A stretch of 64,000 bases of DNA from Balanoglossus misakiensis. Lineage: Eukaryota > Animalia > Hemichordata. The first letter of the stretch is position 1. The number at the start of each line of letters is the position of its first letter. The notes beneath the pieces were generated by a model. The model ran no database searches. It saw only the letters and a list, made by a program, of their open reading frames with translations, and was not told the origin of the DNA. The translations under genes were made by a program, and so were the position numbers. Shown one piece after another: positions 1-64,000 of the stretch. The DNA lies in NCBI GenBank assembly GCA_040954595.2, contig CM082595.2, positions 6,474,137-6,538,136 of the forward strand. The letters are read 5' to 3'.

Positions 1-1055
1 AAAACAAAGAAGAAACATAGCGTTCCCCCATTTTCTTTCATAAAGATCGCCACTTGAATTTTTTCCATGGAGTTAACACAGAGTTAACACACAGACGGCG
101 GCCATTTTGAGTTTCAGAGACAATTTCGCTCTCTCATACAAAATTTCGCTTTGCTACTATTCCCTCCCTTTGAAGACAGTCATAACTGGAAGGCCAGTAT
201 TCTTAAACTCATCGTTGCAATATAAACCCAATAATATCAAATAACTGTAAAATAGAGCAACAGTCGGATCATTTTATTAAACTCGTCGTGCAATCAACAC
301 CACGTGTACACTTACTACAGGGTCAGCCTCGCGCATTCTTCTCGAATCCACACACATCAGAATCAAAATGTTCCCACACATGCAAGGCATCACCGCATGC
401 AGCCAAAACGATGACGCGGAGAACAAACAGATAATGGACATTTGCCGACGGACATATCGATTGAGAGTCAAATTCGGGAGTCACTCCTTTTCTCTCCATT
501 GTATAGCCGCAGTGTTGCTGGTTGCCGTAATTCTCAGAACCAAATTATGTCTTTTGTGTAACCAACGAATTCGACACAGTCAAACGGCATATTTCATTAT
601 GACACCGTACCTTATTTCTATTTATACAAAACTAAATATCAACCTCGCATTACTTTGGAAGTGAAACTCGAAACGATCACTATAATGTCTTTATTGTTTT
701 CTCAGTTCATATCAAAATAGTGTATTGATATTGAATTTTACAATATCTGTCGATTTAAGCCCGTCGCGTTGACTACAACATGTAGCGCACGGCAAATGGC
801 GTCCATTGGCGTTTTCAGGCGGGGGCGATCAAATTAAATGAATCAATTCTTTGGTAAGCGTTAACTTGAAATTTCAAATAAATAAATACACTGAATTTGA
901 AGAAACTGCATGACTTTAATGGGGGAAAATGAAACTAAACGTTTCCTTGTCAAATGTAGTAGTCATTCTCCAGTTCTTTTGAACAATTTAAGAATTCAAA
1001 TTCAATGATAGGCGATTTTCTTAGCATGTGGGCGCAGAGACCGGTAAGATTGGCA

Positions 1056-1215
1056 GAGGGAAAGAGACACAGAGGGGGAGGGGGAGACAGAGAGAGAGAC
1101 AGAGAATGAGACAGACGGACAGAAAGAGAGAAAGAGAGAGACAGAAAAGACAGGAAGAGAGAGTGAGAGAAAGACGGAAAGACAGAAAGACATAGAGAGA
1201 ACACTGGAGAACAAG
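1056..1215. repeat. GA-rich degenerate microsatellite
   Basis: AG/AGAC purine tract. Confidence 0.8.
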
Positions 1216-3190
1216 GAAAACTGTCACCGCTATCCCTACCCTTGCATGTCAGACAGGAGGAGCGACACATAGGCCAGACAGACCGACTGATCTCCCTCGC
1301 CTTCAATAGTCAAGCCCGCCTCTTACTCGTCGCCGAAGGTATAAAAGCGTTGTTTGAAGAACTTAAACTAAAAAATACAGTGCCAAAAATAAGAATAAGT
1401 ATCGATTTCATAGGCCGTTTCGGCGTGACTGATAGCCGTATTTAAACTTAAACTCCTGCTTCAGCGAATTTATATTGCTGATTTTACTTGTAGACACTTT
1501 TTGGGTAAATACTTCATAAACGACAAAGGCAATTACAGCTGCCGTCGTTACAGTATGCAAAAGTTCACCAAATTGCTTGGAAATGGAATTTTCTATTAGG
1601 AATATCCACTTTTAGAAATTTAAACCATTTGTTAACACTGCTGCTATAAATTTTCCTGTCCCCGATTGGCCATTAAAATACAGCAATTACACCAGTCGGC
1701 GATTATACGGCCGTATAGTTAAGGCTTGCGGTGACTGTGTAGGATCATTAGACCAACGCCTGTAGGTTGAGGTATTTAGTGTCTAACGTCTGAATATAGC
1801 TTTACGCTTTCCCGTGGGGTAAAGGTCTTTCTGATCGTAATCGGGGTTATCATTAGTGCGAGCCATAAAATTTACGTCTCGTTCGCCGCTCTCTGCATGC
1901 GCACGCACGCAGAAAAAAAAACAGACAGCCAAGAAAAAGAACGCGAAACAGGGCATAGTCCTCTATACATACGGCATATCCACAACATATGCACAAAGCG
2001 GTTTGGGCATGCGTATTTCAAGACTCTGCTCCACTACGACACTCAAAGCAAGTTTATAATGTAAAGTCACGCTTAATAAAGTCAGATGGCGAAAAAAATA
2101 TATTCATACTAATTAAAATACTTAAAATAGCATATTTTGTGTTTTATCGAATTGCTTGATAATAGATCGATGGGTTATTGTTTCATATGGTTAAATTTTT
2201 ATTACCTATGTTCGTGATTTACTGCTTTTATCAGATGTATAACCAGGTGGTTTGTCAAACGTAGAGTTGTCTTTTCATTACAGCTTCACAGATTTGTTTT
2301 CCCCCGGGGGCGGTTTAAGAGGCTATATTTTCACATATTTTGTATTACTTAGTTTTTTGTTGTTGTTGAATGAACCGAAGTGAGTTGACGCCGTGGCATT
2401 GTTTGCGAGTGGTTTAAAGACGAACACGAATCGATGGTGACAACATCACAAAGACGCGTTTCACGTCAGTAAGCAATATCAAAGGCAGACACGAAAGCAA
2501 TGAGAAGCTTCATTCATTACTGTCATGACGCAAACATGTAGGTCAATACTTACATGTAAGGAAGACCACAAAATATTTGCACAATATGGTCTCCCCGTTC
2601 GACGCAGATGTGAGTCACGACAAAGTTTAATATTCAGGGGAAAATTCCGAGACCTTGGTTATGTGGCGTTATGGGCCAGCCCGCCGCCTTACAATAAAAT
2701 ACCGCATATTGAAACATGCCGAGTATTTACCGCAATATTTGCACTGCAATTATGCCACGCCAAGAATCCATTAAATGGAATGAACCACGCAAAATAAATA
2801 ATGGATGTCATCGTCATTGTAATCAAAGAGTCCAATCGCAAAAAGTGCACAATCTCGGTTGCCATTCATTATTACATTAGCATGGCGGAGGAAAATGAGA
2901 AAACTTGCATCATTTGAGTTGTCTGCAGACGGACAGGCATTCGGCATATCATCGTGCGCTTTCTGTCTCTTTGAAACACTGCCGTTTCCATTCATTCAAC
3001 ATGCGGCAGATATAAGCACCCACATACAGTCCATTTGGCCTTAAGTCTGGAAGCTGCGTTATTGCAATTTAAGTTGACTACAGTATTGAAGCAATTTCGG
3101 CCTTCATCAGAAGAAATCACCACTTGTTCTGACAATTGGTAATGTCTTTGTGACTACTACATGCGTATGTATGCGTGGATACGTGTGGTC

Positions 3191-3356
3191 TACATACATA
3201 CATACATACATACATACGTACGTACGTACGTACGACGTACATACATACATACATACATACATACATACATACATACATACATACATACATACATACATAC
3301 ATACATACATACATACATACATACATACATACATACATACATGTACATACATACAT
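3191..3356. repeat. (TACA)n microsatellite with a (TACG) interruption
   Basis: Direct reading. Confidence 0.95.
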
Positions 3357-4286
3357 ATTAGAATTTATTTCATAGCTTTATTGACGATCATACATTCGAT
3401 GGTTTTCTCATACGTAAAATGTACATTGTTTGAACTCTTTTATCACATTCTTTCAGCAGCTGTTGGGTCAATGGAAGAGAATATTTGTCATTACCAGATG
3501 TTGCCCCCTAAAATAGAGCCATCACATAACGTACCGGTTTTATAATCTTTCGTTTATTTTGATATCCGTTGATTTCTGGAACAACAAACTTTAGGCCGAA
3601 CAAAAATGTTCTGTTACTGACCTCATTTTACATCTAGCTGTCGAGCCAGGATTTTGTTTACAAATTATTGGCGGGTGTAGCAAAAATAAAATTAAAGGAA
3701 ATCTAACAGCACTATTGTCATTTTGTTCTTGTTGGTTTTTATTAAACAAATGTTCATAGCTATATCATGTTTTGCATTGGCACTTTAAAACATCTACTAG
3801 AAAAGCATATTTTTTGCAACTTAGATGTCCTTTTTTAAAAATTCAAATGAAATGTTTGTTCTTGGACATGTTTGTGAAAAATTGAAAGTTCCTCGGCTGA
3901 TGGCGTGGGAAAATGCGAATTAATGGCCGAGTTAACCATTCCAACATTGCCATATGTTCCTCTTATTGGACTTCCAGTCCGAACCACAGAAGCACAAATT
4001 GGACATTCTGTTGTGAAAATCCTGCTTGCATGTGTTTTCGGTGGCTTATCCACAACACGTCGTTGAATAAAAACTGATCCAACAGTGGTTTTAATTGGAA
4101 TGTAATAATAAAGGAACGTCACACATTCACGCTGGCGTAATCTCAAGGATGCGAATAAGCTGATCAGTCCGCATTACTACCTTCGTTATCACAGAATGAT
4201 GTAGCATGCTTAACTTTTTTCAACAACATAGTTACAAGCTCATGACTCAGTGTTTTTTCTGCCATAAAATATACTGCTGGAATATT

Positions 4287-4299
4287 CTGTGTCTGTCTA

Positions 4300-4354
<55 letters not shown>

Positions 4355-4378
4355 GTCTGTCTGTCTGCTTGTCTGTCC
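4287..4378. repeat. (TCTG)n microsatellite
   Basis: Direct reading. Confidence 0.95.
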
Positions 4379-6101
4379 GAGTCCGACTGGTAGGCTGGCT
4401 TGCAGTCTGGCTGTCTCTGCTTACATAGTAAATATTTCAATTCGATTTTTTGCGAAGAAACCTTCACCTATAACTAGCTAAATGCAATCTTTTACATTTT
4501 TGTCCCTTATATATTTTAAACACAAAGAATGGTGACTGTAAACATACACGGATTTTACGGGCAATTGGTGACTTAAACAGACATACCCTTTAGGGTATGT
4601 AGTGACAAAGTGTCTCGCCGTAGACTCTGGGTTGTCTTTGCACTCATGCGCACTCTGTGATTGATGTCGAGTGGAACATTCGCCCGTAATCAGTAACTAC
4701 AACATCGTCATAATATTTCTTGAGTTATCTCTTATGAAAGGAATGAATGCCAACTTTTTTCTGGTCATAAACTAGCACAGGTTGCCTTTTTACTTCACAA
4801 AAAGATTTACAGGTAGCGCCAGGAGATCAGAATCTGCATATCAACACCGCGCGTAATGGTTTCGCCGATAAATTTGCCAATAGTTTACTCCTCTACAATG
4901 TCCTATTGTGTTTTGATTGGCAGGTTTTTTGCATTCTGTTGTAAGCCTACACTTTGCCCCGGAAAATGATCTTTTCTGTCATTTTCCCGCGGAATATGAG
5001 TAGATGTGCACGTATGACTTCTTGAATGCTGGTTAATGACTCCGCCTGGCATCGGGCATGGGGTCAAATAGGGAAGGTGACTTTGTGACATTTTGAAGTG
5101 TACCAGTCATTTAATTCTCAGAATGATATCTTTCGGGTAAATTTGGGGTGAAGATTTTTGTCTGTATCACAGCAATCTCACCTGCCTATATAAACTAATA
5201 TCTCATTCATTTTACTTCAGACATGATTAAAATATCCATAGGGTAAAGATAAAACATGAAAAAATTACAACGTAATGTCAAGCACCAAATCTACATAAAA
5301 TTAGAAATATTACAGGTCAAGAATTTAAAAGGTCTTAAAAAGTAAAAAGTCTGAATTGTGTGATATAGTAGCCTACCCCGGTAAAATAGCAACACGAAAT
5401 CACGAGTGTCAGACCTCAGCAAAATCTTCAAATGGCCATTGTCTGTACATTGGAGTCTACGAACAAGTAAGCTTACACACCAATTTTCTTCCTTAAAATG
5501 GTTGAAATTTTCTGCAAATGCAGATACTAGCATAATACATCCGATCTTGACAAAATTTTCAGACTCCATACTCGTCAGTTGCGTCAAGAGCAACAGCTTT
5601 TCCGCCGTGATCTCGTTTGCACGCGTAAAGTCACGCAGGGCCTTACGAGTGACTTGCCCAATATCGAGCCAATGAGAGAGCGCGCCCTATTTGGCGCAAA
5701 GATACATTCATTTCCGGTATTCTCAGTTACAAAATGGCGAAATGTAAATAAGCTAATTGTATGTTAGTAAGCTGTGCGTCGTGAGATTTATAAATTTAAC
5801 ACTATCAGTAAATACTAAATCCCTACACACGACAAATAAATTGAAAGCACAAGAAAACGGTGCTTGCGCAATGAACAGCTATAGGGTTTAGTATAGTTGA
5901 CGACACGCTCCGATTCCGTATGCTTGGTGAGATTTTCAAGCTTTCGTTTTACAAAGTATGGCCGGTGGCCATGATTTCTGACTTGCATAAAATTTGCATA
6001 GTTTTTACACGTTTGTAAGTTGCAGTCTCACAGGCAAATGATCAAGGATTCGGCTTATAAATAAATTACTAGACTGTCGTTACTTGCCTAGTTAGTTATC
6101 C

Positions 6102-6104
<3 letters not shown>

Positions 6105-6170
<66 letters not shown>

Positions 6171-6195
6171 GCCCTTCTCCTCTCTCTCTCTCTCT
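6105..6195. repeat. (CT)n microsatellite
   Basis: Direct reading. Confidence 0.95.
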
Positions 6196-7699
6196 AATAT
6201 GTCTCTGTCATCAGTTGTATGAACAAAGTAAACGCGTTGGAAAATTCTCTTTCGCAATGTACATCTTGAATTATGTTGCGTGTGCGGCAACATCATAAAA
6301 AGAAAGAGAAAATGCTGATGAAAATAAGCAGATAAATATCAGGGTATGAAGTCCTAGGGAGATGGACTATTCGTACCACAAAAGAAAAGACTCCTTAGTT
6401 TAAGGGACATTAAATTGTTACAGATATATGATATCTCTGCAGAAAAGCCTTATAGATAGAGGATACGACAATTCATGATATTATGTCACACTGCCATGGG
6501 GAAAGGATTTGATATTTGGTCAATTAACCCCGTCTCCCCCTATTTTCTTATTCACAGGTCGGAACTCACAAAGGAAAACCAGAAATCTGAACCAAAAGCA
6601 AGCAGCTACGTCACTCTATCGAACTGCCCTGTCAGTACTGATCGGTAAGCTTCTTTTTGGGGGAGGGGTCCGATATAACTTTATACCCCACCAAAAATAT
6701 CGTCGCAAATGGACATGAACACATCGGACAATGTCTCGACGAGCCCTTCTTTCTGCTTGTAATACAGACATTGTCATTAATCGAGTGAATCTTTTCTTGG
6801 AGTTGTTAAGATGCTCCTATGAGAAGACGCCTTACAAAAAAATTCTTTGGACAGCTTAGATTAAGCCTACACATTACCATTTCCATTTCTCAAAAATGGA
6901 ACCTCAATTTTCTGATTTCTAAAGCCTATAGACGACTACAGCGACCCACACTAAGTAGGATTGATGGAATCGCCATGGTTACATTTCAAAGCAGAGCTCC
7001 GCCATGTTTTCCCGACAGTTCCTCCTCACGATGCGCTCATTGTGCGGCGAACTCGTTTTCGTAATTAGACGTGCGGGCGGTGCGCTGTCGATGATCTTAA
7101 CTATATCTCAATGTACACCGTCGACAATACCGGTAACTAGGGGGAACCACTGCTTTAGAAAATTGTTTCACTTTTTTATTCGACTTGCATTGTGAGCGAA
7201 CGAAATCGGGCCTGGTGTCCTACGTGTCTGTGTGTGTATGTGCGTATGTATCTGTATGTATGTATGTATGAATGTATGTATGTATGTATGTGTAACAGTA
7301 TGCATGTACATGTTGTATGTATATATGTGTATGTGTGCCACAGAGAACTACTCAAAGTTTGTTGGCGTCACGAACAGGATGATGATAAAACCATCAGTCG
7401 TCAGATAAAATACATTATGAAATATTTATTTGCCGCCAGATTCTGATAACAAACGATTACGGTATAAATCTTTCAAGACATTTCTGATCCTGACATTATA
7501 ATTAGATTTTTTGTTCATGTGATAGCAATTCGAGATCCTCTTGGTATTTTGTCATCAACCTAATATCTGCTTCAATGATATACAATCCATACACTTTTTG
7601 ATCCATATCTCTGTGGTCGTCGTTTTGTTATGTTTACCTGGAAATGCTTTTATTCTTCTGTGTGTACGATAGTCCATAAAGCTTTGAAGTAAACATGTA

Positions 7700-7722
7700 T
7701 GTCTACTATGTATGTATGTATG

Positions 7723-7756
<34 letters not shown>

Positions 7757-7799
7757 TGTATGTATGTATGTATGTATGTATGTATGTATGTATGTATGT

Positions 7800-7838
<39 letters not shown>

Positions 7839-7863
7839 GATGGATGGATGGATGGATGGATGG

Positions 7864-7897
<34 letters not shown>

Positions 7898-7905
7898 ATG
7901 TATGT

Positions 7906-7944
<39 letters not shown>

Positions 7945-8028
7945 GATGGATGGATGGATGGATGTGTGTGTGTGTATGTATGTATGTATGTATGTATGTA
8001 TGTATGTATGTATGTATGTATGTATATG
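7700..8028. repeat. Compound (TATG)n/(TG)n/(TGGA)n microsatellite
   Basis: Direct reading; the TG-TATG-TGGA-TG block occurs twice. Confidence 0.95.
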
Positions 8029-9779
8029 TCTTTGTAGGCTAAGTCATATTTTTATCCATATGTAGTCTATCCATTCACCCATATGTCTGTATGTCTGTCT
8101 GTCCACTTCTTGACAACGTTCGAGAAGCTATCGTTGTCAGATCAAAAACTCTATTAGTCCTAATTACCATATTTTTTTACATTGCAGTGTCCCTTAAACA
8201 GATGAAAGTACGTGGGTTAAAGATTTTAATGGTGATAATCGCTGATTCCGACATATTTGTGACGATTTGATCATGGTTCTTATAGAATTGAGGAGATTGA
8301 ACTGGCGCCCTGTCAGTCTTCAATGTGACAATGTTTAGCGTATGACAAGATTCAGACTTCAACACGATTTAAATGGCCGATCATTGCAAGCTTAATGCAC
8401 TCTTTACCTACCTACCTACCTACCTATATGTCTGTTTGTCCATCTGTCCGTCTGTCTGTCTGTCTCTGCCCGTCCGTCCATCCTCCCAGCCATACCCCAA
8501 CCCAGACACCCACCCACCCACCCACATACCCCCCCCCCTCTTTGTTATTTTCACCACACTATTACTGCCAACAACGCTACTGGTGTTTATATTAATGCTC
8601 GGGTCACGATGTTCCCACTGACGAACAAAATAATAAGTCCCTCTGACGTCAAGAACTTGAACAAGCTTACAAAGGCCGTTGAATGGTATTTTGTAAAAAT
8701 CAATTTCCCTTTCCGAAAACAGGACTCATATTGGATTAAAATATACATTTCCAACGCTTTCTGTCTGCACACCATTCATACACGAACAAAGAGCTACATC
8801 ACAACTTACTCCATATCAAGCAAAAGTTATGAATTACACTAGAAAATTGGGTTTCAACTATTAAGGGTCAGCTGTCGTTTACAGCGAGTTCTGTATTTAC
8901 TTTACATTTCTGATATTCTTTTGTCAATATTATCAATGTCATATTGAGTGAATCAGTAAGTTACTTGAGCAGGCAGGCAGTCAGTCAGTCAGTGAACCTT
9001 GGTGGGTTTTGAGTTCTTTGTGTGTTTTCTCCTCTCATCAATCAAATATTAACTGCAAATCACCTTTAATTGAATATTCCATTTACACTAAATCATAAAA
9101 GCTTTCTGTGTGAAAGAGATCAATTAAAATCTCCCCTCCCGGATCCTCGAATGCCCCTCTCATTGACTTTCTCTAAATAAAATGTGTTGGCCTAGACCTA
9201 TATGATGTAAGAGCAAGGTGAACGTACAATAATCTGATTTGTGACACACTAGTACACATGCAATGTGATGAAAGAAACATACTGTCATGTTGAGTACTTA
9301 TGACGATACTGTGCCCTGGACTGTCTACATGTTTTCTAGCTATGCAGATTAAAAATGGTGCTCCTTGGCGATTTACTAACTTCAAATGATTTGTTTTTGT
9401 GCAGGTTAGACAAAATTAATATTGCCAAAGGGACAGGCACTTCAATGGGCTTCACACGAGTGGTCAATCATTTGAGTTTCACAGCGTCCTCTCTGGCAGA
9501 ATTGTTCGTTTCAGTTGGGTCGACGTACCCAAAAGAACCGCGTATTTCTTTGGTTGAGGGCAGAAGACTAGGAAAAAGAAAGTTGAGTCAACACACCAAG
9601 CCAAGTTTTATTGCTCAAACTATTATTGATTGTGATTTTGGTTCGTCGTTTTGGTGATTTTACACTTTCAAAATCACATAGGCCTATAGTTGCTATCGTT
9701 TGAAATCAAGATACTGTGCTAATAGGACAGACAGACAGACGGACGGGAAATAAAGTCGATAGGATAAGGAGCTAAATAC

Positions 9780-10070
9780 TTAAAGTCCGCGTACGCCTCA
9801 TATAAGTTTTCGTCACGCACCAATGATCCGAGACACAATACGAATCTGAGTAAGCAGGCAATCCGAGACACAATACGAATCTGAATAGGAAGGCGATCCT
9901 GATTTTCCACAGTGGAGGAACTGGACAGCGGTGTGCGAACAACCAAACCGTAATCCGTACGTAGCTGACGTTGACTGTTTGTGTCATTATCACAATGTGG
10001 CTGTGGTGTCCCGTCGAAGTTTTATCATGACAACAGCTCACATTGATCCGTACAGAGAACCTCCTTTCAG
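9780..10070 (+). promoter_or_regulatory. Putative promoter and non-coding first exon of ATPase paralogue 1
   Basis: Locally CpG-rich, CCAAT at 9820, consensus donor CAG|GTAAG at 10070/10071, and an acceptor at 10793 or 10800 just upstream of ATG 10819. Confidence 0.45.
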
Positions 10071-10818
10071 GTAAGAAGACGTCTTTCATGGCTCCACAAC
10101 ATAGATAGTCTCTTGTCCACCAGTAACGTACAAAGTTGTCTACTCACAGCGAATGTCTGACTGTAACTAGTGGCCTTCCGGTTTTCATTCATCGACCGCC
10201 TGACAGCTCACTGTTTACGTGGTACACGATGTGAGCACTTAGTTTCTGTGTAACTATAAGATTACGCTAGACGACCAAACGGGTTCGTTTTTGTCCCCGA
10301 CGCATTTCCAACAGTCTTACAAATGTGTAATTGTGGGCGTGTCTTTCTCGTCACCCATAGCTATTTAGGGTTTCTAAAGCCATGTACACGTTTCAGGCCA
10401 GAAACTAACATGACGGTATCGTCCCTTCTTCGCGTGGTAGACTTCTTAGTTCTTCGGTACGTTCACACCATCCGAGTATCCTTGACTCAAAATTCCGAAA
10501 GCTATGCTTGTTTCTAGAGAATACATTGGCCCATTATTTACGTGTACCATCATATTATCTGCCTTGTACTATTACTGAACCCTCAACCTAAAATTAGCCG
10601 CATTTTAATGTGTGTCCTGGATTGCACTATGGTCCTTGTACATGTATATCATCTACAATTTATCTTCCACAGATGTGTACATGCATGCCTTCCAGCCAGT
10701 GATTGAGCCTGTTTTCAGTCAAAAGAAATTAAATACTATCAAAATTGATTATTACAAACTAAAATATTCTTGTTTTTCTGTATTAATTGACAGATAGCAG
10801 GGTGTTGAATTATTCACG

Positions 10819-13800
10819 ATGAACTCTAAACGGAACAACTACAACCCCATGGATGACTATTCTGTTGTCCTCAATGAGGGTTGTGAGGATGAATTGGTAA
10901 GTCCTACATGCCCCTCCTGTCAATCCTGTGACACCCCATCCCTTAGCATTGGCCTGACTTCATTGTTAAAGGGAAAAAGTCTCTCTCTCACTGCCCTTTT
11001 CCCATTATGTTTGATACTTCCATCCCGTTTGTAGGATATAAGAGTAAAAATCTCACCGAAATGAATAAATGGTAAACACCGATTATTCATTTTGGCGAGT
11101 TTTTCATTCTCATGTCTACAAGTGGGATGGAAGTTGTGTGTGGTTGAACGTTGATTCACTACATGTATATATCCACATGTAGAAGAATAACATAAACGGT
11201 GTCTTGTATCAAACATAATTAATGAAAAAAGGGCAGCCAGAGAGAGACTTTGTTCCTTTAAATGGGAGTAATTTATAGCAGGTGAATATTGGAATGAAAC
11301 CAGTCCAGACAAGACATGCCACAGTAGAAAGTAAATGTTGATTGTGCATTACATTATACATGTAAATAGCACTAGAGTACTTGCAAGGAAGGATTCAGAC
11401 GGTTACTTCTTATTATACACCCAAAATTATGGTTAGAGCCAGGATCGTGGTAACTCTTCATTCCATTTTAAGCAAAGCTGTCATCCTTTGAAAAATTCAC
11501 CCCGTGTAGCTGAACCTGTTTACTAAGTATATCACTGAAAACCTGACAATATGGTTGCACACTGATCATTGTTTATGCTGCACTCACAGAACTGCCTCTC
11601 TCTGTCGCTGAGCAACAGGCGTCTGAAAATGAATGACTCTCTGAAAAGAATGTGTGAAAAAGTTAATAAATTGGGTCATTATTTTTGGCAGCCCCGGGGT
11701 AAACTGTGATGGCGATGGTTGGCAGTCGTTCTGTGAATCTGCACATGTAACCTTGAAATGATTGCGTGTCTCTCTTCAATATTGTGACGTGTATGTGCAA
11801 TAGACACCATAGATGTAGAGTACAGTACAGATTAAGTGTTTGAGACCAAGGCTGTTTAGCATGATCATATCCATGGCCACCAATCAGAACAACATAAACT
11901 ACATCAGTGTTCTCCCCAGGAATTTCTAATACAGTATCGGCTAATTTGCATAACATTATACAGTCAAACCTGTGTATAGTGGCCAGTCAAGGGACTTTCA
12001 TAAACTGGCCTTTATAGACAGGTGGTCTTTATAGAGAGGTCAATTAATGCACATGTGAATTGCACAGGGACTGTAACATAGTGGCCACTATATAGAGGTG
12101 GTCACTAACACAGCTTTGACTGTACTTAGTTGTTTGGAAGTGCTAAACATCTGTGAGAAAATAACTACTTTCATTTTTTTTCTGAAAATAAATGTGAGCT
12201 CCATTGTACAGTAGCAGCAGACAACTCGATTCAGTCTGACCGTATGTCCTCTGCAATTTTCTCTATTAATAGATAAAACATGCACCAGAAAAGAAATTAC
12301 AGACATCGCTATCAGTTTCAGGAATTTTCCCAGTACATGTGCTTGAACCGCGTCCTGATAGATTGTCATCACACAAAAATGATCAGTTTTCAAAATTATT
12401 GATTACTGGGACCTCACAGTCACAGAGAACAAAGAGTTTGTCACATGTCAATGGGTTTCATCCATCCGTAGCTGTACAGCTGCGAGTGTCAGCTGACTGA
12501 GTATCAGTTACGGATGTTAATACCATGCATTTTAATTTAATTTTTATACATATTTCATATAATTATGCAATGTATTATGTCGTGCAGTTAGTTACCATTG
12601 CAAATTTTCCAAAAAAATTGCCATTTTAGAGTATAATGTGTGCTGCATTGAATTGTCGTGTACAATGTAAGGGTTTACGACCTTTTATTTTTAATTAAAG
12701 CCCGACCTTATGGTAACTACTGAATTAAAAACTTTATTTTCGCGAGCAATAAATTTTCGCAAAAATGCGCGAGAGCCAAAATAGCGTGAAAATAAAACGT
12801 CGCGTAAATTTTTTTTGAGGATAACGATGCAGTGAATGAAATAAGAGAATTAATACTTGCGAAACAGTGGCCTCTCTCGATATCGCGAAAATTTTAACTC
12901 GCCAAAATAAAGTGTTTTACAGTAAATCACAGATGTGACCCACACATTGGTATACCTTACATACAGAGAATAAACTTTTTAATATATATACTTTTTTTTC
13001 CAGATCTGCAAAGGATATAAATCAAATCATTTCAAAGAAGCAATATTTTATCTTTTGACTGGGCTATCACTTGGATTACTTCTGTTGATGTTTCACTGGA
13101 AACCAGAATGGGGTTTGTGGTTCCGATATTCCAAATGTCCCCTCAGACATGCAGAAGCTGTGATTCTTGTAGTAAGTACTGCTCATCCTTGAGGGTCAGT
13201 CATTAATAAATAATAATAATAATAATAATAATATTTATTTCTTATATAGCGCATTACATAATGGTATAAAATCCTAATGCGCTTTACAACATGATAAAAT
13301 GTACACTAAATTTGTAATAAAAAAAAATTACACAAGCTAAAAAATTCAACATAAAAATGCTAAAAGAGGTATATAAAAGTTGCAAAATGTGTAAAAGAAT
13401 TAGTGGATGGGTTTTAAGTTGTATTTTAAAAGAAGACGGGGACGGCATAAGGGGCAGGTGTCTTTAAACCAAAATATGCAAACAAAGTGAACAATGTGGA
13501 AACAGTCAAAATTGATAATGTTTCGTGCATCAGTAGAGTTTTACAGAACACTGCATTTTTTCAGAATTTTCCTGACAATCCAAGCTAGGCCAATACATGT
13601 ATGCCTGAAATATTCCAGTTTTGACATCACTGACTTGTTATTTTTTTTTTCAGAATCTCGATGGACAAATACATGCTGAGTACATCTACACCAAGTTGGT
13701 TGAAGAGTCGGGGTTGGTCAGCATCAAACATGGGTACGTTGACAGATTTGGTTTATTGGGGAAAATCACTGAGAAACGCAGAACATGGGGGTGTAGGTAG

Positions 13801-16800
13801 GGGGTGAATGACATTAAATCAGGTCTGGTAAGTGGAGTGAGTTTAACCCTTTCACCACCATGGTTCAGTCCAAACCCATTGTTATCTATGGAAGGTTGGA
13901 CCTCTAAAGCGGGAACTGGGGGGTGAAAGGGTTAAGAGAGTTGAGGTGTCGGGATTTGCGACTCCCCAGTTACGTAATGACCATGGCTGCATTGGATATG
14001 TGAGACATGTAAATATAGTGTGACATATGTGCACTCACAATGTGCTTGTCTTGTGATTATATGCAAAAGAAATATGTTTATGGTATTGTACGAGTTGGTT
14101 GAGTCATTACTCTTGCAAATCAGTGGTTATTTTTATCTCTCATTAATCGCTCAATCTGGTGCCTGATGAGTTTTACAGGTCAAATTGTCATTTGGAAGCT
14201 ACAGTTCTGTGTACATATATACTGTAGTCCTTTTCACATGCCAATACCAAAATAAATACAATCTTGTGATTCATCAACTTGTCTCTTTGGGCAGAGATTC
14301 ACATTCCAGGGCCTTTACTTTCCCATTAATAGTGGTTTAATTCACAATCAAAGACGGCTTCATATATTGGACTGGTGTAATGGAAGTCGCCGTTGGTCTG
14401 TCTGTCTGTGCTAGGATGGCCGTACAACATTAAACAAGTCAGAATGCTGTTATTCAGCAAGTCATTTCTCCAGACAGGAAGGCTCCATTAATTCTGAGTA
14501 ATCTGAGTGATTACTACACTTTGTGAATAATTTTTTTTATGCGAAAATGACCCTTTAACCTTGCAATTCCAGCCAAATTTCCATTTTTAATGGAGCTTTC
14601 CTGTAATAATGGTTGCAGAAAATTCATGTAATGGTGTGGAATGTTAAAAATGGTTTTGCATGCTTAAAGAAATACAATCACTTTAATTTAATTTACATGC
14701 TTGTATATATGGTCAAGAGGGTATGACTAAAATCTTCAAATGACTATGTGGTGGTGCACTATTTTTGTGTGACCACCCAAGTGAAAATCTCTGATTGGCT
14801 AGATCTGTGATTGGCTACATCTCAACTTTCAACGGTAACTGTAGCTAAATTTGTATACTTTTAGACTTGTCATTGGCTAGTTTATTTCACTATCATGATC
14901 ACCACTTTGCATTCATGGCATGTATTATTTTCATTTCATCCTACATTGCTTGTTCCGTTACTGGCTGCTGTCACGTCGCTGCTCAAAAAAAACATTTTAT
15001 TCAGGGTTTCTTACCACGTCGCCCATGATCGTTCCAGTCACACAGCCGAGCAGGATAGAGGGCAGACTGCTGGTGTCAACTCCTCGGAGGACGATGTCAC
15101 GGCGGCGTTGCTGGTTAATAGCGACTCAGAGGTAAGTTCCATGAACTGAACTTGTCTTTTCAGCAATTGACGTGAGTGATCTGGGTAAGGTAGATGACTA
15201 CCCAGATGCACTGTGTGGTAATCACATTCCATAGCCTAATACATCTAGCATTTTGAAGAAAAAAGTGTTATAATATTGCCATTTTCTTGAAATTTTTACC
15301 AAAGGTGTCGAAAAAGGAGTATCATTAAATGATCTTAAGGTGGCACTGCATGAAACCGTCGAGACTTTTTCAGAGGCCTATTTCTCATCAAAGAAAAAGT
15401 TAAAACCCCCATAAACCATATATATTCTGGAAGCTGAGTTTTTGAACTTTTGTTTGAGTTGCAAATATTATTGATCCCCGGAAATGGTGGCGATTTTGGG
15501 TGAAAAAAAACATTTTTTGATATTATGTCATGAAATTTAAAATAGGTAAAAAAGTTGACCATGCATCATGCATCTTAATATGTCATTCAAAACTAGAGTA
15601 CACGTGCAAAAAAACGCTAATTTTGTTTTGCGTTATCTGCTTCCATTGAGGAGTAACAGCGTTTAAAAGTTAGATTTTCAGAAAATTTGATCAAATTCAC
15701 GGTGAGTTGTATTGAATCAGAGTTTATTCCCGCCAGGGACACTTTACCGACAAACAAAACTAGCGTTTTGTTGGATGGGTCATACACAATTCCCTGTCAA
15801 AATTTGAGCAAATTCGGCCAACGCAGGGCGAAGCTATTTTAGTCCGAAGTTGTCAAGAGCAGCGAAAATGCAAACTGAGAAAAACGGCTATTTGCATTGT
15901 TGACACCTATTTGTTAAGCTGTGAACTCATTCAGAAAAGTGCTATTTTGGGGTGATTATGCACCATTTCCGCCAAGACGTATTAGTCAGGTTGTGGGTCA
16001 GTATTAGGCCTACCGATTTATGTAAAAAAGTAAAATTTGGCAAAAATCACAACTTTTCATGCAATGCCACCTTAAGAAAACACTATGTCACCATGCTTGA
16101 TTTTTTGATAGAGCTGTTCAGATATTGTCACCATACATGATAGGAAAACTATAGCGTTAGGAGTGCAAGAAAAGTGCTGACTCAGCATTTTCCGCGATTT
16201 CTGAAATTGAGACCCCTAACCGAAAAAGCAACATGGGAACACCCTATTTTCTCTCTACGTTTATTTTTAACATTCATCTCTAAACAATACAATTACATAC
16301 ATATCAAAATCATGAAAATGACAATATTCTAACTTTAGAGTACATGTAGTACACTACCTTTCTAAATGCAAATGCCCATGAGTCTTTTGGTTGACGCATC
16401 TCGCAATTCCTTGCAGATACGAATGAAGTACTTCAACCACCAGAAAGTGTTGTATGTGTGGGATCAGGGCACTCACACATACGCCAAACTTTTGGGACTG
16501 GATTCCGGGGTGAAGTGCGCCGAGTTCTACGAAACATACCTTGGTTTTAGTGTGGCAGAGCAGAGCAAAAGGTAACTATGTCTACAAAACTGAAGTTGTA
16601 GCCAGAACATTTGGTAGAACTTAAAGTTAAACTTAAAGGGACAAAGTCTCTTTCTCGCTACCTTTGCCCATTAGTTATGTTTGATACAAGACACCGTTTA
16701 TATTATTCTACATGTGGATATATAGTGAATCAATGTTCAACCACACACACCCTTCCACCCAAATTGTAGACATGAGAGTGAAAAACTCGCCAAAATGAAT

Positions 16801-19800
16801 AATTTGTGTTTACCATTTATTCATTTTGCCGTGATTTTTACTCTCATATCCTACAAACGGGGTGGAAGTTGTGTGTGGACAAACTTTGATTCACTATATA
16901 TCCACATGTAGGATAACATAAACGGTGTCTTGTATCAAACATAATTAATGAAAAAATGGCAGTGAGAGAGAGACTTTGTCCCTTTAAGATTTTCTTTATT
17001 TCAAAAGATTTGGTTGTCAATATTATGTTCAACACATAATTTATAGAGAATTTTGAATGTTTTTATTATAGACTTTAAAAAGAAATTTCTACATTGATGA
17101 CTAACACGCACCAGTTATATAAATAGGGAATTAAAATGAAACAGCAGGGATATAGAGATTATATGGTGGATGTTAATTATAGATTATTTATGACATGTTC
17201 TGCACTGTAATACAGGAATGTGTTGTGTGTTTTTCAGATTGGCAGTGTATGGAAGCAACAACATTGATATTGAGGTCAAGTCGTACGCCCGGCTACTTTT
17301 TGAAGAGGCAAGTGAAAGAATGATTGCCTTGAGTCCCTGTTTTCAGTAAAAATTGAACCAACCCCATTGTTAACAATGGTGTGGTTGAATCCATAAACGG
17401 GAGAATGGGGTAGGGTGGGGTGAGGAAAGAGACTTTTGTGATATTTTTCCTCGGGTACTTTTTTTGCCATTGAGTTTAATGTTTCTGTGTCAAGTGGGGA
17501 CAGCCATTAGTGCATAAATAGGCTAAGTACACTCACCTTGGTTGTCAGAAATTTTAATAGCTAACAGACTTTTTACACCAGAAATAATCACTGATTTTCA
17601 TTCTAAAGATTGATGTGGAACATTAGTAAATGTTGTGATTCCGTCTCATTATCAATATCGATTCTAATCAACACCTTGTACCATTTCCATTGCTAAGCAA
17701 TCATTTCCCCTGTCATACTTTTCACAGGTTTTAAACCCATTTTACATTTTTCAAGTCTTCAGTGTTGTCCTGTGGATGGCAGAAGAGTATTATTATTATG
17801 CTACTTGTATTATTTTTATATCGACGATATCCATTTCTGTTTCTCTGTACGAGACCCGTAGGGTAAGTATATGGAGTAGGGTTAGCTCACTATTTTCAAA
17901 GCACATGGCATACAAATTGTACTTCTTGTGAAGGGCACAGTTCTTGGATATCTTTCTTGAAGATTTTACTATACTTCATGTTTGTCTGATTTGCTTGTTA
18001 ATGTATTACCATGTATGATACTGATTCAACCAATGACTGCAGAAAATGGATGAGGTATAATACAAAGTGATGTTCTGTGACAATCTCTGGTGTTTGTGGG
18101 TGTTCGTTCAATGTGTGTAATCAGAATACATTCTTCTTTTTTCAGCAAAGTATCACACTGCGAAACATGGTGGCACACAGCAGCACAGTACATGTTTGCA
18201 GAGGAAGTGAAGGTATTGTATCTTTGCTTATATTAACACTTAAATTTACACTTTTGTCCGACATGTCTCATTTCAAAAGGCCATCTGCTGTATACAACAT
18301 AGTGAGTGGCCATCTTGACTTGGCCATTAGTGTTTAAATCACTAGAGCATTAACCCTAGTGCTACTGGGTGTCATACCTGTTTAGAGTCTCAAGTCCCTT
18401 AAAATACGTAGTTGCCATTTTTTCTTCTAAAATGTATTTTGACTGTCTTGACATGGCTCTCATACGTACTTAGACACACTTGGCAGTCTGAGCCCCCTGT
18501 AAAATGTACCAAATCGCATTGGTTTGCACTGTATTGGTCTGAGGGTCTTGTATAGGCCCTACTGATTAACACGGACTTGGCAGTTTAACAGGCCTTGGAG
18601 CCAGGATTCTAGGCACCCTGGAAATCAAACCAGTTTCAACTGACTTGGCAGTGTAAGGGTTTGCACTGTATTGGTCTGAGGGTCTTGTATAGGCCCTACT
18701 GAATAACACACACTTGGCAGTCTAACAGGCCTGGGAGCCAGGAATCTAGGCACCCTGGAAATCAAACCAGTTTCAACTTACTTGGCAGCGTTAGGGTTAA
18801 ACTTGTTGGCATTCTGTTTCAGAATACGAAGTGAATGCAGAGTTTCTGGTGCCTGGTGATGTCATACTGATTCCCTCTACGGGATGTATGATGAACTGTG
18901 ATGCTGTCTTGATCAGTGGAAACTGTATTGTCAATGAGAGTATGTTGACAGGTGAGCCAAGCCAATTGTAACTCCAGCTAGTTTCCTCTGTGTTACAACA
19001 AGTAAACATTAACATCGCTTCAAAACCAGACCACTTGCCTAAAATTTACTAGATTTTTATTTATTTTTTCTTTTCCAGGTGAAAGTGTACCGATAACCAA
19101 AACCCCACTGCCCCACACTCACAGCACTTCAAGTGCAGAGTCGCCGATCTACCGACCGGAGGAACATAAACGACACACTTTGTTCTGTGGGACGCACGTG
19201 ATACAGACCAGATACTACGGAAGTGAGAAGGTCAAGGCTGTGGTTGTTAGGACAGGTGTGAAAGGATTTTGTTTCTGATTTTTTTGTATGTAGATTTTCA
19301 GAATGTGTCACTTGGAAAAAATACAGTTACATAATTTTGTATTTCCCTGTTAACTATGACCTTGTTCTGTGCTTTTCACCATATAAGGAGTAATGTGAAA
19401 GCTTTTTTCTTGCCGTATAAGGAAAACTGGATTTTGCTATGTTAGAAAATCAACTCTTCATCTTATACTAAGGGTCATTGTGATTTTTCTGCACAAGGCA
19501 ATTGACATAATTATGTTTTAATTGGCTAAGTAAAAATTGCCATTTTATTGTCATCCTAGTATAACAAAATGAACGTATTGCTAATTAGGAAAAATGGCCT
19601 ACTGTGTGGAGAAATTTACATTCTTGCATTAATCTTTCAGGATTCATGACAGCCAAGGGTGAATTGGTGAGGTCGATCTTGTTCCCCAAACCAATGGGTT
19701 TTAGATTCTACACAGATGCTATGAAGTTCATTGGTGTACTCACTGTCCTTGGTTAGTAGTCTGATATAGTGGTTTAGAAATTCTTGTGAATTTGAGAAAA

Positions 19801-22800
19801 AATATGATATGATTTTTTGAGTAGGATTTTTAATAGTGTATGTCATTGGTCAAAGTTCAAAATTCATAGTCTGGGTGTTAATTTGTTTTGTCGTGTTCTT
19901 TTCAGCTTTACTTGGTCTTACCTACTCTCTGACAATCTTCATATTAAACGGGGTAAGTTGCTTTTTCTGCGTCAGCATCTCCAGTGTATTCAAGTTCTGT
20001 CAAAACATATGGAGCTTCACAGTGGTGGCCATATTTTGGTTGCACACCAAGATATTTTATCTACATTCTAATTTACTCGTATTTCTTGTACAACCATTGT
20101 AATAAACACACACGCATGAGTTTTGAGTACAATAACATAGAAAGACTTTTGTTTGAAACTGAAATCACAGAAAACAACATTTAAGTACACAGCTACTCCG
20201 ACCATAAAGGTGCAGTCTCGAGTATGTACACACGTGTCTGTCCCTTTAACCCTTTCACCACCATGGTTTGGCCCAAATTCATTGTTTTCTACGGTGAAGG
20301 TGGACCTCTATAGAGGGAACTAGGGGTGAAAGTGTTGTAAGTGTTGCATTTCCATTGCAATTTCACAGGTGCCAATTGAAGACATCATCTTCAAAGGTTT
20401 GGACATCTTCACCATTGCTGTGCCGCCAGCTCTGCCCGCTGCCATGACAGTTGGGACGGTGTACGCACAGAGCAGACTGAAAAAGCAGGGAATATTCTGC
20501 ATCAGTCCGCCAAGGATTAATGTCTGTGGGAAGATTAAGTTGGTCTGTTTCGATAAGGTATGTGTTGGCTTGTGGTATGTTGGGAACTTGTGGGCTAGAG
20601 AAAGCATTTCATTTTGATACAGATAGTATTGTACATGGACGGGACTAAGTTCTTGTAAGTGTTTTTGCAATATCAGCAGTTTCTCCATGTTGACCCTTGA
20701 ACCCGTAGTGGTCTATGATATCAAGTTTTCTCTTGTGAGTCAGGTTCGCAGGTTTAATATCTTGATGATCATCCTTTTTTGCGGAGTTGGCACATATTTC
20801 AGTGGCCATGTTGGATTTCAAATTTGCAGATAATTTGAACAAAAATATTGTTCGTGGATGGCACATGTTCCTATGTATTGTATGTAAATACACATTTAGG
20901 TCTTAGCCATATCATTGTTCGTTTCTCATTGTATGCCCTTATCAACAGCATTGAAATCTCCAGATTTGTATACATGCAGACCATATTGTGATAATCACGA
21001 AGGTGAACACACTAACATGTTTTGTAAAATATTATCTCACACCTTTTTTTCTTATGTGATTTCAGACTGGCACCTTAACTGAGGATGGCATGGACCTGTG
21101 GGGTGTGGTGCCCTTACAAGCCGAGCACTTCCTGCCAGTGGTGCAGAAAGTTGGCGAGCTGCCTAGGGGGCCCTTCCTGGCTGCCATGGCAACGTGCCAC
21201 TCCCTGACAATGATTGATGGGAACCTGACGGGAGACCCCCTAGATATGAAGATGTTTGAAGCCACAAATTGGGTGTGTAGGCAAATACGTTGAAATTTTC
21301 GCGAATTACGCGAGAGCCAAAATAGCATGAAAATAAAAAGTCTGTAACAATTTTTTGAAGATAACAATGCAGTGAATGAAATAAGAGAACGCGAAAATTA
21401 ATACTCGCGAAACAGTGGCCTCTCTCGATATCGCAAAAATTTTAACTCGCGAACATAAATTGTTTTACAGTATCAGTTGAATGGTATCTGTAGGGATCCC
21501 ATAATAAAATGACATATGATAAAGGGGAATTTCGGTGTGTCTGAATTTTACAGCTGGGCTAGCTTTGGGATCGTTTTTTCAGGAAGCGCTAGTATACCAT
21601 ATATAACTTGCAAATGCATGCTGCCCAGCTTGTGTACTATTTGTGTGAAAGCAATAGATGCAGGCAATTGATGTTCTGGCACACATATACATTTTTAAAA
21701 AAGGTCATCACTAGAAATATAGAACTGCAGCAAAGCAGAAAATATCCAGTATATGAGTATTTAAACTGGGTCCAAACTTAAAGATATGCCTCTAATGGAA
21801 AAATGCTGCTCACTAATTTCTGGAAAATAGCAATTTGACCTCAATATCTCTGGAAAATTTATCAGAAAAAATTCCCAGAAAGTCATGGATTGTTGTATAT
21901 GCTGTTGGCTATCCAAATACTACAGTAGTGTTTTTCCAAGTAATGGTTGTTGGCAACTGGTCACAGTTTATCACCAATTTAATTTATGTCATCCAAAAAG
22001 TAAACTTTCAACTGAACTCACATAGTTTTATTGACATCCTTTATTTGCCAGAATTGAGTCATGTGAGGTTAAAGGTATATGAGCTGCAACTGGATAAAAA
22101 ATTAAAGTTTTAAATAATCTCATATTATGTCTATTAAATGATATTTCATGATAATATATCAAGATCAACACTTATTTATGACAAAATGGCCAAAAAAATA
22201 AAGAAAAACGAAAATTCCTGCAATTTTAAAAATGAAAGCAACATTTTCGTTGTTTCTTGCATTTTCTCACGGTGGCGGCCATAATCGCTTGCGGCAAAGC
22301 TTTATTATTTATCTGGTTAAAACTTACATGTGCACTCACATTTAGGGTTTATAATGCTTGTGTATAGTTCCCTGCCTTCATCTGCATGGACTAATGGTAG
22401 TGCAGTGTGAAACAAAAATTATGAAAATTATCCCAAAAGTTGCAGCTTACGTGCCTTTAATATTTGTGATGATTTTTGTTCTCTGCTTTAGCTGTTGGAA
22501 GAGCCTGGAAAAGACAGCACCAAATTCGACTCCATTATGCCCACTGTGGTGAAACCAATTACGGCTGATACATTTCTGTCGGAGGATGCCTCGGAGGTGA
22601 GTGCATACAATCCCATTTCTCAGTAGAGGTTGGTTCAGTGGTATGGGTTGATCCACATTTTGTTCCCACAGAATTGTCTATTTCCACACAAGGATATTCA
22701 GCATGGAAATTAATTTTGCTCAAACTTATACTTCTGAATCTGTGTTATTTAACAATACCTTTGACCCTAAAGCTACTGGGTGTCATACTTGTTTAGAGTG

Positions 22801-25800
22801 TCAAGTCCCTTAGAATACGTATTTGCCACTTTTTCTTCTAAAACATATTTTGACTGTCTTGACATGGCTCTCATACGTACTTTGACACACTTGGCAGTCC
22901 GAGCCCCCTGTAAATGGTACCAAATCACACTGGTTTGCACTGTATTGGTCTGAGGGTCTTGTATAGGCCCTACTGAATAACACACACTTGGCAGTCCGAG
23001 CCCCCTGTAAATGGTACCAAATCACACTGGTTTGCACTGTATTGGTCTGAGGGTCTTGTATAGGCCCTACTGAATAACACACACTTGGCAGTCTGAGCCC
23101 CCTGTAAAATGTACCAAATCACACTGGTTTGCACTGTATTCTTCTGAGGGTCTTGTATAGGCCCTACTGAATAACACACACTTGGCAGTCCGAGCCCCCT
23201 GTAAATGGTACCAAATCACACTGGTTTGCACTGTATTGGTCTGAGGGTCTTGTATAGGCCCTACTGAATAACACACACTTGGCAGTCTGAGCCCCCTGTA
23301 AAATGTACCAGATCGCACTGGTTTGCACTGTATTCTTCTGAGGGTCTTGTATAGGCCCTACTGATTAATACGCACTTGGTAGTCTAACAGGGAGCCAAGA
23401 TTCTAAGTACTGTACTCAAGTGAAATAGGCAGCTTTGCCCTGGTTGGGTGAAACAGGTTTTTGAACCTCGAATATGTGATAAACCCCAGATTTGTGAAGT
23501 ATAATTGATCAGTAACTACCATGATAGATGATTTAACCTTTAGGGTTTTTCAGGTAATCGTGTTTTGCGACACTAGATGGGGCCTGGATATTAGATGGAT
23601 GTGTCAGTGTGCCCTGGTTTTCATGCTTATGGGCTTTTAACACATTCCTGAAAGTGCTGGGATTTCAGTCACTCCAGGGCAGACCCTGAAAGTCCTGGGA
23701 AAACATAATTTACTCCCAGATGAGAAGGTCGTGAAAAATTGATTTTCCCACTAAATATGAATGTAGCATTAGTAGTAATTGTTGACTATTTTGCAGTTCT
23801 TTTCTGTGTAGTGTATTAACTGGAATTTCTTGTTCTACTCTCTGTAGCGTGATAAAATTAAGCAATAAAACACCCCCAGCCATGGTATACCACGAGATTT
23901 TGACCAGTTCACGACATATACGCACGAGCGATAGCGAGTGCGTATATGGAGTTGAACTGGTCAAAATCGAGTGGTATACCATGGCTGGGGGTGTTTTATT
24001 GCTATTATATTATACCAGTATATTGAAACTTTGCATAAAACATTTTAAAAAGGCATTTTCTTTGACTATGATATATGACTGTGGTATATGGCTAATATAT
24101 CACGGTCACGTGTTGTGTTTCGACCAATCAAATAGCGTGATTTACACCATCAATATACTGGTATAATATAATGTCCAATATTCTGCTTATAAGCATAGCC
24201 TGTACATGCATCACGACATTTTTTATTGTAGACAATAAATAACAGTATGCAGATTCAATTTTTAACACTGATAATAGCATACCAAGAAAAATACAGTTAG
24301 AACAGTAAAAATAATTCATTTTTTTGGCATATTTTTCCACTAGGTCCCATATGAGATTGGTATCGTACGACAGTTTCCCTTCTCATCAGGGTTACAACGG
24401 ATGAGTGTGATCACTAGGACCCTGGGTGCAACCAACATGGATGTCTATGTGAAAGGAGCCCCTGAAATGGTTGCCTCTCTATCTCTGAACGAAACCAGTG
24501 AGTGTAGATTATTATATTACAGACTCCTGCTTTGTTGAAAATCCATGCTTGTATCTGTAGTCAATAGTCTTGTCTGTTACTGTTAGTATCCCTGAAGCAA
24601 ATGATCACTGATAGTATCAGTAATGTTTGTATTAAAGGGGCAAAGTCTCTCTCGCTGCCCTTTATCCATGAATTATGTTTGATACAAGACACTGTTTGTG
24701 TTATTCCACATGTGGATATATAGTGAATAAACGTTCGATAACACACAACTTCCATCCTGTTTGTAGGATATGAGGGTAAAAATCTCGCCAAAATGAATAA
24801 ATGGTAAACACCTATTATTCATTTTGGTGAGTTTTTCACTCTTGTGTCTGCAAGTGGGATGGAAGTTGTGTGTAGTCAAACATTGATTAACTATATATCC
24901 CCATGTAGAATAACATAAATGGTGTCTTGTATCAAACATAATTATTGGAAAAAGGGAAGTGAGAGAGAGACTTTGTCCCTTTAATATATGGGTAGTGCCC
25001 ACATGTGGGGTAGAATAAAAAGAAATATTTTGCCGTAATGTAAAAATTAAAAAAAAAATCTTGTTTTTTATCTTGTGATTTTTTGGTTCATTTTGAACAG
25101 TTCCTGGTGACTTCCATGAAGTTCTGCACAACTACACCAAACAGGGTTTCCGTGTGATAGCTCTGGCTTGGAGATCCATGGAAAGCAAGTTTTCCTGGCA
25201 CCAAGCACATCGCATTCCAAGGTAAAGGTTTATTGATTGAATAGTCTTCCACAGGGACTTTATTTTTGTGCTGCAGTTTTCACTGCTGTGGAGGTTCATA
25301 TGAGTACTATTTTGAAATTCCTTCATCATGTATTCAGGCTGACCTGATTGACTGATGAATTCTACAGTAAATGTACGGTCATATGTACATCCGAAAGAAA
25401 CAAGAACATTCCTCTTTCAGTTTTTTGACAGAACAAAGCAACTAATCTGCATGTGGCAATTATTTTTTCCAAAAAAATCTATCACTCAAAGATATTATGT
25501 ATGATTGTTCTTTGTGTTTGTAGAACCGATGTCGAGAGTGACCTGAATTTCCTGGGCCTGTTGATAATGCAGAATACCCTGAAGCCAGAGACGACTCCCA
25601 TCATTCACCAGTTGAAGAGAGCCAACATACGGACAGTCATGGTAACGGGTAAGTTTTGGTTACACCAGAAATCTCTCATTTATTTTTCTTTCAGATGCAA
25701 TTATTTTCCTCACAACAGATTAGTTGACTGTAAAATCAACAAAATGTGCCTGGTTTGTATTTTGTAGCTACGGTTATTGGACGTTTAACCTGAGGGGATG

Positions 25801-28800
25801 TTTCAACCATATGTTTCAGTTGCTTAAGAGTACTTGTAAATTATGACATCACAGCCCATCTTGCATGCATATTATGAGTCCTTCATGAAAAAATATCATC
25901 CGATTGGCATTCTCTTTCAACGATACATGTAAAGGCCTTGAAAAGAATGTCCTCTCGTGACCTTTCCATGAACATGGAGCTACCAACAGGAGAATTACTG
26001 TAAAACACAATATTTTCGTGAGCAATAAATTTTCGTGAAATACGCGAGAGCCGAAATAGCGTGAACATAAAAAGTCGCGTAATTTTTTTTGGAAGACAAC
26101 GATGCAGTGAAGGAATTAAGAGAACGCGAAAATTAATACTCGCGAAACAGTGGCCTCTCTAGATATTGCGAAAATTTCAACTCACGAAAATAAAGTGTTT
26201 TACAGTATCATGCAGGCAGCGCCCTTTCTGTTCACAGCAAAAGAATCTCTTGTTTTTCCAACTGATACTGAGTCCGTCCCCACTTCTCTTGCAGGTGATA
26301 ACATGCTTACAGCAGTCAGTGTAGCCAAGGACTGTGGTATGGTGGACACGAAAGAAAAAGTGATTCTCGTGAATGGCACTCCGCCAACCGACAGCAAACC
26401 GGCCAGTCTCTCCTGGGCCTATGATGAAAACCCAAAGAGTGGTGACATCATCGAACAGACGGGAAATATTCAAAACACAGATGGCGATATACAGGTAGTG
26501 TAGGACGAGTCGAGCATATTATAAAATGGAGAGCCAGATACTGTAAAACACTGTATTCTCGCAAGTTAAATTTTTCGCGATATCGAGAGAGGCCACTGTT
26601 TCGTGTGTATTAATTTTCGCGTTCTCTTATTTCATTCACTGCATCGTTATCTTCAAAAACAATGTACGCGACTTTTTATTTTCACGCTATTTTGGCTTTC
26701 GTGTATTTGGCGAAAATTAATTGCTTGTGAAAATAAAGTGTTTTACAGTAGTTTCCCAACTGTCTTTTCTAGTAACCTTGGCGAAATATCGATTGAAAGA
26801 AGGACCTTTTTTTTTAATTCCCAGACGTATCACCACGCTCTGGTCATTGAGGAAACGAAGTTCCACTTTGCTGTCAGTGGGAAAACATTTGCAGTCATTC
26901 GGAACCACTTTCCGGATTTGCTGCAAAAGGTGAGAGTTCATTATTGTTTTTACTATGCAAATTAATGCAAATTCCTACGCATTTTTGTCCTCTGGAGTTT
27001 TACCTGTAAATAGCTAGGCAGAATGGTTGACCATGCTTGAAACCATTTTTGTTCCTGCTTTAGATCATTGTGAGGGGCACGGTGTTTGCCCGTATGTCTC
27101 CCGATCAGAAAACACAGCTGGTAGAAGCACTGCAAGAAATAGGGTAAAATGCATGTAAAATTACATTTCATGTATGTTTAGACTATTTGAGTTCATACAT
27201 TGCATGCACACATTATTTCTCACAAATTGATAGTTTTACTTTAGAATGAGTGCCTTTATTCTACATACCAGTACAAACTGATGTTACTTGCATAAATGTT
27301 GCTTGCGTTTTATGCTTTCTATGTACATTTATCTGACCCGGGAGCTTTGTTTTTCAGGTATATTGTTGGCATGTGTGGTGATGGTGCTAACGATTGTGGA
27401 GCGCTGAAGACAGCCCATGCTGGTATATCACTCTCAGAGGCTGAAGCATCAGTGGCCTCACCGTTTACGTCCAAGACTCCCAATATTACATGTGTGCCAA
27501 CTGTCATCAGGTAAAACCTTAGTGTGTGTGTATGCGCGCGTGTGTGCATGCACGTGTACGCACATGTTTTTATCATCTACTGTAAAACACATTATTTTCG
27601 CGAGCAATAAATTCTTGCGAAATACGGGAGGGCCAAAATAGCGTGAAAATAAAAAGTTGCGTAAATTTTTTTGAAGATAACGATGCAGTGAATGAAATAA
27701 GAGAACGCGAAAATTAATACTTGCGAAGAGTGGCCTCTCTCGATATCGCGAAGATTCCAACTCGCAAAAATAAAGTGTTTTACAGTATATGGTGCCATTG
27801 TTGGATGGCATATGTGCAACTGAATTGTTTCAGAATTCAAGATCTTGAAAGAGGGTTTGGTCAAAATTCTATTTACATATTTGTAGCTTCATGATGTAAG
27901 TCCAAAATAACACACTCTGATTTTAATTTTCTCATCTGTGCCACGTCTTTCATTTTTTTTTTGCAGAGAGGGCAGGGCAGCACTTATCACTTCATTTGGT
28001 GTCTTTAAATACATGGCCTTGTACAGTATGGTCCAGTTCGTTTCAGTCATGATTTTGTATTATGTAAGTAGTCAGTTTATTGTTGTTGGGAGATGGGGAA
28101 CTGATATCTGATCAATAGAGTCAGCTGGCTTAGAAAACTAATGGATTAGTATCTGGGTGTAATTCATGTATTTTAATGCATTTTAGTTTACTTCAGTATA
28201 GATGTTAGTGTCATCATTAGGTAATGGTATAACATTAATAAATGAGTCAGACAGAAATCAAGGAAGAGAGAGCCCATTCAAACATAATGTTGACGTTTAC
28301 TCTAACATTTGTACAATGGTTATGGTCTAACTACAATGTATCACATGATAAGTGAAAAATCCCACCCATATTGAATTTATTTTGTTCAGGTTTTTTACTC
28401 ATCTATAACAAAGTAAATTTATAACAAAATAAAAATCACAAAATATCACTTACTGATGTTTTCATAGCAGCTATGTAATTCTGTGTTTCTTTCTCTCTCT
28501 CAACAGATTCAGTCCAATTTAGGTGACATGCAGTTTCTTTATGTAGATTTAGTAATCACCACAACAGTGGCAGTTCTCAGTAAGTATTATGAGTTTTGAA
28601 ATCTCAGCAAGTGGCCTTTCACCATATCAGTGCAATGAAAAAGTTAAAAACCATGTGGTTGTACCAATTTTAGTGACATGTGGGGAAGCTCCTAAAGAAA
28701 GTAGATATCTTTCTCTTTTGAAGAGTTTCAAAGATGTCTTCCAATTTTGGGGTTGTGCATTCATAGCTAGTCATCCATCATATATGGCAAGACTTCAGAA

Positions 28801-31552
28801 AAAAATAGTGTTAGAATAGAATTTTATGTGCTTTAGTCACAGATGTTGTGTTGTTATTACCAAACTTCCCCAAACCATCAGATAATGGACTTAAAGGTAT
28901 ACGGTCACCTATGCAAATATAGCGACAGTTACCATGGTAAATTGAATTCTAGCCAATCACAGATTTTTACTGGGTGGCACACACGAAAAAAGAGCGCCAC
29001 CATAGGTTCTTTAGGACGCTCAAATACGCCATTTCAGCCATACATGGGCGTATGTAAATCGGAGGTGACTGTATACCTTTAAATGCCATAATATAACATA
29101 AGGAATATTCTAAAGTTACTGAAAGCTTGGAGGAGATATTATCACTTCAGAACCATAGCTGTAAAATATGAGGAAGAATACATGATGAATGTGGAACTGT
29201 TTTGTGTTTCAGTGGGTCGCACAGAGGCGTATCCCCGCCTTGTTGCCACAAGACCACCGGGCAGTCTGGTAGCCCCACCAATTTTGTTTTCATTGATAAT
29301 TCAAGTTATGATCACCGTTTCCATCCAAGCTGGTGCCTATTTTTGTCTCTTGGCACAACCCAGCTCTTGGTAAGTAACAATCTGTTTTTCATCAGTCTGT
29401 GAAAGGGACAAAGTCTCTCTCCAGCTGCCCCCTTTCCATTAATTATGTTTGATACAAGACACTGGTCATGTTAATGTAAATGTGGATATATATAGTGAAT
29501 CAACGTTCCATCACACACAACTTCCATCCCTCTTATAGACAGGAGGGTGAAAAAACTCGCCAAAATGAATAATCGTTCTTTACCATTTATTCATTTTGGG
29601 CGAGTTTTTACTCTCATATCCTACAAACGAGATGGAAGTTGTGTGTGGTCGAATGTTGATTCACCATATGTCCACATGTAGAATAACATAAACGGCATCT
29701 TGTATCAAACATAATTAATGGAAAAAGGGCAGCGAGAGAAAGACTTTGTCCCTTCAATTGTTAACTTGTTTGTTTGTTTGTTTGTTTGTTTGCCTTTCAA
29801 TATTTTTTATTAAAGCTCCATTAGCTGTATCTTTTCGCTATATTTTCAGTATGTTTTGTGTATCTACTGCAATTTCTTGTTCAAGTTCCTGAAACATGAT
29901 GAATTGCCCACTATTCAGAACACTACCTATAAGTTTAACCCTAATGCTACTGGGTGTCATACCTGTTTAGACATGTCCCTTAAAATACATATTTGCCACT
30001 TTTTTCTTCTTAAACGTATTTTGGCTGTCGTAACATGGCTCTCATACGTACTTAGACACACTTGGCAGTCTGAGCCCCCTGTAAAATGTACCAAATCACA
30101 CTGGTTTGCACTGTATTGGTCTGAGGGTCTTGTATAGGCCCTACTGATTAACACGCACTTGGCAGCCTAACAGGCCTGGGAGCCCGGATTCTAGGCACCC
30201 TGGAAATCAAACCAGTCATACTGACTTGGCTGAAGGGTTAAAGTCAGCATTGACACTGTGCAAACCTTGTCTTCTAGTCTGGACTAGAATTCATTTGTCA
30301 ACATTTACAGTTGCAGTTACACACATACAGGCTAATCACCTGACCAATCTTCTTTCCTCATCCACAGGTTTACGCCTCTAACGCCGCACCACAATCAAGA
30401 TAAGAATATTTTATGTTTTGAGAACACGGTCGTCTTTCTAGTGTCTTCCTTTCAATATATCATATTTGCTGCAGCATTTTCGAAGGGTAAACCTTTTAGG
30501 CTTCCCATGTACACAAACGGTGAGTGAACCCCTCATTTGATTTTTCTCTCCCATGAATTGTTGTAAAACACTTTATTTTTGCGAGTTGAAATTTTCGCGA
30601 TATCGAGAGAGGCCACTGTTTCGCGAGTATTAAATTTCGTGTTCTCTTATTTCATTTACTGCATCGTTATCTTCAAAAAACATTACGCGACTTTTTATTT
30701 TCACGCTATTTTGGCTCTCACGTATTTCGCGAAAATTTATGGATTGCAAAAATAAAGTGTTTTACAGTATTACTCACGTTAGCCTAGAATAGATTTGAAT
30801 GGAATCCTGTACACACCTGAGCATGTTATCAACTGACAGTTATGAGAACTGTACCATCAGCCAGCAGTAAATTTGAAACACATCTTACAGAGAAAAACAA
30901 ATATTAATATTTTTTTCAATTTTTTTAAACTTTCAGTGCTGTTCTCAGCGTCTGTGTTTCTGCTGATCGCCTGTACAGTATGGCTGACACTGTACCCAAC
31001 ACCGCCAATAGCCAAATTTATGCAGGTATTGAATTTGTGTTAGTTTATATAATTTTCACAAAGCACGAGTGTGACAAAATGTGCATATAATAATAAACAT
31101 AGGCAGCCATGTTTTTGGGGTACACAGAAGATATTATTTCTACACTCAAAGTTCCTTGTATTTTTCTTACATATAACACATGTGTAGTAACAAGCAAACA
31201 CACATCTCTCAGTGAATACAAAACCATTTGAAAACAAAATCATGAAAATAATGTGAAAAGACATTGCCACTTTTTACAATATTGTCTTTTTACCTGTCTC
31301 TATTTTGTAGCTAACCGTCCACGACATGCCTCTCAGCTTCAGATGTGTGATTTTATCCTTTGCTGCCGGAAATTTTGTGGGATCATTCTTCATTGAGGTA
31401 AAGGAGTCCTCCCATTCATACAGTTAGTCAGAGTGTGAAGATAATTGTATCAAGCTGGTAGAGTCAATCAAACTAGCAATTTTAGGTCCTATTTGGTATA
31501 TGCATACATACCATTGGGACCTTATGGGATCGGTTGCATCTGTATGTATGTA

Positions 31553-31587
<35 letters not shown>

Positions 31588-32040
31588 CTGTACATAGTAA
31601 GTATGTATGTATGTATGGCCATCTACATCAAACACTTGTTGTTAATTGCTAGGATGTGTTCTCTCTATACAGTGGTATAGGCTGAACTTAAAAGGTCACC
31701 TGAATTGCACTCTTTGACTCATACACTAAACGTGCCCCTGTGTGTTTGTGTTGGAAAGTGATCACTATGAGTCTAACTATGCCTGAGTCTAACTATGAAT
31801 GGGAGCACTGTGTCATTGACGCTATTTTTTTAAATGCAGGATATTGTGGTGGACAGTAAGCTGCTGAAGGAATGCATGAGATGGATCCGCTGCAAGAAAC
31901 ACCCGAAGAACAAGTACAAACTGATTGAAGCCGAAATCGTGTCGAATCCCGACTGGCCGCCAATTGGCACCAACATCATGGCTTCCGGACTTCAGATCCA
32001 AAATGGAGAGGAAAATGGAAGAATCAGCGAGGACAGCTGA
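10819..32040 (+). CDS. ATP13A3: P5B-type P-ATPase (ATP13A2/ATP13A3-like polyamine-transporting ATPase), paralogue 1; 29 coding exons, ~1212 aa, complete
   Basis: Exons joined by hand with consistent phases: 10819-10896, 13004-13171, 13654-13733, 15005-15131, 16417-16571, 17238-17307 (GC donor), 17728-17862, 18146-18212, 18823-18951, 19079-19255, 19641-19751, 19906-19952, 20369-20557, 21066-21272, 22492-22596, 24344-24497, 25101-25221, 25524-25648, 26295-26494, 26825-26929, 27064-27143, 27358-27510, 27967-28063, 28507-28579, 29213-29369, 30368-30519, 30937-31025, 31311-31397, 31840-32040 (3639 nt including TGA). Motifs: [25 protein letters not shown] (A domain), PPALP (P5B TM4), FDKTGTLT (phospho-Asp), [42 protein letters not shown]-terminal WPP. 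Assigning it to ATP13A2 versus ATP13A3 needs a phylogeny. Confidence 0.95.
10966..11261. mobile_element. Family A palindromic MITE (TTAA target site, AGGG...CCCT termini; Kolobok-like)
   Basis: TTAA AGGGAAAAAGTCTCTCTC ... GAGAGACTTTGTTCCT TTAA, with long internal inverted arms. Confidence 0.85.
11959..12124. mobile_element. Family C MITE (TA CAGT...ACTG TA; Tc1/mariner/pogo-like)
   Basis: TA CAGTCAAACCTGTG ... CACAGCTTTGACTG TA. Confidence 0.82.
12718..12924. mobile_element. Family B MITE (TA target site, CTGTAAAAC...GTTTTACAG; Tc1/mariner superfamily-like)
   Basis: CpG-rich ~210-bp element ending AAAATAAAGTGTTTTACAG TA; left end degenerate. Confidence 0.8.
13843..13935. mobile_element. Tiny piggyBac-like MITE (~90 bp); related copies at ~20246-20340 and ~39130-39214
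   Basis: TTAA CCCTTTCACC ... GGTGAAAGGG TTAA. Confidence 0.75.
15335..16075. mobile_element. ~733-bp non-autonomous TTAA DNA transposon (GG...CC termini; Kolobok-like)
   Basis: TTAA GGTGGCACTGCATGAAA ... TTTCATGCAATGCCACC TTAA (16/17 TIR match); no transposase ORF. Confidence 0.82.
16633..16987. mobile_element. Family A palindromic MITE (Kolobok-like)
   Basis: TTAA AGGGACAAAGTCTC ... GAGACTTTGTCCCT TTAA. Confidence 0.88.
18350..18800. mobile_element. Family D piggyBac-like MITE (TTAA CCCT...AGGG TTAA) with an internal ~137-bp duplication
   Basis: TTAACCCTAGTGCT ... GCGTTAGGGTTAA; the block ggtttgcactgtattggtctgaggg...cttggcag occurs twice. Confidence 0.8.
21290..21472. mobile_element. Family B MITE, left-truncated
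   Basis: Core cgcgagagccaaaatagc...cagtggcctctctcgatatcgc...ttttacagta. Confidence 0.8.
22762..23410. mobile_element. Family D MITE carrying a 97-bp tandem array
   Basis: Left end TTGACCCTAAAGCTACTGGGTGTCATAC, followed by about 5 copies of a 97-bp unit; right terminus lost. Confidence 0.8.
22885..23385. repeat. 97-bp minisatellite, ~5 copies
   Basis: Unit cacacttggcagtc(c/t)gagccccctgtaaa...ggccctactgaataaca at a 97-bp period; ORF-track starts at 22985/23082/23179 show the same spacing. Confidence 0.92.
23860..24005. repeat. Long imperfect palindrome (hairpin-type repeat)
   Basis: gcaataaaacacccccagccatggtataccac...ttttgaccagttca...catatacgcac [gagcgatagcga] gtgcgtatatg...tgaactggtcaaaa...gtggtataccatggctgggggtgttttattgc. 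Confidence 0.85.
24632..24984. mobile_element. Family A palindromic MITE (Kolobok-like)
   Basis: TTAA AGGGGCAAAGTCTC ... GAGACTTTGTCCCT TTAA. Confidence 0.88.
25996..26207 (+). mobile_element. Family B MITE
   Basis: TA CTGTAAAACAC ... GTGTTTTACAG TA. Confidence 0.87.
26539..26750 (-). mobile_element. Family B MITE (opposite orientation to the 25996 copy)
   Basis: TA CTGTAAAACAC ... GTGTTTTACAG TA; core reads gagagaggccactg (reverse complement). Confidence 0.87.
27578..27787 (+). mobile_element. Family B MITE
   Basis: Full TIRs and TA target sites. Confidence 0.87.
28891..29082. mobile_element. Family E TTAA MITE (AGGTATAC...GTATACCT; Kolobok-like)
   Basis: TTAA AGGTATACGGTCACCT ... AGGTGACTGTATACCT TTAA; a second copy lies at 46291-46486. 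Confidence 0.8.
29400..29756. mobile_element. Family A palindromic MITE (Kolobok-like)
   Basis: Same TIRs and core; TTAA sites degenerate. Confidence 0.85.
29935..30241. mobile_element. Family D piggyBac-like MITE, single-unit form
   Basis: TTAACCCTAATGCTACTGGG ... GAAGGGTTAA with one internal unit. Confidence 0.8.
30560..30769 (-). mobile_element. Family B MITE
   Basis: TGTAAAACACTTTATTTT ... AAAATAAAGTGTTTTACAG TA, reverse core. Confidence 0.85.
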
Positions 32041-34478
32041 GATTTCAAAAGAAGGGACAAAAAACAGCAGCTTGACTTTAGTGCAATATTTCACAGTTTG
32101 TGCAATGAATTTGATCTGCAAGGACATCATTCATTGTGTAACTTTGCAGAAACCTTTTTTTTTCATGAACTTTGATATAAGATTCCTTATGATATGCGCT
32201 TAAAGATTTTTACATATTAATGGTTACAAGTCATCGAAATTAATTTTTTGGGTATCAAAATGTGGCAGTTTGTAGAATAGTTTGATTACACTACTTATTA
32301 AACTTTAATTAATATTAAAATATTAATATTCATGAGTGAAGTATTAAATTCAACTTATGATTGGTTATTATATCATGAATATTCATCAGCACATTATATT
32401 GAGTGTTTTAATTGGTCACATATTTTCTAGAATATTCATGACATCGTGATTTTCTCTCTCTGGGTCCATCATATTCTTACAAAGATAGTAGGTGGATATT
32501 TTGTAGTTTATAAAATAATTATGTACAAAGGATTTGTAACTTCTGAGAGAATTCTCTCACTGGCATTTTCAAATTTAACCACTTGTATATTTTGTATTTA
32601 TTATCTGTGGTCACTAGATGCAATAGTCTTCCGTCAAAGATTAAGATTGGTCCACCTAGGTTCATGTATATATGAACATCTTATCGACTCCCGATTGTGG
32701 CTGTATGTTGTAATTAAACAAGTGGTATATTTAAACAGGCAGTGTGGTTGGACCACATGGTGAAGCATCTTCACCAATTGCTGTAGAGAGTGCATATTTA
32801 CTTCATACTTGCATACTGATGCATTCGGTTTGGCATTAATAAAGGTTGACCCTTTAGCAATGCATAAGTTGTCAATCCTTGTTCTGTTCAGTGATCTGGT
32901 TGGATCTATGTACATGGAAATGGTGTTAAAGGGACACTAGCTATAACTTTTTCACTTTATTTCGTCCTGTGTATCACATGCAAGTTCTTGTTATATTCCA
33001 AACAGCACATTAATATACCCAGTGCCCCACCTGTTAACAAGGCCTGTACGTGTGTACTGTGAAATGAATTGTAGTCTGGACTTGAATTCAAATTGTACAC
33101 AAGAAAAATGCTGACTATACACATACATTGTATATGGTGTTAATAAGGGCATTTCATTATGTGTCGTAACTTTGAATAAGAAACTGCAGTAGATACATCA
33201 GTACTGAATATAGTGAAAAGTTAATGATAGTGGAGCTTTAATATCAATTTGGTGAAGTTTAGGTGGATTGCTTGGGCATCTTGAACTTTGTTATGATGTT
33301 GATCTGGAAGATGGTGCCACCACCTGGTGGTAATTAATCAAATAGTACAATTACAAGCAAGTTATGATCACTATGTCAGATGGAATGAAAACATTCCAGA
33401 CCAACATACCAATCCTAATTACAAGAAAGTTTTAAAAACCATGGTGGGTGGGGGTGGGTGGGGGGAGGGGGGTTATCTCGAACACAATATGATACCGATA
33501 TAAAGTTAAAGTGACCATCATGTTATTTCTGCTATAGTACCATCGAAATTGCAACGATTTGAATGGTCGTTTTAACAGATTTGATCTAGCCAGCAGCTGT
33601 TTTAGTTTTGATTTGATACCTCTACCAACCCCTTTGAAAATGGTTTCACTGAATGATCGACTGATCGAAACTTGTGACGCAGGAGTAAAGAGCGAGCTTG
33701 AACGTTGTTTCTTTGGGAATCACAGGTCCACTACAAAGGTAATGATAATTTCTCTTTTATTAATCATTTCGAGGAGGAAAGTTTAAATTAACAGAACTGC
33801 TTTCATTGTGTTATGGGGCTTATTGCATTATAAATCGCTACTGTCAACTCTTAATACAAGGTTTAGTTGCAGCTTGAGTCCACGCTACACGAGATATGGG
33901 CTTTGCTTTGCGACTCAGATCTTGTAACTCATTACACATAAGTGCAGTGCACAAAATTGTTGGCAGATGGTGCAGAGGCAAAAAGTATTTTTGAACATAA
34001 TAATGCTTTATTCCCGATTCAAAAAGAAAAATATTTCACATGAGAAAAGAAGAAGAAACGAAAATGTACAAACTAACACAACAAAATGTATAAACATAGG
34101 TTTGGGAAAACGAGAGTGGAAAATAGTTGATTGACAACTAATCGAGTCCACCTCTGTGTACCTGGTTGTTTGACACAGTCATAGATTTTGGGCTGACTGT
34201 TACCATTGGGATGAGATAGAATATGCTCAGTAAAATACGGGTCATGAAAATACACATCTCAGAAGGAAAAATGGAAATAAAAAAGTGTTTTGCAATGCCT
34301 TATTGAAAAGGGGACAGACAATCGCATTAAAAACATTCTGTAGCAGTGACTGTAAACAAATCTGCTGACATATACGAAAATCATCCACCACCCCGCCAGA
34401 AATCAAATGGTTCCTCCCTTGCCAGGTGATAATTTCCATGGTCTAAATTTCGCTTTTTTTGTGTACGTCCACTTAGGT

Positions 34479-35791
34479 ATGATTATGGCTTCGTTGTTAC
34501 CACTGTGTCTGTTGGCGGTGTTTTTCCACACGTCATCATCACAACGCTACCATGACAACGATCGTGGTGAGCAGTGTCTATCACTGTGTGGAGACACCAC
34601 CGCCTTTACGAAACTTCTTGGACCCCCTGGCCCGCCAGGTCCTCGGGGACGAAAGGGTAAGAGCGCCCTCTACATTATATCTTTACATCTGCAATGTATG
34701 TAGTGACGTGACACAATCAAATAATTTGGCAGCTGTGAGGATACACAACAACCCAGGATATAATGAACATCGAGTGCATAAATGTGTTATTCTAAATGTG
34801 GATATATAGTGAATCAACGTTCAACCACACACGCCTTCCATCCCGTTTGTTAACTTGACTGCAGTTTCATTTATATGACACTTTTCTCCCCTGACAATAT
34901 ATATCTAGAATAACTTGGGATTGGTTGGTTAATTAATTGATTGATTGATTGATTGCTGTTGTTTTTTCTCTAATAGGTGAACGAGGTGACCATGGTAGTA
35001 CTGTACAAAGAAGATGGAATCCAGGTAATTTTTTTCTCACTGGATCTTGCATCGATAGAATCGAAGCGAAAAATAAAAGCACATATGTATTCACTTATTT
35101 ATTCTTCATATTTGTATTTTAAAGCGCAATCGTGGACATTTAAATCTCTTAGACAATATGCAAAATTTGGACGTGATATTCAACGTAATTATAAGTATGC
35201 ATAATGTGCCAGAAATTATAATGTGCCTGTCCAGAACTGTGTGATAATTTCAAATGTCGACGGTCAAAATTTTGAATGTGAGCATACGTCAATTCTTTTG
35301 GTCCAACAGAACACGACTCTATTACAGCAGAGGCTGGTTCCCTCGAAATCCAAACTGGCGGCCCGGTCCCAGAAGGTAAAACGGTGGCGTTCTCGGTCAC
35401 ACGACAAAGCCGTCTGGTTGGAACGCACGAAGAGCAGACCATAACGTACAACGACAAGCTGGTTCTCCACAACGCGAACATGGACCTGGAGACCGGCGTC
35501 TTCACCTGCGAGATCCCCGGCATATACCAGTTCTCGTTCACCTTCGCCACCTTCCCTGACAAGAGGCTCTACATAAAACTGAAGCACAACGACCAGGCCA
35601 AGGTCGGCATCTACCTGTCACCGGAGGTTGGGCAGATGGCACAGTCCCAGAGCGCGATGCTCCATCTGGAGAGAGGGGACCGGGTACACCTGGCGATGGC
35701 TGCTGGCACCCACTACGGGATACAACAGTCTGGTTTCTATCTCTCTCTCAACACATTCAACGGGCACATGATCTACCCAGATATGGATTGA
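34479..35791 (+). CDS. Secreted C1q-domain protein (C1QL/CTRP-like) with a short collagen segment, ~235 aa
   Basis: Exons 34479-34656, 34977-35024, 35310-35791 (708 nt, phase-1 introns, GT-AG). Hydrophobic signal peptide MIMASLLPLCLLAVFFHTSSS, a CxxxC motif (CLSLC), Gly-X-Y run GPPGPPGPRGRKGERGDHGST, then gC1q motifs VAFSV, TGVFTCEIPGIYQFSF, SQSAMLHLERGDRVHL and NTFNGHMIYPD. Confidence 0.92.
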
Positions 35792-35804
35792 AAATACGAA
35801 TGGG

Positions 35805-36092
35805 TTAACGGGACAAGCAGCTCTCGCTGCCCTTTTTCTATTAATTATGTTTGATACAACACACCGTTTATGTTATTCTACATGTGGATATATAGTGAAT
35901 TAGCATTCGACCACACACAATTCAACTTCCATCCCACTTGTAGAGACGAGAGTGAAAAACTCGCCAAAATGAATAATCAGTCTCTACCATTTATTCATTT
36001 GGCGAGATGTTTACTCTCATATCCTACAAGCGGGATAGAAATTGTGTGTGGTTGAACGTTATTCACTATATATCCACAATGTAGAATAACAT
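35805..36092. mobile_element. Family A MITE, truncated, just after the stop codon of the C1q gene
   Basis: Left arm and core (aaaactcgccaaaatgaataat) present; right terminus missing. Confidence 0.8.
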
Positions 36093-36300
36093 AAGCTGTC
36101 AATTTGATCCGAAGTTCTCGGGAAACATCATGATTGGAGTGTTTAATTAACGAAATACATGCGTGGTAGGATGTTAAATGTAATCGTACACGTATGCTGA
36201 TTAAAACATACATTCTTATTAGAACAATCTCTAGATCATATCTATAAGCATTGCTTTGTATCTTGAGTTGTTGCACTGTATTATTGACCAACCGCTTCAC

Positions 36301-36367
<67 letters not shown>

Positions 36368-36368
36368 A

Positions 36369-36417
<49 letters not shown>

Positions 36418-36440
36418 CGATGATGACGATGATGATGATG
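36301..36440. repeat. (GAT)n trinucleotide microsatellite
   Basis: Direct reading; produces a spurious poly-Asp ORF. Confidence 0.95.
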
Positions 36441-37499
36441 AGTCACATTAAAAAGTCGAGATTGTGGCCACAAATCTAGTTAAACTCTGGGCTATTGTGT
36501 ATAAAACTCATCTTATAGAAAACTTTAATCATCGCCCGCTCGCTTGAAGTTTAATTTCCTGTCGACTATCGCTCGGCAAACCAATTAAGCCCCGGGCCTA
36601 TAGGGATATTACGAAGCTTGAGTACAACATGTAAAGCTTCGACAATTAATTTTCTCTCGCATGATGAAACCGTCATCTGAAGTAGTCTAGTACAAAGACT
36701 CTGTGCCTTTTCGGATTTTTGTCACTCACACTAGTAGTGTGAATCAGAAAATGCGAAAAAAACAAGTCTTGATTACATACTGTATCCGAGGTGATCTTGG
36801 GCAATTGGCCTTGAACTTTGTTTTTATTTTACTTATGAGTCAAGGTTATGTTTGCTTTGATTATTAACCCGAGCATTTATATATATCAGATTTCATGTAA
36901 CATTGACTGAATGCTCGAGACTTGATTGATCACGTCTCCCTCCGAAGCATCGTCGGTAACCACGACCTCTATCTGCAATATGTAGTTTCTTCTCGCTCTG
37001 CAGATTGATGACTGGCAGACCTCGGCGCAGTTGGAAGGCGTCGGGCGCGCGCGTGTGTGTGAAGCCAACCAAGTTCCCCCAAGATCGAAATGCTAATTTG
37101 GATAGCGGCTTTGGGTGCATCCCCGGACTTGTAACTCTACCAGAATATATTGGCCCGCTTCTATACAAAGGTCTTTGGGGGTTAGGCCTACACAGAAACA
37201 AATGAAAACAGGGTGTCGAACATGACCCACTTCCAAACCAGAGACTCAACTACTGTCACTTAAAGCTTCTTGCGTGAAAAGTGGGCGATCTTTTATGATT
37301 TTATGAGAGGTGGGCCAAAAACGCACGCAACATTGAAGTTTTTATCTAGTCACAATTTTCTTTCAATCCAACCGAGAATAATAATATCCTCGCAGACGAT
37401 TCGCAACGCAAATAATCAAGTGCTCAATTTCACTTCTGCAGATAAAAAGGGCGGATGGGTTAGGCCAAAAGTTCGAAAGGAGGCTGAAAGTTCAACGTT

Positions 37500-38085
37500 A
37501 TCTGAAAGTTGTGCGGTGTAGCGTTACTACGTAATCTCGCGTAATACCAGTAGCCGCCTTTAATTCTAGCACTTTTAATACCTTTTTAAATGGTAATTAT
37601 TTCTCCGCCCGCCTGCTGCAGAGTCAATTTTGATTTGGTCATTAGGCCTTGGCCTATCCTAACTAGAGTAGTTAGGCCTATTATAACTGGGCATGGCCTA
37701 TTCGCGTACATTCGCACACCTCAAGCACGTAGACCAAGGCACTTGTGATCGGTCAATTACGCTCTGCACTCTTGAAACAGGTGTAGAGACAATTATAGAT
37801 CGATCAGAGCGTAGACTTTATATTTTTCTCCGCATCTTGCATCTGTAAACTGAGCCGGACGGACCTTGAAGGCGCTGGGTGGGGGTATCCTTGACGACCA
37901 CGCGCGTCAACCTCGACCCGAAGAGGTTAAAGGTCACTGAAACAAGCAGGGCAAACACTCTCTCGCTTGTAATTGTGCAGGCAGCCAAGATGTTGTGCTT
38001 CTGAGAGAATGACAGAGATTGTGGCGGAAATTCTGACAGAAGTTATCGTTGAAGGCTGACACGTCAACGTGGGACTGCACGGACA
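37500..38085 (+). promoter_or_regulatory. Putative CpG-rich promoter/5' UTR of ATPase paralogue 2
   Basis: CpG-rich stretch ending at the ATG-bearing exon with a gtaagt donor at 38102. Sequence downstream of ~39 kb becomes CpG-poor, like a methylated gene body. Confidence 0.4.
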
Positions 38086-38101
38086 ATGTCTGCCATCGGA
38101 G
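38086..38101 (+). CDS. Candidate distal first coding exon of P5B ATPase paralogue 2 (MSAIG)
   Basis: ATG TCT GCC ATC GGA G|gtaagt is a perfect donor in phase 1, matching the phase needed by exon 52818 (AT AGT GGT...), which has no in-frame ATG of its own. It lies in a CpG-rich region. Confidence 0.6.
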
Positions 38102-40355
38102 GTAAGTTTACATTTTCACTTTTGTTCGTATTTATCGGCCTTGTTTGTTTGTGAGAAGAGGGGTGTGTCATGTCGTCTGCATCTGGTAAACAGCGAAGTG
38201 ACAAGATGTTTTACCCGACACCCTGTCATTGACATGGCTAAACCTTTGAACGTGTACGGCGGCCAGAACACAAAATGCATGTTCGTTTGCGAGAAGGATG
38301 CGTTTTTTATCGCCAAAGTCACACTCAGGCCCGCGGCCGAATGGATACACGGAAGTCACTATTGACACTTCGAAATTGGTCACTTTTCCTGCAAACACAA
38401 ACTGTCGTGTATCGTGTGGCTTACTCTGAATTTACTCATGCATGTACTGTGCGAATTTATTACATGTATGAATAGAACGTTAATAGTTAAATGTTGATGG
38501 TGTTAATAAATTTATAAATACGAAGATTGCAGATATATAAAAGGCGTTTACTTTCATGACATAGCTGACTCAAATCCCAAATGAAATCTTTACATTTTAT
38601 AGCAGTAGTTGTATCTTCTACCTGGAATGTGAAGGACATTGCGGTCTAAAGTGATTCAGACTTTATAACTTTATTGACAACATTAAACCATTACTGACTG
38701 TGTCGTGAAATTACCTAAATGCGCATTTTCCATGTTGTTCGGAAGGCTAAAATCGTGAGTCATCAGACTCGAGCAACTTTTCATTTTTTGTTTCGCCTTT
38801 GAAGTCAGTGCGTTGTCCGTGTGCGCTCCTCCCGGCCGTGACGGTACTCGAGGTCACACTACACTGTGCAATGGGCACAACGCGTATGTTCCTTTCAGAA
38901 GTTGTAAACAAAAGTAACTGAAATCTACATGATGTACCTCAAAGTCACCAACCGTAAACACAACTCCCATAGAGAAAGTTTTGTAGCAACAGTTTTGTTT
39001 TTATGCAACGATATGTTGCACGTAAAATAAATTATGGTCAGTTGTAGCCTGGTCCCATACTACCAGTGTGTTTTAGATAGTGTGTGGACCAGGCTAGGTC
39101 AGTAGTAGAAGTTGCAATATTCTTATACCCAATTCACTGTGGTTTGGTCCAAATCCATTGTTCTCTTTGGCAAATTTGGACCTCTATACAAGGAACTGGG
39201 GGTGAAAGGGTTAAAGGTATTCATTGTCATACATCAGAAATGCAATCAACCTCAAACTATTGTAAATACAAATTGTCAAATTTTAATATTTTCGAACAAT
39301 TCAATTGGCTTGCACAAGTTTTGTAAGTTAATGCAGGCACTGTGCTACCTGGGCTGGCAGATATGTTATGTGGGTGGATTTAATTTTATCACAGAGACGG
39401 ATAGATAAAACTATTAACAGAAAACAAATCATTTGTCAGTGCATTGAATTGATTCTGTCATGTTGTCGAGTCGTTTCTTTGCATTGGGCAAGCTGGATAA
39501 TCTATCACAGGAAAATAAATTGGCCCCTGTAACCTCAGCATTTCTGACCTTTTGCCAAAGTATGTTGTTCTTAGATCTGATTTCTAATATTTCTGTAGTA
39601 TGATTTAGTACTAATCTTGTCAGCCAATTAATTGGTTTCACATCAGTAAGACCGACATAATACACTGCTGGCCCATTACGTGAAAGTCCTCAGCGATTTG
39701 TTGGCATATGTTTGCAAATTGGTGTCATATCTGTTCATGATATAACAATTCAGCCATGTTATCAGATCTCTTCATTGCATACATCAGATGCCTGCGATTC
39801 TGATATAGTCCTTGTATAGCTCAGACTGTTGTTTTTGTGCTTGTGAATAAAGTTGAGTAAGAGTTTGTGTCACATTTTATATCTCCATTATTTTCTTTAA
39901 GAAAATAGTACAATAGTATGTACTGTATTTCACTGATCATAGACATGTGACAGACTCATTGTGAGAATTAAAGTTTTAGAATTTCATTTAGAATTTTTAT
40001 GGCCCATGTACAATTCAAGTTTTAGAATTTCGTTTAGAATTGTTATGGCCCATGTACAGTGTAGACTCTATATTTTTTTTTTTATACAAAAAAACTTTAC
40101 AGCCGGAACTAACATCAAAGCTTCACAGGTGGGGGCGTGTCCAAGCTTTGTACTTCTTGCAATTGCTGCGGGTATTTACAGAGTGATTAGCAAAAGGTTG
40201 TGATGTTCTCTCCCAGATTAGCGATTGAGATAAAGGTGGAAGTAGCATGAAGGGGTTGTAAGCAGTCAATGGTTCTCACTGAAAGACCATGCATGCACTA
40301 CCATTGTAGTAATACAATTACATGTAGTGTTTTGGCTGAGGTTGGTGAGCATTGG

Positions 40356-40713
40356 TTAAAGGGACAAAGTCTCTCTCTCGCTGCCCTTTTTTCCATTAAT
40401 TATATTTGATACATAAAGACACCGTTTGTTATTCTACATGTGGATATATAGTGAATCAATGTTCAACCACACACAACTTCCATCCCTTTTATAGACAGGG
40501 GAGTGAAAAAACTCGCCAAAATGAATAATCGTTCTTTACCATTTATTCATTTTGGGCGAGTTTTTACTCTCATATCATACAAGTGGGATGGAAGTTGTGT
40601 GTGGTCGAACGTTGATTCACTATATATCCACATGTACATTAACATAAACGGTGTCTTGTATCAAACATAATTAATGGAAAAAGGACAGCGAGAGAGAGAC
40701 TTTGTCCCTTTAA
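40356..40713. mobile_element. Family A palindromic MITE (Kolobok-like)
   Basis: Full TIRs and TTAA on both sides. Confidence 0.88.
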
Positions 40714-41760
40714 TGGATTGGGAACCCTGGTAACACTTAATCTGTTATACCACAGGGAACATATGACTGCAGTAAAATTGGCTCTCACTGAAAGACCTGA
40801 TACACAAGACGACTAGGGTAGTAATACACAGTGTTTCTGCTGAGGTTGGACTTAAAGACTTTATCTATTATCCTATAGCAATCCTATAAGACCCACTGTG
40901 TCCTATAGGACTGCTTTAGGAAAACTGAAGCCCTATTTCTTCTTGTACTTTTATAGGATAGTTTTGTAAAAGTCCAGTGAACTAAGTTCTAAACTGTGAA
41001 ACTATACCATACCACTGTCTCTCTGCAGACTGACTTACATGTTTATGAAGCAGCCCACTTGACACTCGACATGATCAAAAATGTTTTAGTCGACCTCATG
41101 AAGTGATACTCCAATTGTACTCTTTCTGGAGTCTTTGTACGTGCTCTAACAGAGAGAATGAGAATTTATGATCATGTGTATGGTTTAGTTGCCCCGTAGT
41201 GCCTCTTAAACTGTTTATCTTAAGTTTACCTGCCTAGTTACATGTACTCCAGTCTGTTAGATGTTACAATTCTACTTGTTAGTGAGTTAAACAAGTGCTT
41301 GAGAGTAGGGCAATTCTGTCACGAATTACTCATGGATTACTCTGTGACAATAATTTGATGAATGATGTCTTTTTTTTTAATTATCAACTGCAGTTTTCAA
41401 CCAGTCTGAACTGTGTGATCCTTGCATGTTTCAGTTACACCGGTTCTATACAGAACCGTTGTAATTCTTATCATTTTCATGGAAGAAAGTCAGACCATAT
41501 TTGGTATTGTGCCGATGAAACTTTATCATTTTATAATCTTTACAATTGATATCGTCATCAAGGCCAGTAATGTCCCCACTTGGATGCATTGCTACGTTTT
41601 AGTGTCTTGTTGGTAATGGTTAGAAGCAATGTAACCTTCATGGTTGAAAGTTATAATGTCAGATTATGTTTACTAGGCTTGTAACGTGATGCAAAACCCA
41701 TCCTTGAAAGTTGAAATGCCAATCGTACAAGCAGTGGATTTTCTTGCAATTTTTAATGTA

Positions 41761-42119
41761 TTAAAGGGACAAAGGATCTCTCTTGCTGCCTTTTTTCCAT
41801 TAATTATGTTTGATACAAGACACCATTTTTGTTATTCTACATGTGGGTATATAGTGAATCAACGTTCGACCACACAAAACTTCCATCCCACTTGTATCTA
41901 GACACTATAGTGAAAAGCTCGCCAAAATGAATAATCTGTCTCTACCATTTATTCATTTTGGCGAGAATTTTACTCACATTTCCTACAAACGTAATGGAAG
42001 TTGTGTGTGGTCAGGCATTGATTCAATATATATTTACATGTAGAATAACATAAACAGTGTCTTGTATCAAACATTATTAATGGAAAAAGGGCAGCGAGGA
42101 AGTGACGTTGTCCCTTTAA
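41761..42119. mobile_element. Family A palindromic MITE (Kolobok-like)
   Basis: TTAAAGGGACAA ... TTGTCCCTTTAA. Confidence 0.87.
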
Positions 42120-43023
42120 TCCTTGTTAAGTGTGCATCCATCCTAAACCATAGATATTGCTGTTTTACTCATCTACATGTTATAAGTATGCAACAATATC
42201 AATTAAAGCAACCCTGGATGTCCTAGATCTTTACCTCTCGCTGAGTGTTTTATGACTGTCTACTCCATGTTAAACACATCAATAATGCCAGAATGTCTAA
42301 GTACATCTATTTGGGTCAGACTTCAAAGTTTACAGGCAAAGAGCAAGAAGAGTAACTTTGCTCCATGAAGCTGCCATCTTTTTTATTTATCGCTCATAAA
42401 ACCGGAGTCTTGAATAGAAACAGATGTAACATTATTACATTTTTTGTGGGGTTAACCCACTTTTTTTGAGTGTGAATCATTGTAGAGTTACATATGACAA
42501 ATGACTTGGGTATGTACTTTGTCTTATCTACTCAGTGTTTGACAGCATTGCAACTTTAACAGTTTCATAATTTGACAGTTAGCGCTGCATAAAACATAAA
42601 TCTTTATTCGGTTTTCTTGACAATTAAAGAGGTTTCCATTTCATAAAGTCATAATTTCCAGGAATGCATGTCTTAATTCCTTCATAAAAAAATTCTTCTG
42701 CCATTTTTAGTATCAATTGTGGTCATCTAGCTCTGACGTGCATGTTTGTCAAATATTAAACTTTAAATCTAGATATACTGGTACCTGGAAGTAGTGAGTG
42801 TATCCATTATTTGTATATATTCATAAAACTTAATTTCCTGAATCATGAGATGTGTCGTTATTCAAAGAGACTTGTGCCCACTCACAGTCAACCATACCCA
42901 TACATCACATCTTCATTTACTGAAAAGTCACTTTCATACTGCACTAGCTGACAATTAACACTCTTTTGTATTAACCCTGTCACCGGGATTATAAAGTTTT
43001 CTGTGAAAATTATGAAAACAAAT

Positions 43024-43287
43024 TTAATGGGACAAAGTCTCTCTCGCTGCCCCCTTTCCATTAATTATGTTTGATACAAGACACCATTTATGTTAATGCA
43101 GTACATGTGTACATGTGTTGAATGAACGTTCAGCCACACACAACTTCCATCCCGCTTGTATGATTTGAAAAGTAAAAACTTGTCCAAAATGAATAAATGG
43201 TAGAGACCGATTATTCATTTTGGGGTCTTGTATCAAACATAATTACGAAAATGGAAAAAGAGCGAAAGAAAGACTTTGTCCCTTTAA
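43024..43287. mobile_element. Family A MITE, internally deleted
   Basis: Both termini present; part of the right arm missing. Confidence 0.82.
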
Positions 43288-44069
43288 TTCTACTGGATAT
43301 TCAGATTGATGACTCGAACACAAAAATGGTCACAGTACTTTTTTTGAAAACTGGAACCAGGAGCCACATACAATATATACATGGCCTGTCAATACTGACA
43401 GTTGTTACTGTTATAAATTTTAAACTCTCTCCCCTTTTTATTCAGTTGTCTGTAACTAAAGAAACATGACCTAGATTCTGTTCTTCTTTCCCCATAAAGT
43501 TCTATGGGTATACAGACTGTCAGCACAGAATTGTTTGAAACTTTACATACAAATGACCTGAACAACATAATATGAAAGACCCAGCAAAAATATTTACATT
43601 CCATCTGCATTATACAAGTAGGTGCTCATAGCAACTTGCAAGTATGTATTACTTTACAACTGTGTATCATTCACGTTTGAAATATATAATAGTGAACTCT
43701 CTGTTTTAAAAGCTGAGTTGACTGATGAAAGCTCTTGTTACAGTTTGGACTTTATTTTGCTTATCTGTCAGCAACAGAACATTGGAACAAGTGGCTGGCA
43801 CTTGTACTCACTCAAGACACTCCCTAATTATTTGTTGAATTTGTATTCACATGGGTATTCACCCACTACATGATGATGTGTTCGAATCATAAGACTTGCC
43901 ACAAACTTGCGGTTGGGGCGAGGCTGCACTTGAAGTGTTGACTGCAAAAAGTGCAGTCTCTGTATAGCGTCTGTTGAATGAAAAGACCGTCAGAAAACAC
44001 ACAGAGATCTTACTCTTATGACTTAGCCCCATCAGCAACCACTTTTTGCATTATTTCTGTGATTCTACT

Positions 44070-44174
44070 TATAGTGAAACCTGTCATTACAGACACCTTC
44101 TAATCAGGACACCTCCCTATTAAGGATATATTTTCTGTTCCCAGAGGTGTCCTTAATAGACAGGTTTCACTGTA
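44070..44174. mobile_element. Short family C-related MITE
   Basis: TAGTGAAACCTGTC ... GACAGGTTTCACTG TA. Confidence 0.65.
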
Positions 44175-46290
44175 CATGCTGGTTGACTAAACTGGTTTAT
44201 TGGCAATCACACTAATCCTAATCTCAGCAGTTGTCTACAAGTCAAACACTCCAGTGTGATATGTCACTTTTTCTCGGTCAGAAGTTAAGTGTAATGATGT
44301 TTGCAGAGTCAAGCGGTACTCTGCCAAATCATGCTACCCGGTATCTTAAAACATATGGATGTGTAATGTATGAAGTCAAACTTATACTAATGCAAAGACT
44401 ACTTTTTTCTGATTAACCTAAAAAAAATTAAAAAAACCTGTGCAGTGAAATTATAGTCCATCTGTTCTTTTTAGACTGTTGTCATTTATCAGAAATCCCT
44501 TCTACATATTTCATTTCTGCATATGAACAAGCTGGACTTCTACTCTTTTGGGTTTTCAAAATTAAATGGATCAAAGTACACATACACAGTGCTCAGTGAA
44601 AGTGTGTTTTGGCCATGTTTGCTGAGTGCATGGACACGCTTCTGTGTGCATTCGATAAACAATACGCCATGACACAATTTCAGTTGTAACTGAGAACTTG
44701 ATTTGATTAGTGGAACGTACATGTTTATACATCTATTTCATTGGACTTGACTTTAGGACCTCCCATACCTATTTTGTGTATCATTGTCACAGTGCAAGTG
44801 TCAGTCCTGTTAATGGACGTATTCATCATGATGGATTTATATTTATACACAGTGACTCAGTTTGTAGGTATGCCCTGACTCTCAAGTCACGTCCTCAACT
44901 TTAACCTCCACTATCTGTGCAGATAATTGGCACTCTTGTAGGTATTTTAACTGTCTAGACCTGCCTGTGCTAACTAAGTACAAGTGCCATTTTACAGGTT
45001 GGTGGAATATCGTAATGGTAATTATAAAGAACCAGTATAGCCGTGTATCAAATATGATCTTCTTTCAAATGCTCAGTATTCTATCACGTGTATATTGACT
45101 ACTTTCATCGTTCGACAGATGAAAATAGTTGTTAATTTTAGAATAACAAGATTGTTCATACACATGCATGTATTGGCTGTGTTGATAAGCCAATACTGGC
45201 AATAGTCTAAAACTTATCTAGCCGTATTTTCTACACTTTGCTTCTTTAGTTTTGGAAGCAAAAGTTTTGGAAGCAAAGCAGACAAAATATGGCTAGATAT
45301 TAGACTAATGACCCAAATACTGAGGATTTCATTACAGTGCTTTTGAAGGATCAAACAAACTGTTCGATCAGTAATTTAATAAGCTTAGAACAGAGATATA
45401 TTGACTCAGCCAAATTTGCCTCAGTGTTTTCTGAGACTGGAACAGACTCACCCTGTCTGTCTGTAACTGAGAATGCCATGTTTTCATATAATATTGTACA
45501 ATCTGCTTTTGCGTGCACACCATAATTAACCCATTCAGTCCCGAGTGCCTGTAACATACCGAAATTTAGCCCTGATGATTAAGGCGTATATCTGGGGTTT
45601 ATGCCGGAGAGAGTTCAATAATGAGGTGTTGATACACCCATCTTGTTTGGTTGTAAACCTGCAAGGAGTCTGAGGCATTTACATGCACAAGTGAATGGTG
45701 GAAAAGTTCTGCCAGAAACTGTATGTGTTTCTGCTTTCATCTTTAATTTTCTGCATGACTGATGAAGAGGTCACCCTGAGGGACAGAAATTACCACGGTT
45801 GCTTGCACGTATCACAATTAAAAAAAAGATCTCAAGTTTTCTTCTAGTGTAACTGATACAGTGTGCATTTATAACAGCCGTCACGTATCCTCACAAACCT
45901 GTCAAACCTGCCAGTGGAAAAGAAAAGCAGAAAAAAAAATGTACATCAGAGAAACATATTGGCCAGGAGCACATGGTAATAAATTGCCTTCAAATGCTAA
46001 TTATGCATTGTGAACATTTGAATCCAGTAACTCATTCAAACATAAATGTATTGATTCTCGTGATATTTCGTCTGGACAAGTACATGTATAAAGTGCTGTC
46101 TCCCTACTGGTATGTACAGCTGTTCTACGACTAGACTGAAACCCTAAATAATTCTTACAAGACTTATTTACAAACTAAGCAGTGAACCACTAAGACTCTC
46201 TCACACTGCCCCATCTCACTGCCTATGCAGGCTTATGGTCTGATTGCATGTGTGCCCGGCGAGAGGTTTGCTACAGTGCTTCTTCTTTGC

Positions 46291-46486
46291 TTAAAGGTAT
46301 ACAGTCACCTCCAATTTACATATACACCCATATATGGCTGAATGGCGTATTTGGGGTTCTAAAGAACATATGGTTGCGCTCTTTTTTTCGTGTGTGCCAC
46401 CCACTGAAAATCCGTGATTGACTAGATCTCAAGTTTACCATGGGAAACTTTAGCTAAATTTCCATTGGTGACCGTAATACCTTTAA
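46291..46486. mobile_element. Family E TTAA MITE (opposite orientation to the 28891 copy)
   Basis: TTAA AGGTATACAGTCACC ... GGTGACCGTAATACCT TTAA. Confidence 0.78.
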
Positions 46487-47169
46487 CGGTTGAGGGCACA
46501 TCAGTGTATGTGTATAAAGAGCCCTGTGGTGAACCGTGGGCTGTGAGTGAGTCTATGAACCTCTAGGCCTCTGTAGCTGTGAGTGTGAGTAAATAATGTA
46601 CGTGATACATGTACGGTATATCTAGTTCATACCAACAGATAAAAAGCCTGACGGTCGGTGACTATGTGTGCCAAAAAAACAAGTGTACCACAATTACAAA
46701 TACTGGTGAGATGTACGATACAAATCACTGGCGATCAATTGGAATTTGTTGTTTATTGAAAAACAGCACCACACGAGTGACAAAAAAAAAGACAAGGTCA
46801 CGCAAGGTCACAGAGGATACTGATTACATAAAAGGTACGCACAAAGGAAGATGCAAGGTCATTTGAGGTCACAGGTAACTTCTTAAAGACCAGCGAGATG
46901 GCTTTCTAAAGCACAATGGTCTGATTGTCAATAAAGTTTGTTCGTGATTGTTTGCGATTGGCCAAAATGCACAATGTACCCAATTTTGTGTGTATATGCA
47001 GTCATCCTGAATAGGAATACAAGTTGCAAGAACCACACTGGATTTTCATGTTACTCTTAGAATCTCTGTTCTAAATCAAAACAGATTTCTGTAATTTAGA
47101 CAGTCAGCCCTACCATGCCGGGCAATTTCTTCTAGCAGTAGACCATTTCCAGTGAAGCATTTGTATAAT

Positions 47170-47410
47170 TAACGGGACAAAGTCTCTCTCTTGCTGCCCT
47201 TTTCCCACTAATTAAGTTTGATACAAGCAGGCACTGTTTATGTTATTCTACATGTGGATATTCAACGTTCAACCACACACACCTTCCATCCCGCTTGTAG
47301 ACACGAGATTGAAAAAACTCGCCCAAATAAATAATCGGTCTCTACCATTTATTTATTTTGGGTGAGTTTTTACTCGCATATCATACAAGCGGGATGGAAG
47401 TTGTGTGTGT
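47170..47410. mobile_element. Family A MITE, truncated
   Basis: Left terminus GGGACAAAGTCTCTCTC and core present; right end missing. Confidence 0.8.
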
Positions 47411-50298
47411 ACCCTAGTTTGCCTGACACCTCATTGTTAGTTGAATGCGTCTTTAGATTTTATAGAGGAGACATGTTTCTCAGATAGAAAATAGGCCAGA
47501 GCAGTGTTGATACTTGCAAGTGAAAGTGGAGGTCACAAGGTCAGAGTTCACTAGGACAAGGTCAGCCTTTTTGCAGGGGGTCTGCTCTTTGACCTTGCCG
47601 AGGTAAATAACAGTTGGAAGGTGACATTGTGCTGTGTGTGTGTGGTACACTTGAAGGATATCTCCTTTCTACAAGCGTTTAATTGCCTACTTTGTGTTGC
47701 TGTGCTTGTCAAACACTGGATGTTGTGCATTCTTGTCGATTGAATGAGTCTGACCACTTAAGAGCTGTACGCAGTGCCCTTGATGTCACATCGATTTTCT
47801 CACACTGCTTCGAATTCTTCCCAACGAGGTCACGACCTTTAGCCATACTTTCAGTCAGTCTGTCTGATAATGACAATTAAAGTTCCTCTTTAAACGCACA
47901 TATCTTCGACAAGTCATGCTCGACGAATTTCAAATGTGCAGTAATCACTAACAGCTGATCAGGAAACCTATTTAATATCCATAAGCTGAACGGGAGTGCT
48001 TCACCAAGAACCTGCTACCATCAACACAACAACATTAAAGCCCCAGTAACTCCCAACTTTGGGGTATCATCACAGTGTTATTGTTTTGTGTATACCTGTG
48101 CTTTCTTGATCGACTCTGTGAAATATTAATAACGGCACAGTATTTGGTTTTTCAACATTTTGTTGTAATCGGCATTCATTGTTGAAAAATGAATTTTAGT
48201 TTGGACATAAATTCATTTGTCAGCAATAACAATGACTGTTACATTACACACATACAGGCTATGTTGACAAGTGGAGTACATACTGAGTTTATTATCATGC
48301 TGTTTGGAGTAGAACAAGAAATCACATTTGATATACAGAAGAAAATTACTGAAAAAAAATCTATTGAGAATAATGTTTGCATTTAATGTGAACTCTCAAC
48401 TGCGAAGTCTTGTTGTGATCATGTGCCAGTATATAGACTCTTGCAACCCCATCTCGTATACAGAGGGCGCTATACATTGTAGCTTTAAATGGTCTCAGGG
48501 AGCATAAAATGTAATCACCACTATGTCCCACACTAATATCATGTTTTGAATTGAAGGAAAGACTTTTTGTAGGTAAAATTACACATTAGAATGATCATTC
48601 TAAATTAACTTTTGAAAGTTAATTTCACACTTTGTTGTTGTATCTTGGAAAACAAACCATTGCCCTTGAAAAAAACAAACCAACATGACATGTGTTTCCA
48701 TAGCTATCTTGTATAGCTGAGAACTTTTAAGGTATTAATGGAAATAGCAACTGTCAGATTTAGCCCTTTCACCAACGTGATTTTACCCAAATCCACTGTC
48801 CCTTTAAATAGACTAGGCTTGTGGAAGCATTCACTGTATCAATTCATGATGAGAAACCAGGAGCTACCTCCAAGTCCAAGTACACAAATATCATGTCAGA
48901 CAGTGATGTTGTACATTGCATAAGTGAGTGATTATTAACTTCCAAGCTGATACAGATACCTGAATAGTTGGGTTGGTTGGGTAGCAACTATATACTGGTA
49001 GATAAACTTGAGTAATAGGATTAGGAATTACAGAGTGATATATTGACAAAGAGTACACAACCAAAGTAATCTTTGTTGATTTTGATGATTTTTACGAAGA
49101 CAGTTTGTCATGACTAATATGAAAAGTTATATGAAAATTCGACCATTTTGAGTCTTGCTGGTAATATTATTGTGTATGCATATACATACATGTGTGTGTG
49201 TGAGTGTGTACACTGTATATGTATGTATGTATGTGTGTATGTATTAGTATGTACATATGTTTGCTGTGGTTAAAAAATCGTTTTGGGTATAATACACATG
49301 TATATTGCATGTACTGGTATACATGTACATGTATACACAATCATGCTCTACATGTATATTTACCTCTAAAAGGAATAAATGTAAAAATAATCCAATCGTC
49401 CCAGAGCAGCAGCAGCTGGTACACAAGCAGTAAATCGACAAAAGTATACATGAATGAGTACAATACAATGGTTGCGTTGACTTCTAACCCCTGGGGTACT
49501 TAACCTCTTTAAAGTGTCATAACAGTCCGAAGATTGCACACACAGTTTTTAGGGAACATTTTTCCGGTGACGTCAAAGTCTCAATTATTGACCATATCTC
49601 CGGGAATAGGTAACATATTGGGTCAGCAGCTGCCTGTGTATAAGAATTATGACATCTTACCGTCCCCGTAAGCTATTGAGTTCATCTGGATCTTGTAAGT
49701 TTACTTGGTTTTTTTGAGGGCTTGTAGTCAAAAGGCTATGTGTGTCAAGTGAGTCGGGACTGGTTTCTTTCAGGAGGACATATAGTGGTAATGTTTTAGG
49801 TCAATCACACACATACATGTATGTACCTGTCAAAACAACGGAAGCAAAGTTATAACAACAGAGAGAAGTCTTGGTTGAACGATTTACAGTCACTGCTGTT
49901 TATAGTATTCCACAAGCAAATTGCATGTGAAGGCAAATTTCATTGTGTTCACATTAGACAGTCTAATTGTTGGGCCTATAAATATGTATGTATACATGTA
50001 AGGTTGCCCACTTGAAATAACCAACGTGGACGCACTGTCAGACGAGCTGGACTGGTTTGGTTCAAGTATGAAGGATTGGGCTGGCTAGCCTGGTGTGGAC
50101 AAATGTTATGCTGGTCCCTTAGTACGAATTGGAGCTGTCAATGTTGATTTTGGATTTTCGGATATAGGGAAGACATCATCAATTTATGCTGGCCCCCCAA
50201 GACACACTGCTGACTTCAACTGTGTATATACTGTAGACAGTCCTGAATTTAGGAAATGTTATGCATGTTTGTAGCATTATTATATTTATACCAGAGTA

Positions 50299-50464
50299 TG
50301 GAACACAAATAATAACAGTGCTATATTTGTGATATACCATAGTTGGAACCTGGCCAAGTTTTTTTTATATTTTGGCATAAAAATGATTTATGCCAAAATT
50401 ATGACTTGGACAGGCCCCGACCATGGTATATCACAAATATAGCACTGTTATTATTTGTGTTCCA
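50299..50464. repeat. Inverted repeat with 42-bp perfect outer arms
   Basis: tggaacacaaataataacagtgctatatttgtgatataccat ... atggtatatcacaaatatagcactgttattatttgtgttcca. Confidence 0.88.
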
Positions 50465-51576
50465 AATTTACCTGGTAGTACCGTTTTTTTTTTCTTGATT
50501 TAACAGGTTGCTCTATTTGCACACTTAGAATACTGGTATAATATAATATGGTACAAAACATATATGCATAACATTTTCTAATTCAGATACTTCTGTTGGC
50601 AGTGTGTGTTTGTATATAAAGTAGTCTGACCAAACAATTTTACTCAGAAAATAGGGGACATTTTTATTAATGACGACCCGGCCATATAAAATATTTACAT
50701 TGCACGATTTCACAATTAAGACCACTTTGAAATGAGTGTGGAATTTTGTATGTTGATCAAAACCTCTCAAGGCATTTTATAACATAGAATTTAATTACTT
50801 TGGCCTTAAAACTTTTATGTTTTATGGCTCAAAATGGGCCATTACCAAGTTATAGTCTCTCAAGCACCTGCAGCTTGGCCACTTTATTTGAGGAATTATG
50901 AAACTTTGTATATAGGTCACTCCGATTTGAACCATCATTAGCAAGATAGTTCAATGTTTTATGAGTTTTTTTCAATGCAAGGAAAATCAGGGCCATATGT
51001 TCTGGTATGAAAATACATCAAATTGTAAAATTACGTGAAAACATCAAATTGTAAAATTACATGAAAATTCTTATAGCTTTTGAACAAATGGTCAGAAGTT
51101 GTCAGATTTAGGCAAGATTAATCACTTACCTTTGAAAAAATAATTCAGTATAAAATATACTGGTCTACTGCAGGCAAACACTGGCAAATATCATAAAGTG
51201 TACTGCACTATAAGATATGTCAGTGAAGCATTTAAAGTTCTGTGACAGTTACCTGGTTGAACTTATGACAAATTACATTGTATATATGTCTCAATAAATC
51301 GACTGGTATACCGTACTAATACCAGTACATGTTTGTTCATAGCTCTTACATGCCATGTGTAGTCTGTACAATGAAACGTGGGACTGATTATAAAGTTTAC
51401 ATTGTGTTTCTCAACATGCCAAAGATTTCAGGGATAAATACAGTTGTGTTTGTACACTACCGTCAAATTGCCTACCAGTGAAATCCTCGCAATTCCGTCC
51501 TCATGCATATTCAAATTTATTGCCTCAGGGGGTCAAAAGTGAGCTAGTTAGTGTACGGACAGAAATATTTACGGTC

Positions 51577-51601
51577 ATGGTGGTGTTCTCTGTGTTTTCA
51601 G
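51577..51601 (+). CDS. Candidate proximal alternative first coding exon of paralogue 2 (MVVFSVFS)
   Basis: ATG GTG GTG TTC TCT GTG TTT TCA G|gtgagt is a strong donor in phase 1, 1.2 kb upstream of exon 52818. Confidence 0.4.
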
Positions 51602-52817
51602 GTGAGTGACTGATCAGGTTGAGTAATCACAATTATGAGCAGTGCAACTTGTACAATGCAAGCAGTCAGCTTCAGGTTAATGTGTATGTATACATGTATG
51701 TATTCATGGCAAATTCAGCCAGTGGGCAAATGAGGTCTATGGCACTTTCTTAGCTTGCAAACATGGTTGGCCTGAAAATTGGACTGAAGTCAGTGACTGT
51801 GTGTGGGTGTATTATAGTACCATAGTCCGTTATGTGTGGGAGGGAACCACTTTCGTTTGTCCATTCAATCATTTCTTGCATTGTTGTCTCCATGTACAGA
51901 GACTTATAATCACTGTAGCTGTAAATGTTACTGATAATAGAGTAACTTTTATTATGTAAAGAGGCTGACGTGTGTAAAATTCAATTAGGCACCGAAAAAC
52001 TGAATCCTGACCTGGATCTTGATCCTCCCACGCCTTTCAATAATAATGATATTTATTTATGATACCAGCATGTTTTGTTGGTGAGAAATGAAACTAAATT
52101 CAAAAGATAAGCCAGTATGTCCATGTCCTATTTTGTCGAACAAGATCTTGATCATCATAACAAGGTATTTCTTGGTCACTTTATTGTACAATTTCAGTAC
52201 AATTTCAAAGTAAACACTCACAAACCACTAGAAGTGCTTGATTCACACAGGTTCAAAAGTACCCATGGTTTTGCATAATGAGTTTGATGTGTCTATTAAA
52301 TGTGTATTATTGTAACCCATATCAAATATAAGCTATTCAAATGGTGTGGCCTTTGTGACCCTTATAATTTAAGTTATAAGCAAAACCAATATTATATTTT
52401 ACAACAAAGTGTAGGTTTGTAACACTAGCTGTTCAACATGTCAAGGGTTTCTGAGTACATCGTGGTAATTAACTTCTACCGGTAATGGCCGCAATAAAAA
52501 ACATTCATGTTTTATTGCATACAAAGTCCTATATTTCTTCCCTTTTGACAAGAAAGATGGTGAGGGGTCTCTGTGTTGTATATCAGTGAATTTTAGGTCA
52601 CAATTAAATAATTGGCACCACAAAGCTCCAATAACTCCAACTTTGGCCTACTTTCTCAGGAATTTTGTTTTGGATATTTTACAATTTGTTTATTGTGGTT
52701 TTGATATCTCATCTACAATTTCTTGTTTCTACTCCCAAAATGCAATTGCTATTTTTGACAACCCTTTATACTCCACTGGTCCGGATGATGACTATTTTGA
52801 CCTTTGACCTCTTGCAG

Positions 52818-55800
52818 ATAGTGGTCCAGGGGTGGCATATCACCGGACTCAATCTGTCAGGACTGTGCTCAATGAAGGGGAAGATGATGAAATTGTAAGT
52901 TTGTTGGAGAAGACAGCAAGCTGTTTTGATTATCTGCTATCAAAATCATTTACTAATTAATTCAATTAATTGATTTATTTTTTGATTAATTGATTGATTG
53001 ATTAAAGGGACAAAGTCTCTCTCTCTCGCTGCCCTTTTTTCCATTAATTATGTTTGATACAAGACACTGTTTATGTTAATGTACATGTGGATATATAGTG
53101 AATCAATGATCAACCACACAAAACTTCCATCCAACTTGTATGATATGAGAGTAAAAACACACCCAAAATGAATAAATGGTAAAGAACGATTATTCATTTT
53201 GGCGAGTTTTTTCACTCTCCTGTCTATAAGAGGGATGGAAGTTGTGTGTGGTTGAAAGTTCACTATGTATCCACAAGTAGAATAACAAACGGTGTCTTGT
53301 ATCAAATATAATTAATGGAAAAAAGGGCAGCGAGAGAGAGACTTTGTCCCTTTAATTGATTGATTGATTAAGTAATCCAATTATTTTTATATAATTATTT
53401 TTACTGTAGGAATGTATTGGCTACAAGAGGAGTATTTGCCGCACTGTGCTGTGTTATGTGGGAATGGTATTGACTGTTGGAGTGTTGTGGTTGGTCTTCT
53501 ACTGGCGTAGTGATTGGAAGCTGAAATGTATGGCCTACCAGGTGTGCTTAGATGATGCCACCTGGGTGCTCATCAAGGTGAACTTGCATATTAAATGTAT
53601 TTACATCTGTTGAAGTAATGAAATTTGTTATGGTGTATTGTGAGTATGGGTTACCAGGCAGAGGTCATTACCCTGGGGGAGGGGAGGGGCTTCTCTGATC
53701 CAGTTTTAACCGTAAATAATCCTAGAAGTGGGTAATAATTTCTGGTTGTCCTGCGGCACAGATAAGCAATATACCCCTGTGATATATAACTATGAGCCTG
53801 GCAATTGTCATAGTTTCCTTAAGATCAGGAATTTGTATTCATCTTTTTCTGAAAAAGTGGATTTTTACATGGTATTTTTTCAGGATGGGTACACACAACA
53901 TCATGTTTCGAAAGTCCAAAAAGTGGACGTTAGGAAAGAAAGGTAAAGATGGTTACATTTTTAAAAGTTTTTCACAAGTTTTATTGTAATGTCAGTCTCT
54001 AACAAGGGGCAAGGAAAACAAGTGGACAGTGGCTGAATAATTTGCTGACCCAAATCCTCCACCCCCGAGAAATCAAATGGTTCTCCCCTTGGATGTCACC
54101 ACAACCTGCCACAGAATTAAATATGTCTGTATATTCATTTCGTGTTGACAAGAAACTGAATCCTAGAATAAACAGTTCATCTATTCATTATTTTCATTTC
54201 ATAACAGTGGACTTACAAATGATGAAACCCGAACCATCTTGAGAAGAGATGTATTGGTGGACGGACAGCTTTTGCGATTTTTCAGATACCAAAAATTAAA
54301 GTACATCTGGGACCCAACAGATGGGCTGTTTAGGAAGTTAAGGTAAGTTCCAGAAAATTCACCCTCCAATGCAGACATAAACTGTCAATTAAAGGGGAAA
54401 TCCGGCCTAGCTGATTTCTACATAATTTGGCAGCTTTGAGGTCACTCTTTCAGAATAAAACATGTTCGCCATGTATAAGTTGCGTGAATTTTTACAAAAT
54501 CGAGGGAAAGTTGGCAGAATTTCCAATATGGCGTTTACTGTAATTTGAATCATGGGAAAAAAAGCGCCAGGACCAACTTCCGCCCACCTTGGTGTGGGTG
54601 ATACCATTTTCCGATTGGTGTCACTGGGCGACAGACTAGACGTTTTTGCATAGTTATTGTTTGTACTTTGCATCAGTTGATAAACAATCAGGAGCAAAGT
54701 CGATAATTTGTCATCTTTTGAAAGTTTTAATGAGCTATAACCCATGAAAAATATGAAAATACACTTCTAGAATGTAGTTGAATGGATGATAAAACAAGCT
54801 GAATTATCACACTCTAAATGGGTTTATTTTTTAACTGGCAAATGTATAATATGATGACGTTTCCTTTTTTGCAGGGGATTGGATGAAGGCATGAAAAGCA
54901 TAGATTTTTTTGAAAAGTTTCAAGGTTTCTCAAAAGAAGAACAACAAAGAAGGTAAAAAGAACATATCTATCTTTGTATATTCCTGTGAACTTTTTGAAA
55001 ATAAATTGTGTTGATTTGATTTAACCTTATAAAGAAAATTATCTTACAGCAACTGTTGTACAACAAAATTATGGACAAGACCAAAAAAGGGCAAATCGGT
55101 GATACTTGCTGTAATGATTTTGTATGCTTATTTTCTTTTATCACAGACAATTTTTATTTGGTCAAAATGTCATAACTGTCAGGGTGCGAAGTTATTTTGT
55201 TTTACTTGTTCAAGAGGTAAGTTAAGTAATAATTTGCTATCCACCGTAGGTATGCATGCACACATTTGAATTTCAGGCAAAATCTCAGTAGATACATGGA
55301 TACAACTTTACTCTCCTCCAAGTCACAGATTGGTAAATTTCTTATACTGGTCAAACAAACAAATAGATTCACTTATACAGAACCAGTCTGCCCTAAACTC
55401 TGTTCCATCATTTGATAACCTAAGGAAAGAACTTTCAACTTTTGATACAAAAGTGCTATGAATTGTAGTCAATGCTTTCCGCTGTGACTGTGTTGGGTGA
55501 AATTATGATTTTCACGGCCATATGTAATATAAAGTTTATTTCTTATACATGTAATTCTGTTTAAAGTACATGTACACTCGATAGAGATAATGTTGTTGTA
55601 TTTGTTTCCAGGTGTTGAATCCTTTTTACGTGTTTCAACTGTTTAGCGTCTTGTTGTGGTTTTCGGATGAATACTATTACTATGCTGCCTGCATTGTTAT
55701 CATGTCGGCCGTCTCCATTGCCATATCGTTGATATCAACAAGAAAGGTAAACAGAGATGATGAAGATGTCCACTTTGTTTTTCATATGAACTAACACTAA

Positions 55801-58800
55801 CCTCGAAAAACGACCATTTTATGCGGTTATTATGCATACGCAAACAACTACAAGCAGAGCAGAACAGTTCTGCCATATATGGTCATGGGATTTCCATATA
55901 TGGTCAGGTCGCCTTGAGAAATAATCATATTCAGAGGAGGGGTTTTAACAATTCCATATCTGGTATTAAGGTCATATAACATGACCATGCAGAGACATTA
56001 AATAACTATTCAAATGATATGCAAATTACTCAGCCTCACTCTGATCCTATCTCTCGGGGCGACATCATGTTTTGTTCTGATTGGCGCAAGACGCATCGCA
56101 GCGAACATTCCCACACTAATACCTCAGCACTAACAGAGCTTTGCTTGTGCTTTTGTTTCTGTTCTTGTCCCCTACCCAGACTCTAAATCCATTTTATGTT
56201 TTTCCAGTGTTCAGTGTTTGTGTCTGGTTTGCCGCCGAACACTGTAAAACGGGTTATTTTCACAGGCAATAAATTTTCGCGAAATAACAAGAGCCAAAAA
56301 AAACGTGTAAAAATAAAGTTGCGTAAAATGTTTTTCGGAGATAACGATACAGTTTATAAAATACGAGAACGCGAAAATTAATCCTCGCAAAACAGTTACC
56401 TCTCTTGATATCGCGAAGATTTCCTGTCGCGAAAATAACCCGTTGTACAGTATGCTTCATTCGCTACATGCATACTTATAATGTCTGCTTTTTCTATTGC
56501 AATCTCCGTAGTGTTTTCCCTCAGGGTAAGTAGCATCAGCTTGGCATTGCATCATCCTCGCCCTCAGCCATTTCATCTAAGCATTTGCCTTCACTGCTGG
56601 CCGCACTGCATAATTTCATCATCTTTAAGAGATTTGCTGCATGATTTTATCAGAGTAAGTGTCATTTCATATAAATTTGAACCTGGCATAATTTAGAGAT
56701 GCATTGTCATCATACAGGTTTTAAAGATATCATAGCTTCATGGAGGCAGCCATGATGTTTAAAGATGCATTGTCTCCGTGAAAGTTTAATGATATATCTT
56801 TATTGGCACATGTCAGTTATGTACTAATTTTCAAGATACATCATAGTCATAGAGGTTTAATGATGTGAAAAGTTATAATCGAAGCAGTCATGATGTTTAA
56901 ACGTTGATATCTCTGTTGTTTTTGAAAGCAAAATCTTTACACATGGCCATGTCTATGTCTAAAATGGGCAACTTTTAAATTGTCTGGTTTTCTTTCTATT
57001 TTATTTTATGACTTAATAACAGCAAAGTGTCATGTTACGTGACATGGTTGCATCATCTCATACAGTGGCCGTCAGCAGAGGCACTGATGGTGAGTTTGTC
57101 TCTTGTCTGATTTCACACAATTAACACACAGTTTAATTGGATAAGTCTCTGAGGGTTCATGTGAAATTTAGGCCCATATAATTTACCAGTATTATAATAA
57201 TAAATAATAAATGTCAAGAGTGTTTCATTGTAATCAGCATTTTATCATTAAATTAGGATTATCAGTGGCTAATACTGGTAAATTATAATAATTATAATCA
57301 GTGGCTAATAATATGTAAATTATAATAATTATAATTTACCAGTATTAGCCTCTGATACTCCTAATTTATAGATAAAATGCTGATCACAGTGAACAACTTT
57401 TGACAACAATTCTGCTCTCTTGGAAAATACCATTTTTGACATTAAAACTCATTGAAAATCCCAGAATTTTGAATTGCATGCATAAAGCACATGAACCCTG
57501 AGTTCAGTCAAGGTCAGCTGGAGTTATTTTGTTGTTGTTGATTTTTGTCGGCTAGAACCTGTAATGGTTGACGAAAAGGAGTTGGTGCCTGGTGATGTCT
57601 TGTTAATTCCACCCAATGGGTGCCCTATGACCTGTGATGCAGTCTTGCTGATGGGGAACTGTATTGTCAATGAGAGCATGTTGACAGGTGAGGAGAGAAA
57701 ATAGCCGTTTGGAAATATGTTCTATAGAATTCTACAGCATTCTATAGATATCTGTAGAATTCTATAGCCCATAGAATTTGTATGGAAGTTTATAGAATTT
57801 CTATGAATGTCTGTAGATTTCTATGTAGTTTTGAACCCTATGTCCTTGGAAAAAATATTCTATAGAATTCTATAGCATTCCATAGATATCCATAGAACTC
57901 TATAGCCCATAGAATTTGTATGGAAGTTTATAGAATTTCTATGAATGTCTGTAGATTTCTATGTAGTTTTGAACCGTATGTCTATTGAATTTCATAGAAT
58001 TTTAAAAATGTAATTCTTTACTATCAATCATGTGATCTGGCCATGTGACCTATGGCGTTGTCATTTCCTGATGACAGGCAAGCAATAATTTCTCCCATTC
58101 CAGGCGAATCTGTCCCCATCACCAAAACCCCGCTTCCCAGTTCCGGAGACGAAGCTGATGTCATCTACTGCCCGGAAGAACACAAACGACACACTCTGTT
58201 CTGTGGCACGCAGGTGATACAGACCAGACACTATGGAAGTGAGACGGTCAAAGCTGTGGTCGTCAGAACAGGTGAGAATAATAAAACATCACTAGTACGG
58301 TATATCATGTTTGTGTTAATTTTTCATGAAAAAGGGATTTTGTGCTAAATATATGAAGATAGACACTGGCTTCATGTTTAACGCATATAATCCACTTTTT
58401 GCATACAGTGTGGAAAATTTTCTTTTCACTGGAAATTATTTTTGCTGAAAACTTTTGAATATTACAATTTCATGTGTACAGGAAAAGAGAATTTTAACTT
58501 TGATTTTATATATAATAGCAGAGAAATGAGTCCAGTGAAAATAGTGAAAATAAATTTCTAGTGATGATCAACTATTCTACATTATTATGCCTTGCCCCCT
58601 CACCTAGTCTTTTGCAGTGGTGACTACTTTACTTAAAATTGCATAGGAGATTTTGTGGATTTATAAAAAATATGATATAATGTGATGTCACCATTTCTGT
58701 GCCAGGTTTTAGCACTGCCAAGGGTACACTGGTGAGAGCTATACTGTACCCTAAACCGATGGACATTAAACTCTACAGGGATGCCTTGAAATTCATTTCA

Positions 58801-61800
58801 GTCATGTTTGGAATCGGTAAGTTTATACCCTAAGTAATTAACCTATCTACCTGTCCATCAAATATACACTATGCACCATTATGATGAAGGCATTAATAGC
58901 TTACTGCTGTCTCTCTCATCCCCTGAACTGCTGACAATTGAGGTAGCCCTGAATGACTTGCAGATTCAGAGAGAAACAGACATTACCCTAATGATTGGGC
59001 CAAGAAAAGCACATACCGATAGTTCAGATTACATACTTTCCAAAATAAGGAGTGTTGTTTACTTAGTATTGAGTGATTTGACAGATAAATAATATTGAGA
59101 AATTTGTGTAGCAATGTTTACCACTTGGCAGGTTTTCACTTCAGACTGGCATATTTTGAAAATTCCTCTAATCACAGACTGTTGATTTTTTCTCCTTCAC
59201 AGCTGCTGTTGGTTTTATTTACACAATAATTGTCCTGGCACTGCATGAAGTAAGTGCTAATTCATGTGTTCTACCTTTTGGTGATTGGGTGGTGTTAAAA
59301 GAATGTGGTTGCTTGACTTGCAACAACTCCTGGAAGCGTCTTTTTAACTCTGGAAAATCATGCAAAACTCTTCATTTTATATTATTATTAAACTTTATTT
59401 AAGGAAATGAAAAATCCCATATTTACAAAGATAATAAATAAATACACATAATTTAGAATAAAAAAGTTATTACGTAAAAAAGACAATAATACCATTTAAA
59501 AACTATAATTACAAGTAAACTAAACCTCTGTAAAGTTTAAAATGTGATGAGTAAAATATTGCATCTGAGTTGAGGACTGCTAAAATGAGTCTGTTACAGC
59601 TATTTCTCAGTCGCTCAAAGAATTTATACATCAAGTTTCGCCTAAGCGCCCCAAAGGTTGGAATTGTGTGAGAAACAAACATTGTACAGTGTTTTTTGAG
59701 TGCAGTGTGTGAATTTGATGAATGAACCCCTGGCTGGGCAACTCTCTGATGTTAAAAGCCCTTCTCAACAGTGGGTCAAATCTTTTGTTTCCAATAAACA
59801 GTTACATGCTAACACAAAGGATTTCTTATTTGCCTCGTCCATTTTCTGCCCTGGGATTGAGAAAATGGCCTTTAACTATCTGCTAATTCCCATAGGCAAC
59901 AGTCAAAGACATCATGTTGAAGTCACTTGATATCATCACCATTGCTGTACCACCAGCCCTGCCGGCCGCATTGACCATCGGTATTGTCTATGCACAAAGC
60001 AGACTGAAGAAACAAAACATCTATTGCATTAGTCCTAGCCGTATTAATTTGTGTGGGACACTGGATGTGGTCTGCTTTGATAAAGTGAGTATTGATCGCC
60101 ATAGAATCTGTCTTCTTTTTCCTTCTTTTGCAATAAGTGTAGGAGGGCAAATCTTCCTGAATGGTCCCTATCAACCCTTACAAACATGTTCTATAAAGCT
60201 CGATAGAATTTAATAGAAAAAGGGTCCAACACTACAAGAGATATACATAGAAATTCTCTAGGCTGTATAATTCGATAGACGTTAATTAATATAATTCTTT
60301 TGTAAGGGAATTGTACTCCGCACTGCATTGTACCTTCACATTAATTGTACCTAAAATCACATTAATTGTACCTTCACATTAATTGTGTTGACTGTAAAAT
60401 TTTCATTACAGACAGGTACTCTCACAGAAGATGGTCTGGATCTGATGGGTGTTGTTCCATCAGACAATGCCAGGTAACTTATGCATGTGATGTTATGAAT
60501 CTCTGTAATAGTTTGTGATGCTAATGAAAGAAAGGCCTTGTCATGAGTTTTACCACTTGTGCTATTAATGAGAACGCCGATCTGATCTGTGTTTGTTTTT
60601 CTGACAGATTTGATAGAATGGTGACACACGTCGAACATCTGCCAGTCAACAACTTATTAGTTGCCATGACAACATGCCACTCTTTGACGAGAATTCAAGG
60701 AGAACTGAACGGAGACCCTCTTGATATGAAGATGTTTGATGCAACTAAATGGGTAGGTCAGGTCGCATTCTGAAGTGTCCAATATGCTGCCTCTACCAAA
60801 GTCACATGACTATCATGTGATATACACAGTGAGCATATACCAGGCATTGATTTGTTAAGGAAATCAGAATGGATATCATAGATATCCTGGTATAGTCCAC
60901 TGCAGTCAATCTGGACCATTTAGCAGCCAAAATGAAAATCATGTGACTTCCACATGCTAGTCATCAGCCAATCAGGTAGGGGTTTCCTGCTTGCCTACCA
61001 GCCAGGTTTAAATCAGTTATGTGACAAGCGTGATGAATCAGTCAATCTTTCTTTGATCAAATATACAGATCAGCATGCTTATGAAGCATTTGCTTATAAT
61101 TATTTTTCAATTGTATTGTTTTTTTTCAGACACTGGAGGAGCCCACTCAGACAGACACCACACATTTTGACATGGCAGTGCCAACCATTGTGAAAGCACC
61201 AGGAGCCACACAGAACTACAATGAAACAATGGCAAACAGCAGTACACAACAGGTAAGGACAGTATGTGTATTAACACAACACTACACAGTGGGTAATAAC
61301 ATTACAGTCAAACCCCTGTTAGTGGCCACCCCTATATAGCCAGCCATCACCTCTATATAGTGGTCACTTTGTTACAGTCCCCGTGCAATTCACATGTGTG
61401 TATAAATATATAAAGGTCACCTCTCTATATAAAGACCAGTTCAGGAAAGTCCCTTGACTGGCTACTATAGAGAGGTTTGACTGTATGTGTATTGGTATAG
61501 TACATGACAGATAATAATTGTGTGATTGACAGTTAGCAGTATACAATGGGTGGTAATGAAGATTTTTATGGCTATTTTGCAGTTGGGAACAGAGGTCGGC
61601 ATCGTGCGGCAGTTTCCATTTTCATCGGGTTTGCAGAGGATGAGCGTGATTACTCAAACGCTTGGATCAGATCACATGGATGTGTACAGCAAGGGTGCTC
61701 CCGAAAAGATGGTGTCTCTTTGTTCTACTAAGTCAAGTGAGTCATCATCTATTAAAAATACTATTAAAAGTAATACAGAATCATAAGAAAAAGGATAAAA

Positions 61801-63457
61801 ATTACATACAGTCAAACCCCTGTTAGTGGCCACCCCTATATAGTGGTCACCTCTATATAGTGGCCACTTTGTTACAGTCCCTGTGCAATTCACATGTGTA
61901 TTAATTAACCTCTACATGTATATAAAAGTCACCTCTCTATAAAGGCCAGTTCAGGAAAGTCCCTTGACTGGCTACTATAGACAGGTTTGACTGTATAACA
62001 TGTATTGTACGATCAAGTAGAGATACATGTATGCAATTTAATAAAAAGTACAGATAAATATCCATATGTAGATTATTTGTCGGTATATACATTTAAAATT
62101 AATCCAAAATTTTGGTCATGCCATCAATAATGTAACTTTTTCATACATCTTGCCTATCCTGTCTTTTCCATGATTTTTATAGTTCCGGAAGATTTCCAGG
62201 AGGTGCTCATGAGTTACACCAAGCAAGGTTTCCGGGTCTTGGCCGTAGCATGGAAAGCGATGGATCCATCTGTACAGTGGAATGAGGCATTGAAAATATC
62301 CAGGTACTCATGAAATTAAATTTTCTATCATTATTGTTATTAAGGGACATTAGCTGTAACTTTTGACTATTTTTTATTACTTGTGTTCTGTGTACTAACT
62401 CCAGTTTCCTATGCTTACCCGCACATAATGCTCAAGTGTCCAGTATTCTGATTGTCAACGAAGCCTGCACATGTGAAATGATCATTGTTATTGTTGACAA
62501 TTGAATTCTAGTCCGTACTAGAATACAAACTTTCAACAATAACAATGCAGATTGTACTCATATAGGGCATGTTAATGAACAAAATACTGGGCATTTCATC
62601 AGGGATTCCAACCAGAAACTGTAGTTGATACATAGAACAAACAAAATAAGAAAATGACCAAAAGATACAGCTAATAGATCTTTAATTTAGCCTACGTGGG
62701 TGAACAGATTATTCAAGTCAGCAGAGATACATTCAATGCTCTCTCAATTTTTTTCTGGTCTGTAGAGGAGACGTTGAGAGTGACCTTCACTTCCTGGGAT
62801 TCTTGGTGATGCAGAATAAACTGAAACCGGAGACCACGCCCGTCATCAAAGAACTCACGGCTGCCTCCATCAGAATCATCATGGTTACAGGTAAAACGAG
62901 AAATTGGTGTTTTGAATTGGTGGTGTTCTGTATGAGGAGTTTCTTAACTTTGATGTGCGAGTTCATGCTTTCTGTACATGTGATGTGGTTGTTCTTTGCA
63001 ATTACTTCACAAATTTTCTTGGCCAAGCTCCTTATATATGTGCAAGGTATTACACTCATATACATGTATATAGTCCATGTATACATGTAGTTCAATGCAC
63101 TGGCCTCGTCCATGCATTGCTGTATTTTGTGAATAACCCTAAAAATCATAGCAGGTACTCACTGCTGACCAGGGGCATTGTATGCAGTAAATACATTTAT
63201 TTGTATGAAGTCAAGTCAATATTTTTTTAAATATTGAATATTTTACGAGAAATAAGGCTAATTCTGCTGCTCTGTTTTTGACAGGAGATAACATGTTGAC
63301 AGCTGTCAATGTGGCCAGGAAGTGTTGCATACTGCAACCACATCACAGGGTCATCATGGTGGAGGCACATCCTCCCGATGGAGTCAAGGTGGAAAACATC
63401 ACCTGGACTTTTGCGGAGACGGACTTGCCGCCGACCCCGGACAGTCCTAACCCAGAG
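52818..63457 (+). CDS. ATP13A3: P5B-type P-ATPase (ATP13A2/ATP13A3-like), paralogue 2; 3' end lies beyond the window and the start codon is in an upstream exon
   Basis: Exons in consistent phase: 52818-52894, 53410-53577, 53884-53942, 54208-54342, 54875-54952, 55147-55216, 55612-55746, 57023-57089, 57556-57687, 58104-58271, 58706-58816, 59203-59249, 59896-60084, 60412-60473, 60608-60752, 61130-61252, 61583-61736, 62183-62303, 62766-62890, 63285-63457. Motifs: [47 protein letters not shown]. Most exon lengths match paralogue 1 (168, 70, 135, 67, 111, 47, 189, 154, 121, 125). Confidence 0.93.
53002..53355. mobile_element. Family A palindromic MITE (Kolobok-like) inserted in an (ATTG)n tract
   Basis: ttgattga TTAA AGGGACAAAG ... 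CTTTGTCCCT TTAA ttgattgatt. Confidence 0.88.
56180..56525 (+). pseudogene. Tandem duplicate of the 135-nt TM1-TM2 exon of paralogue 2, interrupted by a MITE (pseudo-exon or former mutually exclusive exon)
   Basis: ccag|ACT CTA AAT CCA TTT TAT... (56180-56239) plus TAT GCT...CTC AGG|gtaagt (56451-56525) gives 135 nt: [45 protein letters not shown], colinear with [45 protein letters not shown] at 55612-55746. The inserted MITE introduces an in-frame TAA. Confidence 0.88.
56240..56452 (+). mobile_element. Family B MITE (variant TIR) inserted in the duplicated exon
   Basis: CTGTAAAACGGGTTATTTTC (56242) ... GAAAATAACCCGTTGTACAG (56450), a 19/20 TIR match, flanked by CA and TA. Confidence 0.87.
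57720..57985. repeat. 138-bp tandem duplication built from ctatagaa-like submotifs
   Basis: ttctatagaattcta(c/t)agcatt...ttttgaacc repeats at a 138-bp offset (57720/57858). Confidence 0.85.
61303..61485. mobile_element. Family C MITE
   Basis: TA CAGTCAAACC ... GGTTTGACTG TA. Confidence 0.85.
61807..61995. mobile_element. Family C MITE
   Basis: TA CAGTCAAACC ... GGTTTGACTG TA; very similar to the 61303 copy. Confidence 0.85.
62340..62685. mobile_element. Older diverged TTAA element; related copies at ~32926-33241 and ~48035-48487
   Basis: TTAAGGGACATTAGCTGTAACTTTT ... AAAAGATACAGCTAATAGATCTTTAA, with internal arms attgttattgttgacaa / ttcaacaataacaat. Confidence 0.55.
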
Positions 63458-64000
63458 GTTGGTTCTCAGTGACACAAAATTGAAACAATACACGTCCTGT
63501 TTCACAAGTCTAGCGCCCTCACACAGGCATCATGAAATTAAACTCAAAGCGAGGCCAATGGGGAAAAGTTGACCAATGACATCAAGGGTGTTTAAATTCA
63601 AAGTCCAAATTCATTATGGGTGCATAGGGCGCTGGACTTATGAAAAGGGTGTGTACTATAGTTTAGACTCTCACAGCCCACGGTTCGCTACAAGGCTCTT
63701 CACTGATGCGCCCTCAACCATAATAGCAAAGGAGAAGCCCCACATGGTGTTGTGTAGCGAACTCATGCAATCAGACTATAAGCCTGCATGGACGGTGAGA
63801 TGGGCTGTGAGAGAGTCTAGAGAATGCTGGACTTATGAAAATCGTGTGTACTGTAGTTCATCCAAGCTCGTTCCCTCATAGTGTTGCATTAGAAATTGCA
63901 ATGAAAGCACAACAACCCAGAGTTGTCTCTGAATAAAGATAATTTTCTAACCAAAAATTAGCAGTGGACACACATACTTTTGAAAGCAAAATTAACCTCA

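What the first reader, a model, noticed from the sequence alone, without database searches (positions are those of the whole stretch)
56180..56525. Hidden tandem duplicate of the substrate-entry exon (TM1-TM2) of P5B ATPase paralogue 2, with altered polyamine-site residues and split by a MITE
Seen in sequence: removing the family B MITE (56240-56450) leaves exactly 135 nt between an intact cag acceptor and an intact gtaagt donor. Length and phase (0/0) are the same as the functional exon at 55612-55746. It translates without stops as [45 protein letters not shown]. Established knowledge: in human ATP13A2 structures, the W-x-x-D-x-Y segment at the luminal end of TM1 lines the spermine-binding channel. 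In this copy WFSDEYYYY becomes WFAAEYASF (acidic Asp lost, Tyr cluster reduced) and the conserved FQ becomes FP. Inference: substantial DNA divergence with frame, length and hydrophobic pattern preserved suggests the copy was once a selected, mutually exclusive alternative exon that switched substrate selectivity, and was recently knocked out (or is polymorphic) by MITE insertion. The MITE adds an in-frame TAA. Its own GT/AG sites would not restore the frame (available donors are phase 1, acceptor phase 0).
Basis: partly seen in the sequence, partly recalled or inferred. Interest (0 to 1): 0.85.

Follow-up and report, generated by a model that had tools for sequence, protein, structure and literature searches.

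The report
Transposon-broken alternative exon in polyamine pump
An acorn-worm polyamine pump gene carries a second, old copy of its substrate-entry exon, which database gene models of a related acorn worm swap in as an alternative version lacking a key acidic residue, likely tuning what or how strongly the pump binds; in this species a small transposon has split that copy and it is likely a decaying, unused exon.

Summary
In detail: 56180-56525 is a 135-nt duplicate of exon A (55612-55746, TM1-TM2 of a P5B ATPase), split by a 209-nt TA-target MITE that adds an in-frame stop. The orthologous Ptychodera flava gene has 8 RefSeq isoform models, and 2 (X2, X5) swap exactly this exon for one sharing the motif CVWFAAEY. 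The two B exons group together, and independent duplications are rejected (AU p=0.006). Synonymous sites between A and B are saturated (pS 0.92, pN 0.24), so B was long under selection. The shared change is Ala at human ATP13A2 D254, a residue that contacts the polyamine; none of 83 distinct family segments has it. The Gln-to-Pro change and most of the Tyr loss occur only in this species and look like decay. A likely second allele has two frameshifting indels in B, and no empty MITE site was seen in the one sample. No RNA was available, so splicing here and any change in substrate are untested. Verdict: an old mutually exclusive exon, live in P. flava models, likely dead here.

The parts
55147..55216 (+). 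upstream shared exon of P5B ATPase paralogue 2 (phase-0 donor at 55217)
   Evidence: tblastn to P. flava orthologue and junction fit
55612..55746 (+). exon A, intact TM1-TM2 exon (W251, D254, Y256 equivalents kept)
   Evidence: 40/45 aa identical to P. flava exon A; PDB alignment to ATP13A2 237-280; no variant seen in laid contigs
56160..56179 (+). acceptor of exon B (pyrimidine tract + cag)
   Evidence: scores above 25 of 47 automatically called window acceptors
56180..56239 (+). exon B, 5' half (TM1, ends in the WFAAE motif)
   Evidence: a second contig version has two indels here
56240..56241 (+). left target-site copy, reads CA (inferred from TA)
   Evidence: TA flanks of other family copies and right flank TA at 56451-52
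56242..56450 (.). MITE, 209 nt, CTGT...ACAG ends, 21-nt inverted arms; brings in-frame TAA at 56270-56272
   Evidence: hundreds of genome pieces 90-99% alike
56451..56525 (+). exon B, 3' half (TM2)
   Evidence: mostly not covered by laid contigs (56470-56535)
56526..56531 (+). donor of exon B (gtaagt)
   Evidence: scores above 39 of 47 automatically called window donors
57023..57089 (+). downstream shared exon (phase-0 acceptor at 57022)
17728..17862 (+). single copy of the same exon in paralogue 1 (control; Glu at D254)

Best explanation
The region is a tandem duplicate of the TM1-TM2 exon of an acorn-worm P5B polyamine pump that Ptychodera flava gene models use in place of exon A, that likely once tuned polyamine capture, and that in this species is split by a MITE with an in-frame stop and is likely dead and decaying. 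Steps: (1) Shown: the duplicate exists, its P. flava counterpart swaps 1:1 with exon A in 2 of 8 isoform models, and the two B exons share ancestry. (2) Shown: A and B diverged under purifying selection (silent sites saturated). (3) Inferred: isoform B keeps the essential W251 and Y256 and the TM4/TM6 aspartates but loses the entry-side acid D254, so it would still pump, with weaker or altered grip on the outer amine of long polyamines; a more hydrophobic cytosolic end of TM2 may also alter coupling. (4) Shown: a TA-target MITE sits in the D254 loop and adds a stop. (5) Inferred: after, or around, the insertion (about 4-5% divergence ago) B drifted, picking up changes at near-invariant sites on one allele and frameshifts on the other; any transcript that picks B would be a nonsense-mediated decay target, so this species makes only isoform A.
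For: P. flava X2/X5 differ from the other six isoforms by exactly these 45 residues; none of the 8 has both or neither. The window gene is the orthologue (SH-aLRT 99, with Glandiceps 100). B+B clade has UFBoot 93, and independent duplications are rejected at AU p=0.006. A vs B: pS 0.92, pN 0.24, Fisher p=3e-12. Ala at D254 is in both B exons, in 0 of 83 distinct family segments and in 0 of 145 placed representatives. D254 contacts a terminal amine and W251/Y256 mutants lose activity (passages). Window-only changes hit Q244 (81/83 Gln), Y257 (70/83), Y259 (82/83) and R279; profile scores are A 115-132, P. flava B 63, window B 33. A second contig version carries a 2-nt and a 1-nt insertion that shift the frame through W251. 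About 10 of 209 MITE positions differ from the majority of laid family pieces; 5% drift would give about 5 aa changes, near the excess branch length of window B over P. flava B (0.34 vs 0.21).
Against: P. flava evidence is protein models only: I saw neither its DNA nor its reads. The exon tree rests on 45 residues and two long branches may attract; raw identity of window B to P. flava B (27/45) is no higher than to exon A (26/45), and a crossed pairing was only just retained (AU p=0.051). P. flava B is itself fast-evolving (0.21 vs 0.03-0.09 for A), so relaxation may predate the MITE. The variant contig is one record in one run at about twice the depth of the window-type record, and reaches only 22 nt into the MITE; it could be a second locus. 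The MITE divergence is a rough figure from truncated tables. D254 is non-acidic in 14 of 145 representatives, so losing it may matter little. D254 is not among the mutants named in the passage read, and no paper holding 'D254A' was found.
Confidence: 0.75

Rival explanations
1. Exon B is still spliced in here, MITE included, and now acts as a regulated poison exon that lowers pump output in the cells that used to choose isoform B.
For: Both splice sites score like real ones (donor above 39 of 47, acceptor above 25 of 47; the donor beats exon A's). Inclusion gives a stop at codon 31, far upstream of many later introns.
Against: At 5% drift the AG and GT survive by chance 81% of the time. The second version has three substitutions in the acceptor tract. 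There is no sign of selection on the sites.
Confidence: 0.12
2. Exon B never made a useful pump: it is an old, loosely constrained or dominant-off isoform (regulation by making an inactive protein), so its loss here was nearly neutral.
For: P. flava B has five states never seen in 83 family segments and a profile score about half that of A exons. B differs between species at 18/45 sites vs 5/45 for A (p=0.003). It was lost in this lineage.
Against: P. flava B keeps W251, Y256, Q244, Y259 and R279, and its private changes are mostly aliphatic swaps. Saturated silent sites with an open frame show long selection on the protein.
Confidence: 0.2
3. The two species duplicated the exon independently, or the window copy is a neutral pseudo-exon unrelated to the P. 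flava alternative.
For: Raw identities among A and B exons are flat (26-28 of 45).
Against: Shared V15, A18, A19, V40 and V41, with A19 and V41 absent from 83 family segments; AU rejection at p=0.006; pN far below pS.
Confidence: 0.05
4. The MITE is spliced out as a mini-intron or is polymorphic, so a working isoform B still exists in this species.
For: The MITE ends in a phase-0 AG. Only one individual was examined.
Against: No splice combination restores all 45 codons; the MITE's sites score near the bottom of real sites. No contig joins 56239 to 56451. Both versions seen carry further lesions.
Confidence: 0.05

Closest known systems
Ptychodera flava ATP13A3-like gene, RefSeq isoforms X1-X8 (XP_070560593-600)
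   Same: Orthologous gene; the same 45-residue exon is swapped in X2 and X5 for a B version with CVWFAAEY.
   Different: Its exon B is open and keeps Q244, Y257, Y259; here B holds a MITE and further lesions. It is an automatic annotation; I found no paper on it.
Homologous mutually exclusive exons from tandem exon duplication (PMC7954323, abstract and outline read; PMC9741552, passages read)
   Same: Same length and phase, same fold segment, differences clustered at a ligand site; P-type ATPase precedent in the PMCA family.
   Different: The term ATP13 does not occur in the main text of PMC9741552. Here the event lies in a membrane-embedded cargo entry site, seems limited to ptychoderid-like acorn worms, and has been lost in one lineage.
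Human ATP13A2 / ATP13A3 (P5B polyamine-transporting ATPases)
   Same: Exon A aligns without gaps to ATP13A2 237-280. The PPALP motif and D463 are in the window gene; D960/F963/D967 equivalents are in the P. flava orthologue.
   Different: No swap of this exon was seen among the listed isoforms of other invertebrate clusters examined; human isoforms were not examined. Substrate of the acorn-worm gene is untested.
TA-target MITE (Tc1/mariner type; superfamily label recalled, not tested)
   Same: Short non-coding element, terminal inverted repeats, TA flanks, high copy number.
   Different: No autonomous partner was sought; this copy belongs to a subfamily only 74-79% like the six others in the window.

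Membership tests
Homologous mutually exclusive exon pair | Neighbouring exons of equal length and phase with sequence homology | tested here: met
   135 nt, 0/0, 26/45 aa
Homologous mutually exclusive exon pair | Transcripts carry one or the other, never both or neither | tested here: inconclusive
   True for 8 of 8 P. flava protein models (6 A, 2 B); no reads seen; no RNA holder listed for this species
Homologous mutually exclusive exon pair | Both exons maintained by selection | tested here: met
   Historically: pS 0.92, pN 0.24, shared ancestry with P. flava B. Not at present in this species.
Homologous mutually exclusive exon pair | Both exons are currently open and usable | tested here: not met
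   MITE with stop at 56270; no full rescue splice; indels in a second version
Homologous mutually exclusive exon pair | A mechanism enforcing exclusivity (steric, RNA pairing, NMD) | tested here: inconclusive
   Intron between A and B is 433 nt and double inclusion would be in frame; no convincing docking repeat; no relative's DNA for comparison
P5B ATPase | TM4 PP(A/V)LP motif with D463, DKTGT phosphorylation site, TM1-2 W251/D254/Y256 | tested here: met
   (exon A form); exon B lacks D254
P5B ATPase | Polyamine-stimulated ATPase and transport | not testable with these tools
   needs assay
MITE | Short, non-coding, terminal inverted repeats, target-site duplication, many copies | tested here: met
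   209 nt, 21-nt arms, TA flank with left copy CA, 7 copies in window, hundreds of laid genome pieces
MITE | Autonomous transposase partner fixing the superfamily | not tested
   no genome held
Poison exon | Regulated inclusion leading to nonsense-mediated decay | not testable with these tools
   stop and strong splice sites present; no RNA

The most novel reading that the evidence does not exclude
Ptychoderid acorn worms switch the cargo preference of a P5B pump by splicing: isoform B, lacking the entry aspartate D254 but keeping the deeper site, would handle a different polyamine or work at a different luminal pH. In this species the MITE has turned that switch into a poison exon that shuts the gene down in B-choosing cells.
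Probability: 0.15. Interest if true: 0.75.

Novelty: new member of a known kind. Interest (0 to 1): 0.5.

Why it matters
What sets substrate preference among P5B pumps (ATP13A2-5) is still open. P. flava X4 versus X5 is a natural pair that differs only in TM1-TM2, including loss of a polyamine-contacting aspartate that none of the family segments examined replaces by Ala, so it gives a direct test. The window also records a lineage-specific loss of an old alternative isoform through a single MITE insertion, with decay visible on what are likely both alleles. The general phenomenon (duplicated exons tuning a ligand site) is well known.

Tried and rejected
No whole genome is held. No RNA holder was listed: this is no evidence on expression. 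Contigs do not cover 56470-56535: no evidence either way on the 3' half. The three-row alignment of exon A and the two B halves misplaced the 3' half and was not used. A region search with P. flava exon B found only A-type proteins, 3 hits among 353 candidates; B isoforms hide inside 90% clusters, so this is weak. The 50%-representative search gave no B-type exon among 145 placed of 146 new hits (150 listed of 1100); its two-copy hits were duplicated gene models. Isoform lists of 10 clusters (89 listed members; sea urchin, sea star, amphioxus, abalone, coral) showed no within-gene swap of this exon, nor did the multi-member hemichordate and amphioxus clusters checked; the Glandiceps orthologue has a single A-type model, and no Saccoglossus orthologue of this paralogue came up among 120 listed hits. 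Absence from annotation is not absence from DNA. Inverted repeats around the exons gave only the MITE arms and 12-15-nt matches. dS could not be computed (saturated), and no P. flava DNA was reachable for B-vs-B dN/dS. About 6-8 of the 47 automatic junction calls look misplaced and were left in. The gene tree is the quick version and used the first 850 residues of 35 chosen rows. No structure was predicted, since the fold and contacts are known from solved homologues. Literature searches found no report: 0 papers; 0; listings only. Two look-ups of earlier scan findings were empty. Supplements of the structure papers were not read and may hold D254 mutant data.

Full report
Observation. Exon A (55612-55746) and the candidate exon B (56180-56525) both sit between ag and gt in phase 0/0. 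Leaving out 56240-56450 gives 135 nt with an open frame, 26/45 residues and 82/135 bases identical to A. The two halves score 75 and 63 against A, while 200 base shuffles of the same intron reach at most 34 and 32. The insert has 21-nt inverted arms and six relatives in the window at 74-79% identity, with TA flanks where their ends are intact. The element proper is 56242-56450; its left target-site copy reads CA, inferred to be a mutated TA. Read through, it gives a stop at 56270. Paralogue 1 has a single copy of the exon.

What the gene is. Exon A aligns without gaps to human ATP13A2 residues 237-280, which fixes the numbering: exon positions 9, 16, 19, 21 and 24 are Q244, W251, D254, Y256 and Y259. 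The closest named protein is a Ptychodera flava ATP13A3-like protein. In a quick ML tree of 35 chosen rows the window's second gene pairs with that P. flava gene (SH-aLRT 99; about 80% identity) and both with a Glandiceps talaboti gene (100); the window's first gene pairs with the neighbouring P. flava paralogue (adjacent accession numbers). The window is therefore likely from an acorn worm closer to Ptychodera than to Glandiceps.

The key result. The P. flava gene has 8 RefSeq isoform models. Six carry an A-type exon (40/45 identical to window A). Two, X2 and X5, replace exactly these 45 residues with a different version containing CVWFAAEY, the motif of window exon B; none has both or neither. 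These are protein models: I saw no P. flava DNA or reads, and that such variants normally rest on transcript alignments is recalled knowledge.

One origin. Raw identity does not settle it (window B to P. flava B 27/45, to window A 26/45). The B exons share V15, A18, A19, V40 and V41, of which A19 and V41 occur in 0 of 83 distinct family segments (108 rows kept of 120 after dropping those that did not fit without gaps). They group with UFBoot 93, and independent duplications are rejected (AU p=0.006). A duplication after the split from Glandiceps fits best (0.96), one before it is not excluded (0.09), and a crossed pairing is only just retained (0.051). With 45 columns and two long branches this is good but not final. 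Between window A and B, pS is 0.92 and pN 0.24 (p=3e-12): an old duplication held by selection on the protein.

Which changes are old. In ATP13A2 structures D254 helps make the luminal entry acidic and contacts a terminal amine; W251 and Y256 line or gate the site, and their mutants lose spermine-stimulated activity; Q244 and Y259 lie at a possible exit branch (passages of PMC10082790, PMC8564547 and bioRxiv 10.1101/2021.05.28.446245, whose numbering is 5 lower). P. flava B keeps W251, Y256, Q244, Y257 and Y259 and the adjacent Glu, and loses D254. Its TM4 and TM6 aspartates are intact. Position 254 is D 93, E 14, G 5, N 5 in 117 full-length homologues and D 100, E 31, other 14 in 145 placed representatives, never Ala. 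So the old B signature is loss of the entry acid plus a more hydrophobic cytosolic end of TM2. The Pro at Q244, the loss of Y257 and Y259, and Leu at R279 occur only in the window, at sites that are 81/83, 70/83, 82/83 and 54/83 (most others Lys) conserved. Profile scores fall from 115-132 (A exons) to 63 (P. flava B) to 33 (window B).

State in this species. Only DNA contigs of one sample were listed. No variant was seen in exon A in either well-covered run. One X2 contig over 56049-56261 has 10 substitutions and 4 gaps, including a 2-nt and a 1-nt insertion in the 5' half of exon B that shift the frame through W251. Its divergence matches other allele pairs nearby (for example 18 differences in 175 nt and 13 in 541), and it runs 22 nt into the MITE, short of the tool's 31-nt bridging rule. 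It is likely the second allele, though it is one record, at twice the depth of the window-type record, and could be another locus. No contig joins the two exon halves without the MITE. About 10 of 209 MITE positions differ from the majority of laid family pieces (truncated tables, so rough). Drift of 5% would give about 5 amino-acid changes (2-9), close to the excess of window B over P. flava B in branch length (0.34 vs 0.21). Whether relaxation began before the insertion cannot be told; P. flava B also evolves faster than the A exons.

Could B still be used? None of the 10 open GT/GC-AG combinations restores 45 codons, and the MITE's own sites rank near the bottom of 47 automatically called window junctions, a few of which are miscalled. 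B's own acceptor and donor are as strong as real ones (above 25 and 39 of 47), which leaves room for a poison-exon role, but intact dinucleotides are expected 81% of the time at this age. How exclusivity was enforced is unknown: the intervening intron is 433 nt, double inclusion would keep the frame, and no convincing pairing was found.

Breadth. No swap of this exon was seen in 89 listed members of 10 other invertebrate clusters or in the hemichordate and amphioxus clusters. The Glandiceps orthologue has one A-type model. These are annotations, not genomes.

Comparison and novelty. It works like the known homologous mutually exclusive exons that keep a fold and alter a ligand site (PMC7954323, abstract; PMC9741552, passages, with a PMCA precedent). 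It met that definition historically and in P. flava models, and fails it today in this species. Searches found no paper on such an exon in a P5B pump; the library lacks most subscription papers, and supplements were not read. Passages of PMC5837089 and PMC8233418 gave family background only. Verdict: new member of a known kind; confidence 0.75 in the overall account and about even odds for the substrate-tuning step; interest 0.5, because the P. flava isoform pair makes the role of D254 directly testable.

Noticed in passing
P0032, P0041, P0048, P0052, P0058, P0090, P0091, P0109, P0115 (TM1-TM2): A whole hemichordate and echinoderm P5B paralogue clade has W-I-x-G-Y at the entry loop, lacking both acidic residues and one residue longer: a second, gene-level remodelling of the same site.
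   Followed up: partly
P. flava isoforms X1, X2, X3, X8 (A domain, after the exon following TM2): An optional 33-residue insert that ends in a near copy of the preceding residues, suggesting another internal duplication; not sought in the window (57090-57556).
   Followed up: no
window 10960-53360: A second palindromic MITE-like family of about 360 bp with a dozen or so copies (e.g. 16622-16998, 24630-24986, 40356-40714, 53001-53356).
   Followed up: no
window 54800-57200: Contigs of the one sample differ from the window by about 2-10% in introns, including two amino-acid-changing differences at 54905 and 54945 in an upstream exon.
   Followed up: no
window 10900-32030 and 52817-63460: Two tandem P5B paralogues whose orthologues have adjacent accession numbers in both P. 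flava and Glandiceps; paralogue 1 has Glu at D254.
   Followed up: partly
window 18350-18800, 22760-23405, 29934-30242: A shared intronic tandem repeat family in paralogue 1.
   Followed up: no
P0025 (sturgeon, flagged unverified): A gene model with this exon's peptide repeated identically in tandem, probably an assembly artefact.
   Followed up: no
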